From the NCBI GenBank assembly GCA_002269645.1, contig NIVC01003475.1, positions 43,110-96,118 on the forward strand: 53,009 nt of DNA, given 5' to 3'. Shown here in pieces: positions 1 to 53,009 of this stretch. Source of the DNA: Macrostomum lignano. Taxonomy: Eukaryota. How positions within the stretch are numbered: position 1 is the first letter of the stretch; each line of letters begins with the position of its first letter. The notes beneath the pieces were generated by a model. It saw nothing but the letters and a program-made list of their open reading frames with translations. It was not told where the DNA came from and searched no databases. The position numbers were made by a program, and so were the translations under genes.

Positions 1-863
1 CTGTCCGTCCGTCCATCCGTCTGTCTTTCTGTATGTCTGTCTCTGTCTGTCTGCCGTCCGTCCGTCTGTCTTTCTGTACGTCTGTCTGTCTGTCTTAGTG
101 TCTGTCTGTCTGTCTTAGTGTTGTCTGTCTGTCTCTGTGTCTGTCTGTCTGTCTCTGTCTCTGTGTGTCTTCTGTCTGTCCGTCCGTCCGTCTGTCTTTC
201 TGTATGTCTGTGTCTTTCTGTCTGTCTGTCTGTCCGTCCGTCTGTCTTTCTGTCTGTCGGTCTGCCTGTCTGTCTGTCTGTCTGTCTGTCTATGTGTCTT
301 CTGTCTGTCTCTGTGTCGTCTGTCTGTCTGTCTGTCTGTCTAGTGTGTCTGTCTGTCTGTCTGTCTGTTCTGTCTGTCTGTCTGTCTGTGTCTGTCTGTC
401 TGCCTGTCTGTGTGTCTGTCTCTGTGTCTGTCTGTCTGTCGTGTGTCTGTCTGTCTGTCGTCCGTCGTCCGTCTGTCTTTCTGTATGTCTGTCTGTCTGT
501 CTGACTGCCAGTCTGTCTATGTGTCTGTCTGTTCTGTGTGTCTGTCTGTCTGTCCGTCCCGTCCATCCGTCTGTCTTTCTGTATGTCTGTCGGTCTGTCT
601 GTCTGTCCGTCCGTCCGTCTGTCTTTCTGTACGTCTGTCTGTCTGTCTTAGTGTCTGTCTGTCTGTCTTAGTGTCTGTCTGTCTGTCTCTGTGTGTCTGT
701 CTCTCTGTCTCTGTGTGTCTGTCTGTCTGTCCGTCCGTCCGTCTGTCTTTCTGTATGTCTGTGTCTTTCTGTCTGTCTGTCTGTCCGTCCGTCTGTCTTT
801 CTGTCTGTCGGTCTGCCTGTCTGTCTGTCTGTCTGTCTGTCTATGTGTCTGTCTGTCTCTGTG

Positions 864-904
<41 letters not shown>

Positions 905-907
905 TAG

Positions 908-947
<40 letters not shown>

Positions 948-1025
948 GGTCTGTCTGTTTGTACAGTCTGTCTGTCTGTCTGTGTCTGTCTGTCTGTCGG
1001 TCTGTCTGTTTGTACAGTCTGTCTG
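1..1025. repeat. Compound (TGTC)n microsatellite
   Basis: CTGT/CCGT/GTGT units throughout. Confidence 0.97.
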
Positions 1026-1729
1026 TATTTCTATTTGATTTTATAGCAGCAAAGTCAGACAAAAGTTGCAACAAAAAAGCAGCTTAGCCAAATGACCACC
1101 AGAATGTCAAGGCCCGACTAAATGCTTCGGACACAAACACACAGGTATATTGTGACAAGCAGACCGGAACTGATGGTGAATGGCACACCAAGCTGGCAGA
1201 CTCGCAAGCTTTACTGACGATCAAGATAGCAATAAATATAATATTCACACAGCGAAGCCAAGGACCAAGGCATCCGCTACCTACTATCCGCTGCCTACCT
1301 ATCGATTCAATATTGTATAACACTGGCTCGCACAGAGGTTGCAACACAGACACGCCAGACAGGGTAAACAAGGAGCCAAACAAAGATAATATGAAATGGA
1401 TTTAACAATAACAAACTAGCACAGATACTAAAGCAAGCATTATACGTGATTGTTAGATTTTTTGCTAAAAAAATAAACATGACTAAACTGTATAAGCTAT
1501 ATTTATACACATCAGTCAATTTACAGTATACATTAAGCATTAAATCTTTCATTATATCAGCAATACAATGCAATGGGCGCTCGACAAAGTAGACCTACAA
1601 CTATATATGTAAATTGCATAGCCAGATAAATATATAAATATAAGCATTTGACAATTATACGCATTTATATAGGGATATGCGATTGTATGTTAAGGAATAC
1701 TGAATATAGACATATAGTACATAGGAAAG

Positions 1730-2512
1730 ATAAGACAGGGAGGAAAGAGGAGATAGAAAGAGAAGGGAGAAAAGAGAGGGGAGAGGAGAGCGAAGGGAGG
1801 GAGGGGAGAAGAGAGAGGGAAGAGGGGAGAGGGAAGAAAGAGAGGGTAGAAGGGAGACGGAGGAAGGGACAGGGGAGAAGAGGGAGGGAAGAAGGAGAGA
1901 GAGGGGAGAAGAGAGAAGGGAGAGGAGGAGAGGGGAGAGAATGGAGAGGAGAAGGGAGAGGGGAGAAGAGAGAAGGGAGAGGAGGAGAGGGGAGAATGGA
2001 GAGGAGAAAGGGAGAGGGAGAAGAGAGAAGGGAGAGGAGGAGAGGGAGAGAAGGGAGAGGAGAAAGGGAGAGGGAGAAGAGAGAAGGGAGAGGAGGAGAG
2101 GGGAGAGGGAGGAGAAAGGGAGAGGGAAAGGAAGAGAGAGAGGAGGAGAGGGGAGAAGGGAGAGAGGGAGAAGGAAGAGGAAGGAGGAGAGGGGAGAAGG
2201 GAGAGGGGATAAGGAAGAGAAGGGAGAGGGGATAAGGAAGAGAAGGGAGAGGGAGAAGGGAGAGGGGAGAAGAGAAAGAGAAGAGAGAGGAGAGGGAGGA
2301 GAGGGGAGGAGAGGGAGAAGGGAGAGGGGAGAAGGGAGAGAAGGGAGTGGGGAGAAGGGAGAGGGGAGAAGAGAAAGGGGAGAAGAGAGAGGAGAGGGGA
2401 GGAGAGGGGAGGAGAGGGAGAAGGGAGAGGGAGAAGGGAGAGGAGAGAAGGGAGAGTGGAGAGAGAAGGAAGGGGATATTGGAAAGGAGAGGAAATAGAG
2501 GGAAGGAGAGAC
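1730..2512. repeat. Polypurine GA-rich low-complexity tract
   Basis: Almost exclusively G/A on the plus strand (GGAGA, GAGAAGG units). Confidence 0.95.
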
Positions 2513-2984
2513 GCAAGTTGCGAGAGTGAAAGACAGAGACACAAAATAGATTGATTTACAATGTTCACAACAGTGTTCTGTTATGGTAATGTCTGTATTC
2601 ACAATGACAGTGATTAAACATTCACAAGCAGTGATCAGTCTGAACTAGATAGCCAAAATTAAAATAAGACCCACGCCTGGTCAGCGCGCGTTAAAATTTA
2701 GACATTTTATAATTGGTGTTGGTTAGTGGCAAGAATTCTTCAGACAGGGACTGGGCACTGCCAGCTCGAAACAGAAAATCAAAATAATAAGCCATGCGGT
2801 CTTAAACTGAAATCCATTTTAAACGTAGCTCGTACGCCATACTAAGCAAAATTTGTTCGAAGTGCAATAGTGGAGATGCACTTTGACAAGGAAAATATTT
2901 TAGCGAATTTCTCGGGCCAACAGCATAATTTTGTTTTTGTACAGTAACTCAGAATTAAACTCGCCCCTACTAGACCTAGTCCCA

Positions 2985-3470
2985 AAGTACACTGATTCTA
3001 TTTATAGAAGCAAAACTCTAGCCCCACTTATCTAGACTCAAAGTACACTGATTCTATTTATAGAAGCAAAACTCTAACCCCACTTATCTAGACACAAAGT
3101 GCACTGATTCTATTTATAGAAGCAAAACTCTAGCCCCACTTATCTAGACTCAAAGTACACTGATTCTATTTATAGAAGCAAAACTCTAGCCCCACTTATC
3201 TAGACTCAAAGTGCACTGATTCTATTTATAGAAGCAAAACTCTAGCCCCACTTATCTAGACTCAAAGTGCACTGATTCTATTTATAGAAGCAAAACTCTA
3301 GCCCCACTTATCTAGACTCAAAGTGCACTGATTCTATTTATAGAAGCAAAACTCTAGCCCCACTTATCTAGACTCAAAATACACTGATTCTATTTAGAAG
3401 CAAAACTCTAGCCCCACTTATCTAGACTCAAAATACACTGGTTCTATTTATAGAATCGAATTTTTAGTAT
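2985..3470. repeat. 56-bp minisatellite, about 9 copies, downstream of the SOS stop
   Basis: Unit TCTAGACTCAAAGTRCACTGATTCTATTTATAGAAGCAAAACTCTAGCCCCACTTA. Confidence 0.95.
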
Positions 3471-3550
3471 ATTGGATTCTCTAACGCCCAGTCTAGTCCA
3501 GTGTACACTGATTTCATTTTTAGCATCAGGCCTAGCCTTTGTTAAAGTAT

Positions 3551-3816
3551 TCAACCATGCGGCGGCTGCTGCTGACCCAGAGAGCCGATCACCCGGCCGC
3601 CTGGGTTCTGTCGGGGCGGCACGGCGGGCGGTCTAGAGGCCGCCAGCCTAGGCGGACGATCTGGCGGCTTTACCGACACTGAAGCATTCCTCGGAGGCGG
3701 CTGCGGCGGCAGTTGTTGAATCGTGGGACCAGATGGAACCGGGTCCGACACGCTGCGAGAGTGATCTGCGGGTTGCATTGGCAAGCGATAATTCAGATAA
3801 TTCAGAATAGCAGCAA
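3551..3816 (-). CDS. sos: SOS last coding exon, proline-rich tail with stop
   Basis: Acceptor ctacag, phase 1; encodes [22 protein letters not shown]; TGA at 3553-3551. Confidence 0.8.
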
Positions 3817-6800
3817 CTGTAGAGGGAGGATAGGGGCTGTATGGCATGCAATAAAATGCAAAAATTTAATACAAGAAATGAAGATTAACAAATAGGAAAA
3901 ATGTATTAACAAAAACGTGCTGTACTACTAAAAGTAACTAGAGGAAAACGCATTGGTGTGGTGAGATTCTATTAGCCAAAAATTGTTTGAATGGCTAGAT
4001 TAGCAATCATTTTAGATTCCATCATTTGTCATGATTGGCTAGATTAGCAATCCATTCTAGACTCCATTATTTGTCATGATTGGCTAGATTAGCAATCCAT
4101 TCTAGACTCCATTATTTGTCATGATTGGCTAGATTAGCAATCCATTCTAGACTCCATTATTTGTCATGATTGGCTAGATTAGCAATCCATTCTAGACTCC
4201 ATTATTTGTCATGATTGGCTAGATTAGCAATCCATTCTAGACTCCATTATTTGTCATGATTGGCTAGATTAGCAATCCATTCTAGACTCCATTATTTGTC
4301 ATGATTGGCTAGATTAGCAATCCATTCTAGACTCCATTATTTGTCATGATTGGCTAGATTAGCAATCCATTCTAGACTCCATTATTTGTCATGATTGGCT
4401 AGATTAGCAATCCATTCTAGACTCCATTATTTGTCATGATTGGCTAGATTAGCAATCCATTCTAGACTCCATTATTTGTCATGATTGGCTAGATTAGCAA
4501 TCCATTCTAGACTCCATTATTTGTCATGATTGGCTAGATTAGCAATCCATTCTAGACTCCATTATTTGTCATGATTGGCTAGATTAGCAATCCATTCTAG
4601 ACTCCATTATTTGTCATGATTGGCTAGATTAGCAATCCATTCTAGACTCCATTATTTGTCATGATTGGCTAGATTAGCAATCCATTCTAGACTCCATTAT
4701 TTGTCATGATTGGCTAGATTAGCAATCCATTCTAGACTCCATTATTTGTCATGATTGGCTAGATTAGCAATCCATTCTAGACTCCATTATTTGTCATGAT
4801 TGGCTAGATTAGCAATCCATTCTAGACTCCATTATTTGTCATGATTGGCTAGATTAGCAATCCATTCTAGACTCCATTATTTGTCATGATTGGCTAGATT
4901 AGCAATCCATTCTAGACTCCATTATTTGTCATGATTGGCTAGATTAGCAATCCATTCTAGACTCCATTATTTGTCATGATTGGCTAGATTAGCAATCCAT
5001 TCTAGACTCCATTATTTGTCATGATTGGCTAGATTAGCAATCCATTCTAGACTCCATTATTTGTCATGATTGGCTAGATTAGCAATCCATTCTAGACTCC
5101 ATTATTTGTCATGATTGGCTAGATTAGCAATCCATTCTAGACTCCATTATTTGTCATGATTGGCTAGATTAGCAATCCATTCTAGACTCCATTATTTGTC
5201 ATGATTGGCTAGATTAGCAATCCATTCTAGACTCCATTATTTGTCATGATTGGCTAGATTAGCAATCCATTCTAGACTCCATTATTTGTCATGATTGGCT
5301 AGATTAGCAATCCATTCTAGACTCCATTATTTGTCATGATTGGCTAGATTAGCAATCCATTCTAGACTCCATTATTTGTCATGATTGGCTAGATTAGCAA
5401 TCCATTCTAGACTCCATTATTTGTCATGATTGGCTAGATTAGCAATCCATTCTAGACTCCATTATTTGTCATGATTGGCTAGATTAGCAATCCATTCTAG
5501 ACTTTATATTCCTACGTAAACTATAAGATCGACCTAATGATCAATCTATTAAAATAGTTTTCATAAAACTACGAACGAACTACTGCAAACTACTGGACCC
5601 AATCAAGAGCCAAGGCAAGACCAAGATCAACTACTCTCATAACTGTCTCTAATTTATTAGCTCGTAAGCATGAGCTCTATGCTAAGGATAAAGTCACAAG
5701 TGCTTTATCTACACGAGTGCTAAAAAGGTGCTTGAAAGAAAGGCAAATGAAAGTTTAGAAATTAAGCAAACAGCGACAGACACATTACTATAAGCAGCGA
5801 TATCAAGCAGACACTGTGACCGCAATTTGAAAATTTTATCACGATACCGTCTGAGTCAGCTGGGTGCTCCACGCTTTCAATTACTGCAAATTGGAAGCCA
5901 GTCAAATAGCGCTCATTGATCAGTTCACAGAGAAGTGTGGCAGCGAGGGTTACAGACGTTCATTAAGCCTTAACGATGATCATCACAGAGGATCAAGGAG
6001 GTTCATCAAGGAGGTTTATCAAAGAGCTTTAACAAGGAGGTTCAACAAGGAGGTTCATCAAGGAGGTTCACCAAGAAGGTTTATCAAGGAAGTTCATCAG
6101 ATGTTCATCAAGGAGTTTCATAAGGAGGCTCAAGGAGGTTCATCAAGGAGGTTCATCAAGGAGGTTCATCAAGGAGGCTAATCAAGGAGGTTCATCAAAA
6201 ATGTTCAACAAGGAGGTTCATCAAGTAGATCCAGCGCATGCAACTGTGTAGAAAGCAAGGTAAATAATGAATTAAACGGTTTTGCAACTCACTCGGTGAC
6301 GGAGCGATTGAGCCTTCAGGCGACGGTCCCGCCGTTGATGCCGCAGTCGCCGAAGTTGTTGAAGATACTGACGACTGCTGCTGGGGATGCGGTTGGTGCT
6401 GCTGATGATGATGATGATGCAGATGCGGCAGCTGCGGAGGACCGCCGCTGGCTGCTGCAGTGGACAGGGTCAGGAGGCTGCGACCGAGAGCCGCTGTTGC
6501 ACCGGCCGCTTTGACGACGCCGGCACCGCGGCCAGAATTTGAAGACGGCGAGCGAAGGCATTCGGGTGAGAATCTGGCGGTGGGAGAGACACAGTGCAGT
6601 CACATTCATTTTGGGATTAAAATGGAATCTGGCTCTGCTTGTGTAATTAACGGCCTTGAGGGCCAACCCCCACGGCACAGTGAAGTGTATGTACATGCGA
6701 CCTCATTCCAGCCAATCAGTAACAAAACGTACCTCAGCTACTCAACCAAAGCAATAAAAGCACAGCGCAAACCTCCTTTCTCCTCGCCGCTTCAACGCGT

Positions 6801-9800
6801 CCTCGTCGGCGTCCTTGGGCTCCAGGTCGTAGCTCATCCTGTAGAACAGGTCGTCCAGCGCCTGCTGGTTCTGGCTGGTGTCGTCCACCTCGTCCAGTTT
6901 CCGGTCGCCCATTGGGTCGATAGACTGAATTTTTTAAAAAAAACTTAAGCTGAATGACCCCTGAAGCTTTATCTGAATGACCACTGAAGCATTATCTGAA
7001 TCACTCTAAACCATTAGCTAAATGACTCCTGAAGCTTTATTTGAATGACCACTGAAGCTTTATCTGAATGACCCTGAAGCTTTATCTGAATCACTCTAAA
7101 CCATTAGCTAAATGACTCCTGAAGCTTTATTTGAATGACCACTGAAGCTTTATCTGAATGACCCTGAAGCTTTATCTGAATCACTCTAAACCATTAGCTA
7201 AATGACTCCTGAAGCTTTATCTGAATGACCACTGAAGCTTTATCTGAATGACCCTGAAGCTTTATCTGAATGACCACTGAAGCTTTATCTGAATGACCCT
7301 GAAGCTTTATCTGAATCACTCTAAACCATTAGCTAAATGACTCCTGAAGCTTTATCTGAATGACCACTGAAGCTTTATCTGAATGACCCTGAAGCTTTAT
7401 CTGAATCACTCTAAACCATTAGCTAAATGACTCCTGAAGCTTTATCTGAATGACCACTGAAGCTTTATCTGAATGACTCTAAACCATTAGCTAAATGACT
7501 CCTGAAGCTTTATCTAAATGACCACTGAAGCTTTATCTGAATGACTCTGAAGCTTTATCTGAATCACTCTAAACCATTAGCTAAATGACTCCTGAAGCTT
7601 TATCTGAATGACCCTGAAGCTTTATCTGAATCACTCTAAACCATTAGCTAAATGACTCCTGAAGCTTTATCTGAATGACCCTGAAGCTTTATCTGAATCA
7701 CTCTAAACCATTAGCTAAATGACTCCTGAAGCTTTATTTGAATGACCCCTGAAGCTTTATATGAATGACCCTGAAGCTTTAGCTAAATGACTCCTGAAGT
7801 TTGATCTGAATGACCTCTGAAGCTCTATCTGAATGACCCTGAAGCTTTATCTGAATGATACCTGAAGCTTTATCTGAATGAGCCCTAAAGCTTTACTGAA
7901 TGACCCTGAAGCATTAGCTAAATGACTCCTGAAGTTTGATCTGAATGACCCCTGAAGCTTTGTCTGAATGACTCTGAAGCTAATCTGAATGACCCTGAAG
8001 CATTAGCTAAATGACTCCTGAAGCTTTATCTGAATGACCCTGAAGCTTTATCTGAATGACCCTGAAGCTTTATCTGAATGACTCCTGAAGCTTTACCTGC
8101 ACAAACTGCTGAATCTCGGGCACCTCCCGCAGCTGGTAGGCCGTGTCCTTGGCCCTGAACAGTTCGTCGATTCGGTCGGCAACTTGACGATAGCGAAAGA
8201 ACGGCACCAGAACGGTGGAATCGGCCTCGGCATCGCAGAGCAGCTGCAGCGATTCTGGCAACTCTTTCTGCCTGGCTCGATTGATTTCCAGGATGCGGAA
8301 TATGCAGCTCAGGTGGTAGCGCAGGTTGGGCACGCAGGCGCTGGACAGAGAGCGGAGCAGCTCATCGTACTTGGCCAGATTGTTGCTGTTGCTGACCAGC
8401 TCCTGGAATGAGGTGAATTGGATGAGACAGGGTTAGATTAAATTGAGATAGGGGTGAGATTCGATTGAGAAAGGGGTGAGATTCGATTGAGACAGGGGTG
8501 AGATTCGATTGAGACAGAGTTGAGATTCGATTGAGACAGGGGTGGGATTCGATGGAGACAGGGGTGGGATTCGATTGAGACAGGGGTGAGATTCGAGTGA
8601 GACCAGGGTTAGATTAAATTGAGATAGGGGAAAGATTTGATTGAGAAGCGGTTGAGAGTCAACGAGATGTGAGATTTACAGAGATTGGAGAGAGATTCGC
8701 TGAGATTATGGTGAGATTCACCGAGAGTTTGGGTGAGATTCGCTGAGATTATGGTGAGATTCACCGAGAGTTTGGGTGAGATTCGCTGAGATTATGGTGA
8801 GATTCACCGAGACTTTGGATGAGATTCGCTGAGATTGCGGTGAGATTCGCTGAGATTGAGGTGAGATTCGCTGAAACTTAGATGAGATTTTCTGAGATCA
8901 GGGTGAGATTCGCTTGAGAATAGAATGAGATTCGCTGAGACTCGGGTGAGATTCGCTGAGATTATAGTGAGATTCGCTGGGATTATGGTGAGATTCGCTG
9001 AGATTGGGGTGAGATTTGCTGAGATTGAGGTAAGATTTGCTGAGATTGGGTGAGATTCGCTGAGATTGGGGGGATATTTACTTGAGATGAGATTGTATGA
9101 GATAGGGATATGAGCAATCAAACAGATTCTCAGACATAAAAGTGAGATATATTTTCCGCCAACAAAAAGCTCGCTCACCTGCATCTGCTGCAAGAATGAG
9201 TTCTCCCGGCCGTTTTTAATCAGTTTCCAGGTGTGCTGCAGCCTAATGTACTGCACAGACGAGTTCACAAAGACGCTGTCCAAGGCTGCCAGGCCAAGGA
9301 AATTGTTGAGATCGCGAAAGTGCCTCATAATCTGCGAGAGGGTAAAGCATTGCTAATCGGTGGTAGAGAACCACGAAAGATTGCCCCTTAATTCCTTTGA
9401 GAATCGCTGTTCGACCTTTTATAATCTCTTGAAGAATCCCCCACAATCCCCAGCCAATCATGAAGAATCGCCCACAGTCTCCAGCCAATCATGAGGAATC
9501 GCCCACAATACCAGCCAATCATGAGTAATCGCCCACAATCCCCAGCCAATCAGGAGGAATCGCCCACAATCCCCAGCCAATCAGGAGGAATCGTCCACAA
9601 TCCCCAGCCAATCAGGAGGAATCGTCCACAATCCCCAGCCAATCAGGAGGAATCGTCCACAATCCCCAGCTAATCAGGAGGAATCGCCCACAACCCCCAG
9701 CCAATCATGAGGAATCGCCCACAATCCCCAGCCAATCATGAGGAATCGCCCACAATCCCCAGCCAATCATGAGGAATCGCCCACAATCCCCAGCCAATCA

Positions 9801-12618
9801 TGAGGAATCGCCCACAATCCCCAGCCAATCATGAGGAATCGCCCGCAATCCCCAGCGAATCATGAGGAATCGCCCACAATCCCCAGTCAATCATGAGGAA
9901 TCGCCCACAATCCTCAGCCAATCATGAGGAATCGCCCACAATCCCCAGCCAATCATGAGGAATCGCCCGCAATCCCCAGCGAATCCTGGTCTAACCTCGT
10001 AGACCCGCAGCAGAACGTAGCGCCTCTCCTCCAGATTTGGCGTGCTGAGAATGTTACTGCAGCACCACCAGGTGAGCCGATTAGTGTAGCGAATCAGGGC
10101 GTGCACATTGGGCGCTTTGCGCTGTTTCTCGTTAGTCTTCATCCAGTCGCCGGTGACCAGCTCCCAGGGCTGGATGCGCTGGTACAGACTGAACATGTAC
10201 AGAGTGATTTGGCGAGCCAGTTCCAATGGGTGCAGCGACATTAAGTTGAAGTCTTGGGGATCGCTGGTCGTATGCCAGAGAACCTCCGGGCAGTCGGCGG
10301 GCGACGGCGTCTCTTGCGATGGCGACTCGCCTTTGAATCGCCTTTGCGATTAGAAAGGAAGGCAGTTGTATAGTGGTTGTGAGATGAGGCTCTAGAGGGG
10401 AATCCCAACGGCGATTCTATAATGGGGAATCCCAACGGCGATTCTATAGTGGGGAATCCCAACGGCGATTCTATAGTGGGGAATCTCAAACGCGATTCTA
10501 TAGACGGGAATCCCAGTGGCAATTCAATAAGGTGAATCCAAGTAGCGATTCTAAGATAGGGAATCCCAATGGCGATTCTATAATGGGGAATCCCAACGGC
10601 GATTCTATAGTGGGGAATCTCAAACGCGATTCTATAGACGGGAATCCCAGTGGCAATTCAATAAGGTGAATCCAAGTGGCGATTCTAAGATAGGGAATCC
10701 CAACGGCGATTTAATAGTGGGGAATCCCAGTGGCAATTCAATAAAGGGAATCCCAGTCGCGATTCTATGGGTATAAAGGGGAACTCTCGAAAGGTTAAAT
10801 GGGACACACAGACAGACAGACAGAGACAGATAGCTACCTTTCCAAGTTCTTCAGCAGACTGGGGGCTTGAAATTTCTTAATATCGTAGTGCCGCTCAACC
10901 AGCGGGCCGCATAGGAATTCGCGCATTCTGCCCACCAATTTGGGGCAGAGTACAAAGTCGTGAAAGTACTCGCTAACCCAGGTGTTCATCACCTTCAGTA
11001 CGCGCAATCGGACCCGACGACAATAGGCGTTTTCGAATTCGCGTTTCCTCGACTGCGCCTGCGACATTGGCATGTCCGGACTGGTTTGAAAATCTGCGTA
11101 CGAGTAATCCGGGATGCTGAAGCGGGCAATCAGCTTCTCCATCAGGTGCTGAGGAGTGCAAAACGATCGGTAGGTCATGAGAAATACCGGCATGAGGCGG
11201 TTGTCAATGCCGCCGGGCCCCTGGGTCATCTTTTCTACCAGCTTGTTGAGGGTGGCCCGGCGGATGACGTGAGAATCGCTACTGGAGCTATACTCGCTGT
11301 TCTCCTCCAGTTCCAGCACTGCGTCTGAGTCCGGCTGCAGGAATCTGCGGGTGGATGGGTTGTATCTTGCTGTAGTCTGTAGGGATCCGATGCTATGGTG
11401 TAGGGATTCGTTGCTATGGTGTAGGGATTCGTTGCTATGGTGTAGGGATTTGTTGCTATGGTGTAGGGATCCGTTGCTATGGTGTAGGGATCCGTTGCTA
11501 TGGTGTAGGGATTCGTTGCTATGGTGTAGGGATTTGTTGCTATGGTGTAGGGATCCGTTGCTATGGTGCAGGGATCCGTTGCTATGGCGTAGATATTCGT
11601 TGCTTTGGTGTAGGGATCCGATGCTATGGTGTAGGGATTCGTTGCTATGGTGTAGGGATTTGTTGCTATGATGTAGATATCCGTTGCTATGGTGTAGAGA
11701 TTCGTTGCTTTGGTGTAGGGATCCGATGCTATGGTGTAGGGATCCGTTGCTATGGTGTAGGGATTCGTTGCTATGGCGTAGGTATCCGTTGCTATGGTGT
11801 AGGGATCCGTTGTTATGGTGTAGGGATTCGTTGCTATGGCGTAGGGATCTGTTGCTATGATGTAGAGATTCGTTGCTATGGTGTAGGGATCCGTTGCTAT
11901 GATGCAGGGATCCGTTGCTATGGCGTAGATATTCGTTGCTTTGGTGTAGGGATCCGATGCTATGGTGTGGGGATTCGTTGCTATGGTGTAGGGATCCGAT
12001 GCTATGGTGTTAGGGATCCGTTGCTTTGGTGTAGGGATCCGTTGCCATGGTGTAGGGATTCGTTGCTATGGTGTAGGGATTCGTTGCTATGGTGTATGGA
12101 TTTGTTGCTATGGCGTAGGGATTCGTTGCTATGGTGTAGGGATTCGTAGCTAAGGCGTAGGGATCCGTTGCTATGATGTAGAGATCCGTTGCTATGATGT
12201 AGGGATGCGTTGCTATGGTGTAGAGATTCGTTGCTTTGATGTAGGCATCCATTGCTATTGTGTAGGGATTTGTTGCTATGGCGTAGGGATTTGTTGCTAT
12301 GACGAAGGGATTCGTTGCTATGGCGTAGGGATTCCTTGCTATGATGTTAGGAATTCGTCGCTGCGATGTAGATCGTATATGGGATTTTTGTCAGAAGTAA
12401 GGATAAAACCAGCGACAATTTATAAAACAAATTTTACGGCAAACAGCTTATTAAAACTCACTCGTAGCCGTGAGCATTGGTCGGAAAGCAGACTTCCTCT
12501 GGCTTGCTGTTAACACCATGGAATAGGTAGTCTTCGAACATGCTGCGGGCGGTTAAGACAGTGGGGTGGCTATGGCACATATTGGCATCATGGGCTGAGA
12601 AAGTAGGACAGACACATT

Positions 12619-12668
<50 letters not shown>

Positions 12669-12693
12669 CACAGACAGACACACAGACAGACAC

Positions 12694-12744
<51 letters not shown>

Positions 12745-12843
12745 CCCAGGCAGACAGACACAGACAGACAGACACACAGGCAGACAGACACAGACAGACA
12801 AACAGACACACAGGCAGACAGACAGACAGACAAACACACAGGC

Positions 12844-12880
<37 letters not shown>

Positions 12881-13011
12881 CACAGACACACAGACACACA
12901 AACAGACAGACAGACACACAGACAGACAGACACACAGACACACAGACAGACAGACAGACAGACAGACACACACAAACAGACAGACAGACACACAGACAGA
13001 CAGACAGACAC

Positions 13012-13042
<31 letters not shown>

Positions 13043-16000
13043 CACACAAACAGACAGACAGACACACAGACAGACAGACAGCTCAGCACCAAGACGCGCT
13101 CACTGGTAGCACTGCAGGTAGACCAGGATGAGCATCCAGTCGTCCTTCTCCGCCGCACTTTTAGTCCCGAACACGGCCCGCTGCCGAGTCGGCGCAGCCA
13201 GGCCAGCCGAATCGCCGGACTCCGCAGGCGCCAGGTACTCGATAGCGAAGGTGTGCAGTTCTGTGCGCAATGCAAGTAGTATGTAGTAGTATGCAATGCG
13301 CATAAGTAATTTAAATATAGAAGAAATTTGGGAAAATTTTCCAGAAGTGAGGTCCGGAGTTCGCATCTTTGTAGAAAATATCATGAATCCTTTTTCCGAA
13401 TGGCCAGCGTTTCTTAGATCTCCCTAGAAATCCGCCAGAGAGATTCTGTTATCAGACAGCCAGACAGTCTGGGATGTTATTAAATTTATTATTACGAGAA
13501 TATTAACAAAACAATCCGTACACACAGAAGCATATGATAAAAACTTATTTTCAGCCAGTTTAGAAACAGTTGGCTGGGTTTATGCAAATAAGAGCCCAGC
13601 GAAGCCGCATGCAGCCTCAGTGCCCAGTCAGACGCGCACAAACAAAATTATTTAAAGATCAAGGGCATCAGATAACACTTGAGGGCCGGCGACCGACTGT
13701 GTCTGTTGGCTTAACTGTCCTCTGCACTGCACTTTACAGAGCGTAGAAATTTGCTTTGTTTCGAGGAGCAGCACAAAATACTCAATCTAGAGTCCAATAG
13801 TCCCAATCTAGAGTCCAATAGTCCCAATCTAGAGTCCCATAGTCCCAATCTAGAGTCCAATAGTCCCAATCTAGAGTCCAATAGTCCCAATCTAGAGTCC
13901 AATAGTCCCAATCTAGAGTCCAATAGTCCCAATCTAGAGTCCCATAGTCCCAATCTAGAGTCCAATAGTCCCAATCTAGAGTCCAATAGTCCCAATCTAG
14001 AGTCCCATAGTCCCAATCTAGAGTCCAATAGTCCCAATCTAGAGTCCAATAGTCCCAATCTAGAGTCCAATAGTCCCAATCTAGAGTCCAATAGTCCCAA
14101 TCTAGAGTCCCATAGTCCAGCCTAAAATCTCAATCTAGAGTCCCATAGTCCCAGTCTAGAGTCTCAATCTAGAGTCCCATAGTCCCAGTCTAGAGACTCA
14201 TAGTCCCAAAGTCCCAATCTAGTCCCATGGTTCCAAAGTCCCAATCCAGAGTCTCATATTCCCAGTCTAGAATCCCAATATAGAGTCCCATAGTCCAGTC
14301 TAGAATCTCAATCTAGAGTCCCATAGTCCTATTCTTGAGTCCCATAGTCTCAATCTATAGACCTACAGATCTACAGACCCATGAGGTCTACAGACCCATG
14401 AGATCTACACACCCATGAGATCTACACACCCATGAGATCTACAGACTCGCAAGATCTATAAACTCAAAATCTATAGACAGTCTATTTACTTGACAATATC
14501 TATTACAGACCCAAGACCAGCAAGTCTCGGACCGCCCACGTACCATCATCGGTCCCAGCGGCGGCTCCATCAGCAGCCGCGGCAGCATCAGCGGCAGCGG
14601 CCAGATCCAGCACGCAGAAGCGGTACTGGGCAAGGTGTACAACCCGCTTCAATTTGAATTCCTCGCCGCTGCCGCGCAGAGCCAGCGTCTTGCTGCACGC
14701 CTTCAGCACGAACAGCCGATTATTAAATAAGCAGACGCGCCTCTCGCGAAACCGGCCGCCCCGCTGTTCGAGATGCCACAGGCTGGCGTCGCGATAGAAC
14801 ACGCAGCACTTCGGTCTGGCGTCAATCTCGGCTGCGGATTTCGTTGCCTGGCGCAGCTGGTCCAGCTTCTTGGCGCAGTGCCGGTCAGGATGGTCCGCAT
14901 CCGGCGAGCGAACCGAGTTGTGAAAGAACAGCCTGGAGGCCAGCGGACTCAGCGGTCGGCACCAGCCGTCTGTAGCAGCAGATTCGGTGCCGCCGCCAAC
15001 AGCCGTCAGAGATCGCTCGAGTTCAAGCAGCACCGTGTCAATCTTGTGCCTAGTGGACACCAGTATGGATCGGCACTGCTTGATAGCGTCTCGATCCTTG
15101 GCTGACGAAGCGTCCTCGCTGCTGCCGAGGCTGCCAATCATTGTCGAAGACGGAGTCGCATCGACAGGATCGGACGAGTCGGAGATTTGTTGATCGCGCA
15201 GCTGCTCAAAGTGAGCAAGTATCCGATCGTAGTAGAGGAAATGCCCGATGGGCACCAATAGCAGGTTTGGCAGCAGGTAGCGGCAGGCAAGCAGCAGGCA
15301 GTTTCTGGTCTCGCCAGATGATGCAGACAACGGCGGCGGCGGCGGCTGTGTCGGTTCGTCACCGACGTCGGGCCGGTCGGAAGTCGCATCGCTAGGCGAA
15401 GAAGCTGTACCGCCAGATGCGGCGGACACGCTGACTAGATCTAGAGACGAGAACAGATAGTGCTGAGGCAGCTGCTGATGTTGTTGCCTACGACGGTGAT
15501 TCTGCGATTGCAAGGCAGTGGCCGCTAGGCGACTCAGGCAGCGCTGCTCCACGGTGCGGCCGAGGGATTCGTATTTCTCCTGCACTGCTCGATTGCTGAG
15601 TAGGCTCAGCAGGCGCTCCGTACAGCGTGGGTTCAAGATGTCCTGGAGGGATGGGACCGGTCATGGTCAGGGGCGATTTTCAAGACTGTCAGGGGGGGCG
15701 ATTCTTAAGACTGTCAGGGGGCGATTCTTCAGACTGTCAGGGGGCGATTCTTTAGACTGTCAGGGGGGCGATTCTTAAGACTGTCAGGGGGAGATTCTTA
15801 AGACTGTCAGGGGCGATTTTCAAGACTGTCAGGGGGCGATTTTCAAGACTGTCAGGGGGCGATTCTTCAGACTGTCAGGGGGAGATTCTTAAGACTGTCA
15901 GGGGCGATTTTCAAGACTGTCAGGGGGCGATTTTCAAGACTGTCAGGGGGCGATTCTTAAGACTGTCAGGGGGCGATTCTTAAGACTGTCAGGGGGGCGA

Positions 16001-18856
16001 TTCTTCAGACTGTCAGGGGGCGATTCCGAATGGTAGGATAAGGGGCGATTCCGAATGGCAGGCTAAGGGGCGATTCCCGATTCCCAAACAATAACAGTAG
16101 ATTTTTCATAATATTATAAAGGAAATAGACATAGACAGTTATGCAACAAGCATTACTCACCTGAGCATACTTGGCAAAGCTATCAAAGTTGCCCTCCTCA
16201 GCCAGCTCATAGAAGCAGTGCCCAATGGGCGGCTTGTCGGTGACATTCCGACTGTCATCCAGAGCCACGAACAGCAAGCCTGAGCACTCAGCTACCTGGC
16301 TAATAGCGCTGAACACCGTATCAATATCTGGCGAACTCGAATTCAACTCAACTAGCGGCTGTTTAAACAGCTGACAGACAATCTGTAATTGCTTAGAAAA
16401 TGTCTCTTCAAGGTACAGCAATTCGTTGACACCCTGGCGACATTCTTTCGGCAGTGACCATTCGTACTCCGCGTCGATTAATTGCTGATGTTGCTGCTGG
16501 TGCTGTTGCTGAGCAGTTGGCAATGAAGCAGAGAAGAACGTGTCCACAACAATCTGTGACAGAGTAAGTCGGAGTCTGTGTTTATTTTGTTTCTAGCTGC
16601 TCATATGACATACTACTGACTAAAGAAGCTTATTATACTACTGACTCTATAGAAGCTCATATGACCTAATAAGACCACCGACTAGATACATGCTTATATG
16701 ACATACTACTGACTATAGAAGTTTATATGACCTAAGACCACTGACTAGATACATGCTTATATGACATACTACTGACTATAGAAGCTTATATGACATACTA
16801 CTGACTTTATAGAAGCCTATATGACCTACTCGTAATAAGACCACTGACTAGATACATGCTTATATGACATACTACTGACTATAGAAGTTTATATGAGCTA
16901 AGACCGCTGACTAGATACATGCTTATATGACATACTACTGACTCTATAGAAGCTCATATGACCTACTACTGACTCGATAGATGCTTATATGACCTTATAT
17001 GGTTTAACATTGCAGTTCAAAAAAGTACATAATGACCCGAATAGCAATAAGAATCACCGCATACCTTAATATCGACTTTCTTCAACTCATAAATCTTAAT
17101 CTTCTTCATGTAGGTGATTGACAGGCGCATTATCTCGCAGACCACGTGCTCCATGACCAAAGTGGTGAACAGGCAGACAGACTCGTCGGCAGTCCGGGGC
17201 AGCACCCGGTGTACACATTCGAATAGGGCGATGGCCGCTTTGCGTTTCTTTCGGACAGCCAGCTCGCGCATGTCCCTGACTGAGTCCGAGTGCAGGTTGC
17301 AGCTGGCGAACAGCTGCAAATAATTGCGCAATAGCAGAGCCGTTTATGTACAAGTCGAATTTACAGCCGATATGTATCGAAAGTTTGTTTGCAAAAGGGT
17401 ACTGCGGTTAATAAAAATTTACGATTGTATAGTTTAGGCTGAGACATTGGGATGTCAGATGCGACAATGGGATGTCAGATGAGACATTGGGATGTCAGAT
17501 GAGACATTGGGATGTCAGATGCGACAATGGAATGTCAGATGAGACATTGGGATGTCAGATGAGACATTCCGGGATGTCAGATAATGTCAGATGAGACATT
17601 GGGATGTCAGATGCGACAATGGGATGTCAGATGAGACATTGGGATGTCAGATGAGACATTGGGATGTCAGATGCGACAATGGGATGTCAGATGAGACATT
17701 GGGATGTCAGATGAGACATTCCGGGATGTCAGATAATGTCAGATGAGACATTGGGATGTCAGATGAGAGATTGGAATGTCACATGAGACATTGGGATGTC
17801 AGCCTTGAGATGTCATATTGCCGATATGTATAGAAAATATACAAAACAGATTGCGAATCACACCCTACCTGAACTAAACGATCTTCAGCTTCCATCGCAG
17901 TGGCTGGCAAAGGCGATTCGCAAAGCACGGCAAACCGCTCAATAAGGTAATTTTCCAGGTAGTCCAGGGCATCCTTAGCTATGGAGTAAACTGAGCAGGA
18001 GCCCGAATCGTTGCCTGGGACCTGTCAGACGGGTGCGGTTGCGAAATCAAGCATTATTAATATATGCAAGATTACGAGCTAGTTTACTGAAAAGATGTCA
18101 GACAAGAGCATGGGATGTCAGACACTGAGACACTCGGATGTCAGCCGAGACATTGAGATATCAGCTGGGACACTGAGATGTCAGCTGGGACACTAAGATG
18201 CCAGCTGGGACACAGAGATGTCAGCTGGGACACTGAGATGTCAGCTGGGACACAGAGATGCCAGCTGGGACACTGAGATGTCAGCTGGGACACTGAGATG
18301 CCAGCTGGGACACTGAGATGTCAGCTGGGACACTTGGATGCCAGCTGAGACACTTAGATGTCAGCTGAGACACTGAGATGCCAGCTGGGACACTTAGATG
18401 TCAGCTGAGACACTGAGATGCCAGCTGGGACACTGAGATGTCAGTTGAAACACTGAGATATCAGCTGGGACAGTGAGATGTCAGCTGAGACACTTGAATG
18501 TCATTTGAGACACTTGGATGTCAGTTGAGACACTTGTATGTCAGCTGGGACACTGGGATGTCAGCTGGTACACTAGATGCCAGCTGGGACACTGAGATGC
18601 CAGCTGGGACACTAAGATGCCAGCTGGGACACTGAGATGCCAGCTGGGACACTGAGATGCCAGCTGGGACACTGAGATGCCAGCTGGGACACTAAGATGC
18701 CAGCCGTACCTTTTCCTTAAACAGGCGACACAGCGCGGCCTTCAGACGTCCCCGGAGCTGTTTGCGAATCACATCGGTCGCGGCGGCGGAGGCGACAGCC
18801 AGCGACAGCTGCGACTGGTACCGGCCGCCGCCGCCGCCGCCTCCGCCGATGCTCAT
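3551..18856 (-). CDS. sos: Son of sevenless-like Ras guanine nucleotide exchange factor (14 coding exons; histone-fold, DH, PH, REM, Cdc25, proline-rich tail)
   Basis: Exons (minus, 5' to 3'): 18856-18710, 18021-17869, 17313-17065, 16553-16161, 15642-14544, 13260-13104, 12542-12462, 11344-10838, 10341-9996, 9331-9179, 8402-8097, 6924-6773, 6573-6293, 3816-3551. All are joined by GT-AG with matching phases; total 4290 nt, open to TGA. Motifs match SOS1 recalled from memory: [58 protein letters not shown], PxxPxR. The start codon is uncertain. Confidence 0.9.
3991..5503. repeat. 45-bp minisatellite, about 33 near-identical copies, SOS last intron
   Basis: Unit TGGCTAGATTAGCAATCCATTCTAGACTCCATTATTTGTCATGAT. 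Confidence 0.98.
5990..6225. repeat. Degenerate 13-bp repeat
   Basis: AAGGAGGTTCATC units. Confidence 0.9.
6293..6573 (-). CDS. sos: SOS exon, low-complexity His/Gln/Ser region after Cdc25
   Basis: Acceptor ccgccag, donor gtgagt; phase 2 to 1; reads [10 protein letters not shown]...HHHHHQQHQ. Confidence 0.75.
6773..6924 (-). CDS. sos: SOS exon, Cdc25 C-terminus
   Basis: SIDPMG...[14 protein letters not shown], similar to SOS1 LNPMG...DYLFNKSLEIEPR; ttcag acceptor, gtttgc donor. Confidence 0.85.
6950..8096. repeat. 21-22 bp minisatellite filling a SOS intron
   Basis: CTGAAGCTTTATCTGAATGACC units with interspersed CTCTAAACCATTAGCTAAATGACT. Confidence 0.96.
8097..8402 (-). CDS. sos: SOS exon, Cdc25 helical hairpin
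   Basis: [31 protein letters not shown]...RQVADRIDE...[12 protein letters not shown]; ccag acceptor, gtaaag donor. Confidence 0.88.
8420..9070. repeat. GAGATTCG-core degenerate minisatellite
   Basis: GGTGAGATTCGATTGAGACAG grading into GGTGAGATTCGCTGAGATT. Confidence 0.92.
9179..9331 (-). CDS. sos: SOS exon, Cdc25 core
   Basis: [13 protein letters not shown]...IRLQHTW; tcgcag acceptor, gtgagc donor; phase 0 to 0. Confidence 0.9.
9432..9985. repeat. 31-bp minisatellite
   Basis: GAGGAATCGCCCACAATCCCCAGCCAATCAT units. Confidence 0.95.
9996..10341 (-). CDS. sos: SOS exon, REM-Cdc25 linker and Cdc25 start
   Basis: [30 protein letters not shown]...[14 protein letters not shown]; caaag acceptor, gttaga donor. 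Confidence 0.9.
10395..10770. repeat. 27-bp minisatellite
   Basis: GGGGAATCCCAACGGCGATTCTATAGT units. Confidence 0.92.
10838..11344 (-). CDS. sos: SOS exon, REM domain
   Basis: [64 protein letters not shown]. Confidence 0.92.
11380..12350. repeat. 21-bp minisatellite
   Basis: GTAGGGATCCGTTGCTATGGT units. Confidence 0.96.
12462..12542 (-). CDS. sos: SOS small exon, PH-REM helical linker
   Basis: ccgcag acceptor, gtgagt donor; phase 2 to 2 fits both neighbours; MFEDYLFH...TNAHGY. Confidence 0.75.
12619..13081. repeat. (CAGA)n compound microsatellite
   Basis: Fills most of SOS intron 12543-13103. Confidence 0.97.
13104..13260 (-). CDS. sos: SOS exon, PH domain C-terminus
   Basis: HTFAIEY...[21 protein letters not shown], matching SOS1 [21 protein letters not shown]. 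Confidence 0.88.
13785..14455. repeat. 21-bp minisatellite plus a short GATCTACAC repeat
   Basis: CTAGAGTCCAATAGTCCCAAT units, degenerating after about 14120. Confidence 0.95.
14544..15642 (-). CDS. sos: SOS exon, DH C-terminal half and PH N-terminal part with low-complexity insertions
   Basis: [18 protein letters not shown]; [16 protein letters not shown]; FKLKRVVHL; ctccag acceptor, gtacgt donor. Confidence 0.85.
15668..16080. repeat. About 23-bp minisatellite
   Basis: GGGGGCGATTCTTAAGACTGTCA units. Confidence 0.95.
16161..16553 (-). CDS. sos: SOS exon, DH N-terminal half
   Basis: [53 protein letters not shown]; cacag acceptor, gtgagt donor. Confidence 0.88.
16605..16995. repeat. About 29-bp degenerate minisatellite
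   Basis: GACATACTACTGACTATAGAAGCTTATAT-like units. Confidence 0.88.
17065..17313 (-). CDS. sos: SOS exon, second histone-fold
   Basis: [39 protein letters not shown], similar to SOS1 [31 protein letters not shown]. Confidence 0.82.
17440..17812. repeat. 20-bp minisatellite
   Basis: GGGATGTCAGATGAGACATT units. Confidence 0.93.
17869..18021 (-). CDS. sos: SOS exon, first histone-fold
   Basis: [30 protein letters not shown]; gacag acceptor, gtaggg donor. Confidence 0.8.
18105..18704. repeat. 20-bp minisatellite
   Basis: CAGCTGGGACACTGAGATGY units. Confidence 0.94.
18710..18856 (-). CDS. sos: SOS first confidently coding segment (frame stays open upstream to 19065)
   Basis: ATG MSIGGGG...[15 protein letters not shown] then donor gtacgg; phase 0 matches the next exon. 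Confidence 0.65.
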
Positions 18857-19056
18857 ACTGGCTGCTGCTGCTGCTGCTGCCGGCTGCTGCTGCTTGAGGA
18901 CGAGCGTAAAGTTGCTGCTATTGCCACTGCTATTGTCGTTGCTTCGATCGTTGACTGCTGCAATTCGTGTTTTGAAATCCTTCTTGTCCGTGTCCTTCGC
19001 TTTTAACGCATTAAAGTTTATAATAAATGAAGTTTGTTTAAAAATTTTGATGTTAA

Positions 19057-20196
19057 ACACACCCACTGAGATAAGGATGTTGAGCTGCTAGCACACACAC
19101 ACCCACTGAGATAAGGATGTTGAGCTGCTAGCACACACCCACTGAGATAAGGATTTTGAGCTGCTAGCACACACCCACTGAGATAAGGATGTTGAGCTGC
19201 TAGCACACACACACCCACTGAGATAAGGATGTTGAGCTGCTAGCACACACCCACTGAGATAAGGATTTTGAGCTGCTAGCACACACCCACTGAGATAAGG
19301 ATGTTGAGCTGCTAGCACACACCCACTGAGATAAGGATTTTGAGCTGCTAGCACACACACACCCACTGAGATAAGGATTTTGAGCTGCTAGCACACACAC
19401 CCACTGAGATAAGGATTTTGAGCTGCTAGCACACACACACCCACTGAGATAAGGATTTTGAGCTGCTAGCACACACACACCCACTGAGATAAGGATGTTG
19501 AGCTGCTAGCACACACCCACTGAGATAAGGATTTTGAGCTGCTAGCACACACACACCCACTGAGATAAGGATGTTGAGCTGCTAGCACACACACCCACTG
19601 AGATAAGGATTTTGAGCTGCTAGCACACACACACCCACTGAGATAAGGATGTTGAGCTGCTAGCACACACCCACTGAGATAAGGATGTTGAGCTGCTAGC
19701 ACACACACCCACTGAGATAAGGATGTTGAGCTGCTAGCACACACCCACTGAGATAAGGATTTTGAGCTGCTAGCACACACACACCCACTGAGATAAGGAT
19801 TTTGAGCTGCTAGCACACACACCCACTGAGATAAGGATGTTGAGCTGCTAGCACACACCCACTGAGATAAGGATTTTGAGCTGCTAGCACACACACACCC
19901 ACTGAGATAAGGATGTTGAGCTGCTAGCACACACACCCACTGAGATAAGGATTTTGAGCTGCTAGCACACACACACCCACTGAGATAAGGATGTTGAGCT
20001 GCTAGCACACACCCACTGAGATAAGGATGTTGAGCTGCTAGCACACACACCCACTGAAATAAGGATTTTGAGCTGCTAGCACACACACCCACTGAGATAA
20101 GGATTTTGAGCTGCTAGCACACACACACCCACTGAGATAAGGATGTTGAGCTGCTAGCACACACCCACTGAGATAAGGATTTTGAGCCGCTAGCAC
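19057..20196. repeat. 33-39 bp minisatellite with variable (AC)n spacer, about 30 copies
   Basis: CCCACTGAGATAAGGAT(G/T)TTGAGCTGCTAGC(AC)n. Confidence 0.96.
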
Positions 20197-20759
20197 AAAT
20201 TAACATACGTAATTAATTAATTAATGCAACAAATTAAATGTGCAGAAGTTGCATGTAAGGCTGTGACAGATTTCGCAAAGCAATCATAAAAAATTCATAC
20301 AAGTTGTGATAAAAAAGTTTCTATTATAGTTAGCTTTGAATGAATTTCTAAATAATTCCAGGGGCGTCAACAATCCCAGCGCCAAACTCGACCAATTTTA
20401 AACGAACTAAAAGATATTGCACTGCACTTTTATTGCAAAACTGTCTGGCTTGGGAGGAGGGGGTAAGCGAAAGAGCTTTATATATATATATCCGCGACCA
20501 TATTTCGGGTCAGGACCGTTTCCGCTTTCCAATAAAAAGGACCCCAATTTCTCTCTGTCTGTCTGTCGCCCAGATTATCCACTAGCTTCTGCACCACCAA
20601 TTGCCTGCTATAGTTCGCCTGACATAACGTCAAGACTTATGCTATAAACATATTTCGCTATAGAATGCAGAAAAATACTAATGTTTTTAATTTACAGTTA
20701 AACCCAGAGAGCAAATGTAAATTCATCTTTAGCACAAGGTGATGATTTGAACTCAATAT

Positions 20760-21310
20760 GACTTCTTGTCTGCAGTCTGGGATTTCTTGTCCGCAGTCTA
20801 TGGAATTTCTTGTCTGCAGTCTATGGGATTTCTTGTCTGTATTCTATGGGATTTCTTGTCTGCAGCCTATGGGATTTCTTGTTCGCAGTCTATGGAATTT
20901 CTTGTCTGCAGTCTATGGGATTTCTTGTCTGTATTCTATGGGATTTCTTGTTCGCAGTCTATGGGATTTCTTTTCCGCAGTCTATGGGATTTCTTGTCTG
21001 TATTCTATGGGATTTCTTGTTCGCAGTCTATGGATTTCTTGTCTGTATTCTATGGGATTTCTTTTCCGCAGTCTACGGGATTTCTTGTCTGCAGTCTATG
21101 TGATTTATTGGCTGTATTCTATGGGATTTCTTGTCCGATGTCTATGGGATTTATTGTCTGTATCCTATAGGATTTGTCTGCAGTCTACGGGATTTCTTGT
21201 CTGCAGTCTATGTGATTTATTGGCTGTATTCTATGGGATTTCTTGTCCGATGTCTATGGGATTTATTGTCTGTATCCTATAGGATTTGTCTGCAGTCGAT
21301 GGGATTTCTT
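20760..21310. repeat. 23-bp degenerate minisatellite
   Basis: TCTATGGGATTTCTTGTCTGCAG-like units. Confidence 0.92.
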
Positions 21311-22189
21311 GGCTATTCTGTTGTGCCTGTAATAACATGTCTTGTGCTACATTGAATATTACATACACAAAATATGCTACAACTTTCAATGCAATGGTCA
21401 ATGCATATTTTAGCTTACCTTTAGCCACCAAAAAGTTGAGCATTCTATTAGAATATTTTCATGACAGTATTGAGAGCCTGTTAGCCAGACTTAAGCTTCA
21501 GCGTCAGCTTAGAATCATCTGGTCATTTCGCTTTCTTTTATTTGGTCGGCAGGCATCAAAGGAGCTGACTGCATTCTCCCTTACCTCCCCTTCCTCAAGC
21601 AGATGACTGTATCGATCTATTCAAAAGGAGGCCAATATACAAAGAGCTTAGCTTAGATTTCTCTCCATAATTCAGGAATAAAACTGCTGCATTTATGTGC
21701 ACTGCTTTCGCCATAACCGATTACCTCGTCCACCTACAGTAGGCTTCCCTGACCAAGCAGAGAAGCTCAAGAAGATGCAGAGCCATCCGGGTATTGAGAT
21801 TTGGCAAAAGAAAAAGCAAACAAGCTCAAGACAGGGCCGGTTCTACTTCTACAAGAAGTGGTGAGTCCAAAATGTGGGTCGGAGAAAGCATAGTCCAAGC
21901 ACAACAGGTTCGCATCCCAGACCTGGGACAAAAATCCTCAGTGCTGCCATTTTCCTACCCAATTGTAGCCATTACTAATTATTCACTGGTGCAAAGGAAA
22001 GGAGAGACTTTCTATTTAATAAACTGCAGTGAAAATTGAGAAACTACAGGCGAAACACGATCTTACTTACCTGCCAGGGCTTGCTGGCGCTGGGCCAAGA
22101 ACATGTAAATTGAAACTTACTTGGACATTTTTAAATTGTATCCTTTTAATTGAATAAAATTTAGCTGCAATCTAAGCGATTTCTTAACT

Positions 22190-23570
22190 GCATTTTCTGG
22201 GATTTCTTGGCTGCATTCACTGTGATTTCCTGGCTGCATTCACTGGGATTTTTTAGCTGCATTCACTGTGATTTCTTGGCTGCATTCACTGCTTGACTGC
22301 ATTTACTGGGATTTTTAAGTGCATTTTTTTAGGATTTCTTGACTTCATTTTTTGGGATTTCATGACTTCATATTCCGGGACTTCTAAGTGCATTCACTGG
22401 GATTTCATGACTTCATTTTCTGGGATTTCTTGACTTCATTCACTGGGATTTCTTAAGTGCATTTTCTGGGATTTCTTGACTTCATTTTCTCGGATTTCTA
22501 AGTGCATTCACTGGGATTTTTGACTTCATTTTCTGGGATTTTTTCACTTTATTTTCTGGGATTTCTTGGCTGCATTCACTGGGATTTTTGACTTCATTTT
22601 CTGGGATTTCTTGACTTTATTTTCTGGGATTTCTTGGCTGCATTCACTGGGATTTTTGACTTCATTTTCTGGGATTTCTTGACTTTATTTTCTGGGATTT
22701 CTTGACTTCATTTTCTGGGATTTCTAGGTGCATTCACTGGGATTTTTTACTTCATTTTCTGGGATTTCTAGGTGCATTCACTGGGATTTTTGACTTCATT
22801 TTCTGGGATTTCTTGACTTTATCTTCTGGGATTTCTTGACTTCATTTTCTGGGATTTCTAAGTGCATTCACTGGGATTTTTGACTTCATTTTCTGGGATT
22901 TCTTGACTTTATCTTCTGGGATTTTTTGACTTCATTTTCTGGGATTTCTTGACTTTATCTTCTGGGATTTCTTGACTTCATTTTCTGGGATTTTTGACTT
23001 CATTTTCTGGGATTTTTTCACTTTATTTTCTGGGATTTCTTGGCTGCATTCACTGGGATTTTTGACTTCATTTTCTGGGATTTCTTGACTTTATTTTCTG
23101 GGATTTCTTGGCTGCATTCACTGGGATTTTTGACTTCATTTTCTGGGATTTCTTGACTTTATTTTCTGGGATTTCTTGACTTCATTTTCTGGGATTTCTA
23201 GGTGCATTCACTGGGATTTTTGACTTCATTTTCTGGGATTTCTAGGTGCATTCACTGGGATTTTTGACTTCATTTTCTGGGATTTCTTGACTTTATCTTC
23301 TGGGATTTCTTGACTTCATTTTCTGGGATTTCTAAGTGCATTCACTGGGATTTCTTGACTTCATTTTCTGGGATTTCTAAGTGCATTCACTGGGATTTTT
23401 GACTTCATTTTCTGGGATTTCTTGACCTTATCTTCTGGGATTTTTTGACTTCATTTTCTGGGATTTCTTGACTTTATCTTCTGGGATTTCTTGACTTCAT
23501 TTTCTGGGATTTTTGACTTCATTTTCTGGCATTTCTTGACTTTATTATCTGGGATTCCTTGGCTGCATTC
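22190..23570. repeat. About 23-bp degenerate minisatellite
   Basis: CTGGGATTTCTTGACTTCATTTT / GTGCATTCACTGGGATTT units. Confidence 0.94.
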
Positions 23571-24964
23571 AGAGATGTCTTGTCTGCCTTCTGTAAGATT
23601 TTTGTCTACATACTTTAGGATTTGTCTGCATTCTGTGTATAGTACATATGCAACTGCTAGCTGGCCAAGCCAATCTGGCTAGCATAATTTGTGGAAGACC
23701 AAGGGTAAATCACAAAATTGAGGACAAAGAAGCAAAAAAGACAAGAAAACAAAGAAACAAAAAGGGAAAAGGCAAGATGATAAAAAATGAAAAGTGATAT
23801 AGAGAAAAAATGGAAAAAACAAAAACAAGAAGCAAAAGGAGAATAAGACAAGGCAAGTTGCAAAAGGAACAAACTATGTTATACAAGGGATTTCAAATTT
23901 TCTCTCAAAACTGTTTTTTTTATTCAAATCTAAGTCTTGTAGCCAGTATAATTTTAAAGGTTAAATATATACATGATTTGATAAGATTCTAATTCCAAGC
24001 AACAATATCTAGAATTTTTTGAAGACTTTTTAAAGGAGTTTTCTAGGATTACAGGAATAATTCAAATAGATTTCAAGACAAAACTTCATCAATAATTTTT
24101 GTAGCAGTTTTAGAATTTCCTATATGACTCAATATTATTAAAACTGTAAGGCCTACTTAGGCTATTATAAACAATTAATTAATATTATTGTATATAGCAT
24201 AAGTTTATTCATATCTTGAGATTATAACTAAGCACAATTATAGTATAATAAGACAAAGGCTCTACCTATATAGAAGCATAATAATAAATATAGTTAGAGG
24301 CCTATGCTTACTATTAGAGTTCCAACAAATACTTGACTTGATTCTTGAAAGTTGAGTACTCAACGCTATTTTTCTTATACTCAAAGTTGAGAAATTTTTG
24401 TCCAATAGCTGAGTAGTCAAAAATTATTTTAAATAAACTTCCATTTTTATCCTATTTGTACTTTTACCATGTGTCACCAACCAGAACTCAATTGCAAAAA
24501 AATATACCACTTGCATTTTTAGTTTTACTGTTTATTCTCTTTATTGTAGTTATTGTGTAAACTATGCCAGATGCCCCCCTCTCCTGCACAGTGGCACAAC
24601 CAACCTCCTCCCTCTAGGCAAATGCCTAAAAATCAAAGGTGGATCAAGTGAATTTTTGCCAAAAACAGAGCCACCCCCTTTGTCTTCCTTGGGTCTCTAC
24701 CAGTGTTGCCACTATAGCAACCAAAGAAATTATTGCAGGATAAGAAAAAAATCGCAGGAACAAATTTCTTATTTGTCATAGAGAAAAAGGCGCCAGTAGA
24801 CGAAAACAACTTTCTTTTTTTAGCTTTCTATTTCTAATTCCATCTTCTATTTGACTAAAAAACTGCTACAATTTGCAATAACTGCATGCAACTCTCATTT
24901 ACGCCGAATCAGTGAAGTAGTCATACAACACAAGCATTTTCTTAAGGGAAGACAGGCATACATA

Positions 24965-25572
24965 CACTCAGCAACAGTCGAAACTGCCACCCTACCAAGA
25001 GGCGACTTCTCTCTCACCTCAACTGCAAGTGACGTAACTTGCACCACGGCGTGGCTAAAGCTGGGTATGAGTGAATTCCAGGGTGAGAGTAGAAAAGGGA
25101 CTGGGGTTGGGGTTGGGGATGAAACAGTACATGTGACAATGGTCAGGCATATGACAGACGCTGAACGATGGCGCGCTGTTGGCATGCTAGAAGCTGGTGC
25201 ATCCATCAGCGCAGTTGCTCACCGATTTGGCCGATCACGTTCAACAATTCGAGCGCTGTTAACTAAGTCCCAAGATACTGGTAGTGTTCAGCATGCAGCC
25301 ATAGGCAGCCAGCGCCATAATCTCTGCAGCTCAATAGCCAGGGCAAATTGACGTCTACTGCGGATTGTCAGGCGAACTCTAACTGCGCCAGCCACCCTGC
25401 TCTGTCTAATGTGGGGTGAAAGAAGCAGATGGGGCATCCCCTGATTGCCCTCTCCTGCATTCACTCTCACCCAGCTTTAGCCACACTGTGGCGCAAGTTA
25501 CGTCACTTGCAGTTGAGGTGAGAGAGAAGTCACCTCTCTCGGTAGGGTGGCAGTTTTGACTGTTGCTGAGTG
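24965..25572 (+). mobile_element. Internally deleted Tc1/mariner element with transposase N-terminal HTH remnant
   Basis: About 115-bp terminal inverted repeats starting CACTCAGCAACAGTC; TA target duplication at 24963-64 and 25573-74; ATG at 25139 gives MVRHMTDAERWRAVGMLEAGASISAVAHRFGRSRSTIRALL..TGSV. Confidence 0.9.
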
Positions 25573-27220
25573 TATAACTATAATATAGATTACTGATGTT
25601 CATTATGGAACCGACCCAAGCAACCACCTAAAACACAAGATGCTACCTACGACCGCTGATGAGTAATAACAATTTTACAACTAAATTTTGTGCTATATTC
25701 CAGTTTTCTGAATCTGTTCTCAATTCTATATAGCTGAAATGAATTCTTTTAATATTTTAATTGTTGATCAATGTCGGTTACTGTAGGGGAAGAAATACTT
25801 TACGTGAATCTTTGTTTGGCTAGTCAAACGTTAGTCAGGCAAAACTGCAGGCTCTTCAGTGGATGTTCATTTTTTCTTTGGAACCTTTGGCAGGACAGAT
25901 CGAGCGCCGAACTCTGGCTATCTCTTTTGCCGAGCCATTTTGTCAGCAACTTTCTTCAGTGCTCGCTTGACCACAGCATGCTCAATCTCCTTTCGCTGAG
26001 CTTCAAAACCGGAGGCTTGCACAGCCTCACGCTATATTGATGACATTCATGACATTTAAATTGAGCACAAAATGAAACACAGTACTTGAAAAAAAGTTGA
26101 AAAGGACTGGTGTCCACAAAAAATTGCAGGAAATGAGCAAAATAGACGAAATTATTGCTGAGCAATAAAAAATCGGAGTGGTGGCAACACTGGTCTCTAC
26201 CCTACAGAATCCACCTCTCAACAAATTTCTAGTTGCACTATTGCTGCTGTGCCAGACTGCACTAGCTCACCAGATTGTACCTACATTATAAAGGGCCAAT
26301 CTATGCCAGATGCTATCTACAATAATGGCCATTAGCTGCAATAGGGTCCATTCTATTATCCATTGAAGCTGTTGGCATTTGCATTGGTTGTTTTATTTAA
26401 AAGTGCTAAGAATTTATTGTTTAAGTAAAATTTGAAGTTTTAAGTAAGATGTTTCTAAGAAAAATACATATAGTAAAAGGAAATTGTTTTATTGCTACGA
26501 TAAACTATATATATATATGAAATATTAATGTTATCTAAATTCTGCTTTCAGCTCTTCATTTCTAAAATCTATTGCATGCCTACCTACCTACCCATGTCTC
26601 ACAAACAACTCATTTTTAGCAACCCAAAATTTTTGGTTGGCTGTGTGAGTTAGTTTTAACAAAAAATGTGATATAGTTTTTGGCCAAAAATGCAACTTAC
26701 CTATAGAAGAAACTAAAGCAAAATTAATGCAATTTTGGATAAATGGCAGGAGTAGGGCTTAACTCTTACTGCCCTATTAAGGCTAAATGCAACTTACCTT
26801 GGTTGGCTACTAAGTTGGTTGGCCAGATCGGCCAACTTGGCTGACTGTTACACATGTATGCTTGGGTGCTATTGCAGCATAGTTAAGCTAGGCATCTAGT
26901 ATACCTAAGCCATGCGCTATAATAATAATAGGGACTATAATTACTATATGAAGAAGTAATTTTTTGGCCCAAATAAACTAAACCATCTTCAGTGTTTTAT
27001 GCTTTTTTAGCCACTTGCTTTAGGCCTACTATAAAAATAACCCTAACATTAAAAAATATATAGTTATATTAATAAGGCTTGAAATAAGTGGTTTATTTTA
27101 ACAACTTGAAAGAAAAATTATCTTTCACAGGAATGGCACAAAGACAGTTGCTTAAAAAGGGGAACTGGGAAATTTACAATGGATTTCAAATACTAGTGCC
27201 ATGACCCTCCAATAGTAAAA

Positions 27221-27225
<5 letters not shown>

Positions 27226-27251
<26 letters not shown>
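27226..27251. repeat. (TA)n microsatellite
   Basis: Perfect TA run. Confidence 0.9.
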
Positions 27252-27254
<3 letters not shown>

Positions 27255-30232
27255 CAATCTTGCTAATTTACACAGACCGGCCATATGACTAACTTTTTGA
27301 CCAAAAATGCAACTTACTTATAAAAGAAATGCTATAAATGCCTTGTTATCTCATTAGTACTATACTACATCTGTATTCTTTCAGGTGTTCATTTTTGCAA
27401 CTTATGGCCAGATGGCCACAAAAGCCAAATAAGATTAAAAATGATTTAATGTTAAAATGACTAATCTAAATATCAAGACTAGGCCTAGCCTTAAATGGCT
27501 TAGTTTAAAAAGGCTTTATGTGTTCACCTATAAAAATATTTTTATTGTTTAGAATTGTATTGCAATAGGCCCAAGGCCCTTAATGCATATTGATTTAAAC
27601 TTGATTATTCCACTATTTTTAACTTATTTACAATAATACTTTTTAGACCTAGGTTTCTTTAGCCTTAAAAGGGTTAAGTAGTATAGTTAGAGCCTATGTA
27701 TATAATAGCATTTAATGGCATTATGCATAGGCCCCATGCCTATAGCAAGGGCCAAAGTCCAGGGCCTGACAAAATAACTTTTAGGTCTACCCAAAATGAA
27801 TCACCATGAAAAAAGTTTTGTTTAGTTTAAACTACAGTCTTCAGCTTATGCTGCTTATATACTACTTGAAAAGCGCTAGGAACCGATTATATCAATAAAA
27901 AATAACAACGTTATTTGTACAAAATGAATTTAACAGCAGTCTGACTTTGGTCTAATCTATATAAGCCTAGGCCTAACTAATAGTCTAATAATATAGCTAA
28001 TAATATAGAATTTGAATGTTATCGCCATATGGCATTCTGCCTAAAATTGTTATTTGTAATTCTTGACAATAACAATTTATCACAATGCAAGCTTGTCCAG
28101 GGTGAAATGATGAATTTGCAAGTAAAAATATAAATATATAATTTCGTTAATTAAGTTAATTTGTGTTTGAATTGAGGTGGGGTGGAGAAGAGAAAACAAA
28201 AATTTGAATATTAGAGGTCGGCCGGTAATTCTTCGAAACCGATAGCGTTGCGTTCGCACGAATAAAACCGGAAAATCGCGCAGACGAATCACAACGAAAT
28301 ATTCTTCTCCTTTACTCAGACTGCCGGGTTCTCAAGTCCGGGGGGAGGGTAGTTGTAATCGTAGCGGAGCGGTCGTAGAGCGGCACGGTCGTTCAGTGGT
28401 AGGAACTCCGGAGTTTCTGCCTCCGTAAATTAATGCGTCGAAGTGTTGAACTCGTTACTTTTGGTAGGGTAGTTGCTACCACCACCGTAATTTACGTATT
28501 ACGAAACGTTTAATGGACTCAGAGCTTTCTTTGAGATGAGGCTGATTGGTTATTTTACGCCCCACGGGCAAAGGATTCAAGATAGGCTATGGCTTGTATT
28601 AACTGGATGAGTATTAACGGATTAATTGACTGTCTGTTTATTATTAACGCAAAGAAAGTTACTAAATCAAGCAGGTTATTATTGTTAAGAAAATTAAGCT
28701 ACAGACAGAAATGAGTTCGTGGGCGCCGGTGCGCTAATAAACTAAGGATGAATTAAACTGTAACTGAAACACACGAAAACACAAGCGCGAGCGGAAACTA
28801 AAACGGAGAAAACAAACGGGGGAAGGAGGGAAAAAAGGGGGGAGGGTTGAAGAAATTCAACCGAAAACACACTTATTTATACAAAGAAAATTATAAAATT
28901 CCCAGGTGTGGGGCCAGGACTTATCAACACCTGGGTCCTGGGCCACACACGGGTTCATACTCAGGTTATAAAACAAAAGCCGCAAAAATACACACAAAAT
29001 TATTAAAACTCAACCGGTGAAAATTTATATTGACCAACTAAGGAAAAAACTATAACAACCAATGGTCCAAACACGGGGCCAACCGGGGGGGAAAAGGGTG
29101 AGGTCGCACCGTCTGCCGTTGGCCGCAAGGGTTGGAAACTTACAAAAAGATGGCACGCAATTAAAAAATAGAAAAATTTTAAAATATTATTAAATGGTGG
29201 CAACCCCACTGCCACAGAATATTGGTATTTTTCCTGGAAATACACGGTAAATCAAAACAGTAGGCCATGTATGCAAAGCCAAACTAGCAGACCTATGAAA
29301 TGCATTTATACAATTTTTATGTGAGGACCTCTTTACTATGCGTTGTTAAATACAACAATACGAGATCTCATGTCTATCTAAAAATTCGTGCAAGACTGTG
29401 TCGTACATGTAACAACTACAGATGTCTTCACAGTTAAAGGAATGCAGAACAATTTTTCCTCTCGATATTTTTCCCCTGTATACCCCTTTTCCTGTGCCAC
29501 ACTTTTACTTGATTATTAGTGTAGTATTATCTGTGTAGTACTGTGTAGTGTCATGTCGGTACATACAGTATTCGATATCTGTGTAGTACTAATAAAGTAA
29601 AAGTGATACACAGGAACATGAAATTCTTTAATTTGATTTCCTAGATCGCACCTATAATTCGTTCCATATTCGTTCCATAGTGCACGCAAGACCTCGTGAC
29701 TCGTTCTATTTTTAGAACTGACGTCACTTGAGGTCTCCGGCCAGAGTACACGCGGCTGTGACTCAGTTGCTATTTTTAGCAACATGAGTCACTCCTCTCC
29801 TTAGAGAAGGGAGGGGTCCGAAAGCACGTGACTGGCTCGTGACATGTTTACTGCACTTTAAGACTCCAAGAAAGCAAGGCCTGTCATGTGACTGGCTCAC
29901 ATGACAGGGAAACAGAGACTGACGAAACAAGGACAGCCCACAGCAGAGAAGCTGAGGGCTGAGAAACGAAGGGCAACACGGGCAGAAGGGAGGGAAGGGA
30001 GCAGCAACAGACAGCCAAAAGAGGGAGGTGGGAAGCTGACCAGCGGCAGACAGCAACCCAGGGCGAGGGCGAGGGCAAGGGCAACTGCTGACAAAGTGGG
30101 ACGCCTAACACCAACTAGCGGATCACTACAATTCAAAGAAGCTCCGCACCCCAGGAGGCCATGAATGGTGTCCACTGAAGTCGGAGATGCATGTAAAATA
30201 TGCAGACGAATTACTGTACATGTACATGCATG

Positions 30233-30468
30233 GATGGGCGTCGCCATGGATTTTATGGTGGAGGGGGACAAAGCCAAAAATACTGCATGTACTGTACATG
30301 TACAAACTATTTTCAGAATCGGTGTTGTCAGCACTCATTTTAGCGCCACAGTCACTTATTTTAGCGCCGCAAGCACTCATTTTGGCGCCGCAGGTACTAT
30401 ATTTTGTCACCCCTGAAGCAAAATTATAGATTTCCATAACGGGTCACAAGGTTGGGTGGGGCCGGGGA
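30233..30468. mobile_element. Truncated second copy of the same MITE, opposite orientation, about 3 internal units
   Basis: GGCGTCGCCATGGATTTTATGGTG..GGGACAAAGCCAA and GCACTCATTTTGGCGCCGCAG match the reverse complement of 43878-44446; the far TIR is missing. Confidence 0.7.
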
Positions 30469-31491
30469 CAATTTTCTCTCCGATCGCAATTCTCCAAGTT
30501 ACGCAACTGGCATCCATCGCGGGGAACGGCATTGATCAATTGCACATGCATAGTTTTGAATATTACGCGCTCGTAGTTGAATAATTGAATAATACCGTTC
30601 CCCGTGCGGGATGCCAGTAAGCGTAACGTACAGGATGCGATGGGAGCTCAGAAATGGCACATTAGATCAGGGTGTAGTTATATCATTTTTTGTGTTCGTT
30701 AGGTTGAACACCGAGAATGAACTACATGTAGTAGTTCTGCGGTCACGCACGCGCTCTTTGCGCTTTTATTGCTCCAAGGAGCCGCTGTGAAATGTACGTG
30801 TGTAATACATGAAATTGTATGTGTATATAGTTGGTCCCATTCAGTCAGAGCCTAAGGTGAGCCACGTCGTCACCCTTTCGTCAGCTCGTGTATCTATGCT
30901 TGACCTTGCACACCAATTTGTGCCTTTGATCGTATAATCTATATAGGAGCCATTGATACATGTACACCCATTTTTATGACTGTACTTGACGGTGTGAACA
31001 AGTCCTATACCCAAAATGAGTTCTCTGTCTGCCCTTCCCTTTCTTGTGATTGGATGGCGTATTTAGAAATTATATTCTGTCTGCAGCTCCCCCATGCCCT
31101 CTCCAACTCTCCGATTGGATAATCTACAACAAAAAACTCAGTGAGCAATGCACTACGAGCGTCATATTCAAGAGTACATTCTCATGAGCCTGCATCTGTC
31201 TTGATTTATAAAGATTGCGAGCTAAAAAACACAAACTGCGCGTAGCTATACGAGCGCAACAAGCAGGTTACCAACTCCCTTATAAATCCGTCCGACTATA
31301 TCTTCTAGCTCGTATTATTCGTACATGTGAGCCATTTTTACTTGTTTTTTAATTTTGTTTCTATACTACTATTTTATAGCTAGTACACCCGCGTATACTC
31401 ACATTAGGTTAACATCAAAATTAAACCATATATAAACCAACCTTGGAATTAAAGCAAATTCAAAATCACAAATGGTCCAATCTATAACATC

Positions 31492-32000
31492 TAGTCAGCA
31501 ACAGTCAAAATTTCCACCCTTCCACAAAAGCAGCGGTAAAAAACAGCTTCAGCTGCAGCGCACTCTGCGCTGGCCTTCCCGGTCCCCAGACATGAATCCC
31601 ATCGAGCATGCCTGGGACTTACTAAAACGCAGCATTCGAAAAGAGAATCCACCACAGAATGTTGCGGAGCTGCGTCATGCCATTGAAAACGCTTGGCAGC
31701 AGCTTCTCCAGGACTTTCTGCGCCGCCTCATCCTGAGGATGCCCCACAGAGTTGCCGCACTTCTGCCTGCGAGGGGATCCCACACGCGTTATTATAAGCA
31801 TCGCGATTATAATTGCATATTGCATAAAAATGTTATGATTTTGTGCGACTGACGTTTATTATTGATTCAATCAACTTTCCCTTCCTCGCAGCGGCTTAGT
31901 TGCGTAACTTGAGGGCTGAATTGGGAGTGAGGAGTTGTCGCAATAGGTGAGAAAATTTTCATCTTGCTTGGAGGGTGGAGCTTTTGACTGTTGCTGAGTA
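31492..32000 (+). mobile_element. Internally deleted Tc1-like element with transposase C-terminal remnant
   Basis: WPSRSPDMNPIEHAW..GSHTRY is the Tc1 C-terminal signature; ends TAGTCAGCAACAGTCAAAA and TTTTGACTGTTGCTGAGTA followed by TA. Confidence 0.88.
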
Positions 32001-33159
32001 TAAACAGACTTTGTTTTAATCCATGTGACCCACCCGGGAAAAATTCTGGAGCCACGTGGCCATGTGTACACCACTAAGAACAACCATTTATATTTTTAAT
32101 ACAAGAATGAACTTTATATAAGTCAGACTAAAGGACTAAAATGCGTGTGAATTTCAATAAATTATGCATTCTCTTTTCAAGTATTTTAAATTGTATTCAT
32201 TTCGAACTAAATATTAAAACCAACTAAAACTAGTGAACTTTTTATTGAATAAGCTAGCACGAAACGTTATCAAAGCAGAAAGTTTTCAATTAAAATAGAT
32301 ACTTGACAGAATTAAAGATAATATTTTTTACAATTAAAATTTGCTTCTAATTTCCTGTAAGATATGTATATAAGGTTTTATTATAAAAGTCTATTTTTAT
32401 TGAATTTTCTATGAAGAAAGCGAGTAATTTCTCTGCTTCTTCAACATTTCAACATAGTTTGTCTTCCATTGAAAATAAAAATTGTAGTAATCATCCTAAT
32501 ATGCTATTGGAGTAAGCCATCACGTCATTTCATGCTAAGATCACGGCCATAGCACGAAAATAAAAATGTTTATTTAATTTTTTGACGCACCCAGAAAAAC
32601 AAAGTGAGCTGCATAACGACTTTATTCTACTCTTATTTAGGCCAAAACGCATAAGAAATATTTTTCAAACAATTTTTGTAATGTTTCTTTCGTTTAGTTG
32701 CACTTTTGTTTTTGTTCGATACGCGAAAATATATGTAGTTCAATATTTAAGCATGAATACTTATAAAAAATGATACGAGTCGCTAAGCTCTCATTTTATC
32801 CACGAATGCGAAATATATTTTATTAATTTGAAAAAAACATTTCGGTAAGTAGCTCGTACCATGCATTGCAGCAAATATAATATAATATATATAATATAAA
32901 TATAATATAATTATAAAAAAGCTGATTCTTTTACATGTATACAGTGATTAAAAAATATACGTGTTATAGAACTGTAAATTAAACTGGTAAAAAATCATCT
33001 GAAGCTGCTAGTTTACTACACAAATTTTAAAGCATTATCGCCTAGCCATGATTCTTCAAACTTAAGTAATCAGTAAATAATAGTTTATAAAAAAATTAAC
33101 AATTTTCCTAGAAAAGAGACCAACGATCGCCAAAAAACAGCGCGTAATCCAGCAGGACC

Positions 33160-33850
33160 ATGTCCAACTGCAGCAGCGGAACTTTTCTCTGTCAGAATGC
33201 CAGCTCCCTCATCCTGCCGCTGCTGGACGAGTCCACCTGGCGAAATGAGGTGCGCGCAGCACTCTACCTAGTTGGCCTATTCTGGTCATTCATGGGCGTC
33301 TCTATCGTTGCCGATGTCTTCATGACCTCGATCGAACGAATCACCAGTGCTACAAGGAAAATGACCTTTTTTAACTCGGACACCGGCGTGGACGAGCAGG
33401 TGGACGTTAAGATCTGGAATGACACCGTGGCCAACCTATCCCTGATGGCGCTGGGCTCAAGTGCACCGGAGATCCTGCTCTCCATCATTGAGATCATCGG
33501 CAACGGCTTCAAGGCGGGCGAACTCGGGCCAGGAACCATCGTCGGTAGCGCAGCTTTCAACCTGTTGATCATCACCGCCGTGTGCATCTGCTCTGTCGAC
33601 GATGAAGGCAAGCGGATCAAACAGTTCATGGTGTTCTGTGTGACGGCCACCTTCTCCGAGTTTGCCTACATCTGGCTGGTCATTATTCTTGTGTGCAGCT
33701 CACCGGACTTCATCGACCTCTGGGAGGGCGTGGTCACTTTTCTGCTATTCTTCATCCTGGTGGTGGCAGCCTACATCATGGACAAGGGCTTCTGCTTCAA
33801 GAAAGCGGAAACTGAGGCTGATAAGGAGGCCAATAAAGGCCTGATTGTCC
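33160..33850 (+). CDS. ncx: NCX exon 1: TM1-5 with alpha-1 repeat
   Basis: IWNDTVANLSLMALGSSAPEILLS; donor gtgagt at 33851; upstream acceptor ttcctag at about 33111 implies an earlier non-coding exon or trans-splicing. Confidence 0.95.
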
Positions 33851-36800
33851 GTGAGTTCCTTTATCCACACGTTTCAAAAGCTTATGCGCACTTTTTGAAG
33901 AATCTTATAGAATCCAAGGTAGTAGCGGCTCCCCATTCATGACGGATCAAGGGGTAGCGACTCCCCATTCAATGACGGATCAACGGTTAGCGACTCCCCA
34001 TTCAATGACGGATCAAGGGGTAGCGACCCCCCATTTAAGGACCGATCAAGGGGTAGCGGCTCCCTATTCAATGACCGATCAAAGGGTAGCGACTCCCCAT
34101 TCAATGCCGGATCAAGGGGTAGCGACTCCCCATTCAATGACCGATCAAGGGGTAGCGACTCCCCATTCAGTGACCGGAGGGTTAGCTGGATAGAAGAAAA
34201 GCAACGGTCAATATTGCGTACACTCGGACTTCTACAGTACGAGGAATTAGTTAAGATACCTCCAACTTGCGTGCACACGAGACCCATGCCACCCAAGATG
34301 CATGACCCAAAGCACTTTGAATTCCAATTCAAATGTTTTCAGCGCAAGCTATTAAAAAGTTCCAAAGCTGATATGCAGCTACAATGGTAAAAAAAAACAG
34401 CATATCCTTATAGAAGCCATTGATTCAGACTAACGCACTAAATTTCTACTACTTCGCCGCCCTCTAGAAACAGTGGTGATGGAACAATGTTGCTTCGAAA
34501 AGATTACCTGGAGATTACCCTCACCAGGAAATGTTCCTTACCTTCTTCTGCATTTCTAGCCCAAACCTCCGCTAGATTTATCAACATGGCTGGCCCAATC
34601 TGCTTCCGCAGCAGCAGTTGCTGTGTTCTCCTCCCGGTTGCACTTTTGAATGCCTACGCAGCGCAAATCTCGCCAGACACCCCGTTGTCGGTGTGTTTGG
34701 AAAGAGGAGAAAGGAACTGTAGGTATGTAGGTAGCAGCAAAAGTTGATGCCCGAAGCCCTGGAACAAGGAAGGATGCGGCTGGCTGCTGAAATGTTTAAA
34801 GAAGCTTCCATGCTACTATCTAAGTCACCGGCTCCGACAATAAAGCGGAATAAGTCGATACGATACGCAAGTAAAACAAACTAAATAATTTATTATTTAG
34901 CATCAAGGATCCAGACTACTCTTCGCTGAATAACTTCACCACCAGGTTTTTCAACGAGATATTTAAAAAAATTACCATTCCATGTTTGGAGGACAGATTT
35001 AAAAGCAATTAAGCCGATCGGAAACGATTGGAGATCAGCAAGGAGTCGGATGCTTCCGAATCAGTGCAGACACAAATTAAATGCCACGCATTTACAGTAC
35101 CAAACAGGCTGTGGCTACCCCCCCCCCCCCAACAGAGTTGCGGGATTCTGCTGCCACATCCCCTCCCTTCCCAAATAGGACGGTCGAGTTTTCGGCTATC
35201 GATTGGTCAAAAACAGGCTAGGGGGTGAAGTCCCCCCCCCCGACCAGTCCCTGTTGCCAGCCGCACAGACCCCTGTCTCTAAAGGTTATCTAGACGCAAA
35301 AAGTGGGCACTGACGATGGGGTTGGTGTATGGACCGGACCGCAAGGAGAAAAAGTTCCCAAACTGCAGGATCGGGGGATTCCTCTTATGGCTACAGAAAT
35401 AATTAGTTTTCGTTAACTTCACTTTAGTGAGCAATTTGGGCAGCAACAGGACTGCGCAGATGCCCTTATTGATATGACCTTCCAGCTCAATTATGGAATA
35501 TAACTTCTTACCTATTAGCTACAGCTAAATGATTCATTTTTAGCGCAAACTGCGAACTGCAATTTGCATTCTTACCATAATTGGTCACCTTGTTTGCACC
35601 AAAATAAAAGCTCGGAGATGCACTCACACGCGAGTGCCTTAAGGCTTAGTTTCGAATAACGACTACTACAGAGAATTGCGGCGTCGTTTGTTAGTTTTCA
35701 GAGAAGTTTGGGCACAGTTGCATAGCAGGGCGACAGTTGAGGAAGCAACTACGGTAGTTATGGTTATGCCGGTTCCTCTGCATATTTTTACTGGAAACCT
35801 TTTCCTACATCAAACACGATCGGGGACAGTTGAAGAGATACTCAGGCATGCGGAAGCCTCTCTGTGATGTCACAAAAAGGCATTTTGCACAAAGGCCCCA
35901 AAAGCAGGGACCAGTTAGATAGTGGATATTTCTAATACGTCGCTCAAAAGTGAACAGCCTCTGACAGTGCATTTTGCGACTGTCAGATGGGAACATAACC
36001 GCCCGGATCTGATTGAGAAGAAGGGGTTTCGGGTTACTCGTGCGTGCTGGAATGAAAATTAAGTCTTTTATAGGTAATATGCATCCAACAAGAAATAAGG
36101 CACAAATAAGCTAAATTTCTTTTAGCGTAATATACACACGATTTTGACTACACATGGCGTGACGCAATGGGTGTGGCTTGGCTCGGAACGAAAGGTTCGT
36201 TCCTAGCGGCTTCGTGAACATGTGAAATCCCTCCCCAGAGCACAATAAGCCCTTCCCAAACTTGCGATCAACTGCAAGTGCAGGATACTGATGGTATTTC
36301 AAATTTAGTAACGGACAATAATGTTATTAGAAAGTGCAACCCAACCTTCATCCCTCAGACGACGCGCACCACATCAACGAAGAGAAGCTACGAGAGTTCA
36401 TCAAGCAGATCGGCAAAGATCCCAACCTGACCGAGGAGGAGGTCCGTCGGCTGGCCTTGAAGAAGTTCAGCGAAGGCATGCCGCACTCGAGGGCCTGGTA
36501 CCGCATCAACGCCACTAGGCAGATGATGGGCGGCCACAAACTGCAGGTGCAGCTGCCGGAGAAGCTGCAGGGCAAACTGGCCGAGATTGAGGGCGCCGGC
36601 GACGGAGCCTCGTCTGATCCGCACCTGAAGGCCAAGCAGGACGCCCTGACGGAGAACGGCCGGCTATCCGTGGTTGAGTTCACCTCAACCAGCGTTGCCG
36701 TGCTGGAACGGGACCAGCGAGCCCGACTGACCATCCGTCGCTATGGCAACGTCAAGCAACGCGTGGTAGTCAAAGCCGAAACGGTGGACGGAACGGCTAC

Positions 36801-39800
36801 CAAGAATGAAGATTACGTGCCATTGAAGAAGACGGTCGTATTTGAACCGGACGAGACCCAGCAGACTGTGGACGTGGAGATCATCGACGACAACCAGTGG
36901 GAGCCCGACGAGACGTTCTTTGTGAAGCTGACGCTGGAGAAAGACCAGAAGCTGGCCAGACTGGGACCGAAGAAGATCAACCAGGTCACCATCATTAACG
37001 ATGACGGTGAGACAGGGTTTCTTTGATCATTTGGACAGAGACTTACAGAGTAGAAGCTTGCCAACATTTTCATGATGGAATTCGCTGCTGACAATATCTA
37101 CCCAGCAACAGCTACACCCCTTGCCCTCAAACTCACGATGTCACGCAGTACAGAAGTCAAGCAACGTTATTTGTGATTCACCAATGCCGCTGCCGGCCAC
37201 CCATACCCGGGTAGATGTTACCGACCCCCTGCTGTGTTTCTGTTGTTCTAATATCGCATAAGGCAGTAGGACTGCCTAAGGTAAGGGCATGCATGACTGG
37301 GCGCGACAATGCATGTACGGCTGCAATATCTTAGTAATTTAATATTGTTAGACAAGTTTTCAGTTGCAGAAGGTAAAGAAGGGTTCGAAATTTGCATACG
37401 TGTATATAGTATACTCAATCATTCACGCCGGTGTAGCGAGGGAGGTTATCTCGGGAAGCAGTAAATTTCGAGACAAGCTCACAACACAGTATGACCATGC
37501 GATAAGAGCCAAGAATTGCCTAGATGTATATACTTCTATTAACTCAAGTTAGCACTTTATATCAAAGTTAAGTTACGCTTATTTATAAGATTAAAAATGT
37601 TTGCACCTAGGGCACAGGGTCTGATTGTAGAAGTCGAAGCACTAGCATGACTAGACAAGGGGATAAAAAACGGCCGGAAAATGTACTTTAGTATAGGATA
37701 GGAGGATACTGTACATTAGGGTATAGAGATCTTAAAGGGAGATATGAGGAGTATGGGGGGAGAGGCAGAGGCAGAGGCAGAGGCAGAGGCAGAGGCAGAA
37801 GCAGAGGCAGAGGCAGAGGCAGAGGCAGAGGCAGAGGCAGAGGCAGAGGCAGAGGCAGAGGCAGATGCAGAGGCAGAGGCAGAGGCAGAGGCAAAGGCTA
37901 TACTAATATTTTTAGAAAAGGGCAACAGACAGAACCTGTGCCCTGATTCAACGCAGCAGAAATAACAAATCAATATTGTCCCTAACTACAGATTATTATG
38001 GAATTCTTGCTTTGATCGAGCAAATCAGCGTGCGCCTAAAGCAGCTGGCGGTATGCAGAGAAAGTGGAACGGTTTGTTGAGTTGTTGCTGGGGAATTGAC
38101 TGCTATTGTGTTCGCGCAGGCTATACGGGTCTAGCTAGAGTCTGGATGCTGGAGCCCTATTGATGGCGAGAATATAACGGATTGAAAGCACTTTGAGTGG
38201 AGAGAATTGCCGTCTCGATAATGAATTATTTAGCAGGCTGAATGAGGACAGAATGTGCTGCAGCCATCTGATAAAAGATAAAATGTGACGCATTCTGACT
38301 GCCACACTGAATTTCGATTGAGTTCGTATGAGGTATCGTCAGATAAAATATGGTTTCTGATTTCTGATTAAATCTTAAATCTGCTGTACTCATCTGAATT
38401 TTAACGAAATTTAGACTTGAAAGAGAGTAGAGGGTGGAGAGTTGAGAGTAGATCTGAGATTAGAGTAGATACTAGAGTAGAAAGTGGAAAATAGAGTAGA
38501 GAATAGACAGTAGACAATTGAGAGTGAAGAGTAGAGATCAGAGTAAAAAGTGGAGAAAAGAGTAGAGTAAAAAGCCGAGAGTAGAGAGTAGACAGTAGAC
38601 AGTAGAGAGTAGAGAGTAGAGAGTAGAGAGTAGACAGTGGAGAGTAGAGATTTGAGTATAAAGAGAGTAGAGAGTAGTGAGTAGACAGTAGAGAGTAGAG
38701 AGTAGACAGTGGAGAGTAGAGATTTGAGTTTAAAGAAAGTAAAGAGTAGAGAGTAGCGAGTAGAGAGTAGAGAGTAGAGAGTAGAGAGTAGAGAGTAGAG
38801 AGTAGAGAGTAGACAGTAGATAGTAGACAGTAGAGAGAAAAGAGTAGATGGTAGACAGTAGAGAGTAGAGATTAGAGAGTAGCGAGTAGCGAGTAGAGAG
38901 TAGAGAGTAGAGAGTAGAGAGTAGAGAGAAAAGAGTAGATGGTAGAGAGTAGAGAGTAGAGAGTAAAGAGTAGACAGTAGACAGTAGACAGTAGAGAGAA
39001 AGGAGTAGATGGTAGAGAGTAGAGAGTAGAGAGTAGAGAGTAGAGAGTAGAGAGTAGAGAGTAGAGAGTAGAGAGTAGAGAGTAGAGAGTAGAGAGTAGA
39101 GAGTAGAGAGTAGACAACATGCAGAGGAGAGGGTCAGCCAGAGCTAAACATGTCCCAAACCAACCTGCCAGAGCCGGGCACCTTCGAGTTCGTGAACGCC
39201 AGCTACCTGTTCAAGGAGAGCTGCGGCCGCGCCACCGTGCCAGTTCGCCGGGTGAACGGAGCGGACGGAGTGGCGAAGGTGTCGTGGAAGACCGAGGACC
39301 AGACCGCCCGCGCCGGCTGCGACTATGAGGCCTCCAGCGGCGAGCTGATTTTCAATCACGGCGAAATTGAAAAGACCATCGAGGTGGCCATCTATGACGA
39401 TCAGGTGAGTTCCGGCTGGCGATGATGCAATCACTGCTTTAGGTGATGGGTCTTTTTCATTATTCTTTCTCCCTCCGCCTCTTCCTCTCATCCTCTCTCT
39501 CATTCTCTCACCCTCCATCTCACCCTATCATCCTCCGCCTCGCCCTCTTATCCTCCGTCTCACTCTCTCACCCTTCGACTCACCCTTTCATCCATCGTCT
39601 CACCCTCTCACCCTCCGTCTCACCCTCTCACCCTTCGCCTAACCCTCTCACCCTCCGTCTCACCCTCTCACCCTTCGCCTAACCCTCTCACCCTCCGTCT
39701 CACCCTCTCATCCTCCGTCTCACCCTCTCATCCTCCGTCTCACTCTCTCACACTCCGACTCACCATCTCACCCTCCGTCTCACCCTCTCACCCTCCGATT

Positions 39801-42800
39801 CACCCTCTCACCCTCCGTCTCACCTTTTCATTCATTATCTCACCCTCTCATCCATCGTCTCACCCTCTCATCCTCCGTCTCACTCTCTCACCCTCCGACT
39901 CACCCTTTCATTCATTATCTCACCCTCTCATCCTCTCTCTCACCCTCTCATCCTCTCTCTCACCCTCTCACCCTCCATCTCACCCTATCATCCTCCGCCT
40001 CGCCCTCTCATCCTCTCTTTCACCCTCTCCCTCCATCTGACCCTATCGTCCTCCGCCTCGCCCTCTTATCCTCCGTCTCACCCTCTCATCCATAGTCTCA
40101 CCCTCTCACCCTCCGTCTCACCCTCTCACCCTCCGTCTCACCCTCTCATCCTCCGTCTCACCCTCTCAATTTCTCTCCTTCCAGAAACACTGTTTAAGTA
40201 ATTTTTTAACGTTAACATCATGATATTGCAGTACGAGCGTACTGTCCTTGAACATATATTTATATACGAGCGTAGCAATGTAAAGTCAGCTCCTTGTCAG
40301 TAGGCTTACTGGTATAATCCAAACGTCAACTAACTTTGATAGAAGGCTTACTTCAATACCGATATATCAGTTGGCAAAGGCAAAGAACTGTCTCACAACA
40401 ATAGAAGCAATATTATTGTTATTCCTATTTTTATAACAAGAAGCGATAAGAGACGCTGGTGAAGCAGTCAAGCGAGCATGCAGGCAGGCAGGCAGGAAGT
40501 GCACTCACTATAAGAGAGATTTTTCATTCAGTGCTTCTACGACTGTAGCCAATATTAAAATCGATAAGCTAACAATCTATTGTAGAAAACACACGCGTAG
40601 CTACCCTCAGTTCCTGACATCGGTCAACATGTACTTTATTTATTTCAAAACAGAACAAGGAGAAGGACGAGCACTTCAAGCTGCTGCTGACCGAGTGCAG
40701 CGAGGGCGCCAAGCTGGGCCAGACAAGCGCCACCATCATCACCATTGTGGATGACGACGGTAGGGCGTCGGGGTTAAGAATGCGAAATGAGTGTCCGGGG
40801 ATAAGAGCTGAATATTGGGAAATGGGTTCAATGAATTAGGAATGTTTGTTTCAAGATTAGAAACAAAAGTGAATGTTAGATAATCGGATAGGATGTCAGG
40901 AGATCAATTGGGATATCAGGAGATCAATTTGGATGTCAGGAGATCAATCGGGATGTCAGAATATCAATAATGATGTCAGAAGATCAATCGGGATGTCAGG
41001 AGATCAATCGGGATGTCAGGAGATCAATCGGGATGTCAGGAGATCAATCGGGATGTCAGAAGATCAATCAATACATCAATTGGGATGTCAGGAGATCCGT
41101 CGGGATGTCAGGAGATAAATCGGGATGTCAGGAGATCAATCAAGATGTCAGAGGATCAATTAAAATGCCAAGAAATCAGTCGGGGTGTCAGGAGATCAAT
41201 CCGGATGTTAAGAGATCAATTGAGATGTCAGGAGATCAATCGGGATGTCAGAATATCAATCATGATGTCAGAAGATCAATCGGGATGTCAATACATCAAT
41301 CGGGATGTCAGAAGCTCAATCGGGATGTCAATACATCAATTGGGATGTCAGGAGATCCATCGGGATGTCAAGAGATCAATCGGGATGTTAGGAGATCAAT
41401 TGGGATGTCAGGAGATCAATCGGGATGTCAGGAGATCAATCGGGATGTCAGGAGATCAATTTGAATGTCAGAGGATCAATCGGGATGTCAGAAGATCGAT
41501 CAGGATGTCAGGAGATCAATCGGGATGTCAAAGAATCAATTGGGACGTCAGAGGATCAATGTCTGATGTCAGACAACCCATCCAATATCCGAATCCCGCA
41601 GAGTTCAACGGGTTCATCAGCCGCCTGGCTCACACCGCCAACGTAGACCTGGACGCCATCCGGGTGGACAGGAACACCTACGCGGACCAGTTCCGGCAGG
41701 CAATGAACGTCAATGGCGGCGACATTGAGAACGCCACGGCCATAGACTATGTGATGCACTTCTTCACCTTCGGCTGGAAGGTGCGGTATAAAATGGGGAT
41801 GAGGGGAGCGGGCAGGACTTTGCTGACTGCAGTTCTTCTAGCAACCTTGTTTAATCGATAAGTTAGTCGAGAACCTGAGCAGTTGAGATCGCGTAAATTT
41901 TACTTAGGGTTTTTGTTAATCTATGAGCTTCAATTGGACAAGGAAAAAATAACATTTACTGCACTTTTAATGTAAAATTAGATGCGAATGGGTGACCACT
42001 GGCGGTTTGCAATCCAAAATGGATTCCATCATGACCTCAAAACACTCTCGCTTATCCATACTCTTCATTCACTTTCACTAGCTCTCTCCATCCCACTCTC
42101 CCATTTTATCCCTACCTCTTACCCCAACTCTCTCTCTACCCCTCTCACTCTCCGTCTCACCCTCTGACCCCCACTCACTCACCCTCACTCTCTCTCCCTG
42201 TTACTCTCCATCTCTTTCTTTCATTCTCCATCTGTCTCCCTCTCACCTTCCATCTCTCTCCTTCTCACTATTCATCTTTCTCTCCCTCTCACCCCACTCT
42301 CTCACTCCGCCCTCTCTCTTTCTCTCTCTTTGTCTCTAAAAGTACATTCTCCAATCGATGGTAATTCATCTTCTCAATTTCCCTCCCCCCCCCTTAGCAA
42401 CATGTACAGATTTAAGTTTGCATTGGCGCAAAAATCATGCAGAGTCATGCACTCAGCTGCCTGCACTGTCGCAGCTGGCAAAATTGGCATTGCCTGTTTA
42501 TTTACACACCTGGTTCCGTACAATTAGTAAGGCTGAAATGCCAAAATGTGCCCCATGTTAGGGAATTGCATTTCGTTTTTCCACTAGACTGGTAAGCGGA
42601 AATAGGCGGCAGACACTAATGCAGACACTAGGAGAGACTCTAGGACAGACACTTGGACAGACACTAGGACAGACTCTAGGACAGACACTAGGACAGACTC
42701 TAGGACAGACACTAGGACAGGCACTAGGACAGACACTAAGCCAGAAACTAGGACAGACACTAGGACAGACACTAGGACAGACACTAGGAGAGACTCTAGG

Positions 42801-45800
42801 ACAGACACTTGGACAGACACTAGGACAGACACTTGGACAGACACTAGGACAGACACTAGGAGAGACTCTAGGACAGACACTAGGACAGACACTAGGACAG
42901 ACACTAGGACAGACTCTAGGACAGACACTAGGAGAGACTCTAGGACAGACACTAGGACAGACACTAGGACAGACTCTAGGACAGACACTAGGACAGGCAC
43001 TAGGACAGACACTAAGCCAGAAACTAGGACAGACACTAGGACAGACACTAGGACAGACACTAGGAGAGACTCTAGGACAGACACTTGGACAGACACTAGG
43101 ACAGACACTTGGACAGACACTAGGACAGACACTAGGAGAGACTCTAGGACAGACACTAGGACAGACACTAGGACAGACACTAGGACAGACTCTAGGACAG
43201 ACACTAGGAGAGACTCTAGGACAGACACTAGGACAGACACTAGGACAGACTCTAGGACAGACACTAGGACAGACTCCAGGACAGACACTAGGACAGACAC
43301 TAGGACAGACACTAGGACAGACTCTAGGACAGACACTAGGACAGACACTAGGACAGACACCAGGATTCCATGATTAGAGCATCCACCTGAGCCATCGTCA
43401 TTCCGCAGATAATATTCGCAGTGATCCCGCCACCCAGCATCTGGGGCGGCTGGCTCTGCTTCTTTGTCTCGCTGGCCATGATCGGCATGCTCACCGCCAT
43501 CATCGGCGATTTGGCGTCGATCTTCGGTTGCCTGGTCGGCCTGAAAGACTCGGTGACCGCCATAACCTTCGTTGCGTTGGGCACCTCTCTGCCGGATCTC
43601 TTCGCCAGCAAGCAGGCCGCCACGGCAGACGACTCCGCTGACAACGCGGTTGGCAACGTAACTGGCAGCAACTCGGTGAACGTTTTCCTGGGCCTCGGGC
43701 TGCCCTGGATGATTGCCGCTATTTACCACACTGCCAAGGTAAACAGCCACATGCTGGGATGCTTGATGGTAGCAAATGGGTTTGCGACACCCGAGCACGC
43801 GCTCACACAGAGCACGGTTGTACGAGCGGGTCCGACTTTCTCAGAGTCAGGCAAAGTACATTCATAAACATTTTAATCAGGGGCGTCGCCACCGGGGGGA
43901 CAGGGGGACATGTCCCCCCAGTAAAAGCTTTGTCCCCCTCCACCTCGTGAACTCGTTATGGAAATCAATAATTTTGCATCAGGGTGACAAAACATAGTGC
44001 CTGCGGCGCCAAAATGAGTGCCTGCCTGCGGCGCGAAAATGAGTGCCTGCCTGCGGCGCGAAAATGAGTGCCTGCGGCGCCAAAATGAGTGCCTGCCTGC
44101 GGCGCCAAAATGAGTGCCTGCCTGCGGCGCGAAAATGAGTGCCTGCGGCGCCAAAATGAGTGCCTGCCTGCGGCGCCAAAATGAGTGCCTGCCTGCGGCG
44201 CCAAAATGAGTGCTTGCGGCGCCAAAATGAGTGCCTGCGACGCCAAAATGAGTGCTTGCGGTGCCAAAATGAGTGCCTGCGACGCCAAAATGAGTGCTTA
44301 CGGCGCCAAAATGAGTGCCTGCGGCGCCAAAATGAAACACCGAACACAGATTCTGAAAATAATGTATATGTAGGAATTTAGTCATGTACATGTAGAATTC
44401 TTGGCTTTGTCCCCCCCCCACCATAAAATCCATGGCGACGTCCCTGATTTCATTTCATAGACCTTCATAAACATTGTGAATCCAGTTGATTCCAATTAGC
44501 TAAAAAGCTGACAAATTGATGCAATAAAGATTATGCTTCGTTTCGTGACTGGATTGAATGAAAACCCCTCCCTAGTTAGTTCGGATGAATTCAGCGAGAA
44601 TTTTATGTGCCAAATTAAATTAAATTGACGTCGAGCGGCAGCGACATCAAGTTAAAAATGAACAAGTTTCTGAACACGCGCTGGAGGTCCCAAAAGGTAT
44701 TTGGGCTACAAGGCATGTATCACAGTTTACGACATGTGGCTAAGACAGTGGACAGTCAAAGATTACAACGCTAAAAGTAGCAGTACGTACAGTCTGTCAC
44801 TAAAATTCTGCATCGTTGACCTTGGATACCGTCGCTATGGGAGATGAATTTCACGGGATTTTAGCCTGTGGTTGCGAAGCCTGTGTTTAATAAGACCCGG
44901 GTCTCAGGTCTTCGTCTACTCGTATGAGATGAATTGAAGCTGTGTCGCACCTGGCTACAGATGCCTCCTGTCCCGTTGTCAATGGCAACCGTAGCGTCTG
45001 TTCCGGTTTGTGGCGGGCTAGGACAGCCTGTCTGTGTGTTAGGCTGCTGAGCTGAGTGAATTATTAATGCAAATTGAGGGCTGCTAACTTTGGACTCACT
45101 GGGGAGACCCTTGGAGACGGTAAGACTCGTGAATCAGCGATGAAGCAGCCTCATTTCTTATACGGTGTGTAAAAAAAGTATTCAAAGGTATACACGCTCA
45201 ACTGTGAGTAGATAATTTCTCCATAGTTTCGCTTATCAAAGCCTCAAAAGTTGGCAAACCTCAACTGCTGCAGTGCCGACGGAGGTGTCGACGGAGTCGG
45301 TGTGATGACAGGGCCGGAATACTTGAGAGTTGAGGCTTGCCTATAGTCACCTGGTGCCACCGGTTGAAGGTCCAGAAGCTCTGCCTGGGTAAAGACCAGT
45401 GATAAACGAAGTCAGAGCTGATGCAGACACATGTGGTCGACATGCCGATGAAATTTGGAGGCTTGGCAAGGCTGCACTAAAGCGCAGTGCTGATTGGCGC
45501 ACAGGAGTGACAGAAGTGTTGCAAATCTCGACGGTCTAGAGGGCTGGAGACTTGATTATTGTTTGAGAAGGTTAAAATGTTAGTCTGTGTTCTTAAATTT
45601 TGTGCGTCAGGGTTGGATCTCCCGATATTAATAAAAACTGAAAATAAAAAACCCAACAGCAGCCAGTGATGAATCTAAGAATTTTCGTCAGGCATGTACA
45701 CTCTCTAGGCCTTGTTGGGGGTTGTCTTTCATGGCCGACTGCGTCCATTTATCCATTAATTGCATACTCGCCCAACTAATTCCTTCCCCAACACCAGGGT

Positions 45801-46040
45801 GGCAGCTTCAACGTGCCCGCAGGTGACTTGGTGTTCTCCGTCATCCTGTACACCGTGTGCTCCATGCTGGCCATTGTGCTGCTCATACTGCGCCGCTTCG
45901 TGAAGCCGTTCGGCTGCAGCGAGTTGGGTGGCAACCGGACACTGAAGTTCGTGTCCGGCGGCTTTCTCTGCACCCTGTGGCTGTTCTACATTGTCATGTC
46001 CGCGCTCAAGGCCTACGGAGTTATCGTGGCGAATTTCTAA
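33160..46040 (+). CDS. ncx: Sodium/calcium exchanger (NCX, SLC8 family), 809 aa, 7 coding exons
   Basis: Exons 33160-33850, 36359-37006, 39172-39404, 40654-40759, 41602-41780, 43409-43738, 45798-46040; all GT-AG with matching phases; 2430 nt. Alpha-1 repeat ALGSSAPE/GSAAFN, alpha-2 repeat ALGTSLPD/GSNSVN, two Calx-beta domains, SRAWYRINATR motif. Confidence 0.95.
33930..34172. repeat. 33-bp minisatellite, about 7 copies, NCX intron 1
   Basis: GGGGTAGCGACTCCCCATTCAATGACCGATCAA units. Confidence 0.93.
36359..37006 (+). CDS. ncx: NCX exon 2: catenin-like region and CBD1
   Basis: SRAWYRINATR; TVDGTA; IIDDNQWEPDETF; phase 1 to 1. Confidence 0.93.
37759..37893. repeat. (GAGGCA)n hexamer microsatellite
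   Basis: About 22 units in NCX intron 2. Confidence 0.96.
38420..39115. repeat. (AGAGTAG)n heptamer repeat
   Basis: Ends about 55 nt upstream of the NCX exon 3 acceptor. Confidence 0.95.
39172..39404 (+). CDS. ncx: NCX exon 3: CBD2 first part
   Basis: EPGTFEF..KESCG..VRRVNGADG..GELIFNHGEIEKTIEVAIYDDQ. Confidence 0.92.
39465..40170. repeat. Pyrimidine-rich 20-bp repeat
   Basis: CTCACCCTCTCACCCTCCGT units in NCX intron 3. Confidence 0.93.
40654..40759 (+). CDS. ncx: NCX exon 4: CBD2 second part
   Basis: Absent from the ORF track; aacag acceptor, gtaggg donor; NKEKDEHFKLLLTECSEGAKLGQTSATIITIVDDD; phase 0 to 1. Confidence 0.9.
40885..41560. repeat. 20-bp minisatellite
   Basis: GGGATGTCAGGAGATCAATC units in NCX intron 4. 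Confidence 0.94.
41602..41780 (+). CDS. ncx: NCX exon 5: end of cytosolic loop
   Basis: TYADQFRQAMNV..DYVMHFFTFGWK; cgcag acceptor, gtgcgg donor. Confidence 0.92.
42060..42335. repeat. CT-rich low-complexity tract
   Basis: Polypyrimidine on the plus strand. Confidence 0.85.
42620..43370. repeat. 12-bp minisatellite with 276-bp higher-order period
   Basis: CTAGGACAGACA units; the variant GCACTAGGAC..AAGCCAGAAA recurs at 42721 and 42997. Confidence 0.95.
43409..43738 (+). CDS. ncx: NCX exon 6: alpha-2 repeat
   Basis: IIFAVIPPPSIWGGW..CLVGLKDSVTAITFVALGTSLPDLFASK..GNVTGSNSVNVFLGLG. Confidence 0.95.
43878..44446. mobile_element. hAT-like MITE with an internal 21-25 bp tandem repeat (about 15 units), in NCX intron 6
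   Basis: 14-bp TIR CAGGGGCGTCGCCA / TGGCGACGTCCCTG (1 mismatch); flanking 8-mers ATTTTAAT and ATTTCATT agree at 6 of 8 positions; related copy at 30233. Confidence 0.7.
45798..46040 (+). CDS. ncx: NCX exon 7: final TMs and stop
   Basis: FNVPAGDLVFSVILY..ILRR..ELGG..LWLFYIVMSALKAY; TAA at 46038-46040. Confidence 0.93.
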   Translation, partial: GGSFNVPAGDLVFSVILYTVCSMLAIVLLILRRFVKPFGCSELGGNRTLKFVSGGFLCTLWLFYIVMSALKAYGVIVANF

Positions 46041-46309
46041 TCAAAACCGGGTGGAGCCAGGCTCGGGATCAGCAGATTTTGACTCGAAAACAGAATGAAA
46101 ACACATTTTAAAGATATTTAAAACTTAGCTTGACTCGTATTATTTAAAAAAAAATTATTCGCTTTTAGAGTCATGCATCTCCGTAACAAGTCATTATGAC
46201 GGCCTTATATAATTGTTGTAATGAAATGACAGGTTTAAAATTTTAAAAGTTCTTGCTAGGCTTGGATGGAGCGAGTATTGCTTTCATCAATATTGTTAAT
46301 TCTATCATT

Positions 46310-46380
46310 ATTGTTATTATATTAGCTGTTATTATTATTATATTATTATTATTATTATTATTATTACTATTATTATTGAC
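46310..46380. repeat. (ATT)n microsatellite in the NCX 3' region
   Basis: Imperfect ATT run. Confidence 0.85.
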
Positions 46381-47879
46381 AAATACTAATATTATATATT
46401 ACTCGCTACTATTTTATGCTATTATTTTCATTACATTTTCTTTATTTAAAAGTTTACTGTTTGGCTCGCTTATCAGCTGCTTTAGAATTCTCCTGGATGG
46501 CGTATCGCTTATTTTTAATTAAACTAGTTTATATATTGCGAACGAATATATTCACCACCTGCCTACTGATAGTAGTAAAAATCTATTTGCTTTTAAGCAG
46601 ATTTTTTTAAAAAAGTGCACAAAATATTTTCTAAACTATAAACAAAAATTGAAGTTCAACATGCTTACCTTGAAGCTACTGCCTTTGTTATAATCAGATT
46701 TTGTTTTGCTATTGCTTTTTATTATTATTTACTTTATAATTTTGTTGAATCATGATTTTTATTGGCTTCTTATCTGACCTTGACTTCTCTGGTTCCGCAT
46801 ATATTATTTTATAAATGGCAGTTCGTTCATGAGATACTTAGCTCTTCAGACCGCGCGCGTAACATATTTTAAAACTTTTAAATATTTTGTCAAATTTAAA
46901 CAAAAAGTACTAAAATCAGGCAAACTAAACCCAAGCTTCTATAATCTGTGTCAGTTTAATAAATCTGAACTTGAAAAGATTTTTTACTTTCTGTCAGTAA
47001 ATAATAAACAAGTTAATAAAAGCTTTTGCTAAATTGTTTAACAAAAACTAATATATATATTTTGTCATTTTTCCGTCTCGTAATTTTTTTAACCAGGTTA
47101 CGTAAATCCCATCACTTGATATCTTTTTATTGAAGGGTTGGATCTAATGTAAATTGGACGTCTGCCTCAAATGGGCCACTATGGGAATTATTCCAACTAA
47201 TGGGAATTTCCCAATTTCTGATTCAGAGCCATGAGTGCCAATCCCAAAGGTACAGAGACGGCGATTAGAAATCAGGGGCCGCTGATGTGTACATCCAGTA
47301 ACATCCTGTGTGAACATCAGCGCTGGTTGCGTGACGATGTAGCCGACGAAGGTGTTGCACAAAGGTTCGCACATCCCACAAGCAAATTTTAATAGAATTT
47401 ATGGGCATTAAAAATGCTTTTATATTTGAGCCAGAAAATTGTGAGAACAACATGCAAATCACTGAAAACAATTCGACTGAGCTGATGTTAAGAGGCTAAA
47501 TTTTTGTTTCTAAGAAAGGCATTGCCTGCCTTGTACATGCAGCTCGTAACCAAGACAATTGATAAAATATTGGTAGTGTCATTAATGTAATAATACATGT
47601 AGAGCATGGTTTCCGAGGTCTTTAATGCTATGGCTCTCTATGCTATGCTATGGGAAATCCCAGGGGCGCAAAAGACCGCTTTCAATACTAAAAATCAATG
47701 AGCGTTAATGAGATTTCCTAAATTGTGGTATAGCAATAGGATCCTTCTTAAATGTTGGTTATTGCGTGTATCAATGCATATGGCACTGTATTCATAACTG
47801 ATAAGATGCTGAATATTTATCAGACTTCTTTTAACAGAATCAATTTGTTTGAGTGTTTATCAGCTTTTATTTAATTCTT

Positions 47880-48165
47880 CATCAGAAAGTTCATTTGATT
47901 CTTAATCAAACATTTCATTAGATTCTTCAACACACAGACTTTCATTTGATTCTTCATCAGACAGTTCATTTGATTCTTCATCAGACAGTTCATTTGACTC
48001 TTCATCAAACATTTCATTAGATTCTTCAACACACAGACTTTCATTTGATTCTTCATCAGACAGTTCATTTGATTCTTCATCAGGCAGTTCATTTGATTCT
48101 TCATCAGGCAGTTCATTTGATTCTTCATCAGACAGTTCATTTGATTCTTCATCAGGCAGTTCATT
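47880..48165. repeat. 24-bp minisatellite downstream of the hunchback-like stop
   Basis: TTCATTTGATTCTTCATCAGRCAG units. Confidence 0.92.
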
Positions 48166-48256
48166 AGATAATCAATACATTCCGAGAGCAGGCAGTATGT
48201 TCCCCCCGAAACTATTAATTTCCCAGAGATGCAGCTTCTCACTCAGCGATGCTTCA

Positions 48257-49257
48257 TCAACTCTCAGTATTTGGTTTCCCAGCTGCCGCTGAGGCGGCCG
48301 CCACAGCTGCAGCGGCGGCAGCGGCAGCTCCGATCAGCCGCCAGAACTCGACAATCTCTTGGCCCAGCTGCTGCTGCTGCTGCTGCTGCTGCTCCTGAAG
48401 CTGCTCCGTTGGCTTCATCATCAGAGGTGGTCCGTGACCTCGTTTCTTGAGATGACTGAGCAGCGAGTGCCGGTATTTAGTAGCGTAGCCGCAGTCTCGG
48501 CAGGTGAACTGCCTCTGAGTTGAATGCGACCTCTTGTGCGAATTCAGCATGCTGCGGTTCACGCACCTGTAGTTGCACTCGTCGCAGGCGAACGGCTTCT
48601 GGTTGCTATGGTTACGCTCAGGTGATGCCGGTGCTCGGTGACGAACTCGCAGCTGGGGCACTGCAGAGTTCGCTCCGGCCGCATGTGGCTGCGCGAGTGA
48701 CGCCACAACTCCGTCTTGGCAGAGGGTTCGGGATTTGGTTGAGATTAATTTAAATGAGAGATGCGGGGTTGGAGATGAAGGACCGTGAGATGAAGGACTG
48801 TGAGAAGGCAGGTAGAAGATCGCAGACAGACCCTATATTTGCACCCTGTCAATCAAGACATTCCCAGAGCATTCACACCACCCTGTCAATCAAGACATTC
48901 CCAGAGCATTCATACCACTCTGTCAATCAAGACATTCCCAGAGCATTCACACCACCCTGTCAATAAAGACATTCCCAGAGCATTCACACCACCCTGTCAA
49001 TCAAGACATTCCCAGAGCATTCACACCACCCTGTCAATCAAGACATTCCCAGAGCATTCACACCACCCTGTCAATCAAGACATTCCCAGAGCATTCACAC
49101 CACCCTGTCAATCAAGACATTCCCAGAGCATTCATACCTTGGTGCCGGCTTCAAACGGACACCTCCTGCAGCGGAACCGTTTGACAGCAGCTGCTGACAT
49201 CTCAGCTTCCAGGAGCTTCAGCAGTTGTTGGGCGACGAGATTTACAAAGATTGTTAC
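48257..49257 (-). pseudogene. hb: hunchback-like C2H2 zinc-finger gene, frameshifted in finger 2 as assembled (pseudogene or assembly error)
   Basis: Exon 49257-49138 (FRCRRCPFEAGTK) splices to exon 48714-48257 ([26 protein letters not shown] [frame shift] [45 protein letters not shown]). This matches Hunchback fingers 1-4 (CPFVTEFKHHLEYH, CVNKSMLNSH, YATKYCHS) recalled from memory. Confidence 0.8.
48845..49137. repeat. 37-bp minisatellite, about 8 copies, hunchback-like intron
   Basis: Minus-strand unit GTGTGAATGCTCTGGGAATGTCTTGATTGACAGGGTG. Confidence 0.95.
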
Positions 49258-50214
49258 CTGCGGTTGTTAAACACGCAGAGCTCCTTTATTATATAATCCT
49301 TCACAGGCTTTGGCTACGGTAATTAATCTTGGAGCGAGAGATGGCAGAGAGAAGCCGCAATTCAAAATAAAAGACACTTTGTCGAAAAATTTTCACCCGG
49401 CCAATCAAAAAATTCCGACCTTTCCTCCTGGCCAAAGAAGATCTCTGCAACAAGTTTCTATACTACAGAAGCAGAGTTTGCCAAAAGGAAAAACTTCAAG
49501 CACAGCGCACACATGGGCAGGCATGCGGGGGTAAAAAACCCCTATACAAGTCCGGCAGGTCAACAGCGGCCATTCGACCAGCAATATCATCTTAACAAAC
49601 TGCCGTTACACCAGTATATTGCACACCCCATTCCTCCTTATCAGCTCCGCTCGCATGCTGTTGCAGCACGCTGAAGAATCGCAGATGCAATATGTGTGTG
49701 GGTTTTTTGTTCAATGCAGAATCTACTTTTTTATGAAGTTTTTGAATCTGCTGGTGTGTTTTGTTTACATCAGGTGGCGCTCGCTCTAATTTACAATTCG
49801 TCAACACGGCCGTGAAATGTTGTGAAAGCTGTCGAGGCAGTTTATGGCAGTTAAAAAAGACGTTTTAAAAATTGGTTACTTTTTTCAGCTTGCAAACTTC
49901 GCAGCGGCTTCTGCTTTCTAGGAAAGGCCGAAATTCGTTTTGCAGCTGAATGGAAATGCCTGGGTTTTAAGTGTTGATGGATTTCAAATTAAGAAAGGCA
50001 CTATTTTCAAACATTTCCTACGCAATAAACTTATCGCATTTTAAGAGCTTTGCTAATGCCGACTCAGGTATTCGGTACTTGTTAGATTCGTGCGTTCAGT
50101 TGTGCTATGACGAGGTCAAATTAATTGTATTTTGAAGAGGTCCAGCCAGTCTGTTTAGAAGACAATCGATTTCAACTAGAAGGGGCCGCAAGCATAAGGT
50201 ATGCCATAGTTTTG

Positions 50215-50702
50215 TGTCTTGGTGGGCGCCCCTATCTCTTGTTGGTGGGCACCAGTGATTCTTGGTGGGCACCCCTGTCTCTTGGTGGGCACCCCTGTCT
50301 CTTGGTGGGCGCCCCTGTCTCTTGGTGGGCACCCCTGTCTCTTGGTGGGCGCCCCTGTCTCTTGGTGGGCACCCCTGTCTCTTGGTGGGTACCCCTGTCT
50401 CTTGGTGGGCGCCCCTGTCTCTTGGTGGGCGCCCCTGTCTCTTGATGGGCGCCCCTGTCTCTTGGTGGGCGCCCCTCTCTTGGTGGGCGCCCCTGTCTCT
50501 TGGTGGGCACCCCTGTCTCTTGATGGGCACCAGTGATTCTTGGTGGGCGCCCCTGTCTCTTGATGGGCACCACTGTCTCTTGGTGGGCACCCCTGTCTCT
50601 TGATGGGCACCAGTGATTCTTGGTGGGCGCCCCTGTCTCTTGATGGGCACCCCTGTCTCTTGATGGGCACCAGTGATTCTTGGTGGGCGCCCCTGTCTCT
50701 CT
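50215..50702. repeat. 20-bp GC-rich minisatellite
   Basis: CTTGGTGGGCRCCCCTGTCT units. Confidence 0.95.
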
Positions 50703-51529
50703 GGCCGGTGGATATCACGTTCAGGAGTAGCAAACGTTGAGCTCCTATCATTCGTCGAGCTTGATTGCCTCTTATATTTGGGGGTCCAATTTTAGAACCA
50801 TTTTAAACTAAATTGAACCTTTTTGTTATTTTTGAACAGTCATTTTCTAGCTACACTACTGCAAGTAGCTGCAAGCTATGAATTTCCTGTTTCTTTTTCA
50901 GATTCTTCTTTTCCTCTCTGTAGTTTAGTTAAGATCTATCAAAGCAGGCTTAAAAGAAATAGAGGCACGTTGTTCACCGATCGAGTTGAGATCGACCGAG
51001 CACGTAAAAATTGAGCAACTTGCATCAGCGGTAATACATCGATTGTTAACAACAATTTACTGTACAAACAAACGGTAACGGAAGATCGAGCAATATGCAT
51101 GCAAAATTAATATTCATAATTTATCAATACTTCTGCTTGCATTCGTACATGCAAAAAATTAAGCAGTTGACGCAGCTGCAGAAAAAATTGATTCTCCATA
51201 GCAACCAGAGAAGCATAAATTCGGCATTGATGTGCGAAGCGAAGCATGTAATCTACTTGTACTACGAGCGTAGTTCGAGTCATTCTGCCAATCTATTTGT
51301 TGTTGGAAAGCGCTTTTAGCTGATGCTTTAGCGTCACTGCGGATAAATATATTTGTGTCGAACTCAAAATTCCACCTGTAAATCTTCGATTGAACAACTA
51401 TTCCTGTTGTGTAGTGCCTGAGAATTTACCTTAGCAGAAATAATTTGATGACTTCTTCATAGAGCATGCAACAGAAGACATATCAATGGTGATGTGAAGC
51501 GGTGGAGGAGACACATTCCTGAGGACGAA

Positions 51530-52612
51530 GGCCATGAGGAGACGCATCGATGGGGAAGTGAACCAGGAGACACATCGATGGGGAAGTGAACCAGGAGACA
51601 CATCGATGGGAAAGTGAACCAGGAGACACATCGATGGGAAGTGAACCAGGAGACACATCGATGGGGATGTGAACCAGGAGACACATCAATGGGGGAGTGA
51701 ACCAGGAGACACATCGATGCGGAAGTGAACCAGGAGACACATCAATGGGAAGTGAACCAGGAGACACATCGATGGGGAAGTGAACCAGGAGACACACGAT
51801 GCGGAAGTGAACCAGGAGACACATCGATGGGGAAGTGAACCAGGAGACACATCGATGGGAAGTGAACCAGGAGACACATCGATGGGGAAGTGAACCAGGA
51901 GACACATCGATGGGGAAGTGAACCAGGAGACACATCAATGGGGAAGTGAACCAGGAGACACATCGATGCGGAAGTGAACCAGGAGACACATCAATGGGAA
52001 AGTGAACCAGGAGACACATCGATGGAAAGTGAACCAGGAGACACATCGATGGGGAAGTGAACCAGGAGACACATCGATGGGGAAGTGAACCAGGAGACAC
52101 ATCGATGGGAAAGTGAACCAGGAGACACATCAATGGGGAGTGAACCAGGAGACACATCAATGGGGGAGTGAACCAGGAGACACATCAATGGGAAGGTGAA
52201 CCAGGAGACACATCGATGGGAAAGTGAACCAGGAGACACATCGATGGGGAAGTGAACCAGGAGACACATCAATGGGGGAGTGAACCAGGAGACACATCGA
52301 TGGGGAAGTGAACCAGGAGACACATCGATGGGGAAGTGAACCAGGAGACACATCAATGGGGGAGTGAACCAGGAGACACATCGATGCGGAAGTGAACCAG
52401 GAGACACATCAATGGGAAAGTGAACCAGGAGACACATCGATGGAAAGTGAACCAGGAGACACATCGATGGGAAGTGAACCAGGAGACACATCAATGGGGG
52501 AGTGAACCAGGAGACACATCGATGGGGGAGTGAACCAGGAGACACATCGATGGGAGTGAACCAGGAGACACATCAATGGGGGAGTGAACCAGGAGACACA
52601 TTGATGGGGGAC
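51530..52612. repeat. 28-29 bp minisatellite
   Basis: GGGAAGTGAACCAGGAGACACATCRATG units. Confidence 0.96.
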
Positions 52613-52740
52613 AGCACCTTTGAGGTCCTACATGCGTAGAGTTCAGAGGGACACTGGGAAAAAGAGCATGAGCAGAACAAAGAGAGGCAAGGACGAAAGC
52701 ACAACCAACAATATCACTATGCAATAATTTCAACTGAAAA

Positions 52741-53009
52741 GTCTGTCTGTCGAGTCCTCAAACCCTCAATGCACTCCCGCAGTCGCTCTGAGCATCACTA
52801 GCTGGCTTAGCTCGCGCACCATGTCAAAGATTCGGCGATGTACTTCGACAGCTGGCCGGCCAGCTGCTGCTCCTGCCACTCGGCCGGCGCGTCTCCATGA
52901 CTGCCTTGGATGTGCGCAGAATAGCTTTGAGCTGGTGGCCCAGACGGCTGATCAGATGTTCTAGGGCGGACTTCAACTGCAGCCGAGTGCAGGCCTTCGT
53001 GTAGCATGG
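52741..53009 (-). other. Coding-like GC-rich segment of unidentified gene, truncated by the window edge, apparently split across frames
   Basis: CTG/GAG-rich codons and helical-looking peptides in three frames (LKSALEHLISRLGHQLKAIL; EWQEQQLAGQLSKYIAE; IFDMVRELSQLVML; ERLRECIEGLR). No family recognised. Confidence 0.3.

Follow-up and report, generated by a model that had tools for sequence, protein, structure and literature searches.

Can a Son of sevenless (SOS) protein still catalyse nucleotide exchange on Ras when the residue that anchors Ras switch II has been replaced? The question is raised by a gene on the minus strand of a 53,009-nucleotide stretch of Macrostomum lignano DNA (contig NIVC01003475.1, positions 43,110 to 96,118), which was analysed whole and is referred to here as the window. 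In human SOS1 this residue, F929, is routinely mutated to obtain a catalytically dead protein, and helix H of the catalytic hairpin serves as a template for the design of Ras inhibitors. The initial annotation of the locus, made from the letters alone, described a SOS with a degenerate hairpin and intact allosteric residues, and proposed that it was either a pseudo-GEF or a GEF re-specified for another GTPase.

A complete SOS gene in Macrostomum lignano

The SOS-like gene spans positions 3551 to 18856 of the minus strand and consists of 14 coding exons with 1429 codons and a stop. In the spliced model, the introns are GT-AG throughout, the phases are consistent and there are zero internal stops; exon 7 and the donor of exon 5 were set by comparison with two public models, the UniRef entries of M. 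lignano P0018 and P0019. Although minisatellites fill the introns, each of the 14 exons is open. Scanning the window for RNA genes with Rfam and for tRNAs gave no matches.

Exon 1 (18710-18856) supplies the ATG and the N-terminus. The spliced model and phmmer place histone fold 1 in exon 2 (17869-18021), and histone fold 2 lies in exon 3 (17065-17313); residues 65-186 of the protein align with SOS1 42-166 (phmmer, 1q9c, E=2.5e-9). The first half of the DH domain is encoded by exon 4 (16161-16553; 1dbh, E=6e-17), and the Pfam RhoGEF profile PF00621 reaches 32.3 bits (cut-off 27.6) while covering only profile positions 2-104 of 180. The second half, in exon 5 (14544-15642), aligns with SOS1 by phmmer beyond a low-complexity insert of about 85 residues. 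The PH region begins in exon 5 and ends in exon 6 (13104-13260); it has no Pfam PH match and one short phmmer stretch of 23 residues to SOS1 523-545. Exon 7 (12462-12542) encodes a PH-REM linker of 27 residues that is present in P0018 and P0019, and exon 8 (10838-11344) the REM or RasGEF_N domain (Pfam PF00618, E=3.9e-23). The Cdc25 domain extends over exons 9 (9996-10341), 10 (9179-9331), 11 (8097-8402; helices H and I of the hairpin) and 12 (6773-6924). Exon 13 (6293-6573) encodes a low-complexity C-terminal region and exon 14 (3551-3816) the proline-rich tail with the stop. Three PxxPxR motifs in this tail, PQPPPR, PDRPPR and PAVPPR (3706-3689, 3664-3647 and 3628-3611; residues 1379-1410), are putative Grb2 sites by sequence match. 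The histone-fold, DH and PxxPxR motifs that had been reported from the letters are all present.

The REM-Cdc25 segment matched PDB chains of human SOS1 with E=2e-59 (phmmer), although its identity to canonical SOS is only about 31-35%, and the histone folds together with DH matched SOS1 with E=2e-26. Pfam RasGEF (PF00617) was found with E=1.9e-35; the match breaks off at profile position 167, while canonical SOS proteins cover all of 1-181. The order of two histone folds, DH, PH region, REM, Cdc25 and PxxPxR tail is common to this protein and canonical SOS (human SOS1 and SOS2, Drosophila Son of sevenless), and canonical SOS differs in lacking the large DH insert. The NSP family (BCAR3, SH2D3C/SHEP1), which is documented to have no exchange activity (PMC10532290), likewise has a domain of Cdc25 fold deviating from the catalytic consensus. 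However, NSP proteins combine an SH2 domain with a closed, Cas-binding Cdc25-like domain, without REM, DH-PH or histone folds. The architecture found here is of the SOS type, not that of NSP proteins (SH2 and a closed Cdc25-like domain without REM), and NSP chains were absent from the phmmer PDB matches and from the top 50 fold matches of the window protein. On these alignments, we assign the gene to the SOS family. It is an intact and complete SOS homologue under selection.

The catalytic hairpin

The equivalent of helix H (human C926-N944) is encoded at 8280-8336 of the minus strand. As the initial annotation had stated, it aligns without gaps to human SOS1 CVPFFGIYLTNILKTEEGN (phmmer, PDB chains). 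Relative to human SOS1, it carries F929N, G931R, Y933H, E941L and G943I, so that the base of the helix reads NLRYH in place of FFGIY. The Asn codon is AAC (8325-8327), two nucleotide changes away from TTY, and the Arg codon at the G931 position is CGC (8319-8321). Changes elsewhere in the hairpin and the switch-II pocket include PP924/925 to SA, L872A (Ala at 9289-9287 in exon 10) and H911N, the latter within an Asn-Asn pair at the D910/H911 positions (8379-8384). The hairpin tip (8211-8282) is 13 residues longer than that of human SOS1 and was modelled at lower confidence with a short extra helix. Helix I begins with LVPFFRYRQ (8184-8210) where human SOS1 has LINFSKRRK in the phmmer alignment; the replacement of INFSKRR by VPFFRYR had been read correctly. 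In contrast, I825 and R826 (10094-10089 in exon 9), W809, K814, L687, R688, E942 and N944 are kept. On the face of helix H that inserts into Ras, the differences are T935S, L938F and K939R, with E942 and N944 unchanged. K939R is conservative, and T935S and L938F each occur among canonical SOS sequences; these last two changes, put forward as signs of degeneration, are real, but their weight was overstated.

How unusual these residues are was judged against other Cdc25 domains. In 28 canonical SOS proteins, F929, G931 and G943 never vary, and Y933 and E941 are at least 93% conserved. The 166 nearest proteins yielded 186 aligned Cdc25 domains, of which 169 have F or Y at position 929 and none has N; at position 931, G is found in 156 of 184. 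The SOS signature C-[VI]-P-F-[FL]-G-x-Y-L-T...E-E-G-N is broken at N929, R931, H933, L941 and I943. When all 92 columns with at least 90% conservation among the 28 canonical proteins were considered, the window protein altered 22 of 33 within residues 905-980 compared with 11 of 59 elsewhere (Fisher p=9e-6). Given this concentration and the conservation of positions 929 and 931, the departure of the hairpin from otherwise invariant residues goes beyond chance. An alternative exon encoding a canonical hairpin was sought across the window and none was found. Fast-evolving SOS lineages elsewhere, nematodes included, likewise concentrate their changes in residues 905-980, and nematode SOS-1 has been proven by genetics to activate Ras.

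The AlphaFold model of the REM-Cdc25 query (mean pLDDT 90.2, pTM 0.89) places helices at query residues 362-381 (pLDDT ~95-88) and 403-421 (~95), which correspond to the hairpin. The top Foldseek matches of the model are all SOS1 or SOS2 (TM 0.75-0.85). The prediction is therefore of a confident helical hairpin whose structure is preserved.

The allosteric site

The Leu-Arg pair equivalent to L687/R688 is retained, as claimed, within VRLRVL (11002-11007, minus strand). The conservation of W729 was claimed on the basis of VLWH (10272-10283), but the tryptophan of this motif aligns with human W763 (VEWH). Human K727-K728-W729 aligns instead with KKF at 10870-10878, and the residue at the W729 position is alignment-dependent, being F with HMMER and Q with MAFFT. 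The site also carries N691K, R694N and H695T, and N691 is invariant in canonical SOS. Beyond L687/R688, then, the residues compared here (W729, N691, R694 and H695) differ, and as far as the alignments tell, the allosteric site is not intact.

Paralogues and constraint

P0018 is 99% identical to the query over the 392 residues matched and 98.7% identical over 1042 aligned residues; it differs from the window protein at 14 of these 1042 residues and has an identical hairpin motif. The subgenomes of M. lignano differ by 1.4-2.4% (PMC10733133), and the divergence of P0018 fits that of a homeologue. P0019 is an older paralogue; it is 71% identical and also carries the NLR motif. The window thus carries one of at least two SOS co-orthologues in M. 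lignano. In UniProt, the public models of the two genes are either chimeric or truncated and do not bear the SOS name, which makes the variant easy to miss.

Identity between the window protein and P0019 is 89% in helix H (17 of 19 residues), 78% in the Cdc25 core, 69% in REM, 57% in PH, 54% in the histone folds and 25-45% in the linkers. Helix H is the best-conserved segment of the pair. Since the older duplicate conserves the F929 to Asn change, we consider it a maintained, lineage-specific variant and not a product of decay. Judged by sequence comparison, the hairpin is derived and under constraint. It is not degenerate, as had been proposed: helix H is 17/19 between the paralogues, the Ras-inserting residues change conservatively and AlphaFold gives the hairpin a pLDDT of ~95. 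This conservation shows constraint, not catalysis. Speaking of the gene as a paralogue had also implied a canonical copy elsewhere, whereas the second M. lignano copy has the same NLR motif and the flatworm proteins looked up (see below) include no canonical SOS. Sharing of the NLR motif by functional orthologues had been named as an observation that would count against a pseudo-GEF or re-specified GEF; half of it was found, in that a 71%-identical paralogue shares the motif by sequence.

Flatworm SOS proteins

In a neighbour-joining tree of 131 Cdc25 domains, the Macrostomum pair lies inside SOS as sister to trematode SOS, with bootstrap values of 331/500 when every column is used and 427/500 when the hairpin columns are removed (66-85%); this is a distance method applied to long branches, which the flatworm clade joins, and long-branch attraction is possible. 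The trematode proteins compared were from Schistosoma mekongi (KAK4472908), Heterobilharzia americana (CAH8484680) and Dicrocoelium dendriticum (CAH8574870). In S. mansoni, Smp_199010 is annotated as SOS and the literature lists a single SOS (PMC5459504, PMC7089424).

Trematode SOS resembles the window protein in its long hairpin tip, its non-canonical helix H, T829N and the loss of W729. E941L is shared in a six-sequence flatworm alignment only and is alignment-dependent: in a larger MAFFT alignment the trematode rows are offset by one residue, with E at this position. Unlike the window protein, however, the trematodes keep F929 (LPFIAVGDKTQLIHLELKH) and a LINFWKC motif, and their G931 is changed to A instead of R; identity to the window protein is only about 30%. 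Divergence of the hairpin is flatworm-wide, and the 30 hits looked up from the 150 best representatives included no flatworm SOS with a canonical hairpin. Index-based homologue searches, with a single sequence or with the flatworm alignment, returned distant matches only (<=32% identity) and missed both the Macrostomum entries and the trematode queries. In the literature, we found no paper pairing Macrostomum with SOS1 and nothing on planarian SOS hairpins. For now, the variant is best described from these comparisons as a lineage-specific sequence variant in a fast-evolving phylum.

Discussion

In SOS1, F929 together with I825 and L872 buries Ras Tyr64 (PMC8623491, PMC3762125), and H911 stacks on Ras Y40 (PMC8623491). 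The F929A substitution cripples SOS1 (PMC3762125), reducing its binding to Ras by a factor of more than 50 (PMC8623491), and it serves as a GEF-dead allele (PMC8623491, PMC3762125); the initial annotation was right on this point. The window protein has likewise lost the aromatic side chain in the Tyr64 pocket. However, F929A was made in the laboratory as one substitution in a protein that is otherwise canonical. Asn929 is a natural change, comes together with ~20 others in the hairpin and has been conserved in a paralogue. Compensation is possible for these reasons.

The explanation we consider most likely, if tentatively, is that these proteins are the SOS orthologues of flatworms, in which the switch-II anchor has been rebuilt but binding to a Ras-family GTPase persists. 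Grb2 would still recruit the protein through its PxxPxR tail. With I825 kept, L872 replaced by Ala and F929 by Asn, the anchor for Ras switch II would have been rebuilt, and a candidate for the replacement aromatic is Tyr932, which follows position 929 by one helical turn. The side of helix H that enters the nucleotide site is conservatively kept. The hairpin may therefore still engage a Ras-family GTPase and the protein may act as an exchange factor, with an anchor that is lineage-specific and probably co-evolved, and with allosteric regulation that is probably altered or weakened. Against retained exchange, F929N, L872A and H911N together should be strongly disabling by the rules of human SOS1, and there is no active precedent for Asn929, as N occurs in none of the 186 Cdc25 domains.

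A pseudo-GEF and a re-specified GEF, the two proposals made at the outset, are both possible and neither is favoured. The first supposes an adaptor in which Grb2 binding, DH-PH and perhaps Ras binding are kept and exchange is lost; we regard it as rather unlikely. F929N, L872A and H911N fall on residues whose alanine mutants lose Ras binding (PMC8623491), and the GEF-dead F929A SOS1 still rescues adaptor function (PMC3762125). Invariant SOS residues are altered at G931, PP924/925, E941 and G943 and over most of helix I, the RasGEF profile match stops short of its end (167/181, against 1-181 in canonical SOS), and pseudo-GEFs with a Cdc25 fold are known (NSP/SH2D3C; PMC10532290). Such a protein would work either as a scaffold, a role that SOS1 has for p38 without catalysis, or through its DH domain, and receptor tyrosine kinases would reach Ras through another GEF. 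Several observations argue otherwise. Helix H is the most conserved segment between the paralogues, and the residues that insert into the nucleotide site (hydrophobic 938, basic 939, E942 and N944) are kept even though they are not obviously needed for binding alone. The predicted fold matches open SOS1, with 0 NSP-type structures among the top 50 Foldseek matches. Moreover, the Macrostomum genes may be the animal's only SOS genes, since no canonical SOS was found among the flatworm entries retrieved.

In the second proposal, which we hold to be quite improbable, the switch-II pocket has shifted from Ras to Rap, Ral, R-Ras, Rit or a flatworm-specific GTPase. It is indeed at the switch-II anchor and the base of the hairpin that the changes cluster, with the catalytic face kept, and the same derived surface is maintained in two paralogues. 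In Rap, Ral, R-Ras and Rit, however, a Tyr or Phe stands where Ras has Tyr64, so no known substrate is an obvious fit for a polar pocket, and the retention of SOS architecture and Grb2 motifs argues for the usual position in the pathway.

The idea that the codon reflects a sequencing or assembly error, or that the gene is a decaying pseudogene copy, in a neopolyploid, repeat-rich genome with ~36% chimeric scaffolds in one assembly (PMC10733133) is highly implausible and is largely refuted by the open exons and by the motif in P0018 and P0019: F to N needs two nucleotide changes and several neighbouring codons differ too, the motif recurs in an independent public model that differs at 14 other residues and in the 71%-identical paralogue, the 14 exons keep correct splice phases through minisatellite-filled introns, and conservation follows domain boundaries.

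M. lignano is a tractable flatworm in which RNAi and transgenesis work, which makes both retained and lost exchange testable. What the locus offers is a natural SOS lineage in which F929, G931, L872 and H911 are replaced while the helix is under purifying selection. With a rebuilt anchor, it could reveal how the attachment to Ras switch II is remade by co-evolution of a core signalling interface. Alternatively, though this seems doubtful, SOS in Macrostomum and perhaps in flatworms more widely would represent a natural loss of canonical Ras exchange, yielding Grb2-coupled pseudo-GEFs with an F929A-equivalent change selected for a scaffold, Ras-binding or DH-dependent role. Receptor-to-Ras coupling in such animals would then run through a different exchange factor, and the protein could be the first natural SOS pseudo-GEF, separating the adaptor functions of SOS from catalysis in vivo.

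A SOS family member with a complete gene model

The gene was reconstructed as 14 exons on the minus strand, running from 18856 to 3551, with a product of 1429 residues and no internal stop. All introns are GT-AG with consistent phases; exon 7 (81 nt) and the exon 5 donor were placed by comparison with public models. The initial annotation had listed histone folds, a DH-PH unit and PxxPxR motifs. The histone folds (1q9c, E=2.5e-9), the DH domain (Pfam RhoGEF above cut-off; 1dbh, E=6e-17) and three PxxPxR motifs in the tail were recovered, while the PH region is only weakly recognizable. REM (PF00618, E=3.9e-23) and Cdc25 (PF00617, E=1.9e-35) domains were also found. The RhoGEF match spans the first half of the profile only, and the DH domain contains a Q/S/P-rich low-complexity insert of ~85 residues (344-428), with a second disordered stretch (463-546) after the domain; both are encoded by the minus-strand exon at 15642-14544. 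Architecture, fold and phylogeny all place this protein in the SOS family.

Minisatellites fill almost all introns of the gene, each with an array of its own (periods of 20-56 bp, up to 34 copies), and all exons remain open. Examples within positions 1-21500 are found at 3988-5503, 6950-8099, 9430-9985, 11378-12362 and 19057-20197, the first being a 45-bp array with copies 99% identical. (CTGT)n tracts occupy 1-1026 and 12620-13081. The SOS gene is adjoined on the opposite strand by a multi-exon Na+/Ca2+ exchanger gene of the NCX/Calx type (33160-43867, plus strand), which has Na_Ca_ex domains at both ends, a Calx-beta domain at 36334-37026 and a Calx-beta-like ORF at 39150-39425. The ORF at 48257-48706 (minus strand) encodes two C2H2 zinc fingers that weakly match REST-like fingers and, after them, stretches of poly-Q and poly-A; it probably represents a single exon of a zinc-finger gene. 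Tc1/mariner-type transposase remnants lie ~6 kb apart at 24851-25351 and 31472-31852 (both plus strand); they comprise HTH/Tc3-like N-terminal and DDE_3 C-terminal parts and do not form one intact ORF.

Substitutions in the catalytic hairpin and the allosteric site

The first helix of the Cdc25 hairpin, helix H, is encoded at 8336-8280 on the minus strand, within an exon of 306 nt (8402-8097, minus strand) whose splice sites are CAG (acceptor) and GTAAAG (donor). The 19 codons of the helix are TGC GTG CCC AAC CTG CGC TAC CAC CTG AGC TGC ATA TTC CGC ATC CTG GAA ATC AAT. When the spliced REM-Cdc25 region was searched against all PDB chains with phmmer, it matched human SOS1 (E=2e-59), and the helix paired without gaps with CVPFFGIYLTNILKTEEGN. 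The codons and this alignment bear out the substitutions first proposed, namely F929N, G931R, T935S, L938F and G943I with E942 kept (human SOS1 numbering throughout), as well as the replacement of INFSKRR by VPFFRYR, since LVPFFRYRQ stands opposite LINFSKRRK. The hairpin tip is 13 residues longer than that of SOS1. The Asn at position 929 is encoded by AAC at 8327-8325 (minus strand). A single-base error at this codon was ruled out because the change from Phe to Asn requires two base changes and adjacent codons are altered too. To call the helix degenerate nevertheless overstates the changes: S935 and F938 both occur in canonical SOS, and R939 is conservative because canonical SOS has H, K or Q at that position.

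The allosteric residues had been described as intact. L687 and R688 are indeed kept, L687 being variable in canonical SOS (F in 16, L in 7, I in 3). However, the tryptophan of VLWH (10283-10272), which had been taken for W729, aligns to human W763 (TVEWH) instead. Human W729 lies in AMKKW and the window protein has DIKKFQ, such that the W729 equivalent is F by HMMER or Q by MAFFT. Also on the REM side, N691, invariant across 28 canonical SOS proteins, is K, and R694 and H695 are N and T. The description of the site as intact is therefore unsupported. The protein lacks the SOS signature of the catalytic hairpin and keeps that of the allosteric site only in part.

An AlphaFold2 model built from a 60-sequence alignment has a mean pLDDT of 90.2 and a pTM of 0.89; as AlphaFold was trained on SOS1 structures, these values speak to compatibility with the fold and not to function. 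The model predicts an intact helical hairpin, with helices at residues 362-381 and 403-421 of the modelled fragment (pLDDT ~88-95) and a short extra helix in the less confident tip between them (pLDDT ~68-70). Foldseek against the PDB gave SOS1 or SOS2 REM-Cdc25 structures for each of the best 50 matches (TM 0.75-0.85), and none with the closed domain of the NSP type. The protein is not an NSP-type pseudo-GEF.

Distribution of the hairpin variant among Cdc25 domains

For comparison, 166 proteins, the closest in a library of 1.84 billion, provided 186 Cdc25 domains for alignment. Of these domains, 169 have F or Y at position 929 and none has N; at position 931, 156 of 184 have G. A reference alignment of 28 canonical SOS proteins, including those of vertebrates, insects, a mite, a tardigrade, a leech, a tunicate and a horsehair worm, was numbered on human SOS1 and has 92 columns conserved at ≥90%. 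In the window protein 59 of these columns are unchanged and 33 are altered. The changes affect 22 of 33 columns within residues 905-980 versus 11 of 59 elsewhere (Fisher p=9e-6); the divergence from the SOS consensus is thus real and concentrated on the helical hairpin. Trematodes show hairpin-centered divergence too (16-18 of 33 columns). The same region is changed at 8-11 of 33 columns in nematode SOS and at 20 of 33 in another SOS-like clade, from Logan assemblies (P0085, P0086, P0097 and P0111), which retains the P-Y-L-G signature (CIPYLGSYQTKLLHANEGNKT). The hairpin is therefore the fast-evolving region of SOS in divergent lineages generally; Macrostomum alone has lost both F929 and G931.

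Two further observations were made among the library matches. A third clade, of P0053, P0057 and P0088, has the hairpin sequence CVPFIGIHLT. Many non-SOS matches (P0020, P0022, P0023, P0040, P0041, P0052, P0073, P0106, P0108, P0155 and others) carry a second Cdc25-like domain, usually without the aromatic-x-Gly signature (e.g. ALPSLPSYLDEL, CIPPLDYYLAEV); from this lack, these second domains look like candidate built-in pseudo-GEF domains.

In a neighbor-joining tree of 131 domains, the Macrostomum proteins fall inside the SOS clade beside four trematode proteins, including those of Heterobilharzia, Schistosoma mekongi and Dicrocoelium. Bootstrap values for this grouping were 331/500 with all columns and 427/500 without columns 905-980; we regard the support as moderate because a distance method was applied to long branches. 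The trematode hairpin (LPFIAVGDKTQLIHLELKH) keeps F929 and has G931A, unlike the Asn and Arg of Macrostomum, whereas the long tip is common to both. E941L is also shared in a six-sequence flatworm alignment, although this is alignment-dependent, as a larger MAFFT alignment, in which the trematode sequences sit one residue over, places E at 941. No flatworm SOS with a canonical hairpin was found among 30 named matches. Schistosome papers describe one SOS gene, detected as a phosphoprotein (PMC5459504, PMC7089424).

Constraint on the hairpin between Macrostomum copies

An exhaustive phmmer search returned two close proteins, P0018 (UniRef A0A1I8IA52) and P0019 (UniRef A0A1I8IGW9), both from M. 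lignano; all other matches are ≤40% identical to the window protein. P0018 is 98.7% identical, with 14 substitutions over 1042 aligned residues. Such a distance is compatible with a homeologue or an allele of the window gene, since the three subgenomes of the neopolyploid M. lignano are ~1.4-2.4% apart (PMC10733133). Its hairpin motif is identical to that of the window, so the codons are confirmed by an independent model. P0019 is 71% identical over REM-Cdc25, which is too low for the recent genome duplication and indicates an older paralogue far predating it; its helix H has the same NLR motif. Both public models are chimeric or truncated and end just after helix H. In P0018, antisense ORFs from the neighboring NCX gene and other spurious sequence are joined to SOS exons, part of the DH domain is missing, and the entry takes its name from an Mlh1_C domain; P0019 is named RING-type. 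Consequently, neither is recognizable as SOS by name.

P0019 shares with the window protein 89% (17/19) of residues in helix H, 78% in the Cdc25 core, 69% in REM, 64-79% in DH, 57% in PH, 54% in the histone folds and 25-45% in linkers and inserts, with the DH insert and the disordered stretch after it least conserved (25-39%). No other part of the protein is as constrained as the derived hairpin, whereas relaxed decay would give the reverse pattern.

Possible function of the Macrostomum hairpin

As summarized from published mutagenesis, Ras Tyr64 sits in a pocket made up of I825, L872 and F929, and F929A lowers Ras binding >50-fold; the Ras contacts of K939 and H911 are Tyr32 and Tyr40, respectively, and R826A, T935A and E1002A have little effect (PMC8623491). 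F929A is treated as GEF-crippling and W729E as a block of the allosteric site (PMC3762125). The Tyr64-pocket equivalents in the window protein are I, A and N; H911 is N and K939 is R, with E942 and N944 kept. By the rules of human SOS1, a weak switch-II anchor would be expected.

The constraint on the helix, its conservative inserting face and the apparent absence of a canonical flatworm SOS argue that the hairpin surface may still bind a GTPase. We tentatively favor the reading that the protein still works as an exchange factor and that its anchor has been rebuilt, possibly by co-evolution; in this anchor Tyr at 932, one helical turn past 929, might speculatively be the replacement aromatic. 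A pseudo-GEF or adaptor would be in keeping with a weak anchor, and SOS1 does have catalysis-independent adaptor roles (PMC3762125), but the same three lines of evidence speak against it and we consider it less likely. A changed substrate is less likely still. An artefact or pseudogene is hardly credible for an open gene whose hairpin recurs in P0018. A literature search found no paper describing the Macrostomum hairpin variant. With a textbook residue replaced by nature in a tractable animal, this SOS would offer a clean experiment, but it comes from a fast-evolving phylum.
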